Assembly (NCBI GenBank): GCA_024408235.1
Contig: JAKSVF010000001.1
Location: 29,417 to 93,416 of the forward strand
Length of the DNA: 64,000 nucleotides
DNA from: Bacilli bacterium
Lineage (GTDB): Bacteria > Bacillota_I > Bacilli_A > RFN20 > CAG-826
Direction: 5' to 3'
Part shown: piece after piece, positions 1-64,000 of the stretch
How the letters are laid out: every line of letters starts with the position of its first letter
How positions within the stretch are numbered: the first letter of the stretch is position 1
Notes under the pieces: generated by a model
Database searches by the model: none
Seen by the model: the letters and a program-made list of their open reading frames with translations, nothing else
Told to the model about the DNA's origin: nothing
Program-made: the position numbers and the translations under genes

Positions 1-2
1 CC

Positions 3-3000
3 ATAGCCGACTCTGGAATGGATGCATTTAAGAACGCTAACAAGGATTACATCTACACAGCCAACAAAGATGAACTGAGATATGAAAATAGACAGCTCAT
101 CAGAATTCTTGAAGCTGCAGTCGATCCTGTCTATGGAGTCATCGCTAATGATGGTGCCGTTAAGGAAATCAAGATCTCAGACGTTGACGCTTACTACTTA
201 GTGAACCCTCTCCTCAAGTCATTGGCAGAATCTCACGTCTTTAACTCCTTGTCCGATAAGCAGATTGCGGAAGGTGTTAGTATGACCGCGTTGGAGAAAG
301 AATTCTCATCGCTTTTAGGTTCGGCTTCCCTCTTTGAAAGCAAGACGAATGCAGACAAAGCGGTTTTAAGCGTGACAAAAGGCGTTACATCGTTTGAACA
401 TCGTGCAAATCTTTGGGACGATGAGATTGATCAGGTCACCAATGTCCTTACATCAATCCAGGATTTAGACATCGATCTCAATAATTTCTCGTTCGACAGC
501 ATCTTCCCAGATGGCAAGGATGAAGCGAAGAGACAAAAGCTCGAGAATATGCTTTTGAGCATCAATAACTCTCAGATTCTCCACTCAGTTCTCCCATACC
601 AAATCAATAAATCTGTTGATACCTTGGCGGATAGCCTTGGTTCATCATTCACACTCACGAATGTTAACGCCTACTACACCGGATATGATTCTGATGGTTT
701 AGCAAATAGATATGATGATGCGGAAATCGTTAATTTCTCATATATCATCCAAGATGGCTTAACAATGGGCGAACTTGATATGTCTTCGATGCATGGCGAC
801 CAGATCGATACTGTCATGTCATTGTTGAAGAGAATCGCTTCGAGCAACGTTTTCAACACAATCAAGGAGCCTGCATCAACCTATGAGATGACCGCTTTCG
901 AAAGCTTGTATTATCAGGCTATCGAACAAGCTAATGTTTTCGATGACATCAATCAGTTAAAAGCGTCTATTTTCCACGTAACAAACGGAGCTAGAACTGA
1001 CTTATCCGTCCTTGGTTCGCGCGCAGCTTCTTGGGAAAATGAAATCGATACCCTTCACCAGGTCTTCCTCGACTTTGATGGCCTCGGATTCCAAATTGAT
1101 AATTTCGATTACAATTCTCTCGATGAGTCCAGGGATTCAGAGCTTGCTACATTACTTGATGATGTGGACAAATCAATCACAATGCATTCAATGCTTCCTT
1201 TGAAGATCGAGGCTGCAATTGATGAAGTCGATGATTCGCTAGGAGAAGGTGTTTCTCTTGGAGTTGCTAACACAAGATACAAAGGCACATCTATTTTATC
1301 TTATGGTGATGGTCTTACTGTTGAGGTTCCAAATGCTTATGACGATTACGATGAATGTGAACACATCGCCCGAATCGTAAATAGAGGCTTGCATATGGGC
1401 TCGGTGGATTTAAGCGCCGGATCAACGGATACCAAATTCATCGACTTACTTATTGAGATGGGTCACTCTAACGTATTCAACACCTTGCCTGATAATAATT
1501 ACGGAATTGACCTCACTTCATTAGAAACTGTTTTCTCAACATCGGTTAAAAAATCGGGTATCTATTCTGAGAAGGAAGCTCAGGCATCCGCTTTGCTCGT
1601 TACCAACAAATCCTCGGACCTCGCTTTGAGAGGTGATTTATGGGAAGAGGAACTCGCCTATGTCCGTGCAACAATCAATGCGTTATCGGAAATCGATTTA
1701 GATATCGAGCACTTTGATTTATCAGCTCTTTTCACAGGCGGTCCAGAAGATGAAACGACTAGACAGAAAATGGTCACCCTCCTTAATTCATTAAGCGATT
1801 CTAAGACACTTCATTCTGTTGCCCCTATTAAACTTAGAACAACAATTGACTCCTACAAGAGTTCTTTGGCCGCTGGTCAGGTTTCTTTTGACAACGCAAA
1901 CTACGATTACAACGGCAAAGTGATATATGAGTTCGATGATACCTCATTAGGAAATGTCACATTACCAAACGCCTACGGATACGACGAAAACGAGGCTTTG
2001 TCATACATCATCATGGAGTCTTCAAATCTTCCAGATCAGAATCTTGCTGATTTAACATCCATCGACAGAACTCCATATATATCCCTATTAAAGAGACTTT
2101 CAGCAAGCCACGTTTTCAATACGCTTGAAGAAGGACTTACGCATTCTCCAAATCTCCTAACAGCATTCGAAAACACATATGTAAGCATTCTTGATGAAGG
2201 CAACGTTTATGAGCATTATGCAGAGCAAGAGCTTGAAGTTGATAGAATTGCCACATTTGAAGCAACTAAGGGCGTCTCCAATTTCGACAATATAAAAGCG
2301 ATTTGGGATGATGAACTCGATTTAGTCGAACAGATCATCACCGATTATCAGACATGCGGATTTACAATGACATCCATCAACATTGCAAACCTCTTCCCGG
2401 CATCTGCAACAGAAGAAGAAGCGGAACTCAGCAGAATGAACTTACAGGAATTGATGGATGACGTAAACTCGTCACTCACCCTCCATTCAACCCTCCATCG
2501 CACGGTCAATGAAGCTATTGATAAAGTCAGTGACAAGATGGGTGGAGATTCGATGGACAACGCAAATGTCTACTTCACCGGTTACTCGGTACCTGATAAA
2601 AAGCTTGGTAACTACTACACCGACGAGGAAGTTGAGAAACTCTCCTATATTGTTAAAGGCTGCATGAGAATGCCTGATGTCGACAAGAGCGACATTGGCT
2701 CAATCGATGCATCTAAAGTTACGGATTTGCTTGCTCATTTAGCAACAAGCCAAGTATTCAACTCACTTAAGGATGGAGAGCCATTTACCGCATTTGATAA
2801 CGCCTATGCCACCCTCATGACAACGGATGGCTTAAACGATGTCTATTACCATGCTCCAAACCCGGTTGATAAAGACGCTATTTATTCAACTTCAGCCGAT
2901 AAGGCTAAGGTTGTTGCAAGGTCAACATGGACACCTCTTACTTTATCCATTGATATCGATACATATGATGTTTCAAATATCAACGGTAACACTGGTTCAT

Positions 3001-5114
3001 TGCAGTACGTCTTAGAGTACTTTGTTGATCCGTCTAACTCAGACGTCATGGATTCACTTAATGGCGAATTCTCGTCTTTAACTGGAGATAAGATCTATGA
3101 TTCACTTACTAGGTTGAACTCGTGCGAATTAACAAAGGACATGGTGCCTAACATCATCGATAAGACAATTAACGATCCATCTTTCTCCCTAGGCTCAATC
3201 AACATCAAGAGAGCAAATCCGTTCTATTGTTACAATGGATTATGGGGTAATAAGTATGATGACGATGAAATCGAATGCATCGCAAACATCATAACCGCTA
3301 ATAACAACATGAAGGATAGTGGTGGACATAGCATCTTCGCTAACCTCGGCTCGGCTACTATTACTCATTCAACGGTTGTCGAGTTAAAGAACTTGATGGA
3401 TGCAATGAACGAAAGCCAGGTATTCCATTTGTCAGGTGCTAGATCAGGCGCTGAATTCTTTGATTCAACAGTCGCTGCTTGGAAAGAGCCATTGACCGCA
3501 TTTGAACAGATCTTAGGAACTATCTATGAAGAGTCCAACCTCGCTTCTCTAGCATATAACTCAACTAGAGATGCATATGCTTCTTGGAGCGAGAAACTCT
3601 CTGCTCGAATGGGACACTTCCGCGATGGAAACCTCGAATCTCTCCACGGCGCAGTCGCCAATAGATATGAAATCGAAGTCGAAGCAATCTGCAACTTGAT
3701 TGATGTTGCTATCGACCTTGACCTATTGTCATCAGGTTTGAGCCTCGGTTCATTTGAACTCGGTTCATTCTCACCTGAACAAGTCAGATTCTTATCTAAC
3801 GCTCTCAACATCGTTGACATGGTTTCAGACGCTCTTCCAAATAAGATAGATTCATTCGTTAAGACAACAGGCGTTGATAAATACAATGCCGTTGATGTAA
3901 TGGGCGAAAAACTCGATATTGCCAATTACTTCCTCTCTCAAGAACAGATGAGGGATGGCGCTATCGATTCTATCTACACCTTCTCAAATTCAATTTACGA
4001 ACCGGCTGAATATGATACTTTAGGCAATAAGACCAAGGATGCTAAGTACACTACATTCACAGGTCCTGATGCAGTGAACATGTCTGAGTGGATTCTTGGC
4101 GAAGGAAAGTTCTCCTCAATATTGAAATTCATTGATGAGCCAAACGGTTTCTATGCGTCATCGCATTACACGGCTACCCCATTAGACGGTTCAAGCCTTG
4201 CCGCCATCAATGCTGCAACAGACACCTATGACTTCACAGCGAGAGATGCATTCTTCTATAACATCTCCTCATTCAGCGTTGCTGGAGAAGTTCTTAACCT
4301 CGGTTCATACCTCGGAGCGGGTGACTCGTTGCTACTTGATCTTAAGGGCTCTAGAGACGCGTTTGACCACGTCGAGAAAACTGACGCATCTTACTTAAGC
4401 GAAGAAATGTCCATCCACTCAACAATGATCGATCTTGGAACAATATACGTTGCCCTTAATGCATCGTCATCACTTGGAACTCTTCCAACTCACTTAGCTG
4501 AGTTTGAAATGTTAGCAAGCGACCTCGCATATTCAAGCGTTGAATCATTGTTCACATACTTCGGCACAAATAGCTCATCTCTATCCGGAAGATATGCTTC
4601 AGGACTTTTAGAAGAACCTGTTCATAAAGCTAACTCCTACATCAACGGCAACTCTTACTTCACCGCTCTGTTCGACGCTACAGGCCTCCCATACCCATCA
4701 AGCTATATGGATGGCGCCTCGGTTAGAACCCGTTCGTCCTACGATGAAGGATCTACATTAAGCACATACTCCATCTACTCAGATAACGGCTCGGATTTAA
4801 GAAGCGAAGATGTAAAGGATGCCTACATGAGCATGCTTAGAATCGTGAAGGAAATCGGCATTGGCGCATTAACGTCAAGCCACACAATTGATACCGTTTC
4901 CCTCAACTCTGCGTTCTCAACAATCGACTCCCTCGTATCAAATCCACGAGTCAGCGCATTAACAAAGTTATTCTATCTCTCATCCACATATGACTATCTC
5001 CTCAACAGAGGCGCATTCCACGGCGAAGTCCTCCCATTCCTGAGTGAGATTGATGTGCCAAATCCGTTCGATTCGGCCTTCACTTATAGTGGATTATCCT
5101 CATTCATCGCTTAA
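3..5114 (+). CDS. giant acidic modular repeat protein, C-terminal >=1698 aa (probably 5'-truncated by the window edge)
   Basis: The frame is open from nt 3 with no stop before the first ATG at 18, and no SD precedes that ATG. The stop is TAA at 5112-5114. The protein is D/E/S/T-rich and K/R-poor. It contains six divergent tandem modules (see repeat feature). I see no LPXTG, TM helix or known catalytic motif in the visible part. Confidence 0.85.
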   Translation: MADSGMDAFKNANKDYIYTANKDELRYENRQLIRILEAAVDPVYGVIANDGAVKEIKISDVDAYYLVNPLLKSLAESHVFNSLSDKQIAEGVSMTALEKEFSSLLGSASLFESKTNADKAVLSVTKGVTSFEHRANLWDDEIDQVTNVLTSIQDLDIDLNNFSFDSIFPDGKDEAKRQKLENMLLSINNSQILHSVLPYQINKSVDTLADSLGSSFTLTNVNAYYTGYDSDGLANRYDDAEIVNFSYIIQDGLTMGELDMSSMHGDQIDTVMSLLKRIASSNVFNTIKEPASTYEMTAFESLYYQAIEQANVFDDINQLKASIFHVTNGARTDLSVLGSRAASWENEIDTLHQVFLDFDGLGFQIDNFDYNSLDESRDSELATLLDDVDKSITMHSMLPLKIEAAIDEVDDSLGEGVSLGVANTRYKGTSILSYGDGLTVEVPNAYDDYDECEHIARIVNRGLHMGSVDLSAGSTDTKFIDLLIEMGHSNVFNTLPDNNYGIDLTSLETVFSTSVKKSGIYSEKEAQASALLVTNKSSDLALRGDLWEEELAYVRATINALSEIDLDIEHFDLSALFTGGPEDETTRQKMVTLLNSLSDSKTLHSVAPIKLRTTIDSYKSSLAAGQVSFDNANYDYNGKVIYEFDDTSLGNVTLPNAYGYDENEALSYIIMESSNLPDQNLADLTSIDRTPYISLLKRLSASHVFNTLEEGLTHSPNLLTAFENTYVSILDEGNVYEHYAEQELEVDRIATFEATKGVSNFDNIKAIWDDELDLVEQIITDYQTCGFTMTSINIANLFPASATEEEAELSRMNLQELMDDVNSSLTLHSTLHRTVNEAIDKVSDKMGGDSMDNANVYFTGYSVPDKKLGNYYTDEEVEKLSYIVKGCMRMPDVDKSDIGSIDASKVTDLLAHLATSQVFNSLKDGEPFTAFDNAYATLMTTDGLNDVYYHAPNPVDKDAIYSTSADKAKVVARSTWTPLTLSIDIDTYDVSNINGNTGSLQYVLEYFVDPSNSDVMDSLNGEFSSLTGDKIYDSLTRLNSCELTKDMVPNIIDKTINDPSFSLGSINIKRANPFYCYNGLWGNKYDDDEIECIANIITANNNMKDSGGHSIFANLGSATITHSTVVELKNLMDAMNESQVFHLSGARSGAEFFDSTVAAWKEPLTAFEQILGTIYEESNLASLAYNSTRDAYASWSEKLSARMGHFRDGNLESLHGAVANRYEIEVEAICNLIDVAIDLDLLSSGLSLGSFELGSFSPEQVRFLSNALNIVDMVSDALPNKIDSFVKTTGVDKYNAVDVMGEKLDIANYFLSQEQMRDGAIDSIYTFSNSIYEPAEYDTLGNKTKDAKYTTFTGPDAVNMSEWILGEGKFSSILKFIDEPNGFYASSHYTATPLDGSSLAAINAATDTYDFTARDAFFYNISSFSVAGEVLNLGSYLGAGDSLLLDLKGSRDAFDHVEKTDASYLSEEMSIHSTMIDLGTIYVALNASSSLGTLPTHLAEFEMLASDLAYSSVESLFTYFGTNSSSLSGRYASGLLEEPVHKANSYINGNSYFTALFDATGLPYPSSYMDGASVRTRSSYDEGSTLSTYSIYSDNGSDLRSEDVKDAYMSMLRIVKEIGIGALTSSHTIDTVSLNSAFSTIDSLVSNPRVSALTKLFYLSSTYDYLLNRGAFHGEVLPFLSEIDVPNPFDSAFTYSGLSSFIA
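18..3872 (+). repeat. six divergent tandem protein-level modules (~204-221 aa, ~610-665 nt period) inside the giant ORF
   Basis: The anchor motif LL+xxAxS[HNQ]VF[NH] recurs at nt 231, 843, 1467, 2106, 2748 and 3411 (aa 72, 276, 484, 697, 911, 1132). Each module also carries TAFE/TAFD, W[DE][DEN]E[IL]D, a DxxNF/HF stretch, [IT][LM]HSxxP...ID...SLG and N[AV]xxY..G..YDDxE. The repeats are visible at protein level only. The nucleotide copies are diverged. Confidence 0.8.
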
Positions 5115-5115
5115 T

Positions 5116-5727
5116 ATGACCCAATTACTACCATATCAGGAATACATAAGCGAAATTAAAATCCTAGGATCACGCTTTATCGCCGTATTGGAGCCGATTC
5201 TAGAGGAGAGTGAGATAGATGCTCATCTCGAACGTTTAAAGGCCTTATATCCAAAAGCAACGCATTATTGCTACGCTTCAAGATTCGGCCCAAGCGAAAG
5301 AATGAGCGATGATGGTGAACCATCACGAAGTGCCGGCATGCCACTTCTAACGATTCTCAGGCAACATGGCATCACTCAAGCCCTCATCCTCGTCATCAGA
5401 TATTTTGGTGGGACAAAGCTAGGATTGCCACGTCTCACTAGAACATATAGAGATGCGGCGGAGGATGTAATTGCAAACGCGAAGTTCGCAACCATCATCG
5501 AGGGTTCCACGCAAAACCTTACGATGAGCTATGCCAATTACGAGCATGTAAAGAAACTCGTGGCAAAAACTAACCTCGAGATGTACGGAGAAATATATTC
5601 CGAGGATGTGACCATTACCCTAAAAGGTGAGAATGAGTCGCTATTAAAATTCGTTTCTTCCCTTCCTTACGAGATCATCAGGGGAGAAATCCAGTCAGTC
5701 AAATTATTAAAGGAGGCAGAACAATGA
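5116..5727 (+). CDS. yigZ: YigZ/IMPACT (UPF0029) family protein
   Basis: Matches the family pattern SRFIAVLEP...HxCYA...DDGEPSRSAGMPLL...VIRYFGGTKLG..L. The ATG at 5116 lies 1 nt after the giant gene stop. The upstream 24 codons of the tracked ORF overlap that gene and are discounted. Confidence 0.8.
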   Translation: MTQLLPYQEYISEIKILGSRFIAVLEPILEESEIDAHLERLKALYPKATHYCYASRFGPSERMSDDGEPSRSAGMPLLTILRQHGITQALILVIRYFGGTKLGLPRLTRTYRDAAEDVIANAKFATIIEGSTQNLTMSYANYEHVKKLVAKTNLEMYGEIYSEDVTITLKGENESLLKFVSSLPYEIIRGEIQSVKLLKEAEQ

Positions 5728-7013
5728 TCCCTTCAAACGAATACGCAGCTAGAAGACAAAGAATTCTTTCCGTCATGGAAGAAGACAGCATCATGGTCCT
5801 TTTCTCAGGTGTTGAGAAGATGTCTAGCGCAGATGAAACATACCCATTTGAGGTTAACCGCAATTTCTATTACCTAACTGGTATCGACCAGCCAGACTCA
5901 AGTCTTATCTTGGTCAACACGGATGGCGAAATAAGAGAATTCTTATTCGTCTCGCCATTTGATCCTGTTAAGGAGAAATGGTATGGCAGGAGATTAACAC
6001 TCCAGGAAGCCGCAAAAATATCCGGAGTCTCAAATGCTCAGGTGAACACAATTGTCATGGATAAGGTTGCCGGTATTCTTGATCCAACTCTCGCTCAGTA
6101 TGGTGAAGTCAGCCATATTTATTTAGACCTCGAGCCTGAAATCAAGATTGCCGAAGAAACAACGACCAGAGATTATAGAGACACAATCAAACACACCTTC
6201 CCTAACGTTGAAGTGCTTGATGCATATCCATTGATAACCACTCTCAGATTAAGAAAATCCAACAAGGAAATCGAAGAATTGAGAAGCGCTATCCGCACAA
6301 CAAAACTCGGCGTTTATTCCGTCATGAACGCAATGAAGGAAGGCAAGAGAGAATTTGAGATGGCAGACTTGTTCCTCCACACAGTAAATGACGACAACTG
6401 CTATCAGGGCCTCGCTTTCCCAACCATCATGGCTGCAGGCAAAAACGCTACATGCTTACACTATAGAACCCTCCAGGGAGTTATGCATGATGGCGATCTT
6501 CTCCTTATGGATTTAGGAGCTAGAAACGGTTACTACTGTGCTGATGTTTCTCGTACAGTCCCAGTATCTGGCAAATTCACCAAAGAGCAGAAAGAGATTT
6601 ACAACATCGTCTTAGGCGCTAATAAAATGGTCGCTAAGATGCTTAAGCCTGGAGTGACAATCGAAGAGCTTCAACAGGCGACAATCATGTACTTGGCTGA
6701 TGAGTGCTTGGCAAAAGGCTACATCAAGAAGAAAGAGGACATCATGGAATACTATTACCACGGTGTTTCCCATTTGATCGGTCTTGATACGCATGACGCT
6801 TACTTCGCTCCTAATTCAAGGGAATCGAAGAAATTGAAACTAGAGCCTGGAATGATCATCTCCAATGAGCCTGGCTTATATATGGCCGATAGAGGAATTG
6901 GCATCCGCATCGAAGATGACTTACTCGTCACCGAAGAAGGCTGTGAAGTTTTAACTGCTGAAATCATCAAAGAAGCCGATGACATCGAAGCGTATTTAGC
7001 CACAAAAAGATAA
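5724..7013 (+). CDS. Xaa-Pro aminopeptidase (M24B family)
   Basis: Shows M24 metal-ligand motifs DLGARNGYYCADVSRT, HGVSHLIGLDTHD, SNEPGLY and IRIEDD. An AAAGGAGG SD precedes the start. The start overlaps the yigZ stop in an ATGA junction. Confidence 0.85.
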   Translation: MIPSNEYAARRQRILSVMEEDSIMVLFSGVEKMSSADETYPFEVNRNFYYLTGIDQPDSSLILVNTDGEIREFLFVSPFDPVKEKWYGRRLTLQEAAKISGVSNAQVNTIVMDKVAGILDPTLAQYGEVSHIYLDLEPEIKIAEETTTRDYRDTIKHTFPNVEVLDAYPLITTLRLRKSNKEIEELRSAIRTTKLGVYSVMNAMKEGKREFEMADLFLHTVNDDNCYQGLAFPTIMAAGKNATCLHYRTLQGVMHDGDLLLMDLGARNGYYCADVSRTVPVSGKFTKEQKEIYNIVLGANKMVAKMLKPGVTIEELQQATIMYLADECLAKGYIKKKEDIMEYYYHGVSHLIGLDTHDAYFAPNSRESKKLKLEPGMIISNEPGLYMADRGIGIRIEDDLLVTEEGCEVLTAEIIKEADDIEAYLATKR

Positions 7014-7022
7014 TTAGAGACG

Positions 7023-7050
7023 AAGCTCACAATAATGTGGGCTTTTTCTT
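7023..7050 (+). terminator. rho-independent terminator after the aminopeptidase gene
   Basis: The stem AAGCTCAC/GTGGGCTT has 8 bp including one G-U pair. The loop is AATAAT and a TTTTTCTTTTT run follows. Confidence 0.65.
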
Positions 7051-7078
7051 TTTCTCATAGAGTTTATAATAAACTCAT

Positions 7079-8560
7079 ATGAAGAAATATATCTTGGCTG
7101 TAGACCAGGGCACCACATCGACACGTGCCATTTTAATTAACAAAAAGGGCGAGGAAGTATACAAAGCTCAGCGTCCTGTCGATTGCTATTTCCCAAAAGC
7201 GGGATGGGTTGAACAAAGCGCGGACAACATCTGGGTTTCGGTAGTTGATGTCATCAACGAGCTCATGATTGTGAGCAGCGCTAAATGGGAGGAGATTGCC
7301 GGCATTGGTATAACCAATCAGCGTGAGACTACCATCGTGTGGGACAAGTCAACCGGAAGAGCTATCCACAACGCCATCGTTTGGCAATCAAAGCAAACAC
7401 AGAAAATCTGTGACCGTTATGAGAAAAAGAAGACGTTTATAGCTGATAGGACAGGCCTTAGGTTAAACCCATATTTCTCCGCGTCTAAAATCAGATTCAT
7501 TCTTGAAGCCGTACCAGGCGCTGAGGAGAAAGCCAAGAAAGGCGAGCTGATGTTCGGAACAATCGAGACATGGCTTATCTACAAGATGACTAACGGGGCA
7601 GTTCATGCAACTGATGTATCTAATGCCTCGCGTACTGCGATATTTAATATATATGATATGAAATGGGATGAGGAACTTTGCAAGCTCTGGAAGGTCCCAA
7701 CCTCTATGTTGCCTGAAGTAAAAGATTCTTCCTGTGACTTTGGCGAAGCTTCATTCTTCCCTGGCCACGTCCATATCTATGGCGTTGCAGGAGACCAGCA
7801 GTCTGCCTTATTTGGCCAATGCTGTTTTAAAGAAGGCGAATCAAAAAACACATATGGAACCGGTTGCTTCATGCTCATGAATACCGGCGAGAATCCAATC
7901 AAAACCAAATCCGGCTTATTAACTACAGTCGCTTGGCGAATCAACGGCAAGACAACTTACGCCCTAGAAGGTTCAGTCTTCATTGGCGGTGCTGTAGTTC
8001 AGTGGGTCCGTGATCAGACTAGATGGATTGAAGACTCAAGAGATTCTGAGTACTATGCATCAAAAGTGAAAGACACGGCGGGAGTGTACTTTGTACCTGC
8101 TTTCGTTGGATTAGGAACCCCATATTGGGATGATGATGCTAGAGGCGCAATATTCGGTCTTACAAGAGGCGCTGATAGACATCACATCACTAGAGCGGCC
8201 ATCTATTCAATTGCTTATCAATCCAAAGATGTAATTGATACCATGAGGAAAGACGCCAACCTAGATCTCCCTGTTCTGAAAGTTGATGGCGGCGCATCTG
8301 CAAACGCAATGCTTATGCAGTTCCAATCAGATATTCTTCAGTGTGAGGTCCGAATCCCTAAGAACGTTGAAACAACGGCCTTAGGCGCCGGTTACTTAGC
8401 TGGTCTTGCCTGCGGATTCTGGAAAGACTTAGCAGAAATTGAGAAGAACGTGGGTATCCAAAGACGTTTCTTCCCGACAATGGATCCAACTGAGGCTGAT
8501 AAACTTTGTCGCGGATGGGCGAAAGCCGTTATTGCTACGCGTGCATTCAAGACCGAGTAA
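7079..8560 (+). CDS. glpK: glycerol kinase
   Basis: The N-terminus is MKKYILAVDQGTTSTRA. FGGY-family motifs are present throughout (GITNQRETT, YGTGCF, DGGAS). The length is 493 aa. Confidence 0.95.
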   Translation: MKKYILAVDQGTTSTRAILINKKGEEVYKAQRPVDCYFPKAGWVEQSADNIWVSVVDVINELMIVSSAKWEEIAGIGITNQRETTIVWDKSTGRAIHNAIVWQSKQTQKICDRYEKKKTFIADRTGLRLNPYFSASKIRFILEAVPGAEEKAKKGELMFGTIETWLIYKMTNGAVHATDVSNASRTAIFNIYDMKWDEELCKLWKVPTSMLPEVKDSSCDFGEASFFPGHVHIYGVAGDQQSALFGQCCFKEGESKNTYGTGCFMLMNTGENPIKTKSGLLTTVAWRINGKTTYALEGSVFIGGAVVQWVRDQTRWIEDSRDSEYYASKVKDTAGVYFVPAFVGLGTPYWDDDARGAIFGLTRGADRHHITRAAIYSIAYQSKDVIDTMRKDANLDLPVLKVDGGASANAMLMQFQSDILQCEVRIPKNVETTALGAGYLAGLACGFWKDLAEIEKNVGIQRRFFPTMDPTEADKLCRGWAKAVIATRAFKTE

Positions 8561-8588
8561 TATTAGAATCACCCTATAGTGTAGGTGT

Positions 8589-10982
8589 ATGGTAGATAAC
8601 AAATATTTAGAAAAACTAAAAAATGCAGTCGTGATTGCTCCTCGTGAACTTCACGACTCTTTCTTGCGCATCAAGAACGTGCATCCGGATTATGATTTCA
8701 AAGTTATGGACATCGAGGCCTTTGTCTCTATGTTCACATATCAATATGATGATAGGGCAGTTCAAGATCTCTTAGAAAGAGAGTATCCATATAGACGTGC
8801 GCTTGAGATGTTGAAGCTTATGTCATCCAAGACTTGTGGCACTCTTTTGGACGAAGAAGAAAAGCAAATCTGTCATCAGTTGAAGACCGATTACTATTTA
8901 TACCCCGTCGCATACCCTGAAAGAACTTTCTTGAACAAGACAGTTGTGATTGCTGGATATCATTATGACGAATTCATTAAGACATATCTTAAAGATATAA
9001 AAATTGAAGAAGTCATTAGAATCGATGAGGAACCTATCAGCAATCCTAGCCGCGATTATTATTCCTTTTCTGATATCTATGAAGAGGTTCATTATCTTTT
9101 CAATGCGATTGCTGAGGACATAGAAAAAGGCACTGATATAAATAATATTTATATTCTCGGTGCCGATGAGAACTATGACATGCTTTTCGACGAATTCGGA
9201 AGACATTATGGCTTTGAAGTGGAAGGCCCAAATCCTTGTGATCTATCTCACTCCAAAACTTTCTGCCGCTATATAGTCATGAAGACCGAAGGAGTTGGAG
9301 AAGACATTTTTGACAAACTCGTTGAAGAAGGTTATCCGATTGAAGATATCGAAGCTCTCGAAAAAATAGTTCTAAGATATACAGGCGTAATGGGAAGCCC
9401 TGATTACGATTTGAAGACGATTGTCGACATCTGCAAGACAAAATCCTCCCATAAGGTCCATAAGGATAATGTAGTTAGACGATTAACGTCGTTTGTGGCT
9501 CCTGAGGGCGCGCACGTCTATATCGTTAACTTCTCCATGGGTGCATTCCCTAAAGTGTCTGAAGAAGGCTCTTATCTAACAGACGAGAAATGCGAAGTTC
9601 TTGGATTCTTAACAAGCAAAGATAAAAATGAGGAATCGAAGAAAGAACTTTATGATTTACTCGTTTCCAATAAAGTTAAATACATCTCATTCAAGAAGAC
9701 GGCGTTCGGTTCGGAATTCTTTGAGTCATCATTTGTAGGAAACCTCGAGATGAAGGAGATTAAATCCCCTGTCTCTAAATATGAGTATTCAGACGATAGA
9801 GGCGCTTGGTTCCTCTCAATGATGAAGGATCAGTATCGCAATTATTTGATTGTGGATAAGAGATTAAGAGAATGGGAAAAGGCGGTAGAAGTGCCTGATT
9901 ACTGCTCTTATGATTACTCTTTTAAAGGGTTTGACATCGACTCCAAGTATCTAAAGAGAGATTATTCGCCAACTAGCGTAAAGAAATATAATTCTTGCCC
10001 ATTCTCGTATTACGTCAACAAGGTCTTGGGCATCAATAGCTTCCGCAGTAACTTTACCGCTCGAGCGGGTGAGATATATCACACATTCCTCTCTGATTAT
10101 TACAACGATAGATTCTTTGATGAAAACCTCTCTTGGGAGAAGGCGGTTTCTATCACGGAAGGAGATGAGCAGTTCTCTAATAAAGAATTGTTATTCTTAG
10201 ACATTATTCATGAATACGCGATTAAGGCTCTAGAATTCCACAAAACTCATGAAGCTGAGATTAAGAATCCGACAATCTCCACTGAATCATCATTTAGACA
10301 GAGACTTGAAAAGAATAGAGACGTACAAATAAACGGCCGCTATGACAAGATCATGGAATTTGGTGAAGACCAGCAATATTACTGTGTCATTGACATCAAA
10401 ACAGGCGGGGAGAGATTCGACCAATCCAAATTATATTTCGGTTTGTCCATTCAATTGCCATTCTACGCCTACTTTGCAAAGCATGACGACAGGTTGAAAG
10501 ACAAGAAGCTTGCCGGTCTATTCATATCACCGGTATTAAGTGTGGACTATAAGAGCGATGGTAAGAAAACATATCAGGAAATCATCGACTCATCATTCAA
10601 ACTCGATGGCGTATTCCTTTCCGAAAAGGATGCATTGCTATCACTTGATCCATATTATGGTGGCTCAACATATATCAAAGGCTGCAAAACTAACAAAGAC
10701 GGTAATTTCTCTGAAAAATCAAAGGGAGAATTTGGTCGCGTTAAAAATGCTGATCAGTTAAACGCATTAGCGGATAGAGCTGAAGAAGTTGTTCTAGACG
10801 TCGATAAGAACGTTATGGAAGGCAACTTCGACATTTCTCCAATTCAGATTGGAAATGAGGCCTCTGCATGTGAGAATTGCGACCTTAGAGCAATTTGTTT
10901 TAGAAATATTAAAGACATAAGACGTTTGGCAAAACCAAAAGGTCTAGAAGATGAGGAGGAAGAAAATGGCGTGGACAGATAA
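8589..10982 (+). CDS. addB: AddB/RexB-type helicase-nuclease subunit B (short form, 797 aa)
   Basis: The C-terminal PD-(D/E)XK nuclease motif is CVIDIKTG. Four Cys (YNSCPFSYY ... CENCDLRAIC) match the AddB Fe-S cluster arrangement. The gene sits directly upstream of and overlaps addA. No Walker A motif is visible at the N-terminus. Confidence 0.7.
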   Translation: MVDNKYLEKLKNAVVIAPRELHDSFLRIKNVHPDYDFKVMDIEAFVSMFTYQYDDRAVQDLLEREYPYRRALEMLKLMSSKTCGTLLDEEEKQICHQLKTDYYLYPVAYPERTFLNKTVVIAGYHYDEFIKTYLKDIKIEEVIRIDEEPISNPSRDYYSFSDIYEEVHYLFNAIAEDIEKGTDINNIYILGADENYDMLFDEFGRHYGFEVEGPNPCDLSHSKTFCRYIVMKTEGVGEDIFDKLVEEGYPIEDIEALEKIVLRYTGVMGSPDYDLKTIVDICKTKSSHKVHKDNVVRRLTSFVAPEGAHVYIVNFSMGAFPKVSEEGSYLTDEKCEVLGFLTSKDKNEESKKELYDLLVSNKVKYISFKKTAFGSEFFESSFVGNLEMKEIKSPVSKYEYSDDRGAWFLSMMKDQYRNYLIVDKRLREWEKAVEVPDYCSYDYSFKGFDIDSKYLKRDYSPTSVKKYNSCPFSYYVNKVLGINSFRSNFTARAGEIYHTFLSDYYNDRFFDENLSWEKAVSITEGDEQFSNKELLFLDIIHEYAIKALEFHKTHEAEIKNPTISTESSFRQRLEKNRDVQINGRYDKIMEFGEDQQYYCVIDIKTGGERFDQSKLYFGLSIQLPFYAYFAKHDDRLKDKKLAGLFISPVLSVDYKSDGKKTYQEIIDSSFKLDGVFLSEKDALLSLDPYYGGSTYIKGCKTNKDGNFSEKSKGEFGRVKNADQLNALADRAEEVVLDVDKNVMEGNFDISPIQIGNEASACENCDLRAICFRNIKDIRRLAKPKGLEDEEEENGVDR

Positions 10983-13900
10983 TCAAAAACTAGCTATCGA
11001 TTCCCGTGAGGGCAACTTCCTCGTATCAGCTGGAGCGGGTTCCGGTAAGACTGCTGTTTTGACACAGAGAATTACGGATATCATCGCCAATAAACAGGCT
11101 GAGATTTCTGAGTTCTTAGTTTTAACCTTCTCAAACAAAGCCGCTCATGAAATGAAAACAAGAATCCGCAAATCATTGAAGAAAAACGGAATGATTGAGG
11201 CATCTGAACAAGTAGAACTGGCAGATATCACAACTTTTGACGCTTTTGCTCGAAAGGTTGTTATTAAATACGCAGATTTCCTTGGCGTTGATCCTAACTT
11301 CAATGTCATCGATGATACTTATCTAGAATCATTTAAGCGAGACCGCATTGAAGAACTTATTGAAATGTTTATTGCAAGCGATCCTAAGTTCAGAGAAATG
11401 ATGAAACATTTCTGCATAAAGGATGATAGACACGTAATCGAACTGATTTCCAAGATTCAGAAGTTTGCCGATAAGTTCTCCAATAGAGGGAAGGTCTATC
11501 AGATGCTCGCTAGAAATGTGGTAGACAAAGAATTTGTTGATGTGTGCATCGACGTTCTTTATGAGGACATCAATGCTCATGTGCATGAGGCAATTGATCT
11601 TACAGACCATTACCAGGATGAGAATCTCGCTGATATCGATAGAACGTTGATTGAATGCTTTGCCGATCTAGGCTCATATGATGCCTTCTTTGAAAAAGCC
11701 AAGCTTTCGAAGAGCAACAAAGAACTTCAATTCAAGAGGCTTTCCAAGACATTCACCACAGACGAGATGACGAAGAGCGTGCGCAAGAACACAAAGGATT
11801 TGCTCAATGGCTATATTGACCTTGTTCTTTCGTATGGTGACTCAACGAATCAAAGGGCGAGACTTGCAGAGACTCTTGAAGACATTGCTCCATTGATTAG
11901 ATTGTCTATAGAATTGGACACTATTCTTGAAGCGTATAAGATTGCTACATCATCATGGACGTTCTCTGATATTTTCTCTATGGCCTGTAGAGCCGTCGCT
12001 AACGAAAACATAAGACAAGAGATTCGTTCAAAATATAAATTCATCATGCTGGATGAATACCAAGACACAAACCAGCTTCAAGAAGATTTCATCGGTGCAA
12101 TTGCGAATAACAACACGTTTGCGGTGGGAGACATAAAGCAGTCCATCTATCGTTTCAGAAACGCAGAACCATCAATTTTCTCCGGTAAGTTCAATAGATA
12201 CGGAAGAAATGAAGGCGGAACTCTCATCAAACTTCAAGACAATTTCCGTTCTAGAAAAGAGGTTGTAGACGACATCAACAACATATTTGGAGCATGTATG
12301 TCAAACGAACTTGGTTCGGTAGATTATTCTGACGGACACTGTTTCAACTGGGGCAACAAAGCCCTATATAGCGCGACATGTAGTGATGAGCACAATCTCG
12401 ATTGGATTATCTATGAAGACACAAATAAAAATTCACGATTAACCGATCCGGAAAGAGAAGCGATGGTCATCGCTAATGACATCATTTCAAAAATCGAGAG
12501 CCATTACCAAGTGCTTGGTGGTGACGGGAAGATGAGGGATTGCACCCCATCAGATTTCGCGATTCTCATTTCTCGAAAGTCAAATTTCTCAGCATTCAAG
12601 CGAGTGTTTGCCGAAGCCAAGATTCCTTTAGCGGTTTCTGAGGATGCAGACCTTTCAAGCGACAACGTTTCCATGACTTTTGTCTCGCTGCTAAGACTCT
12701 TCAATTCTATCAACGGAACTGATAAGTATGACTCTGATATTGAGAAATTCTCATATGTTTCATTAATGAGAAGTTACCTATTCTCAAAGCCTGACAAGGA
12801 AATCTTCGAATCTATAAAATCCGGTGCATATAAAGTCTCGGAATTATTTGCAAAGGTCCTTGAAAACAGGGATCGTTTATACACGATGTCCGTTAAGGAT
12901 GCGACCATTGAAATTCTTCATATGTTCCCGTTTGTCGATAATCTTAAAAAGATTGGAGACGTTAAGGCGAATTATGAGAAGTTGAAATCAATAGTAAACG
13001 TTGCTGCAAGCATCGATTCGGTTGGAGCATCTTTCCCTGAGTTCGTTAAATACTTCGACGATCTTGAAGAATATGGCCTTCAGATGAAAGTGAAATCTTC
13101 TGGAGAAGCAGGCGGTGGAGTGCAGCTTATGTCCGTCCATGCCTCAAAAGGTCTTGAGTTCCCGATTATCTATTGTCCTGATTTGGCAAGAAAGGCCAAT
13201 AAAGATGACTCTAAGGGCATGTTCGCTTTAAGCGATCACTATGGACTTGCATTGCCAAAGGCCAAGTCTGATGAATACCCAAAGAACATGCTTCATTACC
13301 TCATCTCCGAGGAAGACGGAGCTGAAGCGAACAATGAATTCTTGAGACTTTTCTATGTCGACTTAACTCGTGCAAAAGAGAAGATTATCTTGGTATCCAA
13401 GAAACATAAAGATTTCATTTATGAAAGAATCAATAGCTGGCAGATCTTAAAGGTAACCACGAAAGTTAATGAAAAAGGGGAAACCGTTTATAATTCTTCG
13501 CTCCAAAATTGCGATTCTTTTGAGAAGTATCTAGCTTTAGCAGATCAACCTCTCAGAAAGATTGAAGTAGAAGTTAAACAGCCTCAAGAACTTAAAATTG
13601 GCGAGGTAGAAGTCAGAGATGTACCTGCCCCTGAATTCCGTTCAATAAAGGTTGAAGCGGTCGTTAAAGAACGCAAAAAAGCGTCAAAAACATCTGTTGA
13701 GCCTGTGGATGAAGGCGCACTTGCCTATGGCACCCGCCTTCACCGTCTATTAGAAGTGGTTGATTTCAAGACAAAAGACACATCATTCATCTTTAGCGAG
13801 AAGGAGAGAGCGACAATTGATAGAGTTCTTGCGCTTCCTGTATTTGACGATATTGCTAATGCTAAGGTATATCACGAATATGAGTTCTATGATGAAGATG

Positions 13901-14103
13901 AGAACATCCATGGATCAATTGACTTATTGCTAGTCTTTGATGATTATGCCTATATCATCGATTATAAGACGAAACATATCGATGACCCCGCTTACGAAAA
14001 ACAACTTTCCATATATCAGTCATTTGTAGAGAGAAAGTTCGGCTTACGCACACGCGCTGGATTACTTTCTATTATCGGAGCGGAGTTTAAAAGCGTATTA
14101 TAG
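10966..14103 (+). CDS. addA: AddA/PcrA-UvrD-type ATP-dependent helicase-nuclease subunit A
   Basis: Shows Walker A AGAGSGKT, DEYQDT, GDIKQSIYRFRNA and SVHASKGLEF. The C-terminal RecB-type nuclease motif is GSIDLLLV...YIIDYKT. I prefer the ATG at 10966 (MAWTDNQ) because AGGAGGA lies about 7 nt upstream. The tracked ORF begins at 10951. Confidence 0.9.
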   Translation: MAWTDNQKLAIDSREGNFLVSAGAGSGKTAVLTQRITDIIANKQAEISEFLVLTFSNKAAHEMKTRIRKSLKKNGMIEASEQVELADITTFDAFARKVVIKYADFLGVDPNFNVIDDTYLESFKRDRIEELIEMFIASDPKFREMMKHFCIKDDRHVIELISKIQKFADKFSNRGKVYQMLARNVVDKEFVDVCIDVLYEDINAHVHEAIDLTDHYQDENLADIDRTLIECFADLGSYDAFFEKAKLSKSNKELQFKRLSKTFTTDEMTKSVRKNTKDLLNGYIDLVLSYGDSTNQRARLAETLEDIAPLIRLSIELDTILEAYKIATSSWTFSDIFSMACRAVANENIRQEIRSKYKFIMLDEYQDTNQLQEDFIGAIANNNTFAVGDIKQSIYRFRNAEPSIFSGKFNRYGRNEGGTLIKLQDNFRSRKEVVDDINNIFGACMSNELGSVDYSDGHCFNWGNKALYSATCSDEHNLDWIIYEDTNKNSRLTDPEREAMVIANDIISKIESHYQVLGGDGKMRDCTPSDFAILISRKSNFSAFKRVFAEAKIPLAVSEDADLSSDNVSMTFVSLLRLFNSINGTDKYDSDIEKFSYVSLMRSYLFSKPDKEIFESIKSGAYKVSELFAKVLENRDRLYTMSVKDATIEILHMFPFVDNLKKIGDVKANYEKLKSIVNVAASIDSVGASFPEFVKYFDDLEEYGLQMKVKSSGEAGGGVQLMSVHASKGLEFPIIYCPDLARKANKDDSKGMFALSDHYGLALPKAKSDEYPKNMLHYLISEEDGAEANNEFLRLFYVDLTRAKEKIILVSKKHKDFIYERINSWQILKVTTKVNEKGETVYNSSLQNCDSFEKYLALADQPLRKIEVEVKQPQELKIGEVEVRDVPAPEFRSIKVEAVVKERKKASKTSVEPVDEGALAYGTRLHRLLEVVDFKTKDTSFIFSEKERATIDRVLALPVFDDIANAKVYHEYEFYDEDENIHGSIDLLLVFDDYAYIIDYKTKHIDDPAYEKQLSIYQSFVERKFGLRTRAGLLSIIGAEFKSVL

Positions 14104-14110
14104 ATAAACG

Positions 14111-15274
14111 ATGGAACAGATTAGCGAACAAGAAAGACAATTATTCTTCAAGACTTTGGATTACCTCAAAGTCAACCCTCGTGTTGATAGGGAAATTTTC
14201 CTTTCGCTTTATTTGAATGCAAAAGAAGCTGCTGATTCTTTGAAAGAAGAGAATGAAATATTCTCAAGAATGCAGATCAACCCTATTGAAATCATTCTTT
14301 ATTTGGTAAACGAATACACTTTTTATCTCGCATCCCATAACAAGGTTTCGCAGCAAGATATCGCAAGCAACGAAGATCTTCAGGATTATATCGTCGCTAT
14401 TGCAGTTGATAAGTATTACACGAATGAACACATGGCATTTAAATCAACCGTTCTTTCGAATAAATACTTGCCTGAGATATCTACAGTCACCTTATATTTG
14501 AACTTCGTCCTAGGTATCTTGTCGAGATACAAAATGAACGATCCAACTCAAACGTTGCTCGTAGATATTCTTCATAAGGGATTCTCTCAAGCTAAGTGTG
14601 TCGTTGAACTCGTTAATAACGGATATGAAACAGAAGCATTCTCCGCGTGGAGAACACTTCATGAAATTGAATGCATATTCGCTTTATTGATAAAACACGG
14701 CGAACCAGTAATCAAAGCCTATCTTGACCATATGCAATACGCTAGAGCGTTTAGACATATGATTCCTGATAAGGAAGCGACTGATGCGGTCTTCGTTAGA
14801 ATCAAAGAGGGAATGAGATCTCATGACCTTAAGAGCAAGGATATGAAGCGCTTTATTGAATATGGATGGTTATTCGCCATTCCAGACATCGATAAGGTGG
14901 TGGATTTCAAACTCAATTTCAGAGATGGAGTTGAGCGTTGTGCCGGGTTGCGCGATAAGGCTGAGATATATGAGATGTCATCAGAGATCGCTCATTCTTC
15001 ACCATTGCTAATCTACTCTGATAATAGAAAGTCATACTATTACCTCATCACTATAATGAATCTCTATGAGTCATTCTTCAGATTAGAAAAGTACTTCGCT
15101 TCATTCTATCTATCAAAACTTCCTGAAGAGGAAAAGAAGAAATATTTCGAGATGAGAAACAAATACCTTGGCCAGCTTCAAGTATGCTATGACCTTGAGA
15201 GATTTAGATTTGCTTCAATAACAGGACAGATAAAACAGCCTGAGGGCAATTCGATTGAAGGACAAAAAGAATGA
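14111..15274 (+). CDS. hypothetical helical protein, third gene of the addBA transcription unit
   Basis: This is a 387-aa ORF starting 7 nt after the addA stop on the same strand. A strong terminator follows. It has no TM segment, no signal peptide and no catalytic motif I recognise. Confidence 0.6.
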   Translation: MEQISEQERQLFFKTLDYLKVNPRVDREIFLSLYLNAKEAADSLKEENEIFSRMQINPIEIILYLVNEYTFYLASHNKVSQQDIASNEDLQDYIVAIAVDKYYTNEHMAFKSTVLSNKYLPEISTVTLYLNFVLGILSRYKMNDPTQTLLVDILHKGFSQAKCVVELVNNGYETEAFSAWRTLHEIECIFALLIKHGEPVIKAYLDHMQYARAFRHMIPDKEATDAVFVRIKEGMRSHDLKSKDMKRFIEYGWLFAIPDIDKVVDFKLNFRDGVERCAGLRDKAEIYEMSSEIAHSSPLLIYSDNRKSYYYLITIMNLYESFFRLEKYFASFYLSKLPEEEKKKYFEMRNKYLGQLQVCYDLERFRFASITGQIKQPEGNSIEGQKE

Positions 15275-15300
15275 AACCGACCAGCGAATGGTCGGTTTTT
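15275..15300. terminator. bidirectional rho-independent terminator
   Basis: The stem AACCGACC/GGTCGGTT (8 bp) has the loop AGCGAAT and is followed by TTTTT. An A-run on the other side lets it also serve the convergent minus-strand gene ending at 15302. Confidence 0.85.
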
Positions 15301-15301
15301 C

Positions 15302-16948
15302 TTAGTCAGCGTAGCAGCTTCCACCGATGAATTCTCTCATGAGTGAGTTTGAAGGGACCCATGAATCATCCATGTCTCTAAAGAATTTGAGCATGTGGAG
15401 AAGTCTTTCGGCTATAAGGAAATATGGTGAATCTTTCTCTATTTTTTGTAGTAGAGGTACCGCATATTTTTTCAGTACAGGTAGCTCGTACGCCAAATAT
15501 GAGTTATAAACGTAGTCGCATCCTTCTTGTGTTGGGTAAATCCATTTGAATTCCCCAGCGCGGACATTTGGCCACATCGACATCGTCTCCTCGGCAGGTG
15601 AATTTCTGAATTGAAAATCTCTAACCATGCGTCTTATTAAACGTAAGTCTGTGAGTGAAACTGGGTTGTGGTCATCGAGATTGACTTGGGCTTGTGGAGA
15701 GATAAAGATTTTGAATTTTTGGCTCTTAGGGATGTCTCTAGTCATTCTTTCGTTTAAGGCGTGGATACCTTCAATAACGATTGGCTCATCGTGGCCTACT
15801 CTTAGTTTCCTTCCTTCAACCCTGTGCCCGACCTTAAAATCAAATCTTGGTAATGTGACTTCTTCTCCATTGATAAGGTCGATCATATTTTGGTTGAAAA
15901 GTTCGATATCCAACGCCTCAATCGATTCTAAATCAGGTGTTCCGTCTGGGTTCTTTGGACATTCAGAAGATGGAAGATAATAGTCGTCCAATGAAATGCG
16001 TATAGGTTTTATACCTCTACAAAGTAGTTCCACTCTCAGTCTATTCGAGAAAGTCGTCTTTCCGGATGAAGAAGGGCCGGCTATACAGATGAGTCTAATA
16101 TTATTAATGTCATCCTCGATTAACTGGCCTAGTTCGGAAAGCATTCTGTTATGCCTTGCTTCACATATGTTAATGAATTCAAATGATTCGGTTCTTTCGA
16201 TTTCACTATTTATATTGGATACGGTGTCGACCCCGACAATCTTCGCCCAGTCGTGTGATTCTTTTAGAGTTCTGCCATAGGTTGGCGCGTCGTTGAAGTC
16301 AGGTATCTTTCCTCCACATTCCGGGCGAGGGTACTGGACTAAGAAACCTGGTGAGTAAAGTCTGATTTTGTATTGCTTTATATAACCCGTTGACGGAACC
16401 ATATGAGCATACATGTAATTCATGTATCCGTCACATTCGTAGAAATGAACGGTTTTCTCAGGTCTATATTGGAGGATTTCGAGTTTATCGTCGTATCCTC
16501 TTTCTCTGTATATTCTCGCTGCTTCCTGATTCGAAACGATTACTCTTTTAAGTGGTAAATCCGCTTCAACGATTCTATCGATCTCATGTTTAACTTTTAA
16601 AAGCATAGCCATGTTAGCTTGATATGGGGTGTCCTTAAGGAATATTCCGATTGTTCTAGAAACATTGAATGTGAACTTAACCTTAAGTCCCGGATAACAT
16701 CTAGCGAAGGCCATCGCAATTACGTATCTCAATGATGGCTCATACGCACTTTTAGCCTCATCATCTGCAAGAGTTAAGAATTGGATTTTTGCATCATAGA
16801 AAACCTCATATGTGAGTTCTCTTACACGGTTGTTGACCTTGGCGCAGATGAAGTGCTTGTCTTTGTTCTCTTCGGCGATCAGATCCTGAAGCATTACCTT
16901 TTTATTAAAGGTTTTTGTGATTCCATTGTAGTCTAAAGTAAATTCCAT
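15302..16948 (-). CDS. uridine kinase/phosphoribulokinase-family nucleoside kinase with long N-terminal extension (548 aa)
   Basis: The P-loop GPSSSGKTTFSNRL lies in the C-terminal half, followed by PRK/Udk-like blocks (ISLDDYY, VIEGIHALN). The N-terminal ~270 aa form an extra domain. An AAAGGAGC SD precedes the start. Confidence 0.7.
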   Translation of the reverse strand: MEFTLDYNGITKTFNKKVMLQDLIAEENKDKHFICAKVNNRVRELTYEVFYDAKIQFLTLADDEAKSAYEPSLRYVIAMAFARCYPGLKVKFTFNVSRTIGIFLKDTPYQANMAMLLKVKHEIDRIVEADLPLKRVIVSNQEAARIYRERGYDDKLEILQYRPEKTVHFYECDGYMNYMYAHMVPSTGYIKQYKIRLYSPGFLVQYPRPECGGKIPDFNDAPTYGRTLKESHDWAKIVGVDTVSNINSEIERTESFEFINICEARHNRMLSELGQLIEDDINNIRLICIAGPSSSGKTTFSNRLRVELLCRGIKPIRISLDDYYLPSSECPKNPDGTPDLESIEALDIELFNQNMIDLINGEEVTLPRFDFKVGHRVEGRKLRVGHDEPIVIEGIHALNERMTRDIPKSQKFKIFISPQAQVNLDDHNPVSLTDLRLIRRMVRDFQFRNSPAEETMSMWPNVRAGEFKWIYPTQEGCDYVYNSYLAYELPVLKKYAVPLLQKIEKDSPYFLIAERLLHMLKFFRDMDDSWVPSNSLMREFIGGSCYAD

Positions 16949-17077
16949 AATGGTGCTCCTTTCGTGTTTAAAGCGTTATATAATAACAAAACTGCAAAAC
17001 TCTGCAAGCGCTTTCATCATATTCTCCTTTTAATTTATTTATATAGTTGTCTTATACAATCTTTTGAGGTGGTGTTT

Positions 17078-17596
17078 ATGAGAAAGTTATTAGTAGTTGT
17101 AGATTATCAGGTCGATTTCGTTAACGGTTCATTAGGCTTTCCTGGAGCGGAGAATTTGGATGAAAATATATGTTCATTAATCAGAGAATTCGAATCCGAG
17201 AAACAAGATATTGTCTACACCTTAGATACGCATTCGAGTGAGTATTTGGTCACTGAAGAAGGCAAGCATCTGCCAATCGCTCACTGTGTGCCTGGAACCA
17301 GTGGTTATGAGATATATGGACATACTAAAGAACTGCTAAAAGATAAAACTTGCTTTGCAAAACCTACATTCCCATCACTTGAGCTTGGTAACTGGATCAA
17401 TGGCAAAAACTATGATGAAATTACTGTCGTTGGACTGGATCTTTCCATCTGTGTATTATCTAATGCGGTCATTGCTAAAGCTGCATGTCCAAATGCCCAC
17501 ATTATCGTTGACACATCCTGTTCATCGGGAGGCGATAAAGAGGCCAATGAAATCGCTATTAAAGCACTTAAAAGGATACAGGTTGAAATACGATAA
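17078..17596 (+). CDS. pncA: nicotinamidase / isochorismatase-family hydrolase
   Basis: The motifs are VVVDYQVDF, LDTHS...HCVPGTSGYEIY and GLDLSICVLSNA (catalytic Cys). The start follows a GAGGTGG SD. The upstream part of the tracked ORF (16964-17077) is discounted. Confidence 0.7.
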   Translation: MRKLLVVVDYQVDFVNGSLGFPGAENLDENICSLIREFESEKQDIVYTLDTHSSEYLVTEEGKHLPIAHCVPGTSGYEIYGHTKELLKDKTCFAKPTFPSLELGNWINGKNYDEITVVGLDLSICVLSNAVIAKAACPNAHIIVDTSCSSGGDKEANEIAIKALKRIQVEIR

Positions 17597-17622
17597 TCTA
17601 CTACCGATAGAGTTCTACTAAA

Positions 17623-17650
17623 TTGACTTATCTCGCGTACGCAGTAATAT
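17623..17650 (+). promoter_or_regulatory. candidate sigma70-type promoter of the atp operon
   Basis: TTGACT (17623-17628), a 16-nt spacer and TAATAT (17645-17650). Confidence 0.45.
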
Positions 17651-18139
17651 ATGCATTGTACGATTATGATGCAGTGGTATAAGAAACTTACGTCAAATAA
17701 GAAATGCCTACTTCTGTTAGGCGTTTTTGATGCGTTTGTTTTCGTTTGCTTAATCCCATTCGCCTTTTTCTCAATGGATAGCGGATATTGGCTTGGAACC
17801 CTTATGCTCGGATGGCTTTTAGGTTCAGTTGCTCAGATCATCGCTTATGTCACAATCGTTTTTACTAGCAAGATGCTTACAACGCCTAATGGCACGACCA
17901 CAACCGGTACTCTTATGGGTGCTGGTGGTTTCTTCATTAGGTACTTTTTGTATGCGGCAGTTCTTACTTTATCGGCCATCTGTACGTTTAAACCGGAATG
18001 GCTTTTAGGCTTTGATAAATTTAATGTATTTACATGCGGCGCAGCGCTCGTTGTGCTCTCATTCTTTGTCATGATTTTTAAAGTCATTGAAATGAGGGGA
18101 GAAGCTGACCCGGTTAAGAAACAGGAGGAGTCGAACTAA
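17651..18139 (+). CDS. small integral membrane protein, AtpI-like position upstream of atpB (start uncertain)
   Basis: This hydrophobic ORF has about 4 predicted TM segments and sits immediately 5' of atpB with a 1-nt overlap. The ATG at 17651 abuts the candidate -10 hexamer, so the true start may be 17666/17669 (MMQWYKK). Confidence 0.55.
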   Translation: MHCTIMMQWYKKLTSNKKCLLLLGVFDAFVFVCLIPFAFFSMDSGYWLGTLMLGWLLGSVAQIIAYVTIVFTSKMLTTPNGTTTTGTLMGAGGFFIRYFLYAAVLTLSAICTFKPEWLLGFDKFNVFTCGAALVVLSFFVMIFKVIEMRGEADPVKKQEESN

Positions 18140-18951
18140 TGTTGGCAGAAACAGTTGACTTTAACTATAGACTCGCCCATTTCTGGGATTGGGATTTAGA
18201 CGGATCTTTATTCTCGTCTTTATTCGTAATGCTTATTCTGATTGTTCTTGCGGTCATTATTTTCATCAAAGTGAAGATCGGTATGAAGAAGAAGTCGTAC
18301 TTAGAGAAGCCAAAAGGACTTTTGCACCTTGTTGAAATTTATTTCAATTACATTGATAACTTAACCAAAGACAATATGGGCGAACATAACGAAGGCTGGG
18401 GCGGATATCTCTTTGGCCTATTCGCATATTTGTTCCTTGCGTTTATGTGGGGAGCAACGGGATTCCCATCTGTCATCGATTGGTTAGCTGCTCCTTTATG
18501 TTTATCGGTCGTGATGTTTATCATCATTCAGGTGACTGCGCTCAAATATCAGAAGTTCTCGTACTTCCATAGATATATTGAACCTTTTGCGATCTTCCTT
18601 CCTATAAACCTTGTTACGATGTGGGCTCCAATCATCTCAACCACAATGCGTTTGTTCGGTAACTCAATTTCCGGCTTTGTTTTGATCGGTATCGTTCAAT
18701 GGGCGTTAGGCAATGCCGCAAACATGGTTTATGGCGTTTTATTCAGCCCATCAATAGAGTTAACAAGCTTCGTGCTCGCACCGGTGGTGTCGGGCGTGTT
18801 GCAGTTATATTTCACCTTATTCTCCGGCGCTATTCAGACATTGGTCTTCGGATCGCTGAATGCAGTCTGGATTTCGGCTGAAATACCTGAACCGGTATCT
18901 CCAGCTTTAAATGATCAGATGAGACCTGAGGTCGCAACTGATGTTGAATAA
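18139..18951 (+). CDS. atpB: F0F1 ATP synthase subunit a
   Basis: A polytopic membrane protein with the conserved stator Arg context TTMRLFGNSISG. An AGGAGG SD precedes the start. The operon position fits. Confidence 0.9.
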   Translation: MLAETVDFNYRLAHFWDWDLDGSLFSSLFVMLILIVLAVIIFIKVKIGMKKKSYLEKPKGLLHLVEIYFNYIDNLTKDNMGEHNEGWGGYLFGLFAYLFLAFMWGATGFPSVIDWLAAPLCLSVVMFIIIQVTALKYQKFSYFHRYIEPFAIFLPINLVTMWAPIISTTMRLFGNSISGFVLIGIVQWALGNAANMVYGVLFSPSIELTSFVLAPVVSGVLQLYFTLFSGAIQTLVFGSLNAVWISAEIPEPVSPALNDQMRPEVATDVE

Positions 18952-18978
18952 GAAAAACTAATCCCAGGAGGTAAAAAT

Positions 18979-19233
18979 ATGGCAAGTGTGGAATTAGGTT
19001 TAGTAGCCATCGGCGCAGGTATCGCCGTTGGTATGGGTGCCTTATCATCAATTGGTGAAGGCCTCATCTGTGCTAAGGCACTCGAGGGTATGGCAAGAAA
19101 CCCTGAAATGCAGAAGAAGCTTCAGTCAACAATGATCTTGGCTGTTGCATTAGACGAATCAACAGCTATTTATGCTCTTATCGTCGCTATCCTTCTCATC
19201 TTCGTCTTCCCAGGATTGGCTGCAGGACTTTAA
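18979..19233 (+). CDS. atpE: F0F1 ATP synthase subunit c
   Basis: An 84-aa hairpin proteolipid with the loop ARNPE and the ion-binding helix ALDESTAIY. An AGGAGG SD precedes the start. Confidence 0.95.
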   Translation: MASVELGLVAIGAGIAVGMGALSSIGEGLICAKALEGMARNPEMQKKLQSTMILAVALDESTAIYALIVAILLIFVFPGLAAGL

Positions 19234-19239
19234 TCGACT

Positions 19240-19794
19240 ATGGAAGCTATCGTTAGATTAACAACAGTTCTAGCGGATGCTCCTTTCAGTTCTGAAGATT
19301 TCATTAAGAAGCTCGTCCCTAATGGCTGGAGCTTACTCATCAATCTTCTTGCGCTGTTGGTTACTTTTACTGTGCTTTATTTCTTGGCTTATAAGCCAAT
19401 AAAGAAGTACTTGAAGGCAAGACAGGACGCAATCAAAGCGAACATTGATGAAGCAGAGGAAGCCAAACGAGTTGCGCAATCAACAATCATCAATCGTGAC
19501 GCTATCATTCAAGAAGCTAATGAACAGGCTGTAGCCATCATTAGCAAAGCTAAAGATGATGGTGAAAAGAGACGTCAGGAGATTGTTAAGGCTGCTGAAG
19601 ATGAGGCAGCAAAGAAACTTGAACAGGCTAGAGAGTCTATCAAGCAGGAAGAGATTGCCTCACGTGAAGCCATCAAGAAGGAGATCGTTGATGTCGCCAT
19701 GGATATTTCCCAGGCTGTTTTGCCACGTGAAATTTCCGATGAGGACAACAAGCGCCTTTTGGATGAGCTTACAAATCAATTAGAAGAGAAATAA
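19240..19794 (+). CDS. atpF: F0F1 ATP synthase subunit b
   Basis: A single N-terminal TM segment is followed by a long charged coiled-coil (AEE/KRR-rich). The operon position fits. Confidence 0.85.
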   Translation: MEAIVRLTTVLADAPFSSEDFIKKLVPNGWSLLINLLALLVTFTVLYFLAYKPIKKYLKARQDAIKANIDEAEEAKRVAQSTIINRDAIIQEANEQAVAIISKAKDDGEKRRQEIVKAAEDEAAKKLEQARESIKQEEIASREAIKKEIVDVAMDISQAVLPREISDEDNKRLLDELTNQLEEK

Positions 19795-19797
19795 TTT

Positions 19798-20346
19798 ATG
19801 AATAAGGACCGCTACGCAAACTACGCACAAGCATTGTTATCCTTTGCAAAAGAGGAGAATGATGTTCAGGGCTATAAGAATGATGTCCTCTATGTTTCAA
19901 ATGTTCTCGACGAGAACAAGGAACTAGTGGAGTTTTTGTCATCCATGAGCGTATCGGAAACCGGCATAAACTCAGTTATTGATAGCGTCTTCGGAAATCT
20001 GAAGAGTAAGCATCTTTGCTCGTTCTTAAAACTCCTTTCCGCAAAGCATATATCTCGTCATTATGACAAGATATTCTCGGCATTCATCTCGCTAAGCAAT
20101 GCCGAACTAGGCGTTAAGGAAGGAATCATCTATTCAGTGGATGAGATGTCAAGCGATGACATCAAGAAAATTGAAGAATCGCTATCAAAGAGATTGGAAT
20201 CAAAAGTCTATCTCGAAAACCGTATCGATCACGATTTGATCGGCGGATACAAAATCAGCATCGATGGAAAGGTATATGACTCTTCCGTCGTTTCAAAACT
20301 CAACCGTTTAAAAGCGGTACTCTATAAAACAGAAGGAGGCAAATAA
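19798..20346 (+). CDS. atpH: F0F1 ATP synthase subunit delta (OSCP)
   Basis: A 182-aa protein between atpF and atpA. The C-terminal pattern is LIGG.KI.IDG.VYD.S....L. Confidence 0.85.
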
Positions 20347-21875
20347 TGAGCAACAGAACCTCTGATATCTCAGCTCTCATCAAGGAGCAAATCAAAAAGT
20401 ATTCAGGCGAAGTAGTCGAGGAAAATGCGGTTGGTACCGTTATTTCCGTAGGTGACGGAATCGCAACTGTTTACGGTTTAAAGGGCGCTATGCTCTCTGA
20501 ATTACTCGAATTCCCTAATGACATTTATGGTATGGTCATGAATCTTAACGTCGATAACGTTGGCGTTGTTCTTCTTGGCTCAGACCGTTTAATTAAGGAA
20601 GGCGACTTGGTCAAAGAAACCGGTAAGGTTGTCGAAGTTCCTGTCGGTGATGGAATGCTCGGAAGAGTTATTTCACCTTTAGGCCAGCCTTTAGATAATT
20701 TAGGCCCAATCGAATACTCAAAAACTAGACCAATTGAAAGAATCGCTCCAGGTGTTATGACCCGTAAATCGGTCAATACTCCTATGGAAACAGGAATCAA
20801 GGCAATTGACTCCATGATCCCTATTGGACGTGGACAGCGTGAGCTCATCATCGGTGACCGTCAGACTGGAAAAACCTCCATTGCAATCGACACGATCATC
20901 AACCAGAAGGGCAAAAATGTTAAATGCGTCTATGTCGCAATCGGACAGAAGAATTCTTCAGTTGCTTCCTTGACTAATAAATTAAAAGAAAAAGGCTGTT
21001 TAGATTACTGCGTTATCGTTAACGCTTCGGCATCTGAACCAGCACCTCAGCAGTATATCGCTCCATTCGCAGGCATGGCTATTGCGGAAGAATGGATGGA
21101 GCAGGGACAGGATGTCTTAATCGTATTTGACGATTTATCAAAACACGCTGTCGCTTATCGTACTTTGTCGCTTCTTTTAAGAAGAGCGCCAGGACGTGAG
21201 GCTTATCCAGGTGACATCTTCTATCTCCATTCAAGACTCTTGGAGAGAGCTTGCAAACTTAATGCTAAATATGGTGGTGGTTCAATCACCGCTCTCCCTA
21301 TCATCGAGACTCAGGCGGGCGACATCTCTGCCTATATTCCAACTAACGTCATTTCCATCACTGATGGCCAAATATTCTTAGTTACAGACTTCTTTGCATC
21401 AGGTCAAAGACCAGCGGTCGATTCTGGTTTCTCCGTTTCGCGTGTTGGCTCTGCAGCCCAGTACAAATGCATGAAACAAGTATCCTCTTCCTTAAAGATT
21501 GAGCTTGCAAACTATAGAGAAAATCTCTCATTCAGCCAGTTTGGCAGCGATCTTGATGCGGAGACAAAGAGAATTCTTAATCACGGTGCTATTGTCACCG
21601 AATCACTCAAGCAGAAGAACAATTCTCCTCTTGCTTTCTATGAAGAGGTCATTGATTTATTTGCAGTTAAAAACAGATATTTAGACGACCTTGATCTTAA
21701 GGCAGTCAACCCATTCCTCACCGCTTTAAGAGAAGAAATCATGACTTCTCATAACGACATCGTTGAGGAATTAAAAGAGAAGAAGATTTTCTCTAAAGAA
21801 TTAGAAGCTAAACTCTCAAACGCCATTGCATCATTCAAGAATGATAAGTGGCCTTCGATCTCAACTACAAAATAA
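20346..21875 (+). CDS. atpA: F0F1 ATP synthase subunit alpha
   Basis: Shows the Walker A GDRQTGKT plus DDLSKHA and ITDGQIFL. Confidence 0.97.
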
Positions 21876-21887
21876 TAAGGATTTCTA

Positions 21888-24165
<2,278 letters not shown>

Positions 24166-24166
<1 letters not shown>

Positions 24167-24471
24167 TGAGTGAGAAGATAGTTCTTACAATATTATCTGC
24201 CAAGGGCCTCGTTTTCGAAGGCGAAGTGGATGAGTGTTATGTTCCTACTAACACTGGTCCCGTCGGCATATTAAGGGGTCACACTCCGTATATTGCATCG
24301 CTTAAAAACGTTGGCATTTTGAAATTCACATCTCGCAGTGTGAAATCTTTCTACGTTATCAAACAAGGCGCTGTCGAGATGAAAGGTGAAAGGCTTTTAA
24401 TAATCACCACCGAAGCAATTTGCGCTAAATCTTTAGCAGATGCTGAAAAAATTATTGAAGATTTTAAATAA
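24166..24471 (+). CDS. atpC: F0F1 ATP synthase subunit epsilon, short form (101 aa)
   Basis: The N-terminal beta-sandwich pattern is present (GEVDECYVPTNTGPVGILRGHTPYIASL). Only about 17 aa follow the sandwich. The start overlaps the atpD stop. Confidence 0.85.
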
Positions 24472-24488
24472 TATAGGATTATTACGGC

Positions 24489-25712
24489 ATGAATTTCATT
24501 TATATCTCGCCTAATTTTCCAGAAAGATACTTCCAATTCGTGAAAGAACTCCGTGCTAGGGGCATGAATGTTCTTTGCATTGGTGACACACCATACACAG
24601 CTTTATTGCCTGAATTGAAGGAGTCAGCAACCGAATATTACTGGCTTCCTACCCTCAGTGACTATGAAGCTGTTTTAAATGCATGCCGTTTCTTCGAAAA
24701 GAAGTATGGCAAAATCGACTACCTCGAGTCCAATAACGAGTGGTGGCTAACGCAGGATGCTCGTTTGAGAAAAGATTTAGGAATCACAACCGGTCTTTTG
24801 CCAGAGGACATGAACGCCATTAAAGCTAAATCAGCCATGAAACAGGCATTCTCTCGCGCAGGCGTTAAAACAATGCGTTACGTGTTGGTGGATGGGCCAA
24901 AAGACCTTGAAAAGGCTAAAAAGTTCGTTGAAGAAGTGGGTTATCCTGTCTTCGTTAAGCCTGATGTCGGTGTTGGCGCTTCTGATTCATATTCCATAAA
25001 AACAGAAGAGAGGCTTCTTGAATTCCTTTCAAAGGAACTCCCTGAGACATATATCATGGAAGAATATATCGATGGTTCGATCGTGTCGTTTGATGGATGT
25101 TGCGATTCTAATTCTAATGTCGTTTTCTGCTGCACCGATCATTTCCCTGTCGCAGTCGCAATAACGGTTAATGAGAATCTTGATAACTTCTATTGGAACA
25201 CGCCATTTGAACTCCCGATGCAGGATGTTGATCCTGTCGCATTCGAAAAGGCTGGAAGAGCAGTTGTTAAATCATTTGGAATTAAGAAACGTTTGTTCCA
25301 CATCGAGTTCTTCGTTCTTAAATCTGATAGGCCTGGACTTGCGAAGAAAGGCGAGTTTATTGCTTTAGAATGCAATATGCGCTGCCCGGGAGGTAACACA
25401 CCTGACCTCATGAATTACGCTAATTCAGTTTCGTTGCACGCTATATATGCAGATGTTATTGCGTATGATGAAAATAGACAGGCGATGAACCTTGAGAAGT
25501 ACTACGCTTTTGCGGTCAGCAGAAAAGATTGCATGAAATACGCGCATTCGCATGAAGATATTTGCAACCTCTTCAAATCTCAATTGATGGTTTCTGGCAG
25601 ATATCCACACGGCATCTCTGAGGTCATGGGCGACCAATACTACTATGGCAAATTTAAAACGTACGAGGAAGGTTTGAAATTCCAGTCGTACGTTCAAGAA
25701 TATTTATCCTAA
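24489..25712 (+). CDS. ATP-grasp domain protein of unknown substrate
   Basis: A 407-aa protein with an ATP-grasp core: K..MKQAF..AGV, GYPVFVKPDVGVGAS, YIMEEYIDG and HIEFF...ALECNMRCPGG. It starts 17 nt after atpC. Confidence 0.7.
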   Translation: MNFIYISPNFPERYFQFVKELRARGMNVLCIGDTPYTALLPELKESATEYYWLPTLSDYEAVLNACRFFEKKYGKIDYLESNNEWWLTQDARLRKDLGITTGLLPEDMNAIKAKSAMKQAFSRAGVKTMRYVLVDGPKDLEKAKKFVEEVGYPVFVKPDVGVGASDSYSIKTEERLLEFLSKELPETYIMEEYIDGSIVSFDGCCDSNSNVVFCCTDHFPVAVAITVNENLDNFYWNTPFELPMQDVDPVAFEKAGRAVVKSFGIKKRLFHIEFFVLKSDRPGLAKKGEFIALECNMRCPGGNTPDLMNYANSVSLHAIYADVIAYDENRQAMNLEKYYAFAVSRKDCMKYAHSHEDICNLFKSQLMVSGRYPHGISEVMGDQYYYGKFKTYEEGLKFQSYVQEYLS

Positions 25713-26537
25713 TTACTTGTAGCCCTTAATAAGCGATCTAGCAGCGTCTAGGTCGTTTTTTACATTAACAGTGCCGTCTTCACATATCAGTAGAGGTTCG
25801 TATTCATTTAAAGAATATGCATCGAGAACTGATTGTTTGTTCGAATCGTCTAGCAAATCGAAATCAATGATGTCGACCCTCTTTTTTGATTTTTTGATTT
25901 CTGGGTATAACTCATTTTTATAGAAGTCAACTGAATCGTTATTGGTCGAATCTAATAAGTACTTAAGTGTTTTCTCATCTGTTATTGAGAAGGTTCTTGT
26001 GTGATATATCTCTGTAAGGGTAACGAATCTTTTGACTTCAACAGAGAGCCTAGAATATGAAACCGCTCCACCGACTATTTCAAAGGCTTTTTCAGAGTTT
26101 AGTCCAAGAACAGAAGGAGTTGCTGCGGAGATTAGCTCTTCATCTCCCTCAGCATATCCATAATACTCGTTCAAAGCGTCAACTTGTTTATGATATTCCT
26201 GGTACGTCTCATATGTTTTACCAGTATTCTCTATTACTCCGTACGCGATTGAGTTGGCTTTGCAGAAACCAACAAAAGTGTCTTTGAATCTAATGCAATG
26301 ACCACATGTCGTTTGCGTTAAGACAACTAGCATCCCAATACCCAAATCAAGTTGAGGTTTAATCTCGTCCCAGTTTTTGTAGTAGGCGTGATTGGAATAC
26401 GCAAGAGTGTCGTCTTCAAACGAAAGATTTACTTCCTCGGTCCTATCGACAAAAAAAGTTTTGCTGCCAACCCCATCTCCGCACGAGGTAAGGAGCAATG
26501 GCAAAATAGAAATCTCTAAGACAACTCTTTTTTTCAT
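25713..26537 (-). CDS. thioredoxin-like lipoprotein with CGHC active-site motif
   Basis: The signal peptide carries the lipobox LLTSC (Cys19). The C78-G-H-C81 motif lies at nt 26295-26306 in the context VVLTQTTCGHCIRFKD. The length is 274 aa. Confidence 0.7.
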   Translation of the reverse strand: MKKRVVLEISILPLLLTSCGDGVGSKTFFVDRTEEVNLSFEDDTLAYSNHAYYKNWDEIKPQLDLGIGMLVVLTQTTCGHCIRFKDTFVGFCKANSIAYGVIENTGKTYETYQEYHKQVDALNEYYGYAEGDEELISAATPSVLGLNSEKAFEIVGGAVSYSRLSVEVKRFVTLTEIYHTRTFSITDEKTLKYLLDSTNNDSVDFYKNELYPEIKKSKKRVDIIDFDLLDDSNKQSVLDAYSLNEYEPLLICEDGTVNVKNDLDAARSLIKGYK

Positions 26538-26543
26538 ACTATT

Positions 26544-26552
26544 AATATATCA
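26544..26552 (-). promoter_or_regulatory. extended -10 element (TGaTATATT) 6 nt upstream of the lipoprotein ATG
   Basis: The minus strand reads CTGATATATTAATAGT-ATG. No SD is present. The geometry suggests a leaderless transcript. Confidence 0.4.
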
Positions 26553-26613
26553 GCATTTAACATTTCTAACTACATTCGTTAAAAAATGATAAAGTAATGG
26601 GGAGGTATTACAT

Positions 26614-27168
26614 ATGGCAAATATGCACGTTATATGGCACTCAGTGTCAAAAGACAGGATTAAACCTGAAAGATTTTTAGCATGTATTGAAATCAGTGCT
26701 GGATCAAAGAATAAATATGAACTTGATAAAGAGTCGGGTATGTTGATTCTCGACAGAATCCTTTACACATCGACCCATTATCCGCAGAACTACGGATTCA
26801 TTCCTCGCACCTTATCTGAAGACGGTGACCCATTAGACGTATTGGTTCTATGTTCTGAGCCTATCCTTCCAATGGCCACAACCATATGTTATCCAATTGG
26901 GCTTCTTGAAATGATAGATGGTGGAAAACTCGATGAGAAAGTTATCGCCGTATGCGCTCACGATCCACTGTATAGAGGATATAAAGATATAACAGAGCTT
27001 CCTATTCATATCACAGAAGAAATCCAACATTTCTTTAGAGTCTATAAGGACCTTGAACATGGTAAGTTCACCGATGTTGGAGAAATGAAGGGAAGACAGG
27101 CCGCCATCGATGCGATTATAAAAGATTGCAAAGCTTATGATGAGGCGTTTCCAAATAACACAAAATAA
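26614..27168 (+). CDS. ppa: family I inorganic pyrophosphatase
   Basis: The motifs are [37 protein letters not shown] and DEKVIAV. A GGGGAGG SD precedes the start. Confidence 0.92.
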
Positions 27169-27174
27169 TAAATA

Positions 27175-27229
27175 GGCTGAAACAGTGAACTAAATGGGGT
27201 TCAGTTCATAGATCAGCCATTTTTATTTT
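27175..27229. terminator. bidirectional terminator between ppa and the rqcH-like gene
   Basis: A two-tier hairpin pairs GGCTGA...TCAGCC (outer) and TGAAC...GTTCA (inner). It is followed by ATTTTTATTTT and preceded by an A-rich tract. Confidence 0.6.
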
Positions 27230-27233
27230 AAAA

Positions 27234-28649
27234 CTATTTTCCTATATCCATTCTGACAGCGGACTTTAGTAAATCTTTAGTATGTTTTGATATATTATCA
27301 ATCCTAATTGATTCAAATTGTTTTACTATAGCTTGTCCAGAAACATTTCCTTTGCGAACGTTGCGGCGGAAAGTGTACATGACTTCACCATCTTCTCGAT
27401 GTGAATTCAATAGCGCAATCTCGGCAGCTACACGTATCTCCTCTTCACTTGCATCATCCTTTTTAATGACGACATGCGAGCCAGAATCTCCCATGATGTG
27501 AAGCCACATATGATTCTTGCTTGTGCCAAATAAGAATGTTAGGCAGTCATTCTGCTTGGATGTTTTTCCAAATAGAATTCTTGTCCCCTTGTAATCGACT
27601 TGATATGGGAGTGTAGCTAACGAAAGCGAATCAAAAGTGTCTTTTCTCTTTTTATTTGTTTTCTTTCCAAGGCCTAAATCCTTTTCAAGAATTTCAAGTC
27701 CTTCTTCATCGGCGGCCAAAACTTGTTTGAGAGCAGAAGCGACGTTTTCTAACTCCTCCTCGGTCTTAAGAATGTTTTCTTCACCGTATGCGATTGTCTG
27801 TTTTGCCTTCTTCGCGTTTTTATAATACTTTTCTGCATTCTTAGGGAGAGATTTCAAAGGATCTAATTTAATGAGTTCACCTTCGTATACAAATGATTTG
27901 GCGCCATCCTTTATGTCGCTGTAGCAGATGTATATGGCGTCTCCAAATCGAGCGTCATCTAAATGCGTCTTAGCTTCCTCGATTTCTTTCTGAAGAACGA
28001 CGATCTTTTTGGCTAAAGATTTTTCTTTTGCCTTAAGAGTTGTAATAATGTGGCCAAAGCGATCTTTTTTTCTTCTTGCAGAAATCTCTATTTCCTTATC
28101 AAGACAGTGTTTCAAATATTCGTTTGGGTCAAATCCATTTTCCTCATGCTGGAAATTACCTTTTGGAGGGTAGGAGTATGTCATACCTCTGTATAAAGGT
28201 CTTGCATCGGTAAAGTCTCCTGGTCTATATGAAACGATGATTTTGTCATTTGCGTCCGTGACAATAAGGTTCGCATGATGAGGAATCATCTCGAAATACA
28301 TATTCCTGGATTCTTCTTTATAGACTGAGTTGATTATTGTGAGAGTGAACTTAACTATTTTATTTTTCTCGGCGCACTCCATATCGATGATATATGCATT
28401 TCCGACTTCTTTTTGAAATTGGTCAAGGAACCTAGAATCTTGCCCTCTTCCGTCTATTGAATGGGTTGCCGTGTAGAATCTTGGGTCCGCATCATCTAGA
28501 GAAATTACAAATCGATGATCGTCTTTTCCGGACAAGTGGAAGAATATGGAATTTGATGCATAGAAAAATGGATGAGAGATATGCTTATTGATAAGCTTTT
28601 CTTTCATAAATGTTACAAAGTTTTCCAAATTTTCAGCAGTAAATCTCAT
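27234..28649 (-). CDS. rqcH: RqcH/FbpA-like NFACT-family ribosome quality control protein (short, 471 aa)
   Basis: An NFACT-N-like N-terminus is followed by a central charged coiled-coil. The C-terminal NFACT-R/DUF814 block is WLHIMGDSGSHVVIK. Confidence 0.65.
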   Translation of the reverse strand: MRFTAENLENFVTFMKEKLINKHISHPFFYASNSIFFHLSGKDDHRFVISLDDADPRFYTATHSIDGRGQDSRFLDQFQKEVGNAYIIDMECAEKNKIVKFTLTIINSVYKEESRNMYFEMIPHHANLIVTDANDKIIVSYRPGDFTDARPLYRGMTYSYPPKGNFQHEENGFDPNEYLKHCLDKEIEISARRKKDRFGHIITTLKAKEKSLAKKIVVLQKEIEEAKTHLDDARFGDAIYICYSDIKDGAKSFVYEGELIKLDPLKSLPKNAEKYYKNAKKAKQTIAYGEENILKTEEELENVASALKQVLAADEEGLEILEKDLGLGKKTNKKRKDTFDSLSLATLPYQVDYKGTRILFGKTSKQNDCLTFLFGTSKNHMWLHIMGDSGSHVVIKKDDASEEEIRVAAEIALLNSHREDGEVMYTFRRNVRKGNVSGQAIVKQFESIRIDNISKHTKDLLKSAVRMDIGK

Positions 28650-28704
28650 AACATGAACAATAATACCATTAAATGCGTTAATTAACTATTTTAGTTACTA
28701 GTCA

Positions 28705-28733
28705 TTGTAACAAAATGAAAATATAACTATACT
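28705..28733 (+). promoter_or_regulatory. candidate gmk promoter with leaderless geometry
   Basis: TTGTAA (28705-28710), a 17-nt spacer and TATACT (28728-28733). The gmk ATG at 28741 lies 7 nt after the -10 hexamer and has no SD. Confidence 0.5.
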
Positions 28734-28740
28734 TTTTACA

Positions 28741-29328
28741 ATGAAACGTGGATTGTTGATTATTATGTCAGGACCTAGCGGTGTCGGGAAAGGCACAGTT
28801 AGACAGAAAGTTATGGAGGATGAGACACTCAACCTCGCATATTCCATTTCCATGACTACACGCGGTCCACGCGCTGGTGAAGAAAACGGAAGAGAGTATT
28901 TTTTCGTCACTAAAGAAGAATTTGAGAAGAACATCAAAGAGGGCAACCTCCTTGAATATAACTTCTTTGTATCCAATTATTACGGTACACCAAAGAGTTA
29001 TGTCGATCAGTTAAGGAATGAAGGAAAGAACGTTCTTTTGGAAATCGATGTCAACGGCGCTAAAACTGTCATGGCTAAGTGCAAAGAGATTGGCGACGAC
29101 GTCGTTTCATTCTTCATCCTTCCTCCATCAATGCAGGCTTTAGAAAATCGTATCAGGGGCAGAAGAAGTGAGCCTGAAGACGTCATTCAAGAAAGACTTT
29201 CCAAGGCAGCAGCCGAAATTGACCAATCATCTAATTACAAATATCCGGTTGTTAATGACAACCTTGAAGAAACGGCTAAACTTATCCGCGATATCATTGT
29301 AAAAGAAAGTAACAAAAATTCTGATTAG
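28741..29328 (+). CDS. gmk: guanylate kinase
   Basis: Shows SGPSGVGKGT, TTR.PR.GE..G.EY.F and the YGT motif. Confidence 0.95.
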   Translation: MKRGLLIIMSGPSGVGKGTVRQKVMEDETLNLAYSISMTTRGPRAGEENGREYFFVTKEEFEKNIKEGNLLEYNFFVSNYYGTPKSYVDQLRNEGKNVLLEIDVNGAKTVMAKCKEIGDDVVSFFILPPSMQALENRIRGRRSEPEDVIQERLSKAAAEIDQSSNYKYPVVNDNLEETAKLIRDIIVKESNKNSD

Positions 29329-29361
29329 TTAATATGCTCAACATAGTTGTATAATTGAATT

Positions 29362-31563
29362 ATGCAATTAGTGAGCGTCTTAACACAGTATGGAGCTCGT
29401 GCATTAGCGCGAACTTTTTCTTATGTGTACTTTGGCAAGAAAAAAGTTGCTGAGCGTTTTAGAGTAAGAATCAACTTTAACGGTAAAGAAATCATGGGCT
29501 TTGTAACAGAAGTTCAGGTTGTCGATAAAACCCAAAATGAGCTTGAACAGGAGTGCGGATACGCAATAAAAGAGATTTACGAGTCAGACATCATTGATGA
29601 GGAACCTCTTATTAATGATGAATTGATGGAACTCGCCAATCAGGTTGCCGATTATTACATGGCGCCTCTTATCTCTGTTCTTCAGGCAATGCTCCCAAAG
29701 ACATTATCGCCAAAGATGTCATCATTGAAGGGTCCTAAAATCGCATATGAGAAGTGGGCCAAGGTTATAGATCAAAATGAAGACGGCCTTACACCAAAAC
29801 AAATAGAAATGTTGAGGCTCATCGCATCGAATGGTGATGTTCTCAAGAAAGAGTGCGGATCACCTGCGATTCTTAAAGCGTTAGAAGATAAGAAGAAAGT
29901 GCTTATTTTTAATAAGGAGAAGATGAGATTCGTTCTTCCTCCTGAAGAAAGAGAAAATCCGCATGAGATGTCTCTTGAGCAAAGAAGCGCATATGACACA
30001 ATTCTTTCTGCGCAGAAAGATGTTGTACTACTTCAGGGTGTTACTGGTTCTGGTAAAACCGAGGTATATCTTAGAGTATCGGAGAAATATCTCGAGGATG
30101 GAAAGACTGTTTTAATGCTTGTTCCCGAGATTAATCTCACCCCTCAGATGGTCGAGTATTTTTCACGCAGATTCGGGCCAAAAGTCGCGATTCTTCATAG
30201 CGAGTTGACCCCAGGGGAAAGATATGACGAATATCGTAGAATCGCGCAAGGCAAGGCTCAGATTGTTGTGGGGGCTAGAAGTGCGGTTTTCGCTCCGTTA
30301 AACAACATCGGATTAATCATCTTAGACGAAGAACACGTCGAGTCATATAAACAGGATAATTCTCCATATTACCACGCGAGAGAAGTCGCCATTATGAGAG
30401 GCAAGATCTCTAATGCAAAGGTGTTGCTTGGTTCTGCTACGCCTACTCTTGAGACAAAAGCTCGCGCTATGAGAGGCGTCTATGGTTACGCTGAGATGAA
30501 AAATAGAGTCAATAAGCGTCCTCTTCCTAAGACTCAGATCATAGATTTATGCAATAGATTTAACTACGATAAAAAATCCGAAAAGATCACAAAGCCTGTT
30601 TTACAGGCTATCCAAGAAAGAATCGGAAGAAAAGAACAGTCATTACTTCTCATCAACAGACGTGGATACTGGACCGCCATAAATTGTCCTCAATGCGGAT
30701 ACATTTTCGCTTGCCCTCAATGCGGAGGCAATCTTACATACCATGTTCACGACCACATGCTCAAATGCCATCACTGCGGTGAAGTCCAGATTCATCCTGA
30801 CAAATGTCCTGGCTGTGGTTATACCAAATTAAGAAGAGTTGGATATGGGACGGAACGAATTGTTGAGGAACTTAAAGAGATTATTCCAGGTTGTAGAGTG
30901 GCAAGAATGGATTCTGATGTCAGCCAAGTTTCCAAAAAAATGGAAGAGACTTTGAAGGCATTTAGAAACGGTGAATACGATATCCTTGTCGGAACTCAAA
31001 TGATTGCAAAAGGACATGACTTCCCTAACGTCACGCTATCAAGTGTTGTTATGGCAGATATCGGATTATCTCTGCCTACATATCGCGCGGCGGAGAGAAC
31101 CTTCCAGCTGATCGCGCAGGCTGTTGGAAGAAGTGGTCGCTCATCAAAAGAAGGTGTCGCTTTCATACAGACTTATAACCCTAAACATTATGCCATAACT
31201 CTCGGTGCTACCCAGGATTTTGAAAGATTTTTCATTCGCGAAATGAATGAGAGAAAGCTTACCCAATACCCTCCATATGTCTATTTAATCCTACTTGAAT
31301 TCGCTTCTGCTAATGAAGAAAAATGCGTAAATGCAGCTTATGACATTAAGACAGCTCTAGAGGATAAAAACCTCGACACATTGACGGTTGTTGGACCGAT
31401 TACCCCGTTCTATTCGATGATAGCAGGAAAACATAAGAGAGTCGTTCTTCTAAAAATGAAGAAACGCGAACCTGTTGTCGAGGCCTTAAAAGACCTTTTA
31501 TCATCGCCTATTTCTTCAGGCTCCGTCGACATTTCAATCAACGTTGACCCATTAGATTATTAA
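29362..31563 (+). CDS. priA: primosomal protein N' (replication restart helicase)
   Basis: Shows the Walker A GVTGSGKTEVY, the DEEH box and the Zn-finger region CPQCG...CPQCGG...CHHCG...CPGCG. The length is 733 aa. Confidence 0.93.
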   Translation: MQLVSVLTQYGARALARTFSYVYFGKKKVAERFRVRINFNGKEIMGFVTEVQVVDKTQNELEQECGYAIKEIYESDIIDEEPLINDELMELANQVADYYMAPLISVLQAMLPKTLSPKMSSLKGPKIAYEKWAKVIDQNEDGLTPKQIEMLRLIASNGDVLKKECGSPAILKALEDKKKVLIFNKEKMRFVLPPEERENPHEMSLEQRSAYDTILSAQKDVVLLQGVTGSGKTEVYLRVSEKYLEDGKTVLMLVPEINLTPQMVEYFSRRFGPKVAILHSELTPGERYDEYRRIAQGKAQIVVGARSAVFAPLNNIGLIILDEEHVESYKQDNSPYYHAREVAIMRGKISNAKVLLGSATPTLETKARAMRGVYGYAEMKNRVNKRPLPKTQIIDLCNRFNYDKKSEKITKPVLQAIQERIGRKEQSLLLINRRGYWTAINCPQCGYIFACPQCGGNLTYHVHDHMLKCHHCGEVQIHPDKCPGCGYTKLRRVGYGTERIVEELKEIIPGCRVARMDSDVSQVSKKMEETLKAFRNGEYDILVGTQMIAKGHDFPNVTLSSVVMADIGLSLPTYRAAERTFQLIAQAVGRSGRSSKEGVAFIQTYNPKHYAITLGATQDFERFFIREMNERKLTQYPPYVYLILLEFASANEEKCVNAAYDIKTALEDKNLDTLTVVGPITPFYSMIAGKHKRVVLLKMKKREPVVEALKDLLSSPISSGSVDISINVDPLDY

Positions 31564-31624
31564 TACCCATTTTTGATAATTTTATCAAATTTTACTATTC
31601 CTCTATTCGTGGCATTTTTTCATG

Positions 31625-31633
31625 TGATATAAT
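31625..31633 (+). promoter_or_regulatory. extended -10 promoter element TGaTATAAT embedded in a 17-bp palindrome
   Basis: The sequence TGTGATATAAT matches the Gram-positive TRTGnTATAAT pattern. The palindrome ATGTGAT-ATA-ATCACAT spans 31622-31638. Confidence 0.5.
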
Positions 31634-31656
31634 CACATATGAATCGAGGATTCAAT

Positions 31657-32166
31657 ATGATCACCATTTCTTTATTAGGCTTAGACCAATACGTGGCTGG
31701 CCACTACAGCAAGACGCACACAGAAAATCTCGCTCAGCTTTTCGAAGTTGATGAAGACGCAGTATCTTTCTATGCGCCAAATTCCATCATTATTCACAAT
31801 GGAGTAGAACAGACTTCATGGAACACCGAAGTCAGAGTTCACCTTCCTACAAAGTTCGCACCACTTGAAGAGAAGGTTGCCGATTACCTTATCCAGACCC
31901 TTAAGGAAATCACAATTAACATGAACATAACATTCGAGTATTACGAAGAGGCTAGCCACTACGAATACCAGAATGATGAATACCCTAAGTTCATCAGAGC
32001 CGACAACATCGTCGACATGGATGACCCATACGCAGAAGAAAACGAAGAGGAATACGATGGACCAACTCCAGAGCCTTACCTCGGAAATATATTCGCCGGC
32101 AAAGAGGAAGAGTTAGACGCTAAATATAGCGCTGATGAAGAATACCTCACTGAAGAAGATAAATAA
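31657..32166 (+). CDS. hypothetical protein with strongly acidic C-terminal tail
   Basis: The ATG at 31657 is preceded by a GAGGA SD at 6-nt spacing. The in-frame ATG at 31639 lies only 5 nt after the -10 hexamer, so the alternative start is 31639. The tail is rich in E/D/Y (EENEEEYDGP...EEYLTEEDK). Confidence 0.6.
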   Translation: MITISLLGLDQYVAGHYSKTHTENLAQLFEVDEDAVSFYAPNSIIIHNGVEQTSWNTEVRVHLPTKFAPLEEKVADYLIQTLKEITINMNITFEYYEEASHYEYQNDEYPKFIRADNIVDMDDPYAEENEEEYDGPTPEPYLGNIFAGKEEELDAKYSADEEYLTEEDK

Positions 32167-32179
32167 TGGGGAGAATAGT

Positions 32180-33499
32180 ATGCAGACATTAGATATTTGT
32201 GAAGCAGTATTAACAGACGTTCTTGCCAATGACGTCTCATTCGCTGACGCTCTCAAAAAGGTCTTTAAATCAAGCGTTGACCTCCGCCCTCAGAGAAATA
32301 CAGTCGCATCTTTGGTTGGATGTGAACTTCGTCACCATCTTCTCTTCTCTTATCTCTTGAAGCCAATTGAAGTTTTGACTGATGAAGAAAAGAGACTTGT
32401 CTCTTTATGTCTTGCTGAGTATTACTTCTATCAGAGACTCAACAAAGATGAAGTCGATAGCCACCTCCTTGCAAAACTTGGAGAAGAAAAAATTGAACTC
32501 CTCAAACCGTTATTCGATAAATCGGGTAAGCCTGAGGAATACATCCCAGCTGAGATATCAAAATCAAGCAACAAGTACTTATCATTAAGATACAACACCC
32601 CAGAATGGGTTCTTAAGATCATTGAGCATTATGGTTTCGGAACAACGTACAAAGTATTAAGAAAAAATGCTCAGCAGAGAATCTCGACCGTCCGTGTTAG
32701 AGAAGGCTTTGATAAGAATACAATAGATCCTAACGCTTTCAAAGGCTCACCTGTGCCAGGTATTTATTACTATCAGGGCAAGGAATCCCTAAGAAAACTA
32801 GAAGCCGCCAAAGAAGGCAAGATCTTCAATGAAAGACTAGCGACTAAATTTATCTTAGATAAATACAGAGTCAGCGATCCTTCAGAACTTTTCATCTTTG
32901 ATGGAAATGGCGATGGTTCAATCTTCAAAGAAGCAATCGAAACCTACGGCACAAAGATCGGAATGAACTTTGGAGTCTATTCCGAAGACAAGTATGCAGA
33001 TGTCGCTAGAATGATTAGAACCGAAGGCTTAAAGAACATTAACTACTTTGCAGCTGATCCAACATTCCTTGATGCAGCTATCTCTCGCCCACAGGATTTG
33101 GTAATCGTATCGCCTAAATCCACAAACTTTGATTTGATTAGAGAACAGCCAGATTATCTTCTTCACTTCAAGAAGAGCGAAATGGATGAACTCTTTAGAA
33201 AAGAGAAAGAAGCGCTTGAAGGCGTTTCTAAGGTTGTCGCAGATGATGGACTCCTCATCTACATGGTTTACACAATCAGCAAGAAAGAAGGCCACCAGAC
33301 GATCTCCGAATTCTTGCTCAACCACACAGAATTCAAGTTCGTTAAAGAAGAACAGCTCTTCCCTCAGGATGAACTCGACACAGCAATGTACTACGCTGTT
33401 CTCAAAAAAGAAGAGAATGCTATCATTCTTGATAACCCAGCATCATTGGCTAACCCATTAGAGGGAACGGCCTTCGCTATGTCAGCAAAGGAAAGATAG
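32180..33499 (+). CDS. RsmB/Sun-like protein (NusB-like N-domain plus degenerate m5C RNA methyltransferase fold)
   Basis: The position between priA and rlmN is that of rsmB. The fold blocks align to RsmB: FIFDGNGDGS (motif I region), LVIVSPKSTNFDLIREQPD (motif IV region) and GLLIYMVYTISKKEG (motif VI region). Neither catalytic Cys is present. The start at 32180 has a GGGGA SD. Confidence 0.6.
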   Translation: MQTLDICEAVLTDVLANDVSFADALKKVFKSSVDLRPQRNTVASLVGCELRHHLLFSYLLKPIEVLTDEEKRLVSLCLAEYYFYQRLNKDEVDSHLLAKLGEEKIELLKPLFDKSGKPEEYIPAEISKSSNKYLSLRYNTPEWVLKIIEHYGFGTTYKVLRKNAQQRISTVRVREGFDKNTIDPNAFKGSPVPGIYYYQGKESLRKLEAAKEGKIFNERLATKFILDKYRVSDPSELFIFDGNGDGSIFKEAIETYGTKIGMNFGVYSEDKYADVARMIRTEGLKNINYFAADPTFLDAAISRPQDLVIVSPKSTNFDLIREQPDYLLHFKKSEMDELFRKEKEALEGVSKVVADDGLLIYMVYTISKKEGHQTISEFLLNHTEFKFVKEEQLFPQDELDTAMYYAVLKKEENAIILDNPASLANPLEGTAFAMSAKER

Positions 33500-33503
33500 A
33501 ATC

Positions 33504-34553
33504 ATGAAGAAGAATCTCTTTGGTTTTTCGCTTCCTGCTTTAGAAGAAGAAATGACAAGCCGTGGAGAAACTCGTTATAGAGCAAGACAGCTTTATGAGT
33601 GGATTTACGTTAAAAAAGTCTATGACTTCTCGTTAATGACAGATATATCCAAGAATTTCAGAAAAGTTCTTGAGGAAGAATATTGCTTGGACTTGCCAAC
33701 AATTTTCACACGCCAAAATGCCGCTGACGGAACCGTCAAGTTATTACTTGAGATGGAAGATCATTCAAAGGTTGAGACGGTCCTTATGAGATATGATTAC
33801 GGCAATGTCATCTGCGTATCGTCTCAAGTCGGATGCTCAATGGCTTGTGCTTTTTGCGCCTCCGGAATTCTAGCCAAGACAAGAAACCTTACTGCATCGG
33901 AAATGGTAGGGGAAGTCATTCTTATGAACCAGTTACTTGCTGAAGAGGGTGAGAATATCTCCCATATCGTTGTAATGGGAACCGGTGAGCCATTTGACAA
34001 TTACGATAACGTAATGTCATTTGTGAGAGTCATGAATGAGCAAAGGGGCCTTGCGATTGGTGCAAGACACATAACCGTCTCCACATGCGGCCTTGTCGAT
34101 GGCATCAGGAAATACGCTAACGAGGGAATTCAAATCAATCTTGCGATTTCTCTCCATGCCCCAAATGATGAAATCAGAAATCAGATAATGCCAATTTCAA
34201 GAAAATACAACATGGATGAGCTTCTCGATGCAGTTAAATACTATGTTGAAACAGCAGGGCGCAGAGTCACTTTTGAATATATCATGATCAAAGGTCTTAA
34301 CGACTCAATTGAGAATGCTGATGAACTTGCTAGAAGACTCAGGGGAATTTTCTGTTACGTTAACCTCATTCCGCTGAATCCAGTTAAAGAAAAACCGTTT
34401 GAAAGAAGCGAAAATGTCCACGCTTTCAATAGGCGTTTAAACGATAAAGGTGTCAACTGTACTGTAAGAAAAGAGTTCGGTACAGATATTGATGCCGCTT
34501 GTGGACAACTCAGAGTTAAATATGAGAGGAAGGGGAAGAACTATGGCAACTAA
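33504..34553 (+). CDS. rlmN: 23S rRNA/tRNA m2A methyltransferase, radical SAM
   Basis: Shows YRARQLYEWIY, the radical-SAM cluster motif GCSMACAFCASG, GEPFDNYDNV and the C-terminal Cys in DIDAACGQL. Confidence 0.93.
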   Translation: MKKNLFGFSLPALEEEMTSRGETRYRARQLYEWIYVKKVYDFSLMTDISKNFRKVLEEEYCLDLPTIFTRQNAADGTVKLLLEMEDHSKVETVLMRYDYGNVICVSSQVGCSMACAFCASGILAKTRNLTASEMVGEVILMNQLLAEEGENISHIVVMGTGEPFDNYDNVMSFVRVMNEQRGLAIGARHITVSTCGLVDGIRKYANEGIQINLAISLHAPNDEIRNQIMPISRKYNMDELLDAVKYYVETAGRRVTFEYIMIKGLNDSIENADELARRLRGIFCYVNLIPLNPVKEKPFERSENVHAFNRRLNDKGVNCTVRKEFGTDIDAACGQLRVKYERKGKNYGN

Positions 34554-35295
34554 ATACCGTGGAAGCTATGGATATAAAGTCCATCCAGGCAAAGTTCGCA
34601 CAAACAACGAAGACCAGGCGTCCGTTTTGATGAATCCAGATGGTGAAATCCTTCTTGTCGTTTGCGATGGAATGGGCGGATCACAGAAAGGTGATGTTGC
34701 CTCAAGAATGGCGATCGACATCATAACCAAATCATTCCCCTCAAAGAAAAAACATGTTTTTGCGAGCGCTGATAAGGCTTGGCTTACAAAAATTGCTAAG
34801 AAGGCAAATTCCGCTATCTACGAAACAGCCGATAAGAATCCTAGGTATAAAGGTATGGGAACTACGCTTGTTGCGGCCCTTATCTCTAATAAGAGGATGA
34901 TTGTTGTCTCCATTGGCGATAGCCGTTGCTATTGTTTAAAAGACGGTGAAATTAAACAACTGACAGAGGATCAGACCTATGTTCAGATGTTAATCAACAC
35001 CGGAAAGATCACTCCAGAAGAAGCCCTTACTCATCCAAAGAGACACGTTCTTTTGAACGCGATGGGCATCTATCCGTCATTATCAATCGACATCAAACAA
35101 TATAAATACCGTGGGGAAACAATTTTATTATGCACTGATGGTTTATATAACCAGGTTCCAGCGGATGAGATAAAGGCAATTCTCTCAAGCGATGAGAGAG
35201 TTGACCAGAAACCAATATCACTAATCATCGCCGCTAACGCACACGGCGGAAGCGACAACATTGGAGTTGCTGTTTGGGAGACTGAAGCACAATGA
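34543..35295 (+). CDS. PP2C-family Ser/Thr protein phosphatase
   Basis: Shows NEDQ, VCDGMGG, GMGTT, LCTDGL and GGSDNIG. The start at 34543 (MATKYRG) follows a purine-rich SD and overlaps the rlmN end. Confidence 0.9.
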   Translation: MATKYRGSYGYKVHPGKVRTNNEDQASVLMNPDGEILLVVCDGMGGSQKGDVASRMAIDIITKSFPSKKKHVFASADKAWLTKIAKKANSAIYETADKNPRYKGMGTTLVAALISNKRMIVVSIGDSRCYCLKDGEIKQLTEDQTYVQMLINTGKITPEEALTHPKRHVLLNAMGIYPSLSIDIKQYKYRGETILLCTDGLYNQVPADEIKAILSSDERVDQKPISLIIAANAHGGSDNIGVAVWETEAQ

Positions 35296-36173
35296 TAGAG
35301 ATCGGAAGTAAAATAGACGGTCGCTATCGTGTAACCGGTCGTATCGCTCACGGCGGTATGGCAGATGTCTACGAGGGCTTTGATTCACTATCCCATCGCT
35401 ATGTCGCAATCAAGGTCATGCGAGTCGATTGCATGGCTGACCCAGAAAATATCAAGCGTTTTAGAAAAGAGTGCGAGGCATGCGCTTGTTTTAATTCGCC
35501 TCATATCGTCCGCATCTATGGTCAGGGCACTGTTGATGGTGGACGCCCTTACATGATTAACGAGTATGTTGAGGGCAGAACTTTAAGAGATAAATTGAAC
35601 ATGGTTGAAAACCATTGTTTAAGCGCTAGAGAAGCATGTGAATTCATGGTGCAGCTTTGCCTTGGAATGCAATACGTCCATGATCATGGAGTTGTTCATC
35701 GTGACATCAAGCCGGATAACATGTTCTACGCCGCAGACGGCTCTGTCAAAATCACCGACTTCGGAATTTCCAGTCATGTCGGCGAAAAAGCAAATAGAGA
35801 AGCCATTCCTGGAACGCTATTCTATACGGCTCCAGAAATCATCACAGGAGGAGACCCTCTCATCCAATCTGACATTTTTTCGATGGGTGTAGTTTTCTAT
35901 GAGATGCTAACGGGCAAACTCCCTTTCAGCGGGGAAGATAAGAAAGCTGTCGTAAGCGCAATCGTTAAAAAGAGCGCTCCAATTCCATCAGATGAGTATT
36001 CTTCGATTCCTAAAGCGGTTGATAGAATCGTCATTAAATGCCTTCGCAAGAGACATCAAGAGAGATATCAGAACTGCAATCAACTTAGAAGAGCGATCGA
36101 ATCTGTCCTTAAGGACAAGAATGCTTTTAAGGAAAAGAAATCACTCTTATCAAAGATATTTGGATTCAAATAA
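35292..36173 (+). CDS. Ser/Thr protein kinase, catalytic domain only (293 aa)
   Basis: Hanks motifs are present: GGMADVY, AIKV, HRDIKPDN, DFGIS and APE. There is no TM segment or PASTA repeat after the kinase domain. The start shares an ATGA overlap with the phosphatase gene. Confidence 0.9.
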   Translation: MIEIGSKIDGRYRVTGRIAHGGMADVYEGFDSLSHRYVAIKVMRVDCMADPENIKRFRKECEACACFNSPHIVRIYGQGTVDGGRPYMINEYVEGRTLRDKLNMVENHCLSAREACEFMVQLCLGMQYVHDHGVVHRDIKPDNMFYAADGSVKITDFGISSHVGEKANREAIPGTLFYTAPEIITGGDPLIQSDIFSMGVVFYEMLTGKLPFSGEDKKAVVSAIVKKSAPIPSDEYSSIPKAVDRIVIKCLRKRHQERYQNCNQLRRAIESVLKDKNAFKEKKSLLSKIFGFK

Positions 36174-36176
36174 ACA

Positions 36177-36842
36177 ATGGGAAATTATAAGAACAAAACA
36201 ACATATATAGCCCCATCTATTCTCGCTGCAGATCCGAATAGAATCGAAGACGAAATAGCGTTGATAAAGACTTCGAAGGCTGCATTCGTCCATATAGACA
36301 TAATGGATGGAAAATTCGTTAGAGCGACGACTTTTAATGATGATTTCGTAAAAAGGGTAATCGACGTTTCTGATCGTCTAGTCAAGGATGTCCATATAAT
36401 GGTGGAAGAGCCGTGGATTATCGGTCCTAAGTTTGCAAAGATGGGTGCATCTATTGTCACGTTCCACTATGAGGCGTGCGGAGATGACCAGGTCGTTTTT
36501 AAGACTATCAAAGCCATAAGAGACGCCGGCTCTAAAGTCGGAATATCAATCAAGCCTAATACGCCAGTAGAAGTATTGAATCCTTTTCTTGACCAAATCG
36601 ACCTTGTTCTTATTATGACGGTAGAACCTGGCGCTGGTGGCCAATCGTTCATGGCAGATATGATGGTGAAAGTTAAGAAACTCTCATCAATTGATGGCCG
36701 TAAGTTTTTGATTGAGTGCGATGGTGGAATAAAAGACACCACCGTCTCAATCGTTAAAGAAGCTGGAGCCGACGTTTTGGTCGCTGGTTCATATTTATTC
36801 GGTCATAAAGATTTTAAAGAAAGAGTGGAGACCCTTTTATAA
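36177..36842 (+). CDS. rpe: ribulose-phosphate 3-epimerase
   Basis: Shows APSILAAD, HIDIMDG.FV, MTVEPGAGGQSF and DGGI. Confidence 0.93.
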   Translation: MGNYKNKTTYIAPSILAADPNRIEDEIALIKTSKAAFVHIDIMDGKFVRATTFNDDFVKRVIDVSDRLVKDVHIMVEEPWIIGPKFAKMGASIVTFHYEACGDDQVVFKTIKAIRDAGSKVGISIKPNTPVEVLNPFLDQIDLVLIMTVEPGAGGQSFMADMMVKVKKLSSIDGRKFLIECDGGIKDTTVSIVKEAGADVLVAGSYLFGHKDFKERVETLL

Positions 36843-37516
36843 TGCCTATTTCATATTTCATCTTATTTACTGCCGTGCCTGCTATCATGTTAGCGGCCTT
36901 CCTAATCACCGTTTTCTTCGGTTACAAAAAAGAAGGAGAGGAATACTCCCTCAAAGCTTATTTGACTTATGAGGCCTTCGAGAGAATGAATCCGGCTACA
37001 AGGGTTATAGCGCGCATACTATATTTTATATATTTAGCCTCGCTACTTCCTTTCTATGCCTATGTCATTAAATATAGTGGTGGATATAACGATCAACTCG
37101 TATTATTCTCCGTCTTCAACTTATTGGCAGGAGTTGTAGCAGTTGGTATAAGCGTTGCCCTTACGTATGTAAAAGCAACATTGCCTCAGCCTCATCTATT
37201 CCTTGCGATAGGTCATGGGCTGGTGGTTGTCGTAAATGCGTTCACAATGTCTAGCGTATTGAATCTCATCAGAACGGCTAACATGGTAAGTTCAAGATAT
37301 GACATATTCATATTGATCGTCATCGTTCTCCTTATACTCATAGCGACATTTGTCATCCTCTTATTCGTGAAGAGGGATGTCTATTCTTGGGAATATGTAG
37401 AGAAAGAAGGTAAGAGAAGTTTCTTTGCCTTAGCGTTCACGGAATGGTTAGTAGTATTCTTCAATCTTGCCGTCTACTTAATAAGCGTCATCTCATTATT
37501 TGTTATCAATTGCTAA
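36842..37516 (+). CDS. hypothetical polytopic membrane protein
   Basis: A 224-aa protein with about 6 hydrophobic segments. It shares a 1-nt overlap with rpe. No family is recognised. Confidence 0.55.
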   Translation: MPISYFILFTAVPAIMLAAFLITVFFGYKKEGEEYSLKAYLTYEAFERMNPATRVIARILYFIYLASLLPFYAYVIKYSGGYNDQLVLFSVFNLLAGVVAVGISVALTYVKATLPQPHLFLAIGHGLVVVVNAFTMSSVLNLIRTANMVSSRYDIFILIVIVLLILIATFVILLFVKRDVYSWEYVEKEGKRSFFALAFTEWLVVFFNLAVYLISVISLFVINC

Positions 37517-37527
37517 AAGCGATAAAA

Positions 37528-37556
37528 AAGAAGCGGGGTTCCCGCTTCTATTTTTC
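37528..37556. terminator. bidirectional rho-independent terminator
   Basis: The stem AGAAGCGGG/CCCGCTTCT has the loop GTT. It is flanked by an A6 run upstream and TATTTTTC downstream, so it serves both convergent genes. Confidence 0.85.
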
Positions 37557-37574
37557 TTTGGTAAGAAGAACTAA

Positions 37575-37772
37575 TTACTCAGCTTCTTTAGCGCTCTTGT
37601 TGAGTGAGCGATAAGCACGAGCACTCATCTTAACAGTAACAACTTTACCGTTGACGTTGAGTTTGTACTTGTGAAGGTTGACGTTCCAAACACGTCTTGT
37701 TGCTCTAACAGAGTGGGAACGATTGTTTCCGCTCATTGGTCCTTTACCTGTGATCTGGCATACTCTTGACAT
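37575..37772 (-). CDS. rpmB: 50S ribosomal protein L28
   Basis: The sequence MSRVCQITGKGPMSGNNRSHSVRATRRVWNVNL is the L28 signature. An AAAGGAGTG SD precedes the start. The upstream 14 codons of the tracked ORF are discounted. Confidence 0.95.
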   Translation of the reverse strand: MSRVCQITGKGPMSGNNRSHSVRATRRVWNVNLHKYKLNVNGKVVTVKMSARAYRSLNKSAKEAE

Positions 37773-37937
37773 AATTAATTCACTCCTTTTCGGGTTACGA
37801 CTCGAAAATCGCATTTAGGAATATACCACTATGGAAGCAATTGGGCAACCAAATATTAAAATATTTTAGATAAAACACCGAATATGAAGAAAATATAGCA
37901 GGATACGCAAAGGAAAAGGTTCATTTCATAGATATTG

Positions 37938-37946
37938 TGATACAAT
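37938..37946 (+). promoter_or_regulatory. extended -10 element TGaTACAAT upstream of glgC
   Basis: The sequence TGTGATACAAT lies 28 nt upstream of the glgC ATG. A GGAGGG SD lies at 37962-37967. Confidence 0.5.
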
Positions 37947-37973
37947 ATAGGCACAATTTTTGGAGGGAAAATT

Positions 37974-39104
37974 ATGAGCACCAAATTGGCAGCTATGATT
38001 CTCGCAGGCGGAAAGGGCACAAGATTGTTGGCTTTAACGAAGAAAGTCGCGAAGCCAGCTGTTTCTTATGGAGGAAAGTATCGCATTATCGACTTCCCAC
38101 TTTCAAACTGCGCAAACACAGGAATCACCTGTGTATCTGTTTTGACCCAATATGAGTCAAGCGAACTTAACACCTATGTCGGAAACGGTGAGAAGTGGGG
38201 ATTGAATGGAGTTAGATCAATCACCTCTGTTTTAACACCTAAACAGACAGACGAAGGCAGCAACTGGTATAGAGGCACCGCAGACGCTATCTATCAGAAC
38301 ATCGACTGGCTTGATGGAGTCAACCCTGAGTATGTTTTAATCCTTTCGGGTGACCACATCTATTCATGCACATATAACGGCATGCTTAAGAAACACATTG
38401 AGAATAAGGCGGACTGCACGATTGCAGTTTATGAGGTTCCATGGGCAGAAGCTCCACGTTTCGGAATCCTTGTAACAGACGACAAAGATAATATCGTCGA
38501 CTTCCAAGAGAAGCCAAAAAACCCAGTAAGCAACCTTGCTTCTATGGGTATCTATATCTTCACATACAAGACATTAAGAGCAGCTCTTTTAGCTGATGCA
38601 GCAGACCCAAATTCAGAACACGACTTCGGCAAGAACATCATCCCAACAATGATGGCACAGAAGAAAAAGATGGTTGCTTACACTTATTCAGGATACTGGA
38701 AAGATGTCGGTACAGTCTCTTCGTTGCATGAGGCAAATATGGACTTACTTTTATCCGGAGACCCAAACATCAACCTTTATAAGGTCCAGGGTGATAACAA
38801 GATTTATTCCGAAGACAATCACTCGCTTCCACAGTACATTGGACCTGATGCGATCGTTAAGGATTCGCTCGTTAACCAAGGCGCATCAATCTTAGGCAAC
38901 ATCGATCACTGTGTTGTTTCAAGCGATGCAACAGTTGAAGCGGGTGCGAGCTGCAAGAACTGCGTCATTATGAATGGCGCCGTCATTAAATCAGGCGTCA
39001 ACGCAGCGAATGCGATCATCGGCCAGAACACCCTTGTCGATGAAGATGTAAACGGCGAGCCAGGAAACATCGAACTTGTCGTTAATGGAAAGGCAGGTAA
39101 ATAA
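37974..39104 (+). CDS. glgC: glucose-1-phosphate adenylyltransferase
   Basis: Shows LAGGKGTRL, FGGKYRIIDF-like YGGKYRIIDFPLSN, WYRGTADA, LSGDHIY and FGI..VD. The C-terminal region resembles a left-handed beta-helix. Confidence 0.93.
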   Translation: MSTKLAAMILAGGKGTRLLALTKKVAKPAVSYGGKYRIIDFPLSNCANTGITCVSVLTQYESSELNTYVGNGEKWGLNGVRSITSVLTPKQTDEGSNWYRGTADAIYQNIDWLDGVNPEYVLILSGDHIYSCTYNGMLKKHIENKADCTIAVYEVPWAEAPRFGILVTDDKDNIVDFQEKPKNPVSNLASMGIYIFTYKTLRAALLADAADPNSEHDFGKNIIPTMMAQKKKMVAYTYSGYWKDVGTVSSLHEANMDLLLSGDPNINLYKVQGDNKIYSEDNHSLPQYIGPDAIVKDSLVNQGASILGNIDHCVVSSDATVEAGASCKNCVIMNGAVIKSGVNAANAIIGQNTLVDEDVNGEPGNIELVVNGKAGK

Positions 39105-39105
39105 C

Positions 39106-40224
39106 ATGAAAGGCGTATTAGGTATTCTCGATTGCCATAACTCATGCTCACTTGGCGAATTGACTATGGATCGTCCATTGGCATCCGTAAGCTTCCTCGG
39201 AAGATACGCGATTTGCGATTTTCCTCTTTCCAATTTCTGCAATTCAGGAATTGATAACGTCGGAATCTTAGTTAAAGAGCACCAGAGATCCATCTTGAAA
39301 CACCTTGGCAACTCCATGTCATGGGTCAATAACACAAAGATGGGCCACATCAACGTTTTCTACAATGAAAAAGGACAGGTTAACCCTTCATACAACACTG
39401 ACTTAGCTAACTTGAAGGAAAACGATTGGGTCATTATTACTTCAGGCTGTAAATACATCGTTATTCAGTCCGCAGACGTAATCACAAACACCGACCTCAC
39501 ACCATTCATCGAAGAACATATTGAAAGAGGTGAGAAGATCACCACTCTCTATCATGAAATCGATGATGCAGACAAACAGTGGTTTGGCGGTAACACATAC
39601 GAGATTGATAGCGATGGTTGCCTTATCTCAACAAAGCCAAACGATGGCTCTGAGAAAAAGGCAAAAGTCGCGCTCGGCACTTGGATCATTAATAGAGATG
39701 CGTTACAGACAATCTTTGATGAATCCGCAAAAGTATCAGCTTCATGGGGATTAAAGGAAATGATGGGATACCTTGCTGAGAATGGCATCTTCAACATCCA
39801 CTGCGTTAAGCACGAAGGATATGTTAGAAGAATGGATTCCCTCCAGCATTATGTCGACTACTCATTCGAACTTCTAAATAGAGATGTCGCAAAACAGCTC
39901 TTCGTTCCTGAAAGACCAATTTACACAACTACACACGATACGGCTCCAGCCCTCTATGGAGTTGATTCTAAAGTTGCTAACTCATTCGTTGCAAACGGAT
40001 GCGTTGTTGAAGGAGAAGTTGAGAATTCAATCATCTGCCGTGATGTTAAAGTCGGCAAAGGAGCAAAGGTCAGCAACTCCATCCTCTTATCCAACGTTTG
40101 GGTCTTAGACGGCGCTAACGTTGATAATGTCATCATCGATAAATATTCAACAGTCCTTGAGAAACACACCATCGCAGGAGACAAGGCTAACCTTATCTAC
40201 ATCAGACAAGGAGCCAAGATCTAA
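39106..40224 (+). CDS. glgD: glycogen biosynthesis protein GlgD (non-catalytic ADP-glucose pyrophosphorylase subunit)
   Basis: This is a GlgC paralog that lacks the GGxGxRL motif (it has GILDCHNS...LGELT). It retains FLGRYAICDFPLSN. Its position between glgC and glgA matches the Firmicutes arrangement. Confidence 0.8.
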   Translation: MKGVLGILDCHNSCSLGELTMDRPLASVSFLGRYAICDFPLSNFCNSGIDNVGILVKEHQRSILKHLGNSMSWVNNTKMGHINVFYNEKGQVNPSYNTDLANLKENDWVIITSGCKYIVIQSADVITNTDLTPFIEEHIERGEKITTLYHEIDDADKQWFGGNTYEIDSDGCLISTKPNDGSEKKAKVALGTWIINRDALQTIFDESAKVSASWGLKEMMGYLAENGIFNIHCVKHEGYVRRMDSLQHYVDYSFELLNRDVAKQLFVPERPIYTTTHDTAPALYGVDSKVANSFVANGCVVEGEVENSIICRDVKVGKGAKVSNSILLSNVWVLDGANVDNVIIDKYSTVLEKHTIAGDKANLIYIRQGAKI

Positions 40225-41663
40225 TGAAGATAGCTATGTTCTCATCCGAGGCCAACCCGCTCGCAAAGTCAGGTGGTCTCGCAGACGTTGCTTACTCTCT
40301 TTCAAAAGAACTTGTGAAAATGGGTCACGACGTAATCCTCGTGATGCCACTTTACAAGGCGATGTGGAAGAAAGAAAAGCAGTACAAGTACAAGAAAGTA
40401 GATGAATTTGAAGTTTCTCTCTCATGGAGAAAAAACACCGCAACAATCTACACAACAACAATTGACGGCATCAAATATTACCTCGTATCGAATGGTCCAT
40501 ATTTCGAGAGAGATAACCTTTATAGCTATCCAGATGACACTGAAAGATTTGCTTTCTATCAAATCGCTTCAGTCATGCTTTTGAATAGGCTTAAATACCA
40601 GGCAGACATCATTCATGTCCACGATCACCAGGCAAGCTTCATTCCTGTCCTCATCAAGGAAAAGGAAGGAGATAACCCGTTGTTCTCAAAGACAAAATTT
40701 GTCTTAACCATTCATAACCCAGCCTTCAGAGGTGAGTTTGACAAGTTCTATCTCGGCGACTTCTATGGTCTCCCAGATTCAATCTATGACAGCGGCGCTG
40801 TTAGATTCAACAACATGGTCTCAACCCTCAAGGCCGCTATGATTTATTGCGACAAGATCACAACCGTTTCTCCAACTCATAGAAACGAGCTTCTCGATCC
40901 AAATTCAGAATTCCATCTTAACGGTGTTCTTGACTGGAGATACGATGATTTTGTCGGAATCGTCAATGGCATCGATATTAAGGAATGGGATTCTAGAAAA
41001 GATCCTAAGATTGAATTCAATTACGGAATCACAAACCTTGAAGAAGGCAAACACGCAAACCAGGCTGCGCTTCTCAAATCCATGAATCTAAAATTCTACG
41101 GCGGACCAGTCTATGGACTTGTTTCGCGTTTATCATGGCAGAAGGGCATCGGCCTCGTCGTTGAGTCAATGAGAAAGGCTCTTAGACAAGGCGCTAACCT
41201 CGTTGTTCTAGGCTCTGGCGAATACGAGCTTGAACAGCAAATGGAGGAATTGAGGAGAGAATTCCCTGACACATGTGGCATTTACATCGGCTATTCAGAC
41301 GATCTTGCTCACAAGATTTATGCTGGCTGCGATTTCTTCCTCATGCCATCTCTCTTTGAACCTTGTGGAATCTCTCAGATGGTATCTCAGAGATATGGTA
41401 CATTACCTATCGTAAGATACACCGGAGGACTTGCCGACACCGTTGAAGGATATGTTGGGGACAACATAAATTCATCTAATGGAATCGGTTTCAATAACTA
41501 TGATGCAATGGGAATGGATTATGCTATTGGCATGAGTAGAGCACTTTATGCTGACCAGAAATCATTCTACAAGGTCGCAAGAAACGCTATGAGACTTGAC
41601 CGTTCATGGGCACAGTCTGCAAAGAACTACGAAGACTTATACATCGCAGCTCTTACAAAATAA
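40224..41663 (+). CDS. glgA: glycogen synthase (ADP-glucose type, GT5)
   Basis: Shows the N-terminal [15 protein letters not shown], plus [12 protein letters not shown] and [12 protein letters not shown]. Confidence 0.93.
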
Positions 41664-41694
41664 CCAACTCATCATTTATAAAAAGGAGTCTAAC

Positions 41695-44100
41695 ATGGCT
41701 TACGATCATCAGAAAATCGAGGCTAAGTGGAGAAAGTATTGGGAAGAAAACAATACCTTCTTCTGCGATACCCACGATTTTAGCAAACCAAAATATTATT
41801 CACTCGACATGTTCCCTTATCCATCAGGACAGGGATTGCATGTCGGACACCCTGAAGGCTATACCGCAAGCGATATTGTTTGCCGTATGAAGAGAATGCA
41901 GGGCTTCAACGTTCTTCACCCAATGGGATGGGACGCTTTCGGCTTACCTGCTGAACAGTTCGCTGTTGCAAACAACGAGCACCCAGAAGGGTTCACAAGA
42001 AAAAACATCGCACACTTCAAGGATCAGATTCAGTCACTCGGTATGTCAATCGACTGGACAAAGGAATTTGCCACGATCGATCAGGATTATTACAAGTGGA
42101 CCCAGTGGATCTTCGTTAAGTTATTCGAGCACGACTTAGCCTATGTTGCTAACGTACCGGTCAACTACTGTCCAGAACTCGGCACAGTCCTTGCTAACGA
42201 AGAAGTCATCGATGGCAAGTCAGAACGTGGTGGCTATCCAGTCATCCGTATGCCAATGAGACAGTGGATTCTTAAGATTACAGCATATGCTGATAAGCTT
42301 GAGAAAGACCTTGACTTACTTAACTGGCCAAAATCCACACTCGAGATGCAGAAGAACTGGATCGGAAGATCAACCGGTGTCGAAATCAAATTCGGCGTAG
42401 CTGGAACTGATAAGAGTTTCAGAGTATTCACAACACGTGTCGACACGCTCTTTGGATGCACGTACTGCGTCCTTGCCCCAGAACACCCACTCGTTAAGGA
42501 AATAGTCTCAGATGCTCAGAAAGAAGCAGTTGAGAACTATGTTGCTGAGGCTGCAAAGAAGTCAGATCTTGCTAGAACATCATTAGAGAAAGATAAGTCT
42601 GGTGTCTATTTAGGCGCAGACGCCGTTAACCCAATCAACGGTAAACGTATCCCTATCTATATCTCTGACTATGTTCTTGGCTCATATGGTACAGGCGCAG
42701 TCATGGCTGTTCCTACCCACGATGAACGCGACTTCGCATTCGCATCAAAATATGGACTCGAACTAATCCCTGTATTAGAAGGCTATACCGGAACCGAGGC
42801 ATTCGTTGAAGACGGACCTCACATCAATTCAGCATATGCCGATGGGTTAAACATCAAGGAAGCCAAGAAGGTTATCACAGAACACCTCGAGGCAATGGGC
42901 GCTGGAAAAGAAGTTGTTAACTATAAGTTAAGAGACTGGATTTTCTCACGTCAGAGATATTGGGGCGAGCCAATTCCTGTCGTCACAATGGAAGACGGCA
43001 AGGAAGTTGCCTTAAAAGAAAATGAATTACCTCTCGTTTTACCTGAACTCGATGAGTACAAGCCATCTAGAGATGGCAAGCCACCATTAACCAACGCTTC
43101 ACCAGATTGGTTGAACGTCACAATCGATGGCAAAAAGGGTACTAGAGAGACCAATACAATGCCACAGTGGGCAGGCTCTTGCTGGTATTACATGAGACAC
43201 CTCGATCCACATAACACTGAGGCTATCGCAGATCCAGCCCTCATCAAACACTGGTTGCCAGTCGACTTATATATCGGCGGTCAGGAACATGCTGTCTTAC
43301 ACTTGCTCTATGCAAGATTCTGGCACAAGTTCTTGTATGACATCGGCGTTGTTGATTGCAAGGAACCATTCACAAGACTATATCACCAGGGCATGATTCT
43401 TGGCGCAAACCACGAGAAGATGTCCAAGTCACGTGGAAATGTTGTTAACCCAGACGACATCGTTAGAGAGGTTGGCGCAGACTCATTGCGTATGTTCGAA
43501 ATGTTTGCCGGCCCATTATGTGATGCAAAACCATGGAACACCGATTCATTACAGGGTTCTAGACGTTTCATCGAAAGATGCTTCCGTTTGGTTAGCGAAG
43601 ATGAATTCAAGGCTAGAATCGTTGATACAAATTCAGGCGAACTCGACTACTCATATAACTTCTTGGTTAAGAAAGTTACAGGAGACTTTGAAGATTTATC
43701 GTTCAACACCGCAATCTCTCAGATGATGGTGTTCATCAACGATTGCTATAAGGCAAAAACACTCTATCGCCCTTACATTGAAGGCTTCGTCAAGATGTTC
43801 TCTTGCGTTGCCCCATTCGCAGGTGAGGAGATGTGGGAGAACTTAGGACACGAAAAGACCCTCGCTTATGAGCCATGGCCAACATTCGATGAATCTAAGC
43901 TCACACTCAACACGGTTAATGTTGCAGTATCCGTCAACGGAAAGGTCAGAGATGTCTTGTCCCTCTCTCCAGATGCAACTCAGGAAGAAGCAGAGAAAGC
44001 TGCATTCGCTTCAGAGAAACTAAAAGTCTGGTTAGATGGCAAAACAATCAAGAAAGTCATCTACGTTAAAGGAAGAATATTCAACATTGTCGTTGCTTAA
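41695..44100 (+). CDS. leuS: leucyl-tRNA synthetase
   Basis: Shows [16 protein letters not shown], the HIGH motif [10 protein letters not shown] and the KMSKS motif. The start at 41695 follows an AAAGGAG SD. The tracked ORF's upstream extension overlaps glgA. Confidence 0.96.
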
Positions 44101-44108
44101 AAAACATG

Positions 44109-44135
44109 AAGGCGCTTACATGAGCGCCTTTTTCT
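44109..44135 (+). terminator. rho-independent terminator after leuS
   Basis: The stem AAGGCGCT/AGCGCCTT (8 bp) has the loop TACATG and is followed by TTTTCTTTC. Confidence 0.85.
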
Positions 44136-44231
44136 TTCATTCAAAAAAAAGAAGTAAATTTTGCTAAAAAATAGTGTCATTTAAAATCCTTATATATATA
44201 ATGCGACGTGTTAAAAAAGGAGAAATTTTCT

Positions 44232-45587
44232 ATGAACAATGCTTACGTCAACAAAGTGTTTGAAGAATTCAAATCCAAGAACCCTGGAGAAAAGGAATAC
44301 ACACAGGCCTGCCAGGAAATTCTTGAGTCTCTCGAACTTATGGTCGAGAAGAATCCTGCCATTGAGAAAAACCAGTTATTAGAAAGATTCCTTGAACCTG
44401 AACGCTTAGTTCAGTTCAGAGTTGCTTGGCTCGATGACAACAATGTGGTCCGTGTTAACAGAGGTTGGAGAATCCAGTATAACTCCGCTCTCGGCCCTTA
44501 TAAAGGCGGCATCAGACTTCACCCATCAGTCAACGTTTCAATCCTTAAATTCTTAGCTCTTGAACAGTGCTTGAAGAACTCGCTCACCACACTCCCAATG
44601 GGCGGTGCTAAAGGTGGCTCTGACTTCGATCCAAAAGGCAAGTCAGATATGGAAATCATGAGATTCTGCCAGGCATTCATGACAGAGCTTTATAGACACA
44701 TCGGACCAGACACCGACGTCCCAGCGGGCGATATCGGAACAGGTGGTAGAGAAATCGGCTACATGTTTGGCCAGTACAAGAGACTTCAGAACGAATTCAC
44801 AGGCGTATTAACAGGTAAGGGCCTCACATTCGGTGGATCTCTTGCAAGAACTGAAGCTACAGGTTACGGCTTATGCTATTTCACAGCTAAGGCTATGGAA
44901 ACAGTCTTCGGTGACTCTTTCAAGGGAAAGACAGTTGCAGTTTCAGGCTCAGGTAACGTTGCAATCTATGCTACAGAGAAGGCTCAGGCACTCGGTGCTA
45001 AAGTCGTCACATTATCAGACTCAAACGGCTGGATCTATGCACCAGACGGAATTGATGTCGCTGTCCTCAAGCAGATTAAGGAAGTCGAAAGAGGAAGAAT
45101 CAAGGATTACGCTGCACGCGTTCCAGGCGTCACATATGTCGAGAAGGTCGCAGGCGCTCCAACTCTTTGGACAACAAAGGTTGACATCGCTCTTCCATGC
45201 GCAACTCAGAATGAACTTAACATCGATGATGCTAAGGCATTAGTCGCAAACGGCTGTAAGGTTGTCTGCGAAGGCGCTAACATGCCATGTACATTAGAGG
45301 CTGCTCACTTCTTAATCGATAATGGCGTTCTCTATGGACCAGGCAAGGCTGCAAATGCAGGCGGTGTCGCTACCTCAGGCTTAGAGATGTCACAGAACTC
45401 AATGAGACTCAGCTGGACATTCGAAGAAGTCGATGCAAGACTCAAAGGCATCATGGAAGCTATCTACGAAAACATCAATGCCACACAGAAGAAATATGGC
45501 ATTGCTGCTAACGACTGCTTAACAGGTGCAAACATCGCTGGATTCGATAAGATTGCAACAGCAATGATCGCTCAGGGTGTCTTATAA
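44232..45587 (+). CDS. gdhA: NADP-type glutamate dehydrogenase
   Basis: Shows GPYKGGIRLHP, LPMGGAKGGSDFDPKG and GSGNVA. The ATG at 44232 follows an AAAGGAGAA SD. Confidence 0.94.
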   Translation: MNNAYVNKVFEEFKSKNPGEKEYTQACQEILESLELMVEKNPAIEKNQLLERFLEPERLVQFRVAWLDDNNVVRVNRGWRIQYNSALGPYKGGIRLHPSVNVSILKFLALEQCLKNSLTTLPMGGAKGGSDFDPKGKSDMEIMRFCQAFMTELYRHIGPDTDVPAGDIGTGGREIGYMFGQYKRLQNEFTGVLTGKGLTFGGSLARTEATGYGLCYFTAKAMETVFGDSFKGKTVAVSGSGNVAIYATEKAQALGAKVVTLSDSNGWIYAPDGIDVAVLKQIKEVERGRIKDYAARVPGVTYVEKVAGAPTLWTTKVDIALPCATQNELNIDDAKALVANGCKVVCEGANMPCTLEAAHFLIDNGVLYGPGKAANAGGVATSGLEMSQNSMRLSWTFEEVDARLKGIMEAIYENINATQKKYGIAANDCLTGANIAGFDKIATAMIAQGVL

Positions 45588-45604
45588 TCCTCAATTTAAG
45601 ATTT

Positions 45605-45634
45605 AAAGGTGTCGAAAGACGCCTTTTTCTTTTG
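45605..45634 (+). terminator. rho-independent terminator after gdhA
   Basis: The stem AAAGGTGTC/GACGCCTTT has the loop GAAA and is followed by TTTCTTTT. Confidence 0.8.
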
Positions 45635-45710
45635 TCATCATAATCAAAATGATTATACTTTACTTGCCCGATACTCAACAAAGGTTGAGATTGGAGCGGA
45701 GGTAGACCAT

Positions 45711-46472
45711 ATGCTATTAGCCATTGATATTGGCAACACCATGACAAATTTTGGTGTGTTTGAGGGCGAAACGTTGATCGCTACTCATAAGTTTGAGACA
45801 TCATCTGTAACCTCTGCAGACGATGCTTCAGTAAAAGGAGCGGGCTTCAAGCTTCTCCATAAAGAGGTAGGGAACATTGATGGAGTCATAATCTCCTCGG
45901 TCGTTCCAAGCAAGACTGCATTTTATATGCAGATGAGCAAAGACCTATGGGGTGTTAGGGCACTAACCGTCGGACCTGGCCTTAAAACCGGGCTAAAACT
46001 CAAGTGTGATTACCCAAACGAAGTCGGTGCTGATTTGATTGCCGACTGTGTAGGTGCATCTTCGAAATATGGGAACTCATGTCTCATCGTAGATTTGGGA
46101 ACCGCTAATAAATATATCTTCCTTGATAAAGACGGATCCTTTGCCGGTGTTTCAATCGCGCCTGGTGTCCGTATCTCGATTAATGCTCTGGTGAGTGGGG
46201 CAGCTGCTCTTCCTGAGATCAATCTCAAAGCTCCAAAGCGTGTCATAGGAACTAATACATTAGATTCAATGAATTCAGGCATTATCTATGGTACATGCTA
46301 TGAGATTGAGGGTTTTGCCAAGGCTTTTGAAAAAGAGGCTGGCTACCCGTTAAAGAGAATAATCACAGGTGGAAATTCAAGATACTTAACAGGATTGCTT
46401 GAAGGCTTCATTTTCGATGAAAATCTCACTCTCGAGGGTCTTGCTTCAATGTATTACAGAAGAGGCAAATAA
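45711..46472 (+). CDS. coaX: type III pantothenate kinase
   Basis: Shows MLLAIDIGNT, VDLGTA and the family length (~254 aa). The start follows GGAGCGGAGG. Confidence 0.88.
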   Translation: MLLAIDIGNTMTNFGVFEGETLIATHKFETSSVTSADDASVKGAGFKLLHKEVGNIDGVIISSVVPSKTAFYMQMSKDLWGVRALTVGPGLKTGLKLKCDYPNEVGADLIADCVGASSKYGNSCLIVDLGTANKYIFLDKDGSFAGVSIAPGVRISINALVSGAAALPEINLKAPKRVIGTNTLDSMNSGIIYGTCYEIEGFAKAFEKEAGYPLKRIITGGNSRYLTGLLEGFIFDENLTLEGLASMYYRRGK

Positions 46473-46555
46473 AAGAACAACACATCATTTAGAAAAGCAT
46501 ATCAACGTACTACTTCATTTTTTAAACATTGAGCATTAGCTCATTTGGAGAAAAC

Positions 46556-47131
46556 ATGAAAACTAAAATAACTACAAGACAGATTGCTGGAGTCGCTATC
46601 ATGACCGCTCTAGTAGCTGCATTATGGGCAATAAGCACATTCGTGCCTTTAAAGCCTTTCTCAATTAACCTCGCATTGCTTCCTATCGTAATTGGAGCGT
46701 GCTTATACGGACCTTGGTGGGGTTTATTCCTCGGCGCAGTTGATGGATTCCTAATCATTCTAGATCCAGCAACAGGCGGATTCTTAGGCGCAAATGCGGT
46801 TGCAACTGTGTTCCTTTGCTTATTAAAGACCGGATTAGGCGGACTCGCATCAGGATTCTTATTCCAACTCATCCACAAGAAGAATGACCTCGTTGCCGCA
46901 ATCGTTGCTTCTTTAATTCTTCCAATTGTTAACACAGGATTGTTCATGCTTGGCTCATTCATTTTCTTCCAGGATTTCCTTACTAGCCTTGGATTAACTG
47001 TTGTTGGAATCTCATTAACAGTCAACTTTGCAGTTGAATTCGCTGTCGCCGCCGTTATGTCACCGGTTGTTTATAAGCTAATTAAATTTGCAGTTAAAAA
47101 CCGTGATATAGGCTCTGTGTACCACGAATAA
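46556..47131 (+). CDS. ECF-transporter substrate-binding (S) component, substrate unknown (pantothenate candidate)
   Basis: A membrane protein of about 191 aa with 5-6 TM segments. The N-terminus is typical of the family (T+QIAGVAIMTALVAAL). It lies directly downstream of coaX. A GGAGA SD precedes the start. Confidence 0.6.
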   Translation: MKTKITTRQIAGVAIMTALVAALWAISTFVPLKPFSINLALLPIVIGACLYGPWWGLFLGAVDGFLIILDPATGGFLGANAVATVFLCLLKTGLGGLASGFLFQLIHKKNDLVAAIVASLILPIVNTGLFMLGSFIFFQDFLTSLGLTVVGISLTVNFAVEFAVAAVMSPVVYKLIKFAVKNRDIGSVYHE

Positions 47132-47139
47132 TGATTCAA

Positions 47140-47170
47140 AACCGGCATATTGAGTTATGCTGGTTTTTTC
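47140..47170 (+). terminator. rho-independent terminator after the ECF S-component gene
   Basis: The stem AACCGGCATA/TATGCTGGTT (10 bp with one G-U) has the loop TTGAGT and is followed by TTTTTC. Confidence 0.8.
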
Positions 47171-47347
47171 TTTGTACTTTAATCTTCTTAAAGAGAATAT
47201 TAAACTATCACTTAGTGTCGTGACTTTATGTCAATTGACATAACCGATAATCATCTTCAAAAGCGGTATTAATAAACGGTTATGGAAGACACTAAAGCTT
47301 CATCGGTAGGTGTTATTTGGAAGATGAAATGAAGCGTAGGAGACTAT

Positions 47348-48721
47348 ATGGCAAATTTTAAGAAACTCGCGAAAGGCTATGAGAATAAAGCCGTCGCAAC
47401 ACTCAAACAGTTCATCAAAATCAATTCAGTTTATGATGCAACAACTTCAAAAGAAGGACAGCCTTACGGATGGGGAGTCAAGAAGGCTCTTGATTTCGTT
47501 GGCAAAATCGGAAAAGACTTCGGCTGGAAAGTCAACACGGTCAATGGCTATTGCACTGAGTTAACAATCGGAGAAGAAGGACCGCTCATCGGAATCTATG
47601 GCCACTCTGATGTTGTTCCAGCAACAGGTTCATGGACAACAGGCCCATTCAACCCTGATGAAAGAGATGGCGTCATCTATGGTAGAGGCGCCGCAGATGA
47701 TAAAGGCCCACTCGTTGCCGCAATCTATGCTACAAAATTACTTCAGGATGCTGGATTACTCAAAGGCTTTAGAGTCAAAATCGTTTCAGGTGGAGATGAG
47801 GAAAGAGGATCGTCCTGCCTCGATTATTATTTCAAGAAATTCAAAGGCGAGCATGCTAAATACGCATTCACACCAGATGCAGATTACCCATTAATCTACG
47901 CTGAAAAAGGAATGAGATCATATGTACTCACAAAGACATTAGATCTCGGTCCTATCACCGCTATGGACGGCGGAGTTGTTACCAATGCAGTCTGCGACTC
48001 CCTCTTAGTCACTTTGAAGACAAACAAGAAATTCGAAGAATACTTAAAGACTAATAACGTCCCATGCGACATCTCATCCAACGAGTTTATCACAGTTGTT
48101 AGATTCAAAGGAAAGTCAGCTCACGGCTCAACTCCAGAGAAAGGCATCAACGCTGCCGGCATCGCATTTAAGGCGATCGGCGAATTCTTCAAGATCAAAG
48201 ATTTACTCGACCTCGTTCCAGTCATCAATTCCGGAGACGGATCCTACTGGGGCGGAAACGTCACGTCAAAAGAACTTGGAGCGTGCTCATATAACTACGG
48301 CATCTTCAAGTACGAGAAGAGAACAAAACTCCTATCAATGACTCTTGACTTCAGATTTGGCGAAGACGCTAAGAGAGATGACCTTGTTGCTGCGTTAGTC
48401 GCAAAGACAGGACTCAAAGCAACTCCTTTAGGAGAAGGCCACGCTCACCTCTTATTCGATAAGAAATCACCGTTGGTCTCTACGCTTATGAAGGCTTATA
48501 AGAAAGAGACATTTGACTTATTTGCTAAGCCACTCGCAATCGGCGGTGGAACATATGCTAAGGAAGCTCCAAATTGCGTTGCATTCGGCGCTGTCTTCCC
48601 AGCAAATAGAGAAGCTCAAGGCAACATGCATGGCGTTGACGAATTCATCAGCCGCAAGGATTTCATGAAGGACATCGCAATCTACGCTCGTGCTATTTAC
48701 ATGTTAGGTAATTTAAAGTAA
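47348..48721 (+). CDS. pepV: M20-family dipeptidase (PepV/Sapep-like)
   Basis: Shows GHSDVVPA, GRGAADDKGP and GGDEERGS, with the C-terminal block GGGTYA. A TAGGAGA SD precedes the start. Confidence 0.8.
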   Translation: MANFKKLAKGYENKAVATLKQFIKINSVYDATTSKEGQPYGWGVKKALDFVGKIGKDFGWKVNTVNGYCTELTIGEEGPLIGIYGHSDVVPATGSWTTGPFNPDERDGVIYGRGAADDKGPLVAAIYATKLLQDAGLLKGFRVKIVSGGDEERGSSCLDYYFKKFKGEHAKYAFTPDADYPLIYAEKGMRSYVLTKTLDLGPITAMDGGVVTNAVCDSLLVTLKTNKKFEEYLKTNNVPCDISSNEFITVVRFKGKSAHGSTPEKGINAAGIAFKAIGEFFKIKDLLDLVPVINSGDGSYWGGNVTSKELGACSYNYGIFKYEKRTKLLSMTLDFRFGEDAKRDDLVAALVAKTGLKATPLGEGHAHLLFDKKSPLVSTLMKAYKKETFDLFAKPLAIGGGTYAKEAPNCVAFGAVFPANREAQGNMHGVDEFISRKDFMKDIAIYARAIYMLGNLK

Positions 48722-49338
48722 TGAGAGGCCGCTTCAAGAAATGGGCGGCTCCATACTTAGATGAGCATGATGGAGTCGTTCTTAAAGAAATAAAAACCGA
48801 AGATCCATATTTCCAGGCTGAAAAGATCTATTTAGAGGTCGGATCAGGCAAAGGCGATTTCGTATTGGGGCTTTCGACTAAAAGAGAAGGGAACTTTCTC
48901 GCTTTAGAAAGAGATGTCTCAATCTCTGGAATACTCGCTAAGAAGGTAGTGGAATCCGAAATCAAGAACATCAGAGTCATGAACGAAGACTTTGACAATG
49001 TCTACGAGGCGATTAATGGAAAACTCAAGTTTGACATCATCTTCTTAAACTTTTCTGACCCATGGCCAAAGAAGAAACACTGGAAGAGAAGATTAACAAC
49101 TAGAGTTCGCCTCCAGAATATGATGAATATCCTCAAAGACGGCGGAGAGATAAGAATCAAAACCGACAATGACGATTTATACGCTTTCACTAAAGAAGAG
49201 GCTGAGACCCTTCCTTTGGTAAAAATATTCGATACCGATAATTACGAATTCGATGACAGTGATGATGCGATGAGCGAATACGAGAGAAACTTCCGTTCAA
49301 TCGGCAAAAACATCAATCGCCTCATCTATAGAAAGTAG
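48721..49338 (+). CDS. trmB: tRNA (guanine46-N7)-methyltransferase
   Basis: Shows EVGSGKGDF and the NFSDPWPKKKHWKRRL signature. The junction with pepV is a TAATG overlap. Confidence 0.92.
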   Translation: MRGRFKKWAAPYLDEHDGVVLKEIKTEDPYFQAEKIYLEVGSGKGDFVLGLSTKREGNFLALERDVSISGILAKKVVESEIKNIRVMNEDFDNVYEAINGKLKFDIIFLNFSDPWPKKKHWKRRLTTRVRLQNMMNILKDGGEIRIKTDNDDLYAFTKEEAETLPLVKIFDTDNYEFDDSDDAMSEYERNFRSIGKNINRLIYRK

Positions 49339-49346
49339 GACTAGTT

Positions 49347-49925
49347 ATGTACCGCATGTTCTACAATCATGAAGTAACAGGGGATACCTTGTTCATCATA
49401 ATGAATTCATCCAAAATCTTTGACCATGGAGTAACAATCGATGACGTCTATGCGATGTATAGCGGCGATGAGCTCATCGGGGTCAACATCAACAATCTTT
49501 CTAGAATCTTGAAGATCAAGGCTCACGGAATGATCGTTACACCTGGAGAAGAATTGGTAAACGTCGTTAACTCAATCCTCAAAAGAGCAAAGATTGCTCC
49601 GCTTCCATATTGCACATATTCCGGTTATAGAGTAGGGCAGATCGAAGCGATTGAAGGAAACAAAATAGCAGTAGAGATGGCAGGTGAACACCTAAAAGCA
49701 ATCTCTAATTACTCAAACCTTAAAATTGGAGACTATGTCGTCTTGGCATTAGATGGCACAATCCAATATAACGGTGCCACATTCAGAAACTACATTGAAG
49801 ATGGCACAACAATCAATTGCCTTATCTGCAACGCAAAAGAACTCCGTCTAAATATTGAAGGCGAAGGGGCGTTCGTTGTTGAAGGATATAAAACAGGAGA
49901 AGACTTCTATTTGGCAGGAGAGTAA
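49347..49925 (+). CDS. ytpR: YtpR-like protein with C-terminal tRNA-binding (OB) domain
   Basis: The pattern is shared with Bacillus YtpR as recalled: N-terminal FYN.E.TGDTL.I, G.NI.N.S, a VGQI...OB-fold region, CNAKEL.L and the C-terminal GEDF. Neighbourhood with trmB also fits. Confidence 0.65.
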   Translation: MYRMFYNHEVTGDTLFIIMNSSKIFDHGVTIDDVYAMYSGDELIGVNINNLSRILKIKAHGMIVTPGEELVNVVNSILKRAKIAPLPYCTYSGYRVGQIEAIEGNKIAVEMAGEHLKAISNYSNLKIGDYVVLALDGTIQYNGATFRNYIEDGTTINCLICNAKELRLNIEGEGAFVVEGYKTGEDFYLAGE

Positions 49926-49927
49926 AA

Positions 49928-51031
49928 ATGGAAGAACTAGAAATTAAACTTAAAGAACAAGGAAAGATTGCACGTCTTACAAACAAGACGTTCAAATTCG
50001 ACGAGAGAATCAAGGATGGCTATTATTCAGCAAACTATTTCTTAAAGTCTCGTAAAATCGTTTCAGAGCGTTGCCCTGGACACATCGTTGAAATGCAATT
50101 CTTCCAAAGAAGAGATAACGTGATGGTATGCGGAGTTGATGAAGCTATCGCAATCCTTCACACATTCGCAATCGAGCCTGAGACATTAGACATTCGCGCT
50201 CTTAACGACGGAGATATGGTTATGTCAGGTGAGCCAGTCCTCAAGATCACAGGTAAGTATGAGAACTTTGGTTTCCTTGAATCAATCATTGATGGAATCT
50301 TAACGAGAAGAACCGCAGTCGCCACAAACGTTAAAGAGGTGGTGGATGCATTAAAAGGTGCAGACACTTTCTCTATGGCGGATAGACAGGATGACCCATA
50401 CACTCAGACTGGCGACGGCTATGCAACTTATGTTGCTGGCATTAAGAAATTCTCAACAGACGCTCAAGGAGCGTGGGTTGGAGTAAAAGGCATGGGCACA
50501 ATGCCTCATGCGCTTATCCAGATCTGTGATGGTGATATCGTTAAAGCCTGTAACATCTATCATGAGACATTCCCAAACGAACTCGTCACCGCCTTAATCG
50601 ACTACAACAACAACGTTGTCGAGGACACAGTCAAAGTGGCTAAAGCTCTTGGCCGTTCGTTAAGAGGCGTTAGAGTTGATACGTCAAAAGCGCTCATCGA
50701 TCACTATTTCGATGATAAGGACACATCTGGATTTGATCCTCATGGCGTTTGCAAAGAGCTTATCTACGGCTTAAAAGAGAGACTCGTCAAAGAAGGACTC
50801 GAATGGGTCAAGATTACCGTCTCAAGCGGCTTTACTGCCAAGAAAATCAAAGAATGGACCGATGAAGGCGTGCCAGTTGATATGTACGGAGTTGGTACCT
50901 CCCTTATCAAAAACGACACCGTTGGTTATACCGGCGACTTAGTCATGCTTGATGGAAAACATCAGGCAAAAGAAGGTAGAGGCGACATCCCTTCAGCGAG
51001 ATTAAGCAAAGTACCATACCCAATCTATTAA
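49928..51031 (+). CDS. pncB: nicotinate phosphoribosyltransferase-family protein (short, 367 aa)
   Basis: A type II PRTase-like protein with the N-terminal YYSANYFLKS-type motif, the MPHALIQ block and VRVDTS. pncA in the same window fits a salvage role. Confidence 0.6.
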   Translation: MEELEIKLKEQGKIARLTNKTFKFDERIKDGYYSANYFLKSRKIVSERCPGHIVEMQFFQRRDNVMVCGVDEAIAILHTFAIEPETLDIRALNDGDMVMSGEPVLKITGKYENFGFLESIIDGILTRRTAVATNVKEVVDALKGADTFSMADRQDDPYTQTGDGYATYVAGIKKFSTDAQGAWVGVKGMGTMPHALIQICDGDIVKACNIYHETFPNELVTALIDYNNNVVEDTVKVAKALGRSLRGVRVDTSKALIDHYFDDKDTSGFDPHGVCKELIYGLKERLVKEGLEWVKITVSSGFTAKKIKEWTDEGVPVDMYGVGTSLIKNDTVGYTGDLVMLDGKHQAKEGRGDIPSARLSKVPYPIY

Positions 51032-51032
51032 T

Positions 51033-51764
51033 ATGTTGAATTTTGCTTCCCCAATTGACGCTATTATTTTTGCAGTCGAGGTCTTCGGATGTGTTTCTTT
51101 CGCAGTATCTGGAGCAATCACTGCTCTTAGAAAGAAGGCCGATTTACTCGGTGTTTGGGTTTTAACATTCATAGCAGTCTTCGGAGGAGGACTTCTTAGA
51201 GACTTAATCCTCCAACATGGCGCTCCTCATATTTTCTGGGACCCAGAATATCTTTGGTTAGCTGCCATCTCGTTAGCAATCTCTACCGTTTGTTTCGTTC
51301 TTGCGTGCATTCCTAAAACGGCAAAGACGCTTGAACTTCATAGACATGACTTCTGGCTTTACCTTTTTGATGCAATCGGCATTGCCGTCTTCTGCATCGG
51401 TGGAGTTAGAGTGTCTTACAATGCACTTCCTGACAGCATTGGCCCTGTAGCTACTTACATATTCTGCATAATCTTAGGAGTTGTCAGCGGTGTCGGCGGC
51501 GGTATGTTCCGCGATGTGTTCGTCGGGGAAATTCCGATGATGTTCAGAAAGAAGTTCTATACGATGCCATGTATCATTGGCACAACCGTATACACAATCT
51601 TCCACATCAATAGCATCGGCGACCCGTATGGCATCCTTGCTATTGTCCTATCGGTTTCTGTTATTGTTGGTCTTAGAATTCTAGCCACCATATTCAAATG
51701 GAATATGCCTACCGCGAAGGCCTTCAGTGCAGTGCTTGATGAAGAAACGAAAAACAAAAATTGA
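51033..51764 (+). CDS. TRIC/UPF0126 (YicG/YadS-type) membrane channel protein
   Basis: Contains two UPF0126 repeats with the signature Gly motifs: GAITALRKKADLLGV...FGGGLLRD and the second VGGGMFRD. Confidence 0.8.
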   Translation: MLNFASPIDAIIFAVEVFGCVSFAVSGAITALRKKADLLGVWVLTFIAVFGGGLLRDLILQHGAPHIFWDPEYLWLAAISLAISTVCFVLACIPKTAKTLELHRHDFWLYLFDAIGIAVFCIGGVRVSYNALPDSIGPVATYIFCIILGVVSGVGGGMFRDVFVGEIPMMFRKKFYTMPCIIGTTVYTIFHINSIGDPYGILAIVLSVSVIVGLRILATIFKWNMPTAKAFSAVLDEETKNKN

Positions 51765-51815
51765 GAGATTTGATTAATTGATTTATCTTATTAAATAAGG
51801 AAAAGAGGAAACGGC

Positions 51816-52337
51816 ATGAAAAATTTAGTAAATTTCACCGTTGGAAACGAAGGCGATAAGCTCGTTACCGACTACACTTTTGAGAGAACTGATACAAGAC
51901 TCGTTATTACTGAGGCGGAAGTCGCCCCTAAGAGAGGCGATTCAAAGACGACAACCATCACAAAGATCGTCGATTGGGACAAGACCTCAATTGAAGTCAG
52001 CGTTGGAAAGCTTAGAAAAGCGGCTAAGGTTGTCTTAGCAATTCTAGTTATTCTTGTCGGTGCCGCCATCATCGGCGCTTCATTCCTTAAAGACATGGTG
52101 TGTGTCGGAGTTCTCGCCGCTGTAGCAGAAGCATATCCATGGGTTTGTTATTTCGTAGGTGGCTTCGTTGTAATCGCTGGCATCTGCTGGCTGATCACCG
52201 GTATCTTAAGAAGAAAGAAAGCCGCTTTCACAGAGATACTCGTAAAGAGCAATGGCGAGGTTGTTGAATCGTTGAAATTCAATGACACCCCAGAAGGTGA
52301 GATCGCCTCAAACCTCATTGAATTCTTCAGAGGATAA
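51816..52337 (+). CDS. hypothetical membrane protein (two central TM segments)
   Basis: A 173-aa ORF with an AGAGGA SD. A soluble N-terminal ~75 aa is followed by two hydrophobic helices and a short C-terminal domain. A terminator follows. Confidence 0.55.
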   Translation: MKNLVNFTVGNEGDKLVTDYTFERTDTRLVITEAEVAPKRGDSKTTTITKIVDWDKTSIEVSVGKLRKAAKVVLAILVILVGAAIIGASFLKDMVCVGVLAAVAEAYPWVCYFVGGFVVIAGICWLITGILRRKKAAFTEILVKSNGEVVESLKFNDTPEGEIASNLIEFFRG

Positions 52338-52343
52338 ACAATT

Positions 52344-52365
52344 AAGGGGTTCGCCCCTTTTTCTT
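52344..52365 (+). terminator. rho-independent terminator
   Basis: The stem AAGGGG/CCCCTT has the loop TTCG and is followed by TTTTCTTTT. Confidence 0.75.
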
Positions 52366-52482
52366 TTGCATTTTATGTCAAATTAATGACCATTTATGAA
52401 AAATGTGTAAAAGAATGAAAATTTTTCATTGCACTCATGAAAATAACAAGTAAGATTGAACTGCTGAAAGGGTTTACATTAT

Positions 52483-53484
52483 ATGGAGAATTTAAAAGAA
52501 CGTGTAACGATTTACCAGGTTGCTCAAGCTGCAGGAGTATCTTTAGCAACAGTATCTCGCGTTATTAACAAGCAGGGCAACGTAACTGAAGCTACGAGAA
52601 CGAAGGTTGAGGAGACAATCAAGCGTTTAGGATATAAGCCTTCAGGCTTAGCTCAGGCTCTTGCTACAAACAGAACAACAAACATCGGTATCGTCATTCC
52701 TAGCGCTAACTATGTTTATATCTCAAGCATGTTGAGCGGTGTCTCTGAGGTCGCTAAGGAAAAAGGGTTTGTTCTTACATTATTTACAACAGGTCATTCA
52801 AGAGAAGATGCAATTGCGATGATTGAAAAGGTCATCGTCTCACACGTAGACGGAGCAATTATCTTTGATGATGAACTTGATGAGGCAGATATCGAGAAGA
52901 TTAACTCCTATTCCGTCCCAACAATCGTTATCAATAAGAAAGTTGTTGGCGAAAGAACAGGATGCGTTAACTTCTCATATACGAACGCGCTCGCGAAGCT
53001 TGTTCAGTCATACTACGAAAACGGTGGCGACACTGAGATGACTTTCATCCATCTTCATAACTGTGGTAGATTGTTGAGCCACTGCGAAAGAAGATTCATT
53101 GCAGCTCACCAGGAAATCGGAAAGCCATATCACATCATGAATGTCGATGACTCTTACACAAGAACGTACCGTGATTTCACCAATTATTTCCAGAATCATA
53201 AAAAAGGCTATTACATCGCTTACCGCGACTCAATTGCAGCAGCCGTTGCAAATGCAGCAACCGATAGTGGACTAAGAATTCCAGAAGACATTCAGGTCGT
53301 TTCACTTGTCGGAACAAAATATGCGCATATCTTGAGACCTACATTAACATCAATCGATTTGGATTGGCAGGAAGTTGGCAAGAGATCGATGTACATGTTA
53401 ATTGATTTGATCAACAGAAACCTTGAAGAAAAGTCTTACAAGTTTGATGCAAATCTCGTCATCAGAAACTCAACAAAACACTAA
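52483..53484 (+). CDS. LacI/GalR-family transcriptional regulator
   Basis: The N-terminal HTH is TIYQVAQAAGVSLATVSRVIN. A periplasmic-binding-protein-like sugar domain follows. Confidence 0.92.
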   Translation: MENLKERVTIYQVAQAAGVSLATVSRVINKQGNVTEATRTKVEETIKRLGYKPSGLAQALATNRTTNIGIVIPSANYVYISSMLSGVSEVAKEKGFVLTLFTTGHSREDAIAMIEKVIVSHVDGAIIFDDELDEADIEKINSYSVPTIVINKKVVGERTGCVNFSYTNALAKLVQSYYENGGDTEMTFIHLHNCGRLLSHCERRFIAAHQEIGKPYHIMNVDDSYTRTYRDFTNYFQNHKKGYYIAYRDSIAAAVANAATDSGLRIPEDIQVVSLVGTKYAHILRPTLTSIDLDWQEVGKRSMYMLIDLINRNLEEKSYKFDANLVIRNSTKH

Positions 53485-53492
53485 CACGAATT

Positions 53493-53517
53493 GACGCGCC
53501 TAACCGACGCGTTTTTC
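53493..53517 (+). terminator. weak candidate terminator after the LacI-family gene
   Basis: A GC-rich 5-6 bp stem (G)ACGCG/CGCGT(T) with a 9-nt loop is followed by TTTTTC. Confidence 0.45.
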
Positions 53518-53533
53518 TTTTATTTATAAACCT

Positions 53534-53562
53534 TTGATATTTATATCGCGTAAGTCTAGAAT
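53534..53562 (+). promoter_or_regulatory. candidate promoter of the GPH-GH31-transaldolase operon
   Basis: TTGATA (53534-53539), a 17-nt spacer and TAGAAT (53557-53562). An AGGAGG SD lies at 53600-53605. Confidence 0.55.
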
Positions 53563-53612
53563 AATAATTAATTAAGCAACTTAACCAATAAATCTAATTA
53601 GGAGGATTTTTT

Positions 53613-55133
53613 ATGGCTGAGCAAACAAAAACAGCGAAGACATCCGGAATCGGGATGAAAGACAAGCTTGGATACGCTTTCGGAGATGTTGGCTCCTTGA
53701 TGGTATTCGGACTTGTTAACACCTTCCTTCAAGTCTTCTACACCGAAACACTCGGTATAACACCAATCTTGGTCATGATTATCATGATCATCGCTCGTGT
53801 ATGGGACGCGATCAACGACCCTCTATGGGGAAGAATCGTCGACAAGGCGCCATGCAAGAGACCTGGAACAAGATATAAGAGATGGCTTGTTTATTTAGCC
53901 CTCCCTCTTGCTTTATCTTCCATCATCATGTTCTTGAATGTGAGAGGCATCTTTGGAGATAACCCTGCACTCACAGTAACATACGCAACCATTTCTTACA
54001 TTCTCTTCGGCATGCTATATACCGGAACAAATATTCCTTATGGCTCAATGGCTTCAGTCATTACAACAGATGATAAGGAAAGAAACGCATTATCAGTCTT
54101 CCGTTCGGTCGGTTCAACTCTCGGCGGATTTGGCCCTATGGCTTTAAGCTTTGTCTCATATGATAAGGTCCAGAAAGTCGTCGAAGGAGTGGCACAGTTC
54201 GATACTGATGGAAATCCAGTCATGGTATCTCAGTTAAATCCAACAAAACTCATCATTGGCGTTGCAATCTTAGCAGTGCTCTGCGTCGTATTCTCAATTC
54301 TCTGCGCAAAGTTCTCAACGGAGCGTGTTGTTACAGAACCATCTAGAGGAGAAACCAAGAAGAAAGGTGAAACCGCTAGAGTTCTCAAGAATCTTCTCAA
54401 GACCCGCTCATTTGTTGTCATCTCAATTGTCGGCATGCTTTTCTTAGCCGCTCAGATGTTCCAGACAACATACAACTCATACGTATTCATGAAATTCTTC
54501 GGCAGTGGTGGTCTTGCTGCTGTTACTCAGGTATGCCAGTACCTTCCAGTAGCAGTCGTCATGTTCCTTGCCGGGAAACTCGTCAAGAAATTTGGCCGTA
54601 AAGAAATCTGCGCTATCGGACTCTTATTTGTCGCTATCTCATTTGGTGTCTTAGCGATCATCCCAACTACAGTCGTTTCAAGAACAATCTTGATGTATCT
54701 CTTCTTCGTGTTCTCACTCTTAGGAGGTATTGGTAACTCCTTTATCTTCTTAATGATATGGGCTCTTGCTAATGACGCGATTGATGATTATTTCATCAAG
54801 TACAGAAGCCATGATGAAGGTACAGCATATTCAATCTTCTCTTTCATGAGAAAACTTGGCCAGACAATCGCAGCTATCATTGTCAACATCTCTCTTATCG
54901 CAATCGGATACGGAGCTGATGGAACAACCAACTTTGCTCCATCTGAAGCTCAGGCTACATCGATGTACTATCAGTCAATCATCATCCCTGCGGTTTTATC
55001 CCTTGCAATGTTCCTCTTACTCATGTTCCTATACCCTCTTGGAAAACAGGCTGTCTTAGACATGCAGGAGAAGAAGAACGCTATTTATGCGGAAGAAGCT
55101 TCAAATGTCGAAAATGAAGCCGTTAGCGAATAA
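53613..55133 (+). CDS. glycoside-pentoside-hexuronide (GPH):cation symporter family transporter
   Basis: About 12 TM segments. The GPH signature is GYAFGDVG...ARVWDAINDPLWGRIVD. The length is 506 aa. Confidence 0.88.
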   Translation: MAEQTKTAKTSGIGMKDKLGYAFGDVGSLMVFGLVNTFLQVFYTETLGITPILVMIIMIIARVWDAINDPLWGRIVDKAPCKRPGTRYKRWLVYLALPLALSSIIMFLNVRGIFGDNPALTVTYATISYILFGMLYTGTNIPYGSMASVITTDDKERNALSVFRSVGSTLGGFGPMALSFVSYDKVQKVVEGVAQFDTDGNPVMVSQLNPTKLIIGVAILAVLCVVFSILCAKFSTERVVTEPSRGETKKKGETARVLKNLLKTRSFVVISIVGMLFLAAQMFQTTYNSYVFMKFFGSGGLAAVTQVCQYLPVAVVMFLAGKLVKKFGRKEICAIGLLFVAISFGVLAIIPTTVVSRTILMYLFFVFSLLGGIGNSFIFLMIWALANDAIDDYFIKYRSHDEGTAYSIFSFMRKLGQTIAAIIVNISLIAIGYGADGTTNFAPSEAQATSMYYQSIIIPAVLSLAMFLLLMFLYPLGKQAVLDMQEKKNAIYAEEASNVENEAVSE

Positions 55134-55135
55134 AA

Positions 55136-57097
55136 ATGAATAAGCAGCAGCTTGACTCACTTTTCATTTCCTCAATCGAAGATGGGGGAATGCGCATTTC
55201 TCTAGCCCAGGGTAAAGCTAAATACAAAATGAGTCGTGGTTCATTCACGACAAAAGACCATATATTTGATAAGCACAACCTCAAGTTCGTTAATAAAGAG
55301 GGGGACAACTTCCTCTTTAGCGACGGCAAGGTTAACTGTGTCATGTCCTTAGAAAAAGGAGAGAACATTAAACTCCGTTTTAAGGCTGACCCAAAATACA
55401 ATCGCTTCATTTTGAAGATCCCTGCATTTGAGAATGAACACATATATGGATGCGGTGAGCAGTATACACACCTTGATCTCAAGGGGAATAAAGTTAAAAT
55501 CTGGGTTTCAGAACACCAACAAGTAATGAAGATCGCCAAGAAGTTCTTAAGAGAGAAACTCTTTGGTGTAAATCCTGATTACAAAGCCCCATACAAGGCT
55601 CACCAAACCTATTATTCTTCACCAGGCTTTATGTCCAGTGAAAACTATTTTGTCTACTGCCATGAAGACGCTTATGGACAAATCGATTTTGAAAAGAACG
55701 AGACTCTAATTAAATTCCGTCAAGTTCCTCAATCGATATCCATACTTACAGGGGATAATCCAATCGATCTTGTTAAGAAAATTACAAAGCTCGTTAATAT
55801 CCAGCCTAAGCTTCCTGACTTTGTGGGTGAAGGCGCAATAATTGCCACCCAAGGCGGAAGCGATGTTATGCTTGAGAAATACGAGGCCTTAAAAGCTAAA
55901 GGCGGAAAAGTATCTGCAATCTGGTGTCAGGACTGGTCTGGACAGATAGTTACAGAATTTGGCTCTCAGGTCTATTGGAACTGGGAAGTTGATAACAATC
56001 TCTATCATGATTTGAAGGAGATCATTGTCCGCTTAAATAATGAGGGAGTTAAATTCCTTGGGTACATCAATACATTCCTAAAAGAAGACACCCCTTTATA
56101 TAAATATGCGGTAGAGCACGATTATATCGTCAAGAAAAAAGACGGTACACCTTACCTCATTCAGTCTACAACATTTAACGCTGGAATAGTTGATCTCACT
56201 TTCCCTGAAGCATATGAATGGTATAAGGGAATCATCAAAACAAACATGATAGGACTTGGCTTATCTGGATGGATGGCTGACTTTGGTGAGTATCTTCCAA
56301 CAGACTCAGTTGTCCATGGGGGCGATCCTGAAAAGCTTCATAACAAATGGCCAACGCTTTGGGCTAAATGCAACTATGACGCCATTAAAGAGTGCGACAT
56401 GGAGGGCAAGATATTTATCTTCTCTCGCGCTGCATATGGTCATACAGTTCAGTATACGAACTCAATGTGGAATGGTGATCAGCACGTTGATTACTCCGAT
56501 GAATATGGGCTTGGTTCAGTCATCCCTGCGACATTATCAATGGCATGCAGCGGAGTTGGCGTGAACCACAGTGATATCGGCGGATACACGACGGTACTTC
56601 ACATGAAGAGAGACGCAGAATTATTTAGAAGATGGTCTGAGATGAATATCTTTACGCCAGTCTTCCGTTGTCACGAAGGAAATAGGCCAAAGGTCAACGT
56701 TCAGTTCGACAGCGAAGAAGTGGTTGATGAATTTATAAAGAACAGCGATATATTTGCCGCCTTAAAACCATATAGAGATGACGTTCTTAAGGAATATTAT
56801 GAGGATGGCATCCCTTGCAATAGACCTCTCTTCTTCCATTTTGATGAAGATGAGTGTTATACGAATCAAAGAGAATTCATGTTTGGAAGCGAACTGGTCG
56901 TCGCTCCTGTCATGCGTAAAAACGTCACCAAGTTGAAAGTCTATTTGCCTAAAGGCGAGTGGATTGGTCTATTTGATGGCAAGACCTACGAAAGTGGTCA
57001 CATTGAAGTCGAGGCTCCTTTAGGAACGATTCCTGCCTTCTATTTAAAGGGAAGTGTTCACGAGAATCTCTTTAGAGATCTTATAAAGGAAAAATAA
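55136..57097 (+). CDS. GH31 alpha-glycosidase of the YihQ (sulfoquinovosidase) clade
   Basis: Blocks shared with E. coli YihQ as recalled are HIYGCGEQ, IWxQDWSG...FG...WNW, GWMADFGEYLPTD (nucleophile Asp382), WAKCNY, MWNGDQ (acid/base Asp448), HSDIGGYTT and TPVFRCHEGNRP. Confidence 0.85.
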   Translation: MNKQQLDSLFISSIEDGGMRISLAQGKAKYKMSRGSFTTKDHIFDKHNLKFVNKEGDNFLFSDGKVNCVMSLEKGENIKLRFKADPKYNRFILKIPAFENEHIYGCGEQYTHLDLKGNKVKIWVSEHQQVMKIAKKFLREKLFGVNPDYKAPYKAHQTYYSSPGFMSSENYFVYCHEDAYGQIDFEKNETLIKFRQVPQSISILTGDNPIDLVKKITKLVNIQPKLPDFVGEGAIIATQGGSDVMLEKYEALKAKGGKVSAIWCQDWSGQIVTEFGSQVYWNWEVDNNLYHDLKEIIVRLNNEGVKFLGYINTFLKEDTPLYKYAVEHDYIVKKKDGTPYLIQSTTFNAGIVDLTFPEAYEWYKGIIKTNMIGLGLSGWMADFGEYLPTDSVVHGGDPEKLHNKWPTLWAKCNYDAIKECDMEGKIFIFSRAAYGHTVQYTNSMWNGDQHVDYSDEYGLGSVIPATLSMACSGVGVNHSDIGGYTTVLHMKRDAELFRRWSEMNIFTPVFRCHEGNRPKVNVQFDSEEVVDEFIKNSDIFAALKPYRDDVLKEYYEDGIPCNRPLFFHFDEDECYTNQREFMFGSELVVAPVMRKNVTKLKVYLPKGEWIGLFDGKTYESGHIEVEAPLGTIPAFYLKGSVHENLFRDLIKEK

Positions 57098-57098
57098 A

Positions 57099-57779
57099 AT
57101 GAAATACTATTTAGATTCAGCAAAGATCGATGAGATCGATTATGCATACAAATATTTGAAGATTGATGGAGTTACCACCAACCCTAAACACATCCAGAAC
57201 AGCGGAAAGCCATTTTTAACCGCGATTAAAGACATTGCGAATTGGCTTGAAGAGAACCATCTCCAAGGCAAGGATGTCTTCCCTGTCTCGGTCGAGATTA
57301 ATCCTCATTTGGACAACCATCTTGAGATGATTGAAGAAGCAAAAAAGATAGCGGCTATATCGGAGAACTTTGTCATAAAGATTCCATGCAACGTTGAAGG
57401 TTGTAAAGCTGCAAAGCTTTTGGAAGACCAAGGCATCAGAACAAACGTAACATTGGTCTTCTCTCCATCTCAAGCTATTCAGGCTGGAAGAATCGGTGCT
57501 ATGTTCGTTTCTCCATTCATCGGATGGAAAGAGTCTTCTGGTGACGATGGACTTAACTACTTACATCAGATTTCAAACATCTATAAGGAGAAGAACTATA
57601 AGACAGAAATCATCTGTGCTGCAGTTCGTTCCGGCAAGCAGATTGCTGAATGTACGGAGATGGGCGCTGATATCATCACAGCAGGACTCTCTGTTTATGA
57701 AGATTCGATCACAGATCCATGGACCGATTTAGGCCTTAAGAGATTCTGTGACGCTTGGGATAACACCGAAGGTAACTAA
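57099..57779 (+). CDS. class-II transaldolase / fructose-6-phosphate-aldolase-family enzyme (226 aa)
   Basis: Shows YLDSAKIDEI...GVTTNP, the Schiff-base Lys context FVIKIPCNVEG, NVTLVFS and FVSPFIGW. Confidence 0.88.
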   Translation: MKYYLDSAKIDEIDYAYKYLKIDGVTTNPKHIQNSGKPFLTAIKDIANWLEENHLQGKDVFPVSVEINPHLDNHLEMIEEAKKIAAISENFVIKIPCNVEGCKAAKLLEDQGIRTNVTLVFSPSQAIQAGRIGAMFVSPFIGWKESSGDDGLNYLHQISNIYKEKNYKTEIICAAVRSGKQIAECTEMGADIITAGLSVYEDSITDPWTDLGLKRFCDAWDNTEGN

Positions 57780-57780
57780 G

Positions 57781-58617
57781 ATGAAAGTTGGTTTTATTGG
57801 ACTTGGCATAATGGGAATGCCAATGGCCACTAATGTTTCTAGAAAATACGATTTAATTGGATATGATGTCATAGCAAAGGAAGCGCCTTTTGCTATTGCT
57901 AGTTCCATAAAGGAAGTTGTAGAGAATTGCGATGTAATCATCTCAATGGTCCCAAAAAATGAACATGTGCAGTCCGTGTATAGCGAGGCGATGCCATTTA
58001 TCAGAAAAGGACAGACTTTCATAGAAATGTCTACGATTTCGCCATCAGTATCTTCCAAGATTGCTCAAGAAGTTGAGAGCAAAGGAGCGGATATGCTCGA
58101 TTGCCCAGTCGTAAAGAGTCAACCAGCCGCAATTAGCGGTACACTTGGCATTTATGTTGGTGGAAAGAAGGATGTCTTTGAATCTGTAAAAGATGTGTTG
58201 TCCTGTATGGGATGCAACATCATATACATGGGCGGACACGGTGCCGGATTAACAATGAAGATTCTTCATAATGCGTTGGTCGGCCAGATTCAAAATGGTG
58301 TCAACGAGGTGATGTCTATCGCTTCAAAATTAGGAATCGATTTGAATGATTTTGTAAAAGCCATTTCCTATGGCGGGGGACAAAACTTCTACATGGATGG
58401 CAAGGCTAAGAACATCATCTCTCAGGACTACCCAACAGCGTTCTCTATCGCGAACATGCATAAGGATGCTCATTTAGCAAAAGACTTACTAAAAGAAAAC
58501 GATCTCTCATATCCGGGAATCGAAAACACCGCTCGAATCTATGACGAAGCGATGGAAATGGGTTTAGGACGTGAAGATTTCTCGGCAACGTACAAGGTTG
58601 TCAACGGAGGTAAATAA
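57781..58617 (+). CDS. NAD(P)-dependent beta-hydroxyacid dehydrogenase (3-hydroxyisobutyrate dehydrogenase / YihU family)
   Basis: The Rossmann N-terminus is MKVGFIGLGIMGMPMATN. The central block is DCPVVKS (catalytic Lys region), followed by a C-terminal all-helical domain. The start lies 2 nt after the transaldolase stop. Confidence 0.85.
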   Translation: MKVGFIGLGIMGMPMATNVSRKYDLIGYDVIAKEAPFAIASSIKEVVENCDVIISMVPKNEHVQSVYSEAMPFIRKGQTFIEMSTISPSVSSKIAQEVESKGADMLDCPVVKSQPAAISGTLGIYVGGKKDVFESVKDVLSCMGCNIIYMGGHGAGLTMKILHNALVGQIQNGVNEVMSIASKLGIDLNDFVKAISYGGGQNFYMDGKAKNIISQDYPTAFSIANMHKDAHLAKDLLKENDLSYPGIENTARIYDEAMEMGLGREDFSATYKVVNGGK

Positions 58618-58619
58618 AT

Positions 58620-59936
58620 ATGAGAAAAGCTAGAATCGGAGTTTGCTGTTTAACAAGAAAAACATATGACTATCAAACGGCATACGCACTATATCAGGAA
58701 AGAACCGCTGAATTAGTAAAGGACACATCTGTTGACTATTGTGTTTATGGCGAAAACGTTATTGAACCGGAAGATGCTGAAAAGGTTATCCACTATTTTG
58801 AACAGCAGGAAATAGACGCTGTCGTCATCGTCTCGGCCACATTCCATCTTGGACATCTCGCTCTCATGATCAACGACGCCTTGAAGAAACCTATCCTCCT
58901 TTGGGGCTTTGATGAACTCCCATATAACGGTGGAAAGATCAGATTGAATGCAGTGTGCGGCGTTAACTTAAATGCTTCTAACCTTTATAAGGCAGGGGTT
59001 GATAATTACTGTGTCACAATCGGCGATACAATCGATGAGAACTGGGTAAAAGCAATCAAAGCTATGGTCGCTATCCACACAACAAAAATTGGAATTGTCG
59101 GTTATCGCGCACAGGGATTCTTCAATGTCGGAGTTGACGAACTTAACCTCTATAAGAACACAGGTTTGCTCGTCAATCATTATGAGATTAGTGACTTATT
59201 CAAAAAACAGGCTGACGATGAAACCGTTGCTCGTGAAATTGAATGCGTAAAGAGAGAGTGGAATGTAGAAGGCATTAATGATAAGCAAGTTGAATTAGTG
59301 GCTAGACTTGTCGCTTCAACTGAGCTTTTCTTAAAAGAAAAAGGAGTCGATGCTCTTGCAATTCGCTGCTGGCCTGAATTCGCTGCAACCTACGGAATCT
59401 CTCCTTGCGCAATGATGTCTATTCTTCAATCCAGAGGAATTCTTTTGGCATGCGAAGGAGATGTTGAAGCCCTTGTTTCGATGATTGCCGTTAAGGCTTT
59501 AGGCGAACCAACACCATTTATGGCGGATTTATCTCAAGTTAACTTTAAAGATAATTACGCTCTTCTCTGGCATTGTGGCGTTGCGCCATGCAATCTTTGG
59601 GACAAGAAGTGCGTAAGATCTCTTGATACATACTTTGCAGGCGGAAAAGGGGTTACCGCAGGATTCGTCCTCAAAGATGGCGACTTCTCAATTTTCCGTA
59701 TCGACACAGCTAGAGGCAAAACAAGAATATTCTATGAAGAAGGCACAGCTGTTCCGATGGAAAAACTCCTCACAGGTACTTTCGCAAAAGTCCATTTCAA
59801 ACACGATGTCAAAGATGTTCTTGATGTTGTAGTTAATACGGGCGTTGCTCATCACGTCGTTATGGGCTATGTCCAATACGAACCGGTCATTAAGATTCTT
59901 GCTAAGTTGACTGGTTGGGAAATCATCAAGTGCTAA
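58620..59936 (+). CDS. L-fucose/L-arabinose isomerase-like family protein (438 aa)
   Basis: The N-terminal region resembles the flavodoxin-like fold of FucI/AraA-like proteins. The central block is ACEGDVEA and HCG follows. A GGAGG SD precedes the start. The assignment is by overall pattern only. Confidence 0.6.
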   Translation: MRKARIGVCCLTRKTYDYQTAYALYQERTAELVKDTSVDYCVYGENVIEPEDAEKVIHYFEQQEIDAVVIVSATFHLGHLALMINDALKKPILLWGFDELPYNGGKIRLNAVCGVNLNASNLYKAGVDNYCVTIGDTIDENWVKAIKAMVAIHTTKIGIVGYRAQGFFNVGVDELNLYKNTGLLVNHYEISDLFKKQADDETVAREIECVKREWNVEGINDKQVELVARLVASTELFLKEKGVDALAIRCWPEFAATYGISPCAMMSILQSRGILLACEGDVEALVSMIAVKALGEPTPFMADLSQVNFKDNYALLWHCGVAPCNLWDKKCVRSLDTYFAGGKGVTAGFVLKDGDFSIFRIDTARGKTRIFYEEGTAVPMEKLLTGTFAKVHFKHDVKDVLDVVVNTGVAHHVVMGYVQYEPVIKILAKLTGWEIIKC

Positions 59937-59954
59937 TTTCATAGGAGAGAGAAC

Positions 59955-60671
59955 GTGCCGGTGTGGTTGAGTAAGGCCCTATTTGTTGTAGTCGTCTTTT
60001 TAACAAACATTATCCAAGCGATAACTGGCTTTGCTGGCACTGTTCTTGCCATGCCTTTTTCCATTCAACTTGTTGGTAAGCCATATGCAAAACCGGTGTT
60101 GAATGCCATAGCATTGCTGGTCTGCATTATTGTTGTAGTACGCAACTTTAAGAAGATTGACTGGAAATGCTTATTAGAGATTATCGTTTTCATGGGTATC
60201 GGTATGGTTGCCGGTTTCTTCCTTGAAAAGTATCTCTACTCGAAATGGTTCCTAAAAATATATGGAATCATTATCGTGTTCATCGCTATTTATTACTTCT
60301 TTGTGGATAATCCAATTAAACTTCCTAAACCCATTGGATGGGTGATCATGTTCCTTGCGGGAATTATCCACATGATATTTGTCTCAGGCGGCCCGCTTCT
60401 AATCATTGCTGCCAAGAATAAAATCAAGGATAAAGAAACCTTCAGAGCGACTTTGTCAATGGTATGGGTGATACTCAACTCATCAATACTCGTCACTGAT
60501 GCGGTAGGCGGGAACTTCTCATTGGATCAACTTTGGATTCTCCTCATTATGATTCCAACAGTCGTTATTTCGATTCTTATCGGGAAGTTTGCCCTTAAGA
60601 AAATGTCTAACAACCTTTTCATGAAATTAACTTGTGTTCTCTTATTTATTTCTGGATTCCTAGTCATATGA
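59955..60671 (+). CDS. TauE/SafE-family anion (sulfite/organosulfonate) exporter-like membrane protein
   Basis: About 7-8 TM segments in 238 aa. The family motif ITGFAGTVLAMPF lies in TM1 and a second repeat contains SGGPLLI. The start is a GTG at 59955, 6 nt after a GGAGAG SD. Confidence 0.7.
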   Translation: MPVWLSKALFVVVVFLTNIIQAITGFAGTVLAMPFSIQLVGKPYAKPVLNAIALLVCIIVVVRNFKKIDWKCLLEIIVFMGIGMVAGFFLEKYLYSKWFLKIYGIIIVFIAIYYFFVDNPIKLPKPIGWVIMFLAGIIHMIFVSGGPLLIIAAKNKIKDKETFRATLSMVWVILNSSILVTDAVGGNFSLDQLWILLIMIPTVVISILIGKFALKKMSNNLFMKLTCVLLFISGFLVI

Positions 60672-61654
60672 TCATAATGAATAACCTCCAAAAATCTATA
60701 ATCAGAATCCTTCAGCAAAAGAAGGAATGCTCAAGAAAAGAGCTCTCTTCTTTGCTGTCGGTTACGCCAGCTGCAATCACCCTTGCAACAGGACCTCTTT
60801 TAGATGGCGGATTCATCGAACAATTGCATGAAGTATCTAGAGAAAAAGCAGGCCGAAAAGAGGTTATGTTATCGGTCAATGCAGATTCATTTTTCGCCAT
60901 TGGAATCGACGTAAATGATGATGGCATTTCACTTGTTAAACTTAATGGTCGTCTTGAAGTTACTCAATTAATTGAGTTATCTACTATTAAAGAACTAATC
61001 GTTGCTTTAGATAGGTTCGATTTATCTCTATGCATCGGCATCTCTATTTCACTTAAATCGTTCTATAGCGTTGAGCATATAAATAACGATGTTCAGACTC
61101 TCCTTAACCATTTAAAAACCATCAACGAAAATGTTACGCTGATCAACAATATTGCTGCCCTTGCTTACGCTTACAAAATGCGTAATCCTCAGGATGAGAG
61201 TTTCGTCGTTATTAAATATGGACCAGGCGTTGGCTCTGCATGTTTTATCAAGAACCATTTGCTCCAGTCTCCTTCAAACCCAACATATGAACTCGGAAAG
61301 GTTTTCCTTAATGATCGCCTGGTTACTATTGAAGAGGCTATCGGATATAAGTCGATCAGCGATTCTAAGCCTGAGGCTCTTGCTCTTTTGAGAACGGATG
61401 AAAACGTTAGAGCGCGAGTGCTGAAAGTTCTCGGCTTTACCATCCATAACGTGAACACTCTTTTGCAATTGGATAAGGTCCTTGTTTCTGGAGACATCTT
61501 CAAAGACGATAGAATCTTCAATGAGCTGTTGGAGAAAATACCAATGACTGATGAGGAGAAGGCAAAAGTAACAAGAATGAGTGACTATGCTGAATTGAAT
61601 AAAGCCAAATCCGCACTGACCGCTCAGTACTTATTCTTTAACGGTGATAAGTAA
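60668..61654 (+). CDS. ROK-family transcriptional regulator (degenerate sugar-kinase domain)
   Basis: The N-terminal winged-helix region is IIRILQQKKECSRKELSSLLSVTPAAITLATGPLLDGGFI. It is followed by an ROK/actin-fold-like domain that lacks the CxCGxxGC zinc motif. The start is 60668 (ATGA overlap with the upstream gene) or 60677 (MNNLQKS). Confidence 0.7.
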   Translation: MIIMNNLQKSIIRILQQKKECSRKELSSLLSVTPAAITLATGPLLDGGFIEQLHEVSREKAGRKEVMLSVNADSFFAIGIDVNDDGISLVKLNGRLEVTQLIELSTIKELIVALDRFDLSLCIGISISLKSFYSVEHINNDVQTLLNHLKTINENVTLINNIAALAYAYKMRNPQDESFVVIKYGPGVGSACFIKNHLLQSPSNPTYELGKVFLNDRLVTIEEAIGYKSISDSKPEALALLRTDENVRARVLKVLGFTIHNVNTLLQLDKVLVSGDIFKDDRIFNELLEKIPMTDEEKAKVTRMSDYAELNKAKSALTAQYLFFNGDK

Positions 61655-61684
61655 TCATAAATGATTGAGGTATAATATAGAAAA

Positions 61685-63349
61685 ATGGAACACACTAATT
61701 GGTACAAGGATGCTGTTATCTACCAGATTTATCCACGTTCATTTTGCGACAGGAATGGAGATGGAGTAGGTGATATACCTGGCATTATTTCAAAACTAGA
61801 TTACTTAAAGGACCTCGGAGTGAACTGCGTATGGCTTTCTCCTGTTTACGATTCGCCACAAGAGGACAACGGTTACGATATCGCTAATTACCGTGATATC
61901 TATAAGCCTTTCGGAACTCTTAAGGACTTTACTATGATGCTCGATGAAATGCATAAAAGGGGCATCCGTTTAGTCATGGATTTGGTCGTTAATCACACAT
62001 CCAGCGAACATGAGTGGTTCAAGAGCGCTATTTCGGACAAGAATTCGCCATACCGTGACTATTACATAATCAGAAAAGGTAAAGGCAAAAATGGAAAGAA
62101 GCCACCTAATAACTGGTCCGGATTCTTTGCTGAATCAACTTGGGAAAGGATTGGCGAGAGTGATGAATGGTATTTACATCTCTTCGCAAAAGGCCAGCCT
62201 GACCTCAACTGGGAAAACCCAAAGGTAAGAGAGGAAGTCAAAGATATCTTGAGATATTGGTTAGATATGGGTGTTGATGGCTTTAGATGCGATGTCATAA
62301 CCCTCATTTCCAAGAAACAGGATTTCAAGTCTAGATTCCCGACCCTCGCTTTATGCGGTAAAGACGCTTTTGTAATGGGTCCAAGACTTCATGAATACCT
62401 ACATGACTTATATAAAGACGTCTATGCGAACTATGATTGCATGACAGTCGGAGAAACGGTTCTTTCAAGTCTCGACGATGCCATTAGTCTTGTATCGCCG
62501 GAAAGAGAAGAACTTGATATGGTGTTCAACTTTGACCATACGGATGTCGATAACCATATGGGCGTTAAGTGGCTTTATAGAAAATTCAAACTCACGAACC
62601 TCAAAAAGGCGGTCCGCAAATGGCAAATCGGTTTAAAAGGCAAGGGCTGGAACTCTCTATTCATCGAAAATCATGACCAAAGAAGGTCAGTAGGGCGTTT
62701 CGGAACTGACGACAAGGAATTCCGCGTCATCTCAAGCAAAATGCTCTCAGCGACCTATTTCTTGCTTCAGGGAACGCCATTCATTTACCAGGGTCAAGAA
62801 CTTGGAATGACAAATGGAGATTTCGAATCAATCGATGATGTTGTAGATGTGGAGGCCCATAACGTTTACAAGCTAGGGCAGTCACTCCCAATACTTAAAC
62901 CGTTCCTTAAAAAGACATTAATGTCTTGCAACAGAGATAATGCAAGAACGCCTGTTCAGTGGGATGACTCACGCTATGCAGGATTCTCAGAAGCCAAGCC
63001 TTGGCTAAAGGTGAATAAGAATAAGAGTTTCATCAATGCAGAGGCAGCGATAAAAGATCCTGACTCAACTTACAATTTCTTCAAGAAGATAATTGAATTC
63101 AGAAAAGGAAATGATGTTATTAAAAACGGTGATTACATCGACCTGCTCCCTAGAAACAATTCCGTCTATGCCTATGTTAGAAAACTGGCTGATAAAGAAG
63201 TGGTTGTTATATCTAATTTCACGAATAAGAGACTCTCTTGCAAAATCCTTAAGGATTATAAGAAATACAATATTGTTTTGACAAATTATGTCGAAAAAGA
63301 AGATGATTATCTCAAACCATATGAGACAAGAGTCTTAATTAATTATTAA
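61685..63349 (+). CDS. GH13 oligo-1,6-glucosidase / alpha-glucosidase
   Basis: Shows WYKDAVIYQIYPRSF, DNGYDIANY, VMDLVVNHTS, GFRCDVI, GETV, FIENHDQ and QGTPFIYQGQELGM. Confidence 0.92.
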   Translation: MEHTNWYKDAVIYQIYPRSFCDRNGDGVGDIPGIISKLDYLKDLGVNCVWLSPVYDSPQEDNGYDIANYRDIYKPFGTLKDFTMMLDEMHKRGIRLVMDLVVNHTSSEHEWFKSAISDKNSPYRDYYIIRKGKGKNGKKPPNNWSGFFAESTWERIGESDEWYLHLFAKGQPDLNWENPKVREEVKDILRYWLDMGVDGFRCDVITLISKKQDFKSRFPTLALCGKDAFVMGPRLHEYLHDLYKDVYANYDCMTVGETVLSSLDDAISLVSPEREELDMVFNFDHTDVDNHMGVKWLYRKFKLTNLKKAVRKWQIGLKGKGWNSLFIENHDQRRSVGRFGTDDKEFRVISSKMLSATYFLLQGTPFIYQGQELGMTNGDFESIDDVVDVEAHNVYKLGQSLPILKPFLKKTLMSCNRDNARTPVQWDDSRYAGFSEAKPWLKVNKNKSFINAEAAIKDPDSTYNFFKKIIEFRKGNDVIKNGDYIDLLPRNNSVYAYVRKLADKEVVVISNFTNKRLSCKILKDYKKYNIVLTNYVEKEDDYLKPYETRVLINY

Positions 63350-63372
63350 TGTAGCCAATAGGAGGTACTTTT

Positions 63373-64000
63373 ATGGCATTACATGATACATATGATGGAA
63401 GCTTGGTTCCTAAAAGAACAAAAGGCTTCTACTGCGGTATTGCTCCGTTTAGAGACGCATGCTACACGCTGGTCTCGATGTTCCTTATCGCATTCATCCA
63501 GTACTCTGGCGTTCTTACTAGAGGACTTGGCGCGGGGGCAACTCAGGCCGAGAAGACAGCGATGTTCGTCGCTGCGTATGGCGTTATTTCCGCATTAGTA
63601 ATCGGATATCGAATCTTCGACGCTTTAAATGATCCATTCATGGGCGTCATCATCGAGAAGATTCACTTCAAATCCGGCAAATATAAACCATGGATTCTCC
63701 TTGGCGGCTTAACTAACACAATCGTTGTTCTCGCTCTATTCTGCGGACCAACAATCTTCCCATGGCTTTCAGGCTGGGCATATGTAGCCTGGTTCGCTGT
63801 TTTCTATCTCCTTTGGGGACTGACATTCACAATGAACGACATCGCTTATTGGGGTATGCTTCCATCCCTAACTTCAGAAGAAAAGCAGAGAACACAGATC
63901 ACAACTCTCATGTCCATCTGCTGTTCGCTTGGACAATTCCTTGTAGCAGGACTTGCTCCAATCCTTGCTTCAAGCATGGGCTATGGAATCTATGTTCCGA
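63373..64000 (+). CDS. second GPH-family sugar:cation symporter, 3'-truncated by the window edge (not in the supplied ORF track)
   Basis: I translated this by hand from the ATG at 63373, which follows AGGAGG at 63360-63365. The product reads MALHDTYDGSLVPKRTKGFYCGIAPFRDACYTL...YRIFDALNDPFMGVIIEK...MNDIAYWGMLPSLTSEEKQR. The frame stays open to nt 64000. Both GPH signatures are present (R.FDA.NDP..G and DI.YW.M.P.LT). Confidence 0.85.
   Translation, partial: MALHDTYDGSLVPKRTKGFYCGIAPFRDACYTLVSMFLIAFIQYSGVLTRGLGAGATQAEKTAMFVAAYGVISALVIGYRIFDALNDPFMGVIIEKIHFKSGKYKPWILLGGLTNTIVVLALFCGPTIFPWLSGWAYVAWFAVFYLLWGLTFTMNDIAYWGMLPSLTSEEKQRTQITTLMSICCSLGQFLVAGLAPILASSMGYGIYVP

Follow-up and report, generated by a model that had tools for sequence, protein, structure and literature searches.

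A giant protein of tandem helical modules, probably a membrane-anchored surface rod or coat, in a lineage of uncultured Bacilli

The DNA analyzed here (the window; a 64,000-nucleotide stretch of contig JAKSVF010000001.1 from a Bacilli bacterium) opens inside a giant gene. On the forward strand, frame 3 runs uninterrupted from nt 3 up to a TAA stop codon at 5112–5114, giving 1,703 codons, or 1,698 when counted from the ATG at nt 18. The initial annotation had held the gene to be longer than its visible part, and this is borne out by a 98% identical full-length protein of 2,783 aa, P0001, encoded on an intact 14-kb contig, L001. Positions 3–5114 accordingly encode the C-terminal 1,703 residues, or distal 61%, of a protein of ~2,783 aa; the window starts 1,080 codons inside the gene, and residue numbers in the window equal those of P0001 minus 1080. 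The upstream part, where a frameshift or pseudogenization had been envisaged, is intact in L001 and contains no frameshift. A pseudogene is ruled out by intact full-length orthologs and a dN/dS of 0.08. The only split copy of the giant gene is that of UBA1744. In the 1.5–2 Mb genomes that carry it, the giant gene is probably larger than any other and accounts for roughly 0.4–0.5% of coding capacity.

Two genes follow on the same strand. A YigZ/IMPACT-N family gene (5116–5727, +; Pfam UPF0029, E 2.4e-30, and synteny) starts one base past the giant stop codon, exactly where it had been annotated, and is overlapped by 4 nt by a gene for an M24 Xaa-Pro aminopeptidase (5724–7013, +; Pfam Peptidase_M24 and AMP_N, and synteny). 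The latter is the last gene before an intrinsic-terminator-like hairpin of 10 pairs and a T run (7022–7045, +), which closes the giant-YigZ-PepP unit. Because no terminator occurs before the end of the M24 peptidase gene, co-transcription as originally suggested is plausible, and YigZ probably shares the transcript of the giant gene, although this says little about function. The stable partner of YigZ is the M24 peptidase, as in the pepQ-yigZ arrangement of E. coli, and in some family members YigZ is not detected next to the giant gene. No tRNA genes or Rfam families were found in the window.

Upstream of the giant gene, on the other strand, lie genes for a CPBP protease, a TraX-family protein and thioredoxin. 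The downstream half of the locus is seen in the window and the upstream half in L001. Across 60 loci, the order Trx-TraX-CPBP/giant-(YigZ)-M24 is kept in nearly all those with sufficient flanking sequence. The CPBP gene starts within about 100 bp of the giant start on the opposite strand in essentially every locus, over a range of 22–66% identity. Every genome examined carries the giant gene at one locus with fixed neighbors and shows no sign of mobility or variability; this shared syntenic position points to vertical inheritance. A phage or defense origin was also considered and rejected, as the giant gene has no PHROG or PADLOC matches and its neighbors are housekeeping genes.

The window part of the giant protein carries six tandem modules of ~205–220 aa. 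All six had been recognized from the sequence, and they are confirmed by pairwise BLASTP for M1–M4 and by profile searches for M5 and M6. On the forward strand, nt 3–155 encode the tail of a preceding module, delimited by module profile matches on P0001 (residues 940–1118), and a linker. These are followed by M1 (156–767, aa 52–255; anchor motif SHVFN at nt 231), M2 (768–1391, aa 256–463; SNVFN at nt 843), M3 (1392–2030, aa 464–676; SNVFN at nt 1467), M4 (2031–2672, aa 677–890; SHVFN at nt 2106), M5 (2673–3338, aa 891–1112; SQVFN at nt 2748), a divergent copy with an insertion in its middle, and M6 (3339–3974, aa 1113–1324; SQVFH at nt 3414), the most divergent of the six. The anchor S[HNQ]VF[NH] therefore recurs at aa 77, 281, 489, 702, 916 and 1138 with a spacing of 204–222 aa, against a chance expectation of ~0.004 matches per 1,703 residues estimated from residue frequencies. 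Five of its positions had been given correctly, while the sixth had been placed at nt 3411. Secondary motifs described for every module are present but less regular: TAFE and YDD each occur in three modules, [LM]HSxxP also in three, and W-[DE]-x-E-[IL]-x in four.

M1–M4 match one another in pairwise BLASTP with E-values of ~8e-12 to 5e-31 and ~28–31% identity across roughly 200 aa, and all four are also matched by the profile. M5 is found by a profile built from M1–M4 alone (E 1.7e-12). M6 is missed by that profile and joins at the second iteration (E 5e-11), reaching 3.6e-34 with the final profile; its recovery only at the second round marks it as a real but much more divergent copy. At the DNA level, the window shows no tandem repeat with the period of the modules, which rules out recent slippage as the origin of the modules and agrees with the old duplication proposed initially. 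A total of six modules, however, falls short for the full protein, which has at least eight or nine, two to three more being encoded ahead of the point where the window opens; the module profile gives at least eight tandem matches on P0001. Family members contain 4–10 modules per protein, spanning roughly residues 200–350 to 2000–2400.

Structure prediction with AF2 gives a confident model of M4 alone (pLDDT 87.9, pTM 0.84) as seven helices with small beta bridges. A three-module model of M2–M4 (635 aa) is similarly confident (pLDDT 88.0, pTM 0.82), even though MAFFT had aligned the rows of its input by orthology and not in module register. These values argue for fixed packing between modules, and the model predicts one rigid, elongated body, a rod whose rigidity is read from the pTM alone. 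The initial annotation had allowed that the modules might match a known Pfam repeat. The module has no match among the models of Pfam, NCBIfam, PHROG or PADLOC or among solved structures. The best Pfam hit, Spectrin_Anc-1_2, lies below its curated cut-off (17.5 bits versus 28, E 0.005). NCBIfam returned no families for P0001, P0005 and P0006, and PHROGs and PADLOC none for the giant protein. The module profile reached a best E of 0.16 against PDB sequences, and a Foldseek search of the module model against the PDB gave nothing at E <= 0.001 (TM <= 0.26). The module thus represents a new family of helical domains of ~210 aa, lacking any curated relative or relative of solved structure, inside a known kind of protein.

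The modules are followed by a C-terminal domain (3975–5111, +; aa 1325–1703), which ends in the conserved tail ...PNPFDSAFTYSGLSSFIA. It had been described as non-repetitive and rich in Ser, Thr and Tyr, a description that holds for its ~380 aa (31% S+T+Y over the last 379). The possibility that it is a degenerate module was discarded, since hhalign against the module profile gives a probability of 0.2%. In jackhmmer searches the domain occurs in 33 of 156 family representatives, always at the C-terminus; among 50 locus-derived proteins only the four closest relatives were matched, that set being too narrow. The domain is common to one sub-clade of the family, and the terminal domain differs between sub-clades. 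An F-x-[FY] motif is present in the last 35 aa of 36 of 50 members, versus 4% of random 35-aa windows. Sorting signals of the LPXTG type, with a transmembrane (TM) segment and a basic tail, were not found: the protein ends in ...FTYSGLSSFIA with no hydrophobic segment. Choline-binding repeats are likewise missing from the giant protein by Pfam, as had been noted from the sequence for both features.

The opposite end of the protein is where the membrane is met. In 50 complete members no hydrophobic segment lies beyond the first ~205 aa, and P0001 begins with four TM helices, with no C-terminal TM segment and no cleavable signal peptide. The absence of a TM helix reported earlier is correct for the visible part only. 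In 21 diverse members, the mean net charge is +3.1 in loop 1 and +7.6 in loop 3, versus -1.4 in the N-terminal tail, -4.2 in loop 2 and -3.9 after TM4. By the positive-inside rule, this distribution of basic and acidic segments indicates an N-out, C-out topology, from which we infer that the repeats lie outside the cell. At 37 aa, the third hydrophobic stretch has room for two helices, a reading under which the four-helix scheme would fail. Only two columns in the alignment of the anchor are invariant, P199 and N205, both at the outer end of TM4. PF02674 (CvpA/Colicin_V) matches four of the 21 N-terminal domains weakly (best E 5e-4), P0001 not being among them, and no stand-alone paralog of the anchor domain was found in 60 loci or in the window. 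The protein is strongly acidic, with a pI of 4.3 and a net charge of -147 for the window part and a pI of 4.25 and a net charge of -231 for the ectodomain.

The family comprises 179 clusters among 1.84 billion representatives, almost all of 1,400–3,000 aa. It is uniform in architecture, with tandem modules throughout, and 127 of its 134 long representatives carry the N-terminal anchor. The window protein belongs to it, with modules in tandem and, in P0001 and L001, the four-TM anchor and the upstream neighbors. Members are found in 60 species genomes with a GC content of 29–60%, including gut, rumen, freshwater and bioreactor MAGs. They define a clade of uncultured small-genome Bacilli, including Coprobacillus sp. 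CAG:826, Ca. Alloenteromonas and many 'Bacilli bacterium' MAGs and probably corresponding to the order RFN20. The window is placed there by the record titles of its relatives, of which several are clearly mislabeled, such as 'Staphylococcus epidermidis' and 'Roseburia hominis' MAGs. The giant gene is under strong purifying selection (dN/dS 0.078 against L001), with a value of 0.16 for the terminal domain. In distant members, residues 1–1000 are alignable in 85–100%, residues 1400–2400 in 20–30% and the last 380 in <10%, a pattern of much faster evolution in the distal half and terminal domain than in the half next to the membrane.

In RFN20 genomes mraY is present in 14% and murG in 5%, and TGA is a stop codon (PMC7301438). 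The order has been reported to lack sortases, and 'reduced surface protein expression' was therefore predicted (PMC10868615). For most RFN20 bacteria a lack of peptidoglycan is predicted, and for some RFN20 families a wall. A PrkC-like kinase encoded in the window is 293 aa long, with matches to the kinase domain alone.

Several known systems share parts of this architecture. Ebh and Embp of Staphylococcus are giant membrane-tethered proteins whose FIVAR-GA helical-bundle repeats are thought to form a surface rod. The protein described here is likewise a very large, membrane-tethered Bacilli protein with a long array of all-helical modules. It differs in having no FIVAR, GA or other Pfam match, modules of ~210 aa and seven helices instead of ~126 aa, no fold match to any PDB entry, and four N-terminal TM helices in place of a YSIRK signal peptide and a C-terminal TM segment. 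The anchor recalls CvpA-type proteins such as M. tuberculosis MarP, in which a four-helix anchor presents a protease outside the cell. Both have a four-helix N-terminal domain, a basic Arg-Gly-rich loop past TM1 and a C-terminal domain that is extracytoplasmic (putatively so here), whereas the giant protein has an additional 62-aa acidic loop between TM2 and TM3 and an appended 2,500-aa repeat array instead of a protease. Spectrin rods and nesprins resemble it as elongated scaffolds of tandem helical-bundle modules with a TM tether; however, the giant module is twice the size and combines seven helices with a hairpin, spectrin rods belong to the cytoplasm of eukaryotes, and Foldseek against plectin spectrin repeats gives a TM of 0.17. 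The Giant1–5 proteins of Apilactobacillus kunkeei are also extracellular proteins of several thousand residues, predicted to be elongated and restricted to a lineage of small-genome Bacilli; Giant1–4 are described as having N-terminal beta-solenoid binding domains, belonging to a five-gene cluster and undergoing recombination and inter-genus exchange (PMC12863079). The protein here differs in being all-helical, with a four-TM anchor and one locus per genome examined at a constant syntenic position.

The giant protein is best read as a membrane-anchored, rigid and polyanionic surface rod or coat, specific to its lineage and variable at its distal end, an interpretation that is probably, although by no means certainly, correct. 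A short acidic N-terminal tail would lie outside the cell, followed by four TM helices with two short, strongly basic loops on the cytoplasmic side. The fourth helix would act as a signal-anchor, so that the ~2,580 residues beyond it cross the membrane but remain attached to it. The secreted or surface-associated location proposed initially would thus stand as far as the surface is concerned, the protein being membrane-anchored through its four TM helices and not freely secreted. The ectodomain, with ~230 net negative charges, would consist of about nine seven-helix modules of ~210 aa joined head to tail, and would end in the clade-variable terminal domain with its short conserved aromatic tail. 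Such a protein may form a long polyanionic fibril or coat projecting from the membrane of cells with little or no wall. The stalk would be the conserved half next to the membrane, while contact with the environment would fall to the terminal domain and the distal modules, which evolve faster and would function as a spacer, in protection, in cation binding and/or in attachment. Within the giant protein, no motif was identified for enzymatic activity, cation binding or any other binding.

The initial annotation had included an adhesin-like role among its proposals. A classical adhesin that binds a host or particles, with the helical array as a stalk and the distal modules and C-terminal domain attaching to mucus, plant fiber or cells as in Ebh/Embp, is an unlikely yet serious alternative, and one that overlaps with a surface rod or coat without excluding it. 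The faster evolution of the distal half and terminal domain, a module number that ranges from 4 to 11 among species, the differences in terminal domain between sub-clades and the gut and rumen habitats of members are all in keeping with adhesion. However, Pfam reveals no lectin, Ig, beta-solenoid or other recognizable binding domain, freshwater and bioreactor MAGs carry the family as well, and even the terminal domain is constrained. Strong purifying selection and an immobile, invariant locus are unusual for a classical adhesin. They do not prove a structural role, but the fixed position, single locus and selection suit a structural component of the surface no less well than they suit an adhesin.

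Were the repeats instead cytoplasmic, the protein could work inside the cell as a scaffold or cytoskeletal element tethered to the membrane, helping to shape or divide a wall-less cell, like the giant cytoskeletal proteins of Mollicutes. The lack of a cleavable signal peptide would suit this arrangement, as would a housekeeping role for a gene of conserved position under purifying selection. All-helical rods such as spectrin are typically cytoplasmic, the best Pfam match is the sub-threshold spectrin one, and two helices in the 37-aa segment would invert the C-terminal side. Yet with five helices one of two loops, the first basic one or the acidic one of 62 aa, would end up on the wrong side of the membrane, the weak CvpA similarity fits a four-helix anchor, and the 8.3 Lys/Arg within the 20 aa just before the last TM, with acidic residues after it, are the signature of an N-in/C-out signal-anchor; an internal scaffold is improbable. 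Slightly less credit still is due to the giant protein as a substrate or partner of the CPBP (Rce1-like) intramembrane protease and the TraX-family membrane protein, cut near the conserved end of TM4 (PLTSxVN) or in the conserved C-terminal tail and then released or modified, the mature product being a shed fiber. The divergently placed CPBP start, the TraX and thioredoxin genes behind it (Pfam), the invariant P199 and N205 and the widespread F-x-[FY] motif would all accord with such processing. Adjacency is nevertheless the sole link, inheritance alone could explain it in a neighborhood that is syntenic throughout, and CPBP proteases are not known to have a substrate motif that could be looked for here. 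Bacterial CPBP genes are common beside unrelated genes.

Returning to the surface rod or coat, a bolder version would make the giant protein the main structural element of a proteinaceous outer coat that stands in for the wall polymers, peptidoglycan and teichoic acids, of RFN20-type Bacilli deficient in a wall. The coat would be a rigid, polyanionic layer of fibrils rooted in the membrane and made of a helical fold not seen before, and the neighboring CPBP and TraX-family proteins would mature it as a dedicated surface-assembly system; this is a speculative and improbable extension. Guts of humans, chickens and ruminants commonly harbor RFN20 and related uncultured Bacilli, which stand between walled Firmicutes and wall-less Mollicutes. 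If the giant protein is only a generic spacer, the result is a useful annotation and no surprise. Given its size, its presence at one locus throughout the clade and the strong purifying selection on its gene, it is an evident candidate for the structure that dominates the surface of these bacteria. The gene is also a lineage marker, and its product a target for cryo-ET, proteomics and antibody-based enrichment of uncultured bacteria.

The giant gene reads without interruption in frame 3 of the window from nt 3 to a TAA stop at 5112-5114 (1,703 codons), and the part of the protein encoded there is acidic (pI 4.30, net charge -147). A motif scan places the anchor motif S[HNQ]VF[NH], for which residue frequencies give an estimate of <0.01 chance matches, at residues 77, 281, 489, 702, 916 and 1138 (nt 231, 843, 1467, 2106, 2748 and 3414), 204-222 residues apart. 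The first five nucleotide positions agree with the initial annotation, whereas its last, 3411, was off by 3 nt. When the protein was cut at these positions and the pieces (M1-M6) were compared, M1-M4 matched each other over their full length at 28-31% identity (E 8e-12 to 5e-31), and a profile built from M1-M4 alone detected M5 (E 1.7e-12). M6 was not found by that profile and was recovered one iteration later (E 5e-11). No DNA-level repeat with the module period occurs in the giant gene. Together with the protein-level matches, this upholds the proposal of six tandem modules that arose by old duplication; their similarity is weak, as described, but M6 is much more divergent than that wording implied. 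The last 379 residues are 31% Ser, Thr and Tyr. Profile-profile comparison ruled them out as a further module, in line with the non-repetitive S/T/Y-rich region originally reported.

AlphaFold2, supplied with 31 aligned modules, predicts M4 as seven helices with small beta bridges (pLDDT 87.9, pTM 0.84). Predicted together, M2-M4 (635 aa; pLDDT 88.0, pTM 0.82) show seven helices per module and a short hairpin close to each module end. The high pTM for three modules suggests fixed inter-module packing, with neighbouring modules joined into one continuous rigid body. Near-invariant module positions are S26, F29 and N30 (the SxVFN anchor), T44 (TxFE), W92, N179 (AN..Y) and E200. Foldseek found no solved structure at E <= 0.001 for the M4 or M2-M4 models (TM <= 0.26), and the module profile had no relative among PDB sequences. 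Neither Pfam, NCBIfam, PHROGs nor PADLOC gave an at-threshold match for the giant protein, so the initial view that it lacks a recognisable domain, or a known Pfam repeat, stands.

A search of 5.8e9 proteins with the giant protein returned nine homologues of 2,231-2,848 aa. The full-length copy P0001 (2,783 aa) is 98% identical to the whole window-visible part and is encoded intact on a 14-kb contig, L001. The window therefore begins 1,080 codons into the gene, which is longer than its visible part, as had been surmised. Upstream of the window, an iterated module profile locates two to three extra modules, at P0001 673-725 (partial), 807-939 and 940-1118. Across 50 complete family members, 4-10 modules make up most of the chain beyond the N-terminal anchor. 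Against L001, dN/dS is 0.078 at dS 0.094, with 0.05 for M1-M4, 0.10 for M5-M6 and 0.16 for the terminal domain. A pseudogene reading was rejected on this ratio and on the intact L001 copy, whose upstream part carries no frameshift. In MAG UBA1744 (L004 9965-18354), the orthologue is divided into two overlapping ORFs in different frames, a 397-aa N-terminal one and a 2,454-aa one, reflecting either an assembly-error frameshift or a pseudogene; this split explains why the protein P0003 lacks the anchor. On L001, a promoter-like TTGATT-18 nt-CATAAT (3929-3967) ends 7 nt upstream of the giant ATG, before which no Shine-Dalgarno sequence is visible, and the mRNA may be leaderless.

The visible part has no TM helix, as first noted, but the full protein has hydrophobic segments, which in P0001 and the 50 complete members are confined to the first ~205 residues. 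Net charges averaged over an alignment of 21 diverse N-termini are -1.4 for the N-tail (~17 aa), +3.1 for the loop after TM1 (13 aa), -4.2 for the TM2-TM3 loop (62 aa), +7.6 for the loop preceding the last TM (20 aa) and -3.9 for the first ~40 aa past it. From these charges and the positive-inside rule we infer an N-out, four-helix, C-out topology, with the caveat that the third hydrophobic segment spans 37 aa and could be read as two helices. In this scheme the fourth helix would serve as signal-anchor for the remaining 2,580 residues, which are acidic (pI 4.25, net -231). Weak matches to Pfam Colicin_V/CvpA in 4 of the 21 members (best E 5e-4) offer a lead to possible kinship, not membership.

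Among 1.84e9 cluster representatives, the module profile matched 179 proteins at E <= 1e-3, of which 151 also pass E <= 1e-10. Almost all of the 179 are 1,400-3,000 aa long and have 4-11 matched stretches. The anchor is present in 127 of 134 long representatives and the other seven are N-truncated; the module thus exists solely in the anchor-plus-array architecture. P0123, at 4,489 aa far above the other representatives, has 11 matched stretches (best module 4058-4135), and its length may reflect expansion or fusion. One-genome-per-species contigs place the gene in 60 species with GC of 29-60%. By record title, several of which are obvious mislabels, the carriers include Coprobacillus sp. CAG:826, two species of Ca. 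Alloenteromonas and numerous 'Bacilli bacterium' MAGs from gut, rumen, freshwater and bioreactors.

The name CAG-826 denotes a family within the order RFN20. In RFN20 genomes, mraY is found in 14% and murG in 5%, and TGA is a stop codon (PMC7301438). The window genes likewise use TGA as stop. They include a PP2C phosphatase and, behind it, a PrkC-like Ser/Thr kinase just 293 aa long (34489-36173), whose Pfam matches are to kinase-domain families alone (residues 12-260), leaving no room for a TM segment and PASTA repeats. PrkC of walled Firmicutes typically carries both, and the short kinase fits a peptidoglycan-deficient lineage. The stop-codon usage and the kinase agree with an RFN20 origin of the window but are no proof of it. 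Genes for glycogen synthesis (two NTP-transferase/GlgC-GlgD-like and a starch-synthase-type GlgA, 37974-41663), a LacI regulator, MFS_2 sugar transporter and GH31 glycosidase (52483-57097) and an alpha-amylase-family enzyme (61685-63349) together point to a carbohydrate-storing, sugar-fermenting lifestyle. ORFs of 162-454 aa without a Pfam match at E <= 1e-5 lie in six stretches (17651-18139, 25713-26537 on the minus strand, 31639-33499, 36842-37516, 49347-49925 and 58620-59936).

When P0001 was compared with 46 distant members, its residues 1-1000 could be aligned in 85-100% of them, 1400-2400 in 20-30% and the last 380 in <10%; the window thus holds the fast-evolving, distal part. A search with more intermediates found the C-terminal domain in 33 of 156 representatives, terminal every time. 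The motif F-[STVCY]-[FY] occurs within the last 35 residues (window nt ~5010-5111) in 36 of 50 complete members, which share ancestry and so do not count as independent, versus 4% of random 35-aa windows, and is kept across clades whose C-terminal regions are otherwise unalignable. It could form a cap or recognition tail.

The surrounding locus is fixed. Essentially every locus with enough flank carries thioredoxin, TraX-family and CPBP/Rce1-like protease genes on the minus strand (L001 103-3923; same place in L002-L059). On the plus strand it has the giant gene, YigZ, an M24 Xaa-Pro peptidase and, in most cases, GlpK. The CPBP start lies <= ~100 bp from the giant start (a 41-bp divergent gap on L001), and in close relatives diacylglycerol kinase and acyltransferase genes follow the divergent operon. 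Downstream (5116-7013), YigZ starts one base past the giant stop, as originally seen, the peptidase gene overlaps it by 4 nt, and no strong terminator-like hairpin precedes the one at 7022-7045. The suggested co-transcription is thus plausible; it says little about function. In E. coli K-12, the M24 peptidase gene pepQ and yigZ are likewise adjacent and overlapping (L062 4031161-4033106), and YigZ is not detectable beside the giant gene in one sub-clade. The conserved partner of YigZ is therefore the peptidase and not the giant protein, the two genes forming an old conserved pair. The constant CPBP/TraX neighbour is the sole hint of a dedicated partner, by adjacency a possible processing or modification one.

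The giant protein probably forms a rigid fibril or coat that is rooted in the membrane and covers the cell surface, in a lineage largely without wall-anchoring machinery. This reading draws on the uniform architecture, fixed locus, vertical distribution and purifying selection, and on a predicted outside-facing polyanionic helical array graded from conserved base to variable tip, where the distal end would touch the environment. A pure adhesin overlaps with this reading and has a modest chance of being correct; the low dN/dS and the lack of any binding domain found speak against it. A cytoplasmic scaffold is improbable, as the charge-based topology would have to be wrong. Processing of the giant protein by the CPBP/TraX pair is an attractive but unsupported addition, and very doubtful.

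Bacterial surfaces are already known to carry giant repeat proteins. What the surface fibril or coat proposed here adds is a module without curated family or solved fold, a four-helix N-terminal anchor, and a giant gene that is a conserved marker of its clade.

Follow-up and report, generated by a model that had tools for sequence, protein, structure and literature searches.

A predicted Na+-type two-carboxylate c-subunit, with an invariant aspartate beside the ion-binding glutamate, in the F1Fo ATPase of an uncultured gut Bacilli lineage

The window, by which we mean the whole 64-kb stretch of DNA that was analysed, has a GC content of 41.8% and carries an intact atp operon at positions 17651-24471 (Table 1). 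Its genes stand in the canonical F-type order, (I-like)-a-c-b-delta-alpha-gamma-beta-epsilon, which is identical in related loci; all eight F1Fo subunit genes are present and their P-loops are intact. The hydrophobic ORF that takes the place of atpI matched no Pfam or NCBIfam family above cut-off; its one hit, CbiM-like, is sub-threshold. The window holds one atpE, of ordinary length, whose 84-aa translation is MASVELGLVAIGAGIAVGMGALSSIGEGLICAKALEGMARNPEMQKKLQSTMILAVALDESTAIYALIVAILLIFVFPGLAAGL. This protein matches Pfam PF00137 (ATP-synt_C; 9.2e-18, 64.7 bits, cut-off 24) and NCBIfam TIGR01260 (ATP_synt_c; 56 bits, cut-off 43.95), and phmmer matched it to 49 c-subunit sequences from the PDB. 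The polar loop A-R40-N-P-E corresponds to A-R45-Q-P-E of Na+ c-rings; both the loop and Glu60 are invariant across the clade. The NCBIfam models for alternate F1Fo enzymes stay far under their cut-offs (TIGR03322, 44.5 versus 130.85; TIGR03306, 41.7 versus 302.1). Membership in the N-type ATPases is ruled out by these model scores and by the canonical F-type gene order, which is unlike that of N-type operons; the latter start with beta-epsilon, include atpQ/atpR and accompany a normal F-type operon. We identify the gene as the atpE of an uncultured gut/rumen member of the Bacilli, belonging to a canonical F1Fo ATPase with eight subunits.

Table 1. Genes, codons and other features of the window discussed in the text.
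Feature	Position	Strand	Basis
162-aa hydrophobic membrane ORF in atpI position	17651..18139	+	homologue upstream of atpB in most related loci
atpB, subunit a	18139..18951	+	Pfam PF00119; alignments to PS3 and chloroplast a
Ribosome-binding site GGAGG, 7 nt 5' of the atpE ATG	18967..18971	+	read from sequence
atpE, F-type ATP synthase c-subunit, 84 aa	18979..19233	+	ORF list; Pfam PF00137; gap-free alignment to 3ZK1 and 1YCE
Glu27 codon, helix-1 carboxylate (= F. nucleatum Glu32, I. tartaricus Gln32)	19057..19059	+	
Asp59-Glu60-Ser61-Thr62 codons (= Ala64-Glu65-Ser66-Thr67)	19153..19164	+	
Tyr65 codon (= Tyr70, H-bond donor to ion-binding Glu)	19171..19173	+	
atpF, subunit b	19240..19794	+	Pfam PF00430 5e-23
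atpH, subunit delta	19798..20346	+	Pfam PF00213 6e-36
atpA, subunit alpha	20346..21875	+	Pfam PF00006, PF00306, PF02874
atpG, subunit gamma	21888..22736	+	Pfam PF00231 1e-75
atpD, subunit beta	22751..24166	+	Pfam PF00006, PF02874
atpC, subunit epsilon, 101 aa	24166..24471	+	Pfam PF02823 only
Glycogen synthesis cluster (glgC-like, glgD-like, starch synthase)	37974-41663		
LacI regulator near symporter	52483-53484		
GPH:cation symporter, MelB-like	53613..55133	+	TIGR00792 235 bits, above cut-off; alignment to MelB 4M64
GH31 glycosidase adjoining symporter	55136-57097		
Alpha-amylase	61685-63349		

The initial annotation of this gene had read an ion site from residues E27, E60, S61, T62 and Y65, with 13 residues between E27 and the loop arginine R40. 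These positions are correct: the codons of R40 and E60 start at 19096 and 19156, respectively, the others as given in Table 1, and R40 is E27+13. Residues 3-80 align without gaps to residues 8-85 of the Fusobacterium nucleatum c-subunit at a constant offset of +5, and the same is found for Ilyobacter tartaricus (phmmer, PDB). The resulting equivalences are E27=E/Q32, L58=V63, D59=A64, E60=E65, S61=S66, T62=T67 and Y65=Y70. The earlier match to the E65-S66-T67...Y70 spacing is borne out by the constant offset, and E27 is not shifted out of the ion site against either 3ZK1 or 1YCE, a comparison that had been set beforehand as the refuting test. BLASTP gives identities of 45% to F. nucleatum and 42% to I. 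tartaricus, both with 0 gaps.

In crystal structures of the F. nucleatum ring, the Na+ ligands are Glu32, the backbone oxygen of Val63, Glu65, Ser66 and one water, which is held by the Ala64 oxygen and Thr67 O-gamma; Tyr70 forms a hydrogen bond to Glu65 and, together with Ser66, locks it, while Glu32 is constitutively protonated and is not transported (PMC3692424). In the window protein, Na+-type residues fill all five named ligand positions and each side-chain ligand is present. Glu27 occupies the Gln/Glu32 position of the I. tartaricus-type Na+ site, which is completed by Glu60-Ser61, Thr62 and Tyr65; the two-carboxylate subtype is distinguished by having Glu instead of Gln at position 32 in combination with the complete Ser/Thr/Tyr set. 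Hence the E32/E65 motif of F. nucleatum, to which the site had first been assigned, is recovered in the gap-free alignment as Glu27 plus E60-S61-T62...Y65. Whereas the F. nucleatum subtype has exactly two carboxylates per site, a third one, Asp59, adjoins Glu60 here.

The best four PDB matches come from three experimentally Na+-coupled F-type rings, namely Acetobacterium woodii (c1 at 2.3e-16 and c2/3 at 8e-13), F. nucleatum and I. tartaricus. The fifth, the c-subunit of pea chloroplasts, which we take to be H+-coupled, has Ala-Leu in place of the Ser-Thr of the window protein. Register, ligands and best structural matches all being those of Na+ rings, the first reading of this enzyme as Na+-coupled is supported at the level of sequence.

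Compared with the F. nucleatum c11 ring (3ZK1/3ZK2), the window protein has Glu and Glu-Ser-Thr...Tyr at identical positions and is likewise encoded in an F-type operon. It differs in having Asp59 for Ala64 and Leu58 for Val63, the latter being a backbone ligand only; furthermore, its partner epsilon is truncated, and its host is an uncultured gut bacterium of the Bacilli instead of a fusobacterium. The c11 ring of I. tartaricus and Propionigenium modestum (1YCE, 2WGM) likewise matches at Glu65-Ser66-Thr67-Tyr70 and at the Val63 backbone position, but it has Gln32 where Glu27 is found here; otherwise the differences are those noted for F. nucleatum. The A. woodii F/V-hybrid ring (4BEM), which gives the best PDB score and is also Na+-coupled and from a Firmicute, departs from the window protein in its helix-1 Gln, its helix-2 Glu-Thr-Thr and its extra double-hairpin c1. 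A further difference lies in the GxGxGxGxG motif of F. nucleatum and I. tartaricus, which in helix 1 of the window protein is degenerate, G20-A-L-S-S-I-G26-E-G28 (19036-19062), with Leu22 and Ser24 in place of two glycines and Ser23 in place of Pro28. Glycine-motif variants can alter ring stoichiometry, and the ring may thus differ from c11.

Conservation was followed in two samples: (I) a homologue set of 120 database sequences of 59-99% identity, aligned in 122 rows with the query and the I. tartaricus reference; (II) a scan of one genome per GTDB species, which yielded 578 confirmed relatives, the best 80 of which were examined as loci. None of the 120 homologues departs from E27, E60 or Y65, and these residues and the operon order are kept in every one of the best 80 of the 578 relatives, in which position 61 is likewise Ser or Thr. 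The conservation of the motif is above chance. Across the 122 aligned rows, position 61 is Ser in 110 and Thr in 12, while position 62 is Thr in 75 and Cys in 42. About a third of the clade carries Cys at the Thr67 position, so the lineage has no strict need of a Thr67-type ligand. For the clade members with Cys62, ion specificity is harder to predict than for the window protein.

The best 80 of the 578 loci are all from metagenome-assembled genomes of gut, rumen or faecal origin, under labels that include 'Bacilli bacterium', Candidatus Enteromonas/Alloenteromonas and 'uncultured Mollicutes/Erysipelotrichaceae'. The nearest relative, UBA1744, has 81% DNA identity over the operon; since this is the closest value, the window represents a different species of this uncultured lineage. 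As a side observation, five loci (L039, L045, L053, L055 and L064) carry the Bacilli-type atp operon with L-D-E-S-T under the GenBank labels Escherichia coli, Alistipes communis, Bacteroides uniformis, Faecalibacterium prausnitzii and Parasutterella. These 'cleanbin' assemblies appear to be taxonomically mislabelled.

Asp59, which lies directly N-terminal to the ion-binding Glu60, had been quoted in the initial annotation without comment. On the alignments it is the only residue that sets the site of the window protein apart from the published motif. All 120 homologues have it, as do 69 of the best 80 of the 578 relatives. Elsewhere it is rare: among 467 hairpins from 146 representatives at 50% identity around the family, only three (0.6%) have Asp at this position, the commonest residues being A, T, S, P, I and V. 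These counts derive from a HMMER search in which the c-subunit was run against 1.84 billion representatives; its highest matches are mostly multi-hairpin fused or polyprotein c-subunits, and it served only for the position-59 statistics. Relatives that lack Asp59 retain E27 and E60, their motifs being L-V-E-T-T (Erysipelotrichaceae MAGs), L-S-E-T-A (Solobacterium) and I-T-E-S-T (Oscillospiraceae/Gemmiger). No third carboxylate in c-rings was reported in the literature searched, and the L-D-E-S motif is absent from the c-subunits in the supplementary alignments of Mulkidjanian et al. (2008).

As for the role of Asp59, its backbone carbonyl is the counterpart of the Ala64 carbonyl of F. nucleatum, which holds the water bound to Na+. 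The face of helix 2 that contacts subunit a is marked by the E. coli a-c cross-links at c55, 62, 65, 69, 72 and 73 and by the oligomycin-binding residues of yeast. Given these contact residues, a helical wheel places the Asp59 side chain about 180 degrees from that face, so the residue would point to the inner helices and the buried water side. The helical variability moment, calculated to find the face on which Asp59 lies, is only 0.18, the whole helix being conserved, and so favours no face. Asp59 probably contributes a protonated carboxyl in the second shell, which would make the site more polar. Two other roles were considered. Compensation for Thr62 to Cys is not supported, as Cys, Ala and Val62 also occur in relatives without Asp59; pairing with Ser23 is rejected because Ser23 also occurs with Val59 in relatives, and the two residues are about one and a half turns apart by register.

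The partner of the ring at the a/c interface is also modified. Arg171 of the stator and Asn175 (R-L-F-G-N), Gln233 and Tyr224 are invariant in subunit a. In contrast to E. coli aE219/aH245 and Polytomella H154/E194, a covarying and largely conserved ionizable pair at the entry channel (PMC5129741), the window protein has Phe180 at the aE219 position (R171+9, codon 18676-18678) and Thr226 at the aH245 position (Q233-7, codon 18814-18816). Neither position is ionizable in 58 of 64 subunits a from Asp59-bearing operons, the window included; in these 58, N or Q is found at position 222 and S, G, A, T or N at position 226. The six basal Asp59 loci (L040-L043, L051 and L066), in which the c motif is D-E-T, keep His222 and Asp226 (Y-F-D-L-F-S-G), and Asp226 is kept in nine of nine relatives without Asp59. 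The ion path would thus be atypical, since other predicted-Na+ relatives have Asp where the window subunit a has no ionizable residue at the aE219/aH245 positions.

From the distribution of these residues, Asp59 of the c-subunit was apparently gained first and the subunit-a acid lost later. The possibility that Asp59 replaced the lost Asp226 was tried and set aside: the tree shows the two changes one after the other, with both residues present in six loci, and by the helical wheel Asp59 should face away from subunit a. Because the tree holds few events, no functional link between Asp59 and subunit a can be claimed.

We consider it likely, on balance, that the c-ring carries Na+ sites of the F. 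nucleatum two-carboxylate type and that the enzyme is Na+-coupled at gut Na+ concentrations, mostly hydrolysing ATP to expel Na+. In such a site, Na+ would be bound by Glu60, the charged carboxylate for the transported ion, and by Glu27, presumably protonated, of one subunit; the other ligands, namely Ser61 O-gamma, the backbone carbonyl of Leu58 and a water kept in place by Thr62 and the carbonyl of Asp59, would belong to the neighbouring subunit. Glu60 would be locked by Tyr65, and where subunit a meets the ring its Arg171 would strip off the ion. At the Na+ concentrations of the gut such an enzyme would be Na+-coupled; with no respiratory chain, it would mostly hydrolyse ATP and expel Na+, building a sodium-motive force for Na+ symporters. 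What the sequence shows directly is the set of residues, its register against solved Na+ rings, its conservation and the intactness of the operon; from these we infer the Na+ binding, the protonation states and the direction of operation.

The direction of operation was addressed through epsilon and the gene content of the window. Epsilon comprises the N-terminal beta-sandwich but lacks the helical domain at the C-terminus: it covers positions 3-90 of the 130 in the TIGR01216 profile, and its alignments to PDB sequences end at about residue 94. Its shortness is not due to a frameshift, since the next ORF begins at 24489, 18 nt further on. The epsilon subunits of the nearest relatives have 102-106 aa and those of the clade 87-145 aa; therefore, the C-terminal regulatory helices were lost in several sublineages. 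In the Bacillus and E. coli enzymes, it is these helices that inhibit hydrolysis.

When essentially all ORFs of at least 120 aa in the 64-kb window were scanned against Pfam, no respiratory gene turned up, nor any for Rnf, Nqr, a decarboxylase or a Na+/H+ antiporter. For a 1698-aa ORF at 18-5114, no Pfam domain was found at E<=0.001. The glycogen synthesis cluster and the alpha-amylase fit a carbohydrate-fermenting lifestyle, and related gut lineages are predicted to be small-genome fermenters that form acetate and H2 (PMC7301438). Beside a LacI regulator and a GH31 glycosidase lies a MelB-like symporter, in which D65, N68, D69 and T137 correspond to MelB D55, N58, D59 and T121 (stretch W64-D65-A-I-N68-D69-P70), with Asn140 in place of MelB Asp124. 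In Klebsiella MelB, Asn58 is the residue that confers Na+ coupling. D55 and D59 of MelB are proposed Na+ ligands (PMC5677108). The symporter is a possible candidate consumer of the sodium-motive force.

The search for other Na+-cycle genes that had been suggested together with the first reading, carried out here within the window, thus turned up one MelB-like symporter but neither Rnf nor antiporters. The proposal that the enzyme acts as a Na+-extruding ATPase in a fermenter gains circumstantial support: the short epsilon, the lack of respiratory and Na+-pump genes in the 64 kb, the symporter and the fermenting relatives are all compatible with an ATP-driven Na+ pump.

The same evidence bears on a second possibility, namely a Na+-coupled enzyme whose main task is ATP synthesis, powered by a sodium-motive force that a decarboxylase or Rnf generates, as in F. 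nucleatum and Propionigenium. The two-carboxylate enzyme that has been studied experimentally is a synthase (PMC3692424), F1Fo is reversible, and the window is 64 kb, with most of the genome outside it. Nevertheless, no Na+-pumping decarboxylase, Rnf or Nqr was found in that window, the domain that restrains hydrolysis is missing from epsilon, and the related lineages are the predicted fermenters mentioned above (PMC7301438). We regard operation mainly as a synthase as unlikely.

The two remaining questions of specificity concern the proton. All c-rings are intrinsically H+-selective, Na+ coupling being the outcome of polar groups and a huge excess of Na+, and additional polar groups lining the site shift the preference from H+ towards Na+ (review PMC7594442). 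The enzyme might translocate both Na+ and H+ physiologically, for which the two-glutamate A1Ao of Methanosarcina acetivorans, cited by Schulz et al. (PMC3692424), provides a precedent. Asp59 and the variation between Thr and Cys at position 62 could shift selectivity in either direction, and fermenters acidify the surroundings. However, F. nucleatum, with the same five residues, is Na+-specific without H+ pumping (PMC3692424), and no feature of the sequence specifically predicts promiscuity; such dual coupling seems quite improbable.

The enzyme might also be H+-coupled in spite of its motif, with the proton on Glu60, with Glu27 and Asp59 both protonated, and with a role as a proton-extruding ATPase in pH homeostasis, as in streptococci. 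Two-carboxylate sites with a second, helix-1 carboxylate facing the ion site are indeed found in the H+ enzymes of Streptococcus pneumoniae and Mycobacterium tuberculosis (PMC3692424). They are also found in the c17 ring of the Burkholderia pseudomallei N-ATPase, whose class is predicted to be predominantly Na+-selective and whose ring site (E30/E61/T62/M63/Y66) is described as proton-binding (PMC5376962). The failure of such predictions, as for this N-ATPase ring, calls for caution with sequence-based Na+ assignments in general. Within the lineage, the Cys found at the Thr67 position in the aligned set points the same way, and an additional buried acid beside Glu60 should raise the pKa of Glu60. 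Against this, each of the H+ examples lacks Ser66, Thr67 or both (T62-M63 in B. pseudomallei), whereas the window protein has the full set. Furthermore, Na+ exceeds H+ in gut and rumen by about five to six orders of magnitude, so that rings with this motif are Na+-coupled in practice (PMC3692424, PMC7594442), and the loss of both candidate proton-buffer residues from subunit a is hard to square with a dedicated proton path. We give H+ coupling little credence.

Finally, we think it a long shot that Asp59, Glu27 and Glu60 form a new three-carboxylate site that alters the ions bound per c-subunit, be it by direct Asp-Na+ coordination in place of the water, by a markedly higher Na+ affinity or by a second ion co-bound or co-transported, and that this site co-evolved with a remodelled subunit-a half-channel.

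The preferred reading, a Na+-coupled ATPase that mostly hydrolyses ATP, is in keeping with earlier predictions of Na+ F-ATPases for the related Acholeplasma laidlawii and Eubacterium dolichum (Mulkidjanian et al. 2008, PMC2359735) and with the listing of the two-carboxylate Na+ motif in several Firmicutes (Schulz et al. 2013, PMC3692424). Our literature searches for an RF39 Na+-ATPase and for an Acholeplasma Na+ pump returned nothing relevant.

Taken together, our results support, at the level of sequence, the reading of this protein as an F-type c-subunit of the two-carboxylate Na+ kind, from a lineage of gut Bacilli that is large and uncultured. Its predicted motif is a known one and not new in kind, the two-carboxylate Na+ motif in a Firmicute c-subunit having been textbook-level since 2013. 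What is unusual is the combination of an invariant Asp59, a degenerate helix-1 glycine motif, a truncated epsilon and a subunit a without ionizable residues at two half-channel positions. Interest would rise if Asp59 were an ion ligand: a three-carboxylate site would be undescribed for any rotor ring, and it would come with an acid-less a channel in most of a lineage that numbers at least several dozen, and probably hundreds, of gut species.

If the preferred reading is true, the membrane energetics of a very large, uncultured group of Bacilli from gut and rumen is based on Na+ and not on H+; the scale can be gauged from the Asp59 motif, which occurs in at least 69 of the best 80 of the 578 confirmed relatives. 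This would bear on cultivation, through a Na+ requirement and through sensitivity to ionophores such as the monensin used in ruminant feed, as well as on the modelling of transport and on the evolutionary spread of Na+ bioenergetics among the Mollicutes-related Firmicutes. The invariant Asp59 and the acid-less subunit a would then represent a natural experiment on how ion selectivity and half-channels can be rebuilt.

Follow-up and report, generated by a model that had tools for sequence, protein, structure and literature searches.

In the analysed window, a 64-kb stretch of DNA from a Bacilli bacterium, the gene in the rsmB position encodes a 439-aa remote homologue of RsmB which, judged by its residues, is incapable of covalent, cysteine-dependent m5C chemistry. 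A large group of uncultured gut bacteria shows strict conservation of the catalytically dead form, and a job other than methylation is therefore probable. We favour, as a rather likely reading, a positional rsmB orthologue that turned into a conserved pseudo-methyltransferase with a putative non-catalytic binding role related to RNA or the ribosome.

Homology and fold

Comparison with canonical RsmBs using hhalign gave 391 aligned columns over residues 6-411, with a probability of 99.2% and an E-value of 1.5e-19. The AF2 model of the protein is confident (pLDDT 90.6). Foldseek aligns it at full length with E. coli Fmu/RsmB 1sqf (437 columns, TM 0.76/0.78) and with 2yxl (E 1.2e-20), and its structural matches comprise RsmB, RsmF, Nop2 and NSUN4. 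The protein has the complete RsmB architecture, composed of a NusB-like helical domain, a ferredoxin-like pre-domain and a Rossmann-like domain (Table 1). A NusB-like N-terminal half and a block-by-block alignment to RsmB had been proposed in an earlier note made from the sequence alone, and hhalign and Foldseek agree with both proposals.

The NusB-like domain includes the conserved blocks GLVGCELRHH and SLRYNTPEW. Blocks common with canonical RsmBs are PEW, I-R preceding P-[DE], and K-K-E following motif VI, while the C-terminal tail (413-439) is poorly conserved, with a mean identity of 16%. Scores against family models stay below their cut-offs: 66.7 bits vs 319 for NCBIfam RsmB NF011494, 27.7 bits vs 269 for TIGR00563, and 23.3 bits vs 27 for Pfam PF01189. 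Besides this sub-threshold hit, none of the Pfam models of SAM-dependent methyltransferases matched the protein.

The start of the gene is supported by the position of the ribosome binding site, which favours ATG 32180 over the in-frame ATG 32135, and also by the N-termini of homologues (MQ[TE]LD).

Table 1. Coordinates of the RsmB-like gene, its substructures and its neighbours in the window.
Feature	Position	Strand	Basis and remarks
priA	29362..31563	+	Pfam PriA domains, synteny; upstream limit of the conserved operon slot
DUF1904/tautomerase-fold gene, 169 aa (175 aa from ATG 31639)	31657..32166	+	Pfam DUF1904 (weak); AF2; Foldseek
Shine-Dalgarno GGGGAG	32168..32173	+	6 nt before ATG 32180
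RsmB-like pseudo-methyltransferase gene, 439 aa	32180..33499	+	ORF, stop codon included
N-terminal all-helical NusB-like domain, residues 1-164	32180..32671	+	AF2 helices 2-163; hhalign to canonical N-terminal half
Ferredoxin-like pre-domain and Rossmann-like methyltransferase-fold domain, residues 165-412	32672..33415	+	AF2 strand/helix pattern, Foldseek
Motif I remnant I239-S247, IFDGNGDGS	32894..32920	+	hhalign
Motif IV remnant S311-P312-K313-S314-T315 vs D-[AV]-P-C-S	33110..33124	+	hhalign, HMMER
Motif VI remnant V363-Y364-T365 vs T-C-[ST]	33266..33274	+	hhalign, HMMER
C-terminal tail, residues 413-439, predicted disordered	33416..33496	+	pLDDT <50 for 414-439
rlmN	33504..34553	+	Pfam RlmN_N and Radical_SAM, synteny; start 5 nt past the pseudo-methyltransferase stop

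Loss of catalytic motifs

In the RsmB reaction, the motif VI cysteine (E. coli C375) is the nucleophile and the motif IV cysteine is needed for product release (PMC2836557). The register of motif VI was determined by concordant HMMER alignments to 2yxl, 1sqf and 3m6u and by hhalign, and that of motif IV by hhalign and HMMER alignments to 2yxl and 1sqf. The equivalent of C375 is Y364 (33269-33271), and the motif VI region reads YITYTLNKKEND in the family vs YSTCTLNKKENE in canonical proteins. In motif IV, S314 (33119-33121) stands for E. coli C325 and S311 for the Asp. Motif I is three residues shorter, as I239-F240-D241 continues after the gap with G242-N243-G244-D245, vs canonical D-x-C-A-A-P-G-G-K-T, and no conserved glycines are left. 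Thus none of the catalytic elements of RsmB, that is, the motif VI Cys, the motif IV Asp and Cys, and the motif I loop, is present.

The whole protein has only three cysteines, C7, C48 and C77. Residues 165-439 are devoid of Cys, which excludes canonical m5C chemistry whatever the alignment register. The loss of both catalytic cysteines and of the SAM-binding motif I, as claimed in the earlier note, is thereby confirmed, the latter by the three-residue deletion and by the lack of conservation of its positions in the family. The residues assigned to the cysteine positions had to be corrected. Codons AAA (33116-33118) and ATC (33275-33277) do encode K313 and I366, but the residues aligned with the cysteines are S314 and Y364. 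T-I-S, taken as a look-alike of T-C-S, sits two residues downstream of the true motif VI equivalent in both HMMER and hhalign alignments.

Because both motifs were misaligned in the first register, the missing cysteines might be considered an alignment artefact that a correct register would restore. The chance of this is negligible, as the catalytic half of the protein offers no cysteine, and no position of this half has a conserved Cys among the 121 close relatives or the 129 distant ones.

C48, present in 120 of the 121 close relatives, was also considered as a displaced nucleophile. It was judged structural, because its position is occupied by C, S or A in the wide family and corresponds to a Gly, the invariant small residue in the NusB-like domain of canonical proteins.

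Distribution of the family and conservation of the pocket

Word-index searches gave 224 matches, and relatives with 45-93% identity were found in at least 130 species-level genomes. Profile searches gave 4708 hits and, at E<=1e-30, extended the family to 188 clusters (50% identity). Members are encoded on, among others, the 1.06-Mb chromosome OX437086.1 (L067) and a 1.63-Mb contig. Wherever a source is named, it is an uncultured Bacilli MAG, with UBA/Enteromonas names which we take to correspond to the GTDB order RFN20. Looking for a cultured host of the family by cluster look-ups and by a search that started from a distant low-GC member disclosed only metagenome contigs or “Bacilli bacterium” MAGs.

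Of 121 close relatives, 118 have S and the remaining three A at position 314, 114 have N, D, K or A at position 313, and I, L or V stands at position 366. Among 129 full-length distant representatives, position 364 is P, N, D, F or Y and never Cys, while Cys at position 314 is kept in seven. The motif VI nucleophile was probably lost earlier than the motif IV cysteine.

Nearly invariant polar residues mark the former cofactor pocket in the close family (N243, D245, S247, N263 and N286). In the wide family, position 243 is N, E, S or Y, position 245 is D, N or S, and position 311 is hydrophobic. The most conserved parts of the wide family are the loops surrounding the former active site, represented by P312, S314/S315, F317, P324-D325, Y361, T365, K369 and E370.

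It is conceivable, although improbable, that enzymatic activity persists through a Cys-free chemistry such as N- or O-methylation, or with another cofactor bound in a remodelled pocket. An intact Rossmann-like fold in the AF2 model and Foldseek matches, the five nearly invariant polar residues and the conservation of the former active-site loops are in accordance with this possibility. They are opposed by the deletion in motif I with its missing glycines, the loss of the motif IV Asp, and the lack of a methyltransferase Pfam match above threshold. Furthermore, the conservation of pocket positions seen among close relatives does not extend to the wide family, where they are free to vary. Altered chemistry is disfavoured because the whole cofactor pocket degenerated together with the cysteines.

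The five polar residues could also mean that the pocket holds a new ligand instead of being empty, and in this respect they count against the pseudo-enzyme reading favoured here.

Genomic neighbourhood

The earlier note located the gene in the rsmB slot between priA and rlmN, and two canonical loci (L084 and L085) do carry rsmB in this slot, in the order priA-def-fmt-peptidase-rsmB-rlmN-PP2C-kinase. The order gmk-priA-DUF1904-like-RsmB-like-rlmN-PP2C-kinase-rpe was observed in all 80 related loci, as far as each flank extends. The RsmB-like gene therefore occupies the Firmicute operon position of rsmB, but with a DUF1904-like gene in place of def-fmt. This gene, coding for 169-175 aa, is the only one between priA and the RsmB-like gene. 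Searches of the window and the 80 related loci with E. coli Def and Fmt gave no match, although the two genes may lie elsewhere in the genome. No Rfam families were found in the window.

The upstream protein is composed of a DUF1904/tautomerase-fold domain without Pro1 (Foldseek vs 4m1a, TMt 0.83) and an acidic tail. The fold, indicated by Pfam and Foldseek, rules out that it is a degenerate Def. The gene is located directly upstream of the RsmB-like gene wherever the flank is covered (77/80 related loci) and in four distant loci in addition. A functional link between the two proteins is suggested by gene order only.

This invariable pairing, which extends to very distant relatives, is one of the features compatible with a functional but non-catalytic protein unrelated to 16S rRNA, i.e. 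an obligate partner or a regulator of the DUF1904-like protein, a NusB-like transcription factor that would use its N-terminal domain, or an adaptor in the neighbouring PP2C/Ser-Thr kinase pathway. The acidic net charge of the protein and the NusB-like fold of its N-terminal domain point in the same direction. Such a role seems rather unlikely: both domains are equally constrained, the RNA-methyltransferase-like half included, and the blocks shared with canonical RsmBs are retained. Adjacency to the DUF1904-like gene is weak evidence as well, because the entire operon is conserved, and not the pair alone.

To look for a second RsmB/RsmF, the window and ±10 kb around each of the 80 related loci were searched with a canonical RsmB profile, which matched a single ORF in the window and likewise a single one per locus. 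The search covered 64 kb of this genome and ±10 kb around relatives, and loss of m5C967 in the organism consequently cannot be concluded from it.

Selection

The RsmB-like gene has a dN/dS of 0.024 in the pair of loci L003-L004 (neighbours in the same pair, 0.008-0.073) and 0.030 between the window and L002 (neighbours 0.016-0.114). Constraint is equal in the two halves of the protein, with 0.019 for the N-terminal and 0.020 for the methyltransferase-like half. Purifying selection thus equals in strength that acting on priA, rlmN and gmk, and the open reading frame is intact in 80/80 loci.

With every catalytic hallmark lost, and with rsmB lost altogether in related Mollicutes (PMC4014445), the gene might be thought of as a decaying remnant, a pseudogene in progress without function. 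This is very unlikely, and the selection analysis refutes it, with dN/dS of 0.02-0.03 equal to that of essential neighbours. The intact frames, the identity of 45-93% maintained across at least 130 species and the very confident AF2 model also speak against decay. Retention of a pseudo-enzyme, proposed in the earlier note, is in agreement with these values. Homology to an enzyme and its fold, catalytic and cofactor residues absent across relatives, and purifying selection are combined in the RsmB-like protein, as is characteristic of pseudo-enzymes.

Proposed role and implications

According to the favoured reading, an orthologue of rsmB, coding for the 16S rRNA m5C967 methyltransferase, would have become a pseudo-enzyme in a lineage of gut Bacilli that is uncultured and has a reduced genome. 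Residues of catalysis (replaced by Y364, S314 and S311) and the cofactor-binding loop of motif I were lost while the full architecture of RsmB was kept. The protein would act by binding and not by catalysis. Its most likely target would be the region that was the substrate of the ancestral enzyme, in nascent 16S rRNA or in pre-30S particles, and it may serve there as a chaperone or a placeholder. A possible partner is the acidic DUF1904-fold protein encoded just upstream.

Proteins of the close family are acidic, with a median pI of 5.5 and a net charge of about -10; the canonical proteins compared, E. coli RsmB and three relatives, have a pI of 6.1-7.9. This acidity gives no positive support to RNA binding and counts against an explanation by binding.

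A more specific scenario can be put forward tentatively, in which the def-fmt-rsmB segment was replaced clade-wide by a two-gene module. The products of the module, an acidic Pro1-less tautomerase-fold (DUF1904) protein and a dead RsmB, might jointly perform non-catalytic assembly or quality control of the small subunit, or the repurposed pocket might recognize a ligand or an RNA base that is flipped out. If either variant is true, no orthologue of a bacterial rRNA methyltransferase would have been shown before to persist for a purely non-catalytic role.

E. coli can dispense with any single one of its rRNA methyltransferases of the RsmB kind, and whether these proteins have a role beyond the methyl group is a long-standing question. 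The RsmB-like family represents a natural experiment, with the chemistry removed and the protein strongly constrained in many small-genome species. Strong constraint kept in spite of the lost chemistry argues for a methylation-independent function, and the family offers a clean system for finding it. The invariant pairing with a DUF1904-fold protein in place of def-fmt is in turn a lead for both orphan proteins. In addition, JGI names describe many members as 16S rRNA C967 methylases, and such annotation would over-predict m5C967 in the clade.

Comparison with known systems

The closest known systems are E. coli RsmB/Fmu (1SQF/1SQG) and P. horikoshii PH0851 (2YXL), which share the three-part architecture at full length (TM 0.76-0.78) and can be aligned block by block with the RsmB-like protein. 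Canonical Firmicute rsmB likewise adjoins rlmN in the operon. The identity to RsmB/Fmu and PH0851 is, however, only 15-17%, the profile scores are far under family cut-offs, and the RsmB-like protein differs from E. coli RsmB in C375, C325, the motif IV Asp and the length of motif I, as described above. A literature search for an inactive bacterial RsmB gave nothing relevant.

Members of this enzyme family are known to have non-catalytic functions. One such function, in ribosome biogenesis, belongs to human NOP2/NSUN1 (PMC9561284), and mutagenesis of yeast Nop2, summarized in PMC2836557, indicated a role in ribosome biogenesis independent of catalysis. Nop2 in pre-60S particles (8esq_q) is among the Foldseek matches of the RsmB-like protein. 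Yeast Nop2 and human NOP2/NSUN1 nevertheless still have both cysteines, bind SAM and do methylate, whereas in the RsmB-like protein the catalytic apparatus is gone.

METTL14, Trm6, DNMT3L and TFB2M, the last with a fold that goes back to the KsgA/Dim1 rRNA methyltransferases, are inactive methyltransferase paralogues used as scaffolds. In all of them the Rossmann-fold methyltransferase domain likewise outlived its catalytic and cofactor residues and has a binding or scaffolding function. They belong to other families, mostly eukaryotic, and usually stand beside an active paralogue. Unlike METTL14-type scaffolds, the dead RsmB-like copy sits at the orthologous position, with no active partner in the window or in the 80 related loci.

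In most Mollicute groups (Pneumoniae, Hominis, and Acholeplasma/Anaeroplasma/Phytoplasma), rsmB was lost outright (PMC4014445), indicating that m5C967 is dispensable in related, genome-reduced descendants of Bacilli. While Mollicutes thus lack the gene, the gut Bacilli have retained it under strong constraint without its chemistry.

The RsmB-like gene and its predicted fold

The start codon of the RsmB-like gene is preceded by GGGGAG at 32168-32173, and all homologues of its 439 aa product begin with MQ[TE]LD. Profile comparisons indicate that the similarity of the protein to RsmB is real, yet far under family thresholds, with 23.3 bits against Pfam PF01189 (cut-off 27) and 66.7 bits against NCBIfam RsmB NF011494 (cut-off 319). 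Its best solved-structure match is P. horikoshii Fmu 2yxl (E 7.6e-6 with the single sequence, 1.3e-10 with the family profile).

Positions of the features discussed, in window coordinates
Feature	Position	Strand	Remarks
RsmB-like ORF	32135-33499	+	True start ATG 32180
Acidic DUF1904-fold protein gene	31657-32166 (alternative start 31639)	+	169 aa; directly upstream of the RsmB-like gene
priA	29362-31563		Upstream of the RsmB-like gene, with one 169-175-aa gene between
rlmN	33504-34553		Downstream of the RsmB-like gene
TrmB-like methyltransferase gene	48721-49338	+	Pfam Methyltransf_4, E 8e-32
1698-aa ORF	18-5114	+	No Pfam match at E<=1e-5

An AlphaFold2 model, built on an 82-sequence family alignment (A1), reached a mean pLDDT of 90.6 and a pTM of 0.85, with disorder confined to the last 26 residues. 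Foldseek against the PDB retrieved 2yxl (E 1.2e-20) and E. coli Fmu/RsmB (1sqf and 1sqg; TM 0.74-0.78, 437 columns, 15% identity), followed by RsmF, Nop2, NSUN4, NSUN6 and Trm4. By these matches, the full RsmB architecture is present; the full-length match to E. coli Fmu/RsmB bears out the earlier note in that the NusB-like N-terminal half is kept.

Motif register and loss of catalytic residues

Three canonical RsmBs (P0311-P0313), carrying CAAPGGK, D-V-P-C-S-G and Y-S-T-C-T-L-N-K-K-E-N, were recovered by a search from a distant low-GC family member and aligned with E. coli RsmB (alignment A2). Comparison of A1 with A2 by hhalign (probability 99.2%, E 1.5e-19, 391 aligned columns) placed motif IV (D-V-P-C-S-G-[FY]-G-I-I-R-R-K-P-E) opposite S311-P312-K313-S314-T315-N316-F317-D318-L319-I320-R321-E322-Q323-P324-D325, and motif VI (Y-S-T-C-T-L-N-K-K-E-N) opposite Y361-M362-V363-Y364-T365-I366-S367-K368-K369-E370-G371. 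The register was confirmed for motif VI by HMMER alignments to 2yxl, 1sqf and 3m6u, and for motif IV by the HMMER alignment to 2yxl and ungapped extension of that to 1sqf. The release cysteine (E. coli C325) is thus equivalent to S314 and the nucleophile (E. coli C375) to Y364, while T365 is the counterpart of the Ser/Thr after the motif VI cysteine. These positions replace those read in the earlier note, K313 for motif IV and I366 for motif VI, the latter in a T-I-S that looks like T-C-S but lies two residues downstream.

Motif I (D-x-C-A-A-P-G-G-K-T) stands opposite I239-F240-D241-(3-residue gap)-G242-N243-G244-D245; its previously described reduction to GNGDGS holds as a loss, but in the hhalign comparison involves this gap besides substitution. 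The motif IV Asp position is occupied by S311. hhalign sets the acidic residue of motif II, whose placement is ambiguous, opposite S268, where relatives have no conserved acidic residue.

Whatever the alignment, the protein has no cysteine besides C7, C48 and C77, which all lie in its N-terminal domain, so that the proposed loss of both catalytic cysteines stands despite the wrong register. In RNA m5C methyltransferases the motif VI Cys is required as Michael nucleophile, and release depends on the motif IV Cys (PMC2836557). Since both are absent from the catalytic half, the sequence indicates that the protein cannot perform the established two-Cys m5C mechanism. Profile alignment and structure model together uphold homology to RsmB, with the motif cysteines still absent after register correction.

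Family breadth and selection

A word-index search gave 224 homologues, the best 120 being full length and 45-93% identical. Of these sequences and the query (121 in all), 118 have S at position 314 and 3 have A; I predominates at position 366 (112, with L in 5 and V in 4), and position 313 is mainly N (52) or D (45), with K in 11 and A in 6. An exhaustive profile search over 50%-identity clusters found 188 at E<=1e-30, 991 at E<=1e-10 and 4708 at E<=1e-3. The wide-family counts rest on 129 full-length representatives taken from the top 150 clusters. In these, T365 and E370 are invariant, position 364 is P, N, D, F or Y and never Cys, and position 314 is S in 91, N in 29, C in 7 and G in 2. As Cys is scattered at 314 and absent at 364, the nucleophile may have been lost first and the release Cys later, an order that would avoid trapped covalent adducts, which motif IV mutants form (PMC2836557). 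Two distant clusters, P0221 and P0231, are the sole members with Cys in the motif VI loop (PTFCRNET, PTLCRNET); it lies at family position 367, three residues past the canonical nucleophile position, and is probably incidental.

Several polar pocket residues are near-invariant in close relatives, which would be compatible with a new ligand. A still active enzyme whose chemistry needs no cysteine is unlikely, given the deletion of motif I and a pocket that varies over the wide family.

When one genome of each GTDB species was scanned, 130 species proved to have the close family. Wherever a source was named, the 80 retrieved loci came from gut, faecal or rumen MAGs; their titles are mostly Bacilli, Bacillales, Erysipelotrichaceae or 'Ca. 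Enteromonas', with some binned assemblies under unrelated names. Cluster look-ups found no cultured organism with the family. These organism names presumably belong to RFN20, a GTDB order of uncultured bacteria with reduced genomes that is related to Mycoplasmatales. Background is given in PMC10868615. By sequence comparison, the gene represents a large conserved family and not a private decay product.

Nei-Gojobori dN/dS of the RsmB-like gene was 0.024 for loci L003-L004 (dS 0.93) and 0.030 for the window and L002. In the former pair, gmk, priA, rlmN, PP2C, kinase and rpe gave 0.008-0.050, and the upstream DUF1904-fold gene 0.073. A decaying pseudogene is excluded by the values of the RsmB-like gene, which are near those of its neighbours. 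The "dead" methyltransferase-like domain is as constrained as the NusB-like domain, since dN/dS is 0.020 and 0.019, respectively, and mean identity relative to the query is 55% for either half (16% for the tail).

Genomic context and the upstream protein

In all 80 related loci the order, within the reach of each flank, is gmk-priA-[small acidic protein]-RsmB-like-rlmN-PP2C-Ser/Thr kinase-rpe, with the DUF1904-fold gene directly upstream of the RsmB-like gene in 77, that is, in all whose upstream flank is covered. Four distant loci (L082, L086, L087, L088) share this arrangement and have a small-protein homologue upstream (hmmsearch E 1e-43 to 1e-59), directly so in three; in L082 a Macro-domain gene (6869-7651) and two small ORFs intervene. 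A canonical RsmB profile matched exactly one ORF per locus.

Canonical P0312 and P0313 lie in gmk-rpoZ-priA-def-fmt-peptidase-rsmB-rlmN-PP2C-PASTA kinase-rsgA. This order confirms the rsmB position for the window gene and shows def-fmt to be replaced there; the slot between priA and rlmN, recognized earlier, is matched by the coordinates and the canonical loci. Compared with the canonical Firmicute operon of loci L084 and L085, this lineage (window segment 28741-36842) has no rpoZ between gmk and priA, no def and fmt after priA, and no rsgA between kinase and rpe, and its Ser/Thr kinase lacks PASTA domains (293 aa vs 662-701 aa). No match to E. coli Def or Fmt was obtained in the 64-kb window or in any of the 80 related loci; Met-tRNA formylation may therefore have been abandoned in the clade, as in some Mollicutes. 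In related Mollicutes rsmB was lost repeatedly, and fmt/def together in some (PMC4014445). The TrmB-like gene, unrelated to m5C enzymes, is the only other methyltransferase among scanned window ORFs.

The upstream protein has only 134 database homologues, the named ones all 'hypothetical protein [Bacilli bacterium]'. Its residues 1 to ~115 gave a confident beta-alpha-beta repeat model that matches DUF1904 structure 4m1a (TMt 0.83, rmsd 1.9 Å), as well as 1u9d, MIF and cis-CaaD; a tautomerase superfamily fold is predicted. The N-terminus is M-I-T-I, and the catalytic Pro1 is absent. After the fold domain come an acidic linker and the conserved segment ELY-GN-FEG; the window copy lacks the Cys/His-rich, metal-binding-looking tail in which many homologues terminate.

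Proposed role

The window gene is a positional orthologue of rsmB whose product keeps the full RsmB fold and has lost all catalytic and cofactor hallmarks. It is under strong purifying selection, and its family is widely distributed and fixed in gene order with the DUF1904-fold gene. We suggest that the protein acts by binding. Blocks kept outside the chemistry and common with canonical RsmBs are PEW, R-x-N (in distant members), F317, I-R before P-[DE], and Y361; the [ST]-hydrophobic-[NS]-K-K-E turn after motif VI is likewise kept. Because these are the blocks that canonical RsmBs share, the likeliest target would still be that of the ancestor, namely the C967 region of nascent 16S rRNA, on which the protein would act as chaperone or placeholder. 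The acidity of the close family (median pI 5.5 vs 6.1-7.9 in canonical comparators) counts against binding to 16S rRNA, as do the several near-invariant polar pocket residues of close relatives, and a role centred on the upstream DUF1904-fold protein must be taken seriously as an alternative.

The searchable literature yielded no account of an inactive RsmB in bacteria; NCBI names these proteins 'hypothetical', and JGI names many as 16S rRNA C967 methylase or RsmB/RsmF family. Pseudo-methyltransferases are well known, as are non-catalytic roles of rRNA methyltransferases in eukaryotes. A bacterial RsmB orthologue that is dead throughout a clade and has a fixed partner gene appears undescribed so far; the case bears on a real question, though it brings no new principle, and its function is proposed by inference. 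A precedent for the non-catalytic role suggested here is NOP2/NSUN1, which acts non-catalytically in ribosome biogenesis (PMC9561284).

Follow-up and report, generated by a model that had tools for sequence, protein, structure and literature searches.

Among the described systems for the plant sulfosugar sulfoquinovose (SQ), those closest to the locus reported here are the sulfoglycolytic transaldolase (sulfo-TAL/SFT) clusters of Eubacterium (Agathobacter) rectale and Enterococcus gilvus (Frommeyer 2020, PMC7491151; Sharma 2025, PMC11968277). These contain a GPH importer, a GH31 glycosidase, the transaldolase SftT, the reductase SftR, an SftI-family isomerase and a TauE exporter, follow a reductive branch to 2,3-dihydroxypropanesulfonate (DHPS) and, in E. 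rectale-like loci, include a ROK-type regulator. The biochemically reconstituted sftATXGIFDE cluster of Bacillus/Priestia aryabhattai-megaterium converts sulfolactaldehyde to sulfolactate with SftD (Aldedh) and has a Mem_trans-family exporter, a GntR regulator, SftX and an Arg301 sulfoquinovosidase. Split transketolase and Fe-ADH mark the sulfo-TK (transketolase) clusters (Liu 2021, as summarised in PMC12890257). SftX (DUF4867) has been described as conserved in the SFT pathway, and sulfonate-binding Arg301, present in every characterised sulfoquinovosidase including all those with solved structures, is treated by the field as required for sulfonate recognition.

Here, we describe an operon in a 64-kb stretch of DNA (henceforth the window) from an uncultured, Erysipelotrichales-like, gut-type Bacilli bacterium, a type of SFT host for which we found no report in the pathway literature consulted. 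The six components listed above and, by prediction, the reductive DHPS branch are common to the window and the E. rectale and E. gilvus clusters, and a ROK-type regulator is shared with E. rectale-like loci, with identities of 57-63% for the transaldolase, 48-49% for the reductase and 38-40% for the exporter. In contrast, the isomerase is only 25-27% identical, the GH31 carries Gln301, eight further changes coupled to it and an insertion in a loop, SftX is absent and the gene order is unlike. With the Bacillus/Priestia cluster the window shares the importer family, GH31, SftT (59%) and the SftI family, and differs in the sulfolactate branch, exporter, regulator, SftX and Arg301. One sulfo-TK cluster (L128) encodes the same isomerase subfamily (55% identity) alongside DUF4867, TauE and a regulator of the ROK type, whereas the window encodes a transaldolase plus a C3 reductase, lacks split transketolase and Fe-ADH, and therefore should yield DHPS, not isethionate. 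Sequence and context together support assignment of the operon to the sulfo-TAL/SFT pathway well, and we put the probability of such a pathway, with variant glycosidase and isomerase and loss of SftX, at roughly 0.8.

Operon layout and regulation

Downstream of a LacI-family gene and a promoter, seven tightly packed genes run in the same direction from 53613 to 61654. The re-examined coordinates bear out the positions, co-direction and packing given in a first-pass annotation, whose family assignments also hold in Pfam/NCBIfam-type profile searches (scores in brackets):

52483..53484, + strand: LacI-family regulator (Pfam LacI and Peripla_BP)
53494..53523, + strand: intrinsic terminator of lacI (ACGCG...CGCGT stem, then T-run)
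53534..53562, + strand: sigma-70-type promoter of the operon, TTGATA-17-TAGAAT (10/12 consensus matches)
53570..53586, + strand: candidate operator, imperfect palindrome AATTAAG-caa-CTTAAcc
53613..55133, + strand: GPH:cation symporter, putative SQ or SQ-glycoside importer, SftA-like (TIGR00792, 235 bits; cut-off 231)
55136..57097, + strand: YihQ-clade GH31 of the Gln301 sister clade, putative sulfoquinovosidase with remodelled sulfonate pocket (PRK10426/YihQ, 698 bits; cut-off 553)
57099..57779, + strand: SftT-type transaldolase, TAL/FSA family (TAL_FSA, 147 bits; 284 bits to BmSF-TAL 8bc3)
57781..58617, + strand: NAD(P)H-dependent sulfolactaldehyde reductase, SftR-type beta-hydroxyacid dehydrogenase (NAD_binding_2/11; alternative GTG start 57748)
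58620..59936, + strand: divergent SftI-family aldose-ketose isomerase, putative SQ isomerase (sole NCBIfam match SftI, 199.9 bits; cut-off 700)
59955..60671, + strand: TauE/SafE-family anion exporter, SftE-like, putative DHPS exporter (Pfam TauE, 83 bits)
60668..61654, + strand: ROK-like transcriptional regulator with N-terminal wHTH and degenerate ROK domain (Pfam ROK, a weak 23.7 bits, and MarR/HTH_24)

With corrected starts, the spacers between the seven genes are 2, 1, 1, 2, 18 and -4 nt. The reductase most likely starts at ATG 57781 (MKVGFIGLG) instead of the GTG, because alignments of SftR homologues begin exactly there, and the ROK-like gene most likely at ATG 60668, which overlaps the TauE stop codon as ATGA, instead of TTG 60632. 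The arrangement is not a product of chance, since the same gene order is found in dozens of loci: GH31-TAL-RED-ISO-(DUF4867)-TauE-ROK is kept in about 35 genome loci and also in metagenomes, and the reductase gene always directly follows the transaldolase gene in the loci compared. SftX, present in nearly all relatives, was not found in the operon and has been lost, which counts against the sulfo-TAL reading. As noted earlier for the operon, and now confirmed over the full window, no kinase, aldolase or aldehyde dehydrogenase is encoded (SF kinase and SFP aldolase included), which makes DHPS the expected end product. Directly downstream, the operon is followed by genes for a GH13 alpha-glucosidase and a second GPH transporter.

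The operon had been described as LacI-headed. However, lacI ends in its own terminator (hairpin proper 53494-53512), the stem of which is maintained through compensatory changes (ACGCATG...CATGCGT) in the closest relative, a syntenic Faecalibacillus-labelled locus (L007); lacI therefore forms its own transcription unit and does not head the operon. Among 80 loci, lacI is syntenic in L007 only (92% identity), and it is the ROK-like protein, not LacI, that is widely conserved as a predicted regulator. The promoter proposed in the first-pass annotation is present. In L007, its -10 box and the 35 nt that follow, which contain the candidate operator, are 100% conserved, unlike its -35 box; promoter-like sites across the region are no commoner than in shuffles. 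The operator motif is unique within the window. The ROK-like gene, which in most loci of the Bacilli clade lies downstream of TauE, encodes a regulator conserved across related clusters, and its sole PDB relatives are the Mlc, NagC-like and XylR repressors, so that by sequence it resembles repressors rather than kinases. Operon expression is probably under this ROK-like repressor, and the adjacency of LacI suggests that it perhaps adds further control.

Transaldolase, reductase and transporters

Consistent with the initial sulfo-TAL interpretation, each proposed enzymatic step has a homologue of a protein from the experimentally validated SFT clusters of P. megaterium (L089), E. gilvus (L090) and E. 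rectale type (L055). The transaldolase groups with the SF transaldolases and not with ordinary TalC/FSA enzymes: it scores 284 bits against BmSF-TAL of B. megaterium, 158 against T. maritima TAL and 93 against FSA, is 59%, 57% and 63% identical to SftT of the three reference clusters, respectively, and 24% to E. coli FsaA, and stays below the equivalog cut-off for ordinary FSA/TalC enzymes (183 vs 246). The lysine that forms the Schiff base is Lys94, Trp143 takes the place of phosphate-binding Arg134 of FSA, and the protein carries both the signature SPFIGW of its clade and the insertion EINPHLDN. SF transaldolases have an Arg-Trp-Arg sulfonate triad.

The reductase is 48% identical to SftR of E. 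gilvus, 49% to that of the E. rectale-type cluster and 28% to YihU. Its lack of the YihU Asn174/Ser178 pocket counts against the assignment, but all SftRs examined lack it too. Of the transporters, the GPH symporter matches the SftA proteins of P. megaterium and E. gilvus at 28-29% identity and YihO/YihP at 25%, and the exporter identities given above refer to the SftE proteins from E. gilvus and from the cluster of E. rectale type.

The atypical glycosidase and isomerase

Full-length homology links the GH31 to all solved sulfoquinovosidases (446-515 bits). Like YihQ (E. coli), SftG (E. rectale, 6PNR) and SmoI (A. tumefaciens), it retains the catalytic Asp pair D405 and D472 together with Q262, Q288, W304 and Y508; unlike them, it has Gln in place of Arg301, a loss that counts against the sulfo-TAL reading. 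Gln301 enzymes form a monophyletic sister clade of the known sulfoquinovosidases, defined by nine coordinated substitutions (Arg301 plus eight others). Clade-fixed changes besides R301 to Gln include G368T, E369T, Y337F, S/N474H, Q/P153H and N/D158K, and the 156-185 loop is rebuilt. The clade is common in SFT clusters, with members in those of Butyrivibrio, Lachnospiraceae, Oscillospiraceae and Spirochaetia, and in Butyrivibrio and others it shares clusters with a Lachnospiraceae-type SftI.

The isomerase falls far under the curated SftI cut-off, which likewise counts against the reading, and its 25-27% identity to validated SftIs compares with 37-52% among the latter. Its AF2 model (pLDDT 82) adopts the FucI/AraA fold (TM 0.82 to L-arabinose isomerases), and it has the catalytic core, with E279, D281, D303, W317-H318, H412, GG[KR][IL]RLN and RCWP, in common with validated SftI; within SftI, its subfamily is a deep one. 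Isomerases of the window type adjoin canonical R301/G368/E369 sulfoquinovosidases in 12 metagenome loci, of which one, the sulfo-TK cluster L128, was annotated. Like the pairing of Gln301 glycosidases with a Lachnospiraceae-type SftI, this association lends crosswise support to the sulfo-TAL reading.

Proposed pathway and alternatives

From homology and context, we infer that the GPH symporter would take up SQ itself or one of its glycosides, for example sulfoquinovosyl glycerol, from which the GH31 would free SQ. The isomerase would convert SQ to 6-deoxy-6-sulfofructose, and SftT, through a Schiff base at Lys94, would move C1-C3 onto glyceraldehyde-3-phosphate to give fructose-6-phosphate, which would enter glycolysis, and 3-sulfolactaldehyde. 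The latter would be reduced to DHPS by the SftR-type enzyme, regenerating NAD(P)+, and exported by the TauE-type protein.

The remodelled glycosidase could instead mean that the core is a sulfo-TAL pathway acting on free SQ while the Gln301 enzyme, rather than being a classical sulfoquinovosyl-glycerol hydrolase, cleaves another glycoside, for example SQ joined to some other aglycone, an acylated or a lyso-sulfolipid form, or a further alpha-glucoside modified at C6 that feeds the same enzymes. Besides the lost R301, the full rebuilding of the loop with a basic insertion and the alteration of 368/369 and of the acid/base neighbour (N/S474 to H) in every clade member point this way; reciprocal monophyly of the Gln- and Arg-type clades fits a functional split, and further pocket variants (R/D368/F508 and Q/P368) occur beside window-type isomerases. 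We nonetheless consider it unlikely: these clusters encode no YihQ-like glycosidase besides the Gln301 enzyme (where a second GH31 is present, identity is 23-30%), the remaining two sulfonate contacts, W304 and Y508, are invariant, positive charge is conserved by coordinated changes (R301, E369 and D158 lost; K158, H153 and H474 gained), and the downstream enzymes are SQ-pathway orthologues.

Degradation, through identical chemistry, of a 6-modified glucoside that is not sulfonated (an alpha-glucuronide via tartronate semialdehyde to glycerate, or a quinovoside via lactaldehyde to propanediol) would agree with the missing Arg, the remote isomerase and a reductase that scores HIBADH and tartronate-semialdehyde reductase models over YihU. 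SftRs of canonical SFT clusters, however, give the same ranking, which therefore does not discriminate, the transaldolase and the validated SF transaldolases are close orthologues, the dedicated TauE exporter suits a dead-end sulfonate and not glycerate or propanediol, SftX is found in relatives, and isomerases of this subfamily occur beside canonical RWY sulfoquinovosidases and in a sulfo-TK cluster, making this possibility very improbable. The generic public annotation (alpha-glucosidase, transaldolase, fucose isomerase) and the downstream GH13 enzyme and second transporter would also suit an ordinary alpha-glucoside operon with a housekeeping FSA/TalC-type aldolase and a coincidental likeness to sulfoglycolysis; given the transaldolase's sub-threshold FSA/TalC score, its Trp in place of the phosphate-binding Arg and the recurrence of the seven-gene arrangement across phyla with SFT hallmarks, the chance of this is close to negligible.

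The sulfo-TAL reading thus implies that the organism most likely ferments SQ to fructose-6-phosphate and excreted DHPS. Of the suggestion that the operon is an undescribed variant, the atypical glycosidase and isomerase stand, but not their lineage-specificity: Gln301 enzymes occur across several taxa and the isomerase subfamily in at least one sulfo-TK cluster. Both enzymes lie in widespread, uncharacterised sister branches, which standard pathway searches may miss, and clusters of this kind may have escaped a published survey that was based on motifs.

Organisation and borders of the operon

An ORF map reproduced the gene coordinates of the first-pass annotation for the seven genes between 53613 and 61654, and Pfam and NCBIfam searches confirmed its family assignments gene by gene. 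The GPH symporter scores 235 bits against TIGR00792 (NCBIfam, cut-off 231), the TAL/FSA protein comprises 226 aa, and the LacI, beta-hydroxyacid dehydrogenase and TauE families are likewise present in the region. The ROK-like protein combines a weak ROK match with an N-terminal wHTH and is structurally related only to repressors (Mlc, NagC-like and XylR). Two starts were refined: ATG 57781 is the most likely one for the reductase, and ATG 60668, whose ATGA overlaps the stop of TauE, for the ROK-like gene. The proposed promoter was located upstream, and two further genes follow the operon:

53534-53562: promoter TTGATA-17-TAGAAT, assigned from sequence
61685-63349, + strand: GH13 alpha-glucosidase, PRK10933 (TreC-like subfamily) 581 bits, cut-off 535
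From about 63595 to the window end: second GPH-type transporter

The closest relative (L007, a syntenic Faecalibacillus-labelled locus) matches the window at every position of the -10 box and of the following 35 nt, a stretch that contains an imperfect palindrome. This palindrome occurs once in the window, and neither intergenic region contains inverted repeats of 12 nt or longer. The description of the operon as headed by lacI did not hold: since lacI (52483-53484) ends in its own hairpin terminator, which compensatory substitutions preserve in the closest relative, it represents a neighbouring unit rather than the operon's first gene. A LacI gene is present only in these two loci.

At the other border, 30 nt without a terminator-like site lie between the ROK-like gene and the start of the GH13 gene. 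The GH13 gene is syntenic in L007 (86% identity) and may share a transcript with the sulfoglycolysis operon. Its product remains below the TreC equivalog cut-off (643 versus 799). As TreC-type enzymes recognise a C6 phosphate, a putative role of the GH13 enzyme on C6-anionic glucosides is conceivable.

Transaldolase, reductase and exporter

The transaldolase matches the solved B. megaterium SF-TAL (8bc3) with 284 bits and ordinary transaldolases with at most 158. Two clusters validated by experiment, those of P. megaterium (sftATXGIFDE) and E. gilvus, were retrieved through their transaldolases; identity of the window enzyme to SftT is 59% for P. megaterium, 57% for E. gilvus and 63% for the E. 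rectale type, as against 24% to E. coli FsaA. The Schiff-base lysine is conserved as Lys94 (Lys89 in BmSF-TAL), a clade-specific insertion is present, and Trp143 takes the place of the phosphate-binding Arg134 of FSA; the sulfonate triad of SF-TAL is reportedly Arg-Trp-Arg. The Trp143 exchange and a sub-cut-off score in the FSA/TalC equivalog TIGR00875 (183.5 bits, cut-off 245.95) speak against an ordinary FSA/TalC transaldolase, and the protein is placed with the SF transaldolases (SftT), apart from ordinary TAL/FSA enzymes.

The reductase is 48–49% identical to SftR of E. gilvus and of the E. rectale-type cluster and 28% identical to YihU. At the positions of Asn174 and Ser178 in the YihU sulfonate pocket, the window enzyme has His and Val, as does every aligned SftR-type reductase; judged by sequence, the window enzyme is an SftR, the reductase of the DHPS (2,3-dihydroxypropanesulfonate) branch, and not a YihU. 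The first-pass annotation had offered clustering with HIBADH and tartronate-semialdehyde reductases instead of YihU as a refutation of its reading. Both do rank above YihU for the window enzyme, but they do so for canonical SFT-cluster SftRs as well, and the test is thus uninformative. The TauE protein (Pfam, 83 bits), 38–40% identical to SftE, supplies the cluster with a predicted C3-sulfonate exporter.

Several other routes were weighed against this gene content. Every ORF in the operon is accounted for and the ROK protein resembles repressors, not kinases, which bears out the earlier statement that neither a kinase nor a class-I aldolase is present; the claimed lack of an aldehyde dehydrogenase extends to the whole 64-kb window, in which no Aldedh homologue was found. 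For the window, in which kinase, aldolase, transketolase and aldehyde dehydrogenase are all missing, we reject sulfo-EMP, sulfo-EMP2, sulfo-TK and sulfolactate formation; glucuronides or quinovosides as alternative substrates are likewise rejected, on account of the transaldolase's orthology and the presence of an exporter. Given the missing aldehyde dehydrogenase in the window and the absence of SF kinase (YihV) and SFP aldolase (YihT) homologues from related loci, DHPS is the predicted end product. The earlier interpretation as a sulfoglycolytic transaldolase (SFT, sulfo-TAL) operon is hence supported by homology (SftT 57–63%, SftR 48–49%, SftE 38–40%) and context, on which we assign the sulfo-TAL reading with DHPS as predicted product a probability of about 0.8.

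A Gln301 glycosidase and a divergent isomerase

The GH31 enzyme passes the YihQ-type equivalog NF007746 (NCBIfam, 698 bits, cut-off 553), and its six best matches in the PDB are all sulfoquinovosidases (SQases) or closely related proteins, the next match scoring no more than 133 bits; within GH31, it falls into the YihQ lineage. The catalytic nucleophile Asp405 and acid/base Asp472 are invariant, and alignment with E. coli YihQ shows that the sulfonate contacts Trp304 and Tyr508 and the Gln262/Gln288 pair are kept. The sulfonate-binding Arg301 of the Q/E-RWY motif is replaced by Gln, with FGSQVYWNW in the window versus FGKRVMWNW in YihQ. This arginine occurs in every solved SQase (E. coli, E. 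rectale SftG 6PNR, A. tumefaciens and 8R56) and in SftG of P. megaterium and E. gilvus. The Q/E-RWY motif is cited as defining for sulfoquinovosidases (PMC12780224, PMC8006165), and R301/W304/Y508 is used in the literature as a sulfonate-recognition signature and filter.

A sequencing error or private mutation at this position is ruled out by the recurrence of Gln301 in 54 of 60 GH31s adjoining SftT-like transaldolases (transaldolase-anchored loci of reference genomes) and, among the 150 nearest cluster representatives at 50% identity, in 70, compared with 40 that have R-W-Y. Carriers in reference genomes include Butyrivibrio, Lachnospiraceae, Oscillospiraceae and Spirochaetia; in Butyrivibrio sp. 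FCS014 (L063), the Gln301 glycosidase is combined with a Lachnospiraceae-type SftI. The suggestion of an undescribed variant is supported, but Gln301 is not specific to this lineage. A second GH31 as the source of canonical SQase activity was also considered and rejected: the second GH31s of some related loci are 23–30% identical, belong to another subfamily and are absent from the window.

Distance-based tree building grouped the Gln-type enzymes associated with SFT into one clade (92/100), sister to the validated Arg-type (100/100). A computation of clade-discriminating positions between the two types returned nine that discriminate perfectly: T/S150V, Q/P153H, N/D158K, R301Q, Y337F, G368T, E369T, C/G372A and S/N474H. 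The 156–185 loop is also rebuilt in the Gln clade, and the coupling between positions 301 and 368 persists in the wider radiation. From the exchange of charges, in which R301, E369 and D158 are lost and K158, H153 and H474 gained, we infer a pocket that is remodelled yet still cationic.

Other pocket variants were seen in metagenome loci. A third YihQ-like type with Arg301, Asp368 and Phe508 (QQKRL[IL]W...D[ST]...F) lies directly 3' of a window-type isomerase in L107, L117, L137, L145, L148 and L159, with a transaldolase also present in five of the six; another combines Gln301 with Pro368 (L121, L122, L162, L165).

All 1401 homologues of the isomerase come from uncultured bacteria and have generic annotations. 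A PDB sequence search gave no match, and the fold was assessed instead by Foldseek with an AF2 model (pLDDT 82, pTM 0.86), which aligns with L-arabinose isomerases at TM 0.82 and with L-fucose isomerases at TM ~0.73. SftI is the sole NCBIfam family match, and its 199.9 bits fall far short of the cut-off (700). Scores in this model form three tiers, with the Lachnospiraceae type at ~420 and the window type at 180–200, and the cut-off presumably covers the Bacillus type only. The window isomerase is 25–27% identical to validated SftIs, which are 37–52% identical among themselves. It shares with them the catalytic core, comprising E279, D281, D303, W317-H318, H412, GG[KR][IL]RLN and RCWP, in the order and spacing of FucI Glu337/Asp361/His528.

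Related loci and possible unrecognised sulfoquinovose fermenters

The closest reference genomes are the Faecalibacillus-labelled bin (order Erysipelotrichales), in which all nine genes are syntenic with the window, and Erysipelotrichaceae MAGs. The window proteins are publicly annotated as alpha-glucosidase, transaldolase and fucose isomerase; NCBI accessions are MCQ2796906.1 for the GH31, MCQ2796907.1 for the transaldolase and MCQ2796909.1 for the isomerase. Anchoring on the transaldolase recovered ~35 Bacilli-clade loci with the gene order GH31, transaldolase, reductase, isomerase, DUF4867, TauE and ROK; E. rectale-like loci contain the part set of the window but another isomerase class. SftX (DUF4867) is found in nearly all related loci, whereas it is absent from the operon and the whole 64-kb window, as well as from L007 and L034. 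The name SqvD is used inconsistently, for the B. megaterium DUF4867 protein in the methods of one paper (PMC11968277) and for the SQ isomerase in a review (PMC12890257).

In metagenomes searched with the isomerase as anchor, its subfamily (50–57% identity) usually lies beside a YihQ-like GH31, DUF4867 and TauE, often without a transaldolase. In 12 of these loci, it fills the isomerase slot beside canonical SQases with R301/G368/E369; among these loci, L128 represents a complete sulfo-TK cluster with a split transketolase, Fe-ADH, TauE, DUF4867, ROK, an ABC importer and an Arg-type SQase. Each atypical component is thereby independently tied to canonical sulfoglycolysis partners, which provides the strongest argument that the Gln301 glycosidase and the divergent isomerase would both act on sulfosugars.

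In Planctomycetota, other Bacillota and environmental contigs, a transaldolase of SF-TAL type and an isomerase of the window type form minimal pairs (genome loci L049, L052, L060, L081 and L086; metagenome loci L101, L104, L134 and L155), with no YihQ-like GH31 in the flank examined and usually no exporter; their carriers may take up free SQ or use an unrecognised sulfoquinovosidase. In the SFT-like cluster of the complete Caloramator sp. mosi_1 genome (L047), the window-type isomerase is split into three ORFs and GH31 and TauE into two each, which points to pseudogenisation or assembly frameshift errors. Contigs of a 'cleanbin' MAG series with Bacilli-type operons (L013, L015, L016, L023, L025, L026, L028, L030) are labelled Roseburia hominis, Bacteroides uniformis, Parasutterella, Alistipes, Slackia and others, and look like mis-binned or mislabelled records, not horizontal transfer.

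From homology and context, the operon probably encodes a variant of the already known SFT pathway. We consider it an even chance that the Gln301 clade embodies a second, distinct solution to sulfosugar binding (candidate residues Gln301, Lys158, His153 and His474) and, together with the divergent SftI, marks a large unrecognised population of SQ fermenters. This population may extend over rumen and gut Erysipelotrichales-like Bacilli, Butyrivibrio, Oscillospiraceae and Spirochaetia; in a bolder form, the natural substrate of the clade may differ from sulfoquinovosyl glycerol. Sulfoquinovose production reportedly amounts to ~10 billion tonnes per year, and the gut cross-feeding chain that SQ feeds ends in hydrogen sulfide.

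In the papers examined, no connection between Erysipelotrichales and sulfoquinovose was found; codon 301 lies outside the rumen yihQ amplicon, with which no Bacilli were reported. The main survey of human gut genomes picked glycosidases by Arg301-Trp304-Tyr508, followed by SftI BLAST, and on this basis placed the SFT pathway in only ~0.5% of gut species (PMC8397734). Clusters like that of the window form a large family, with a GH31 that fails this signature and an isomerase ~25% identical to SftI; they occur in many rumen and gut MAGs, annotated merely as alpha-glucosidase, transaldolase and fucose isomerase, and may have been missed by this motif-based survey. If such a population exists, RWY-motif screens and SftI BLAST would overlook its members, and the reported rarity of SFT in gut species (0.5%) would be an underestimate. 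If the clusters are active, DHPS producers in herbivore and human guts would be more diverse than thought, a transaldolase with the Trp signature would be a better marker gene than yihQ motifs, and the Gln301 enzymes would constitute a natural experiment in sulfonate recognition without arginine.
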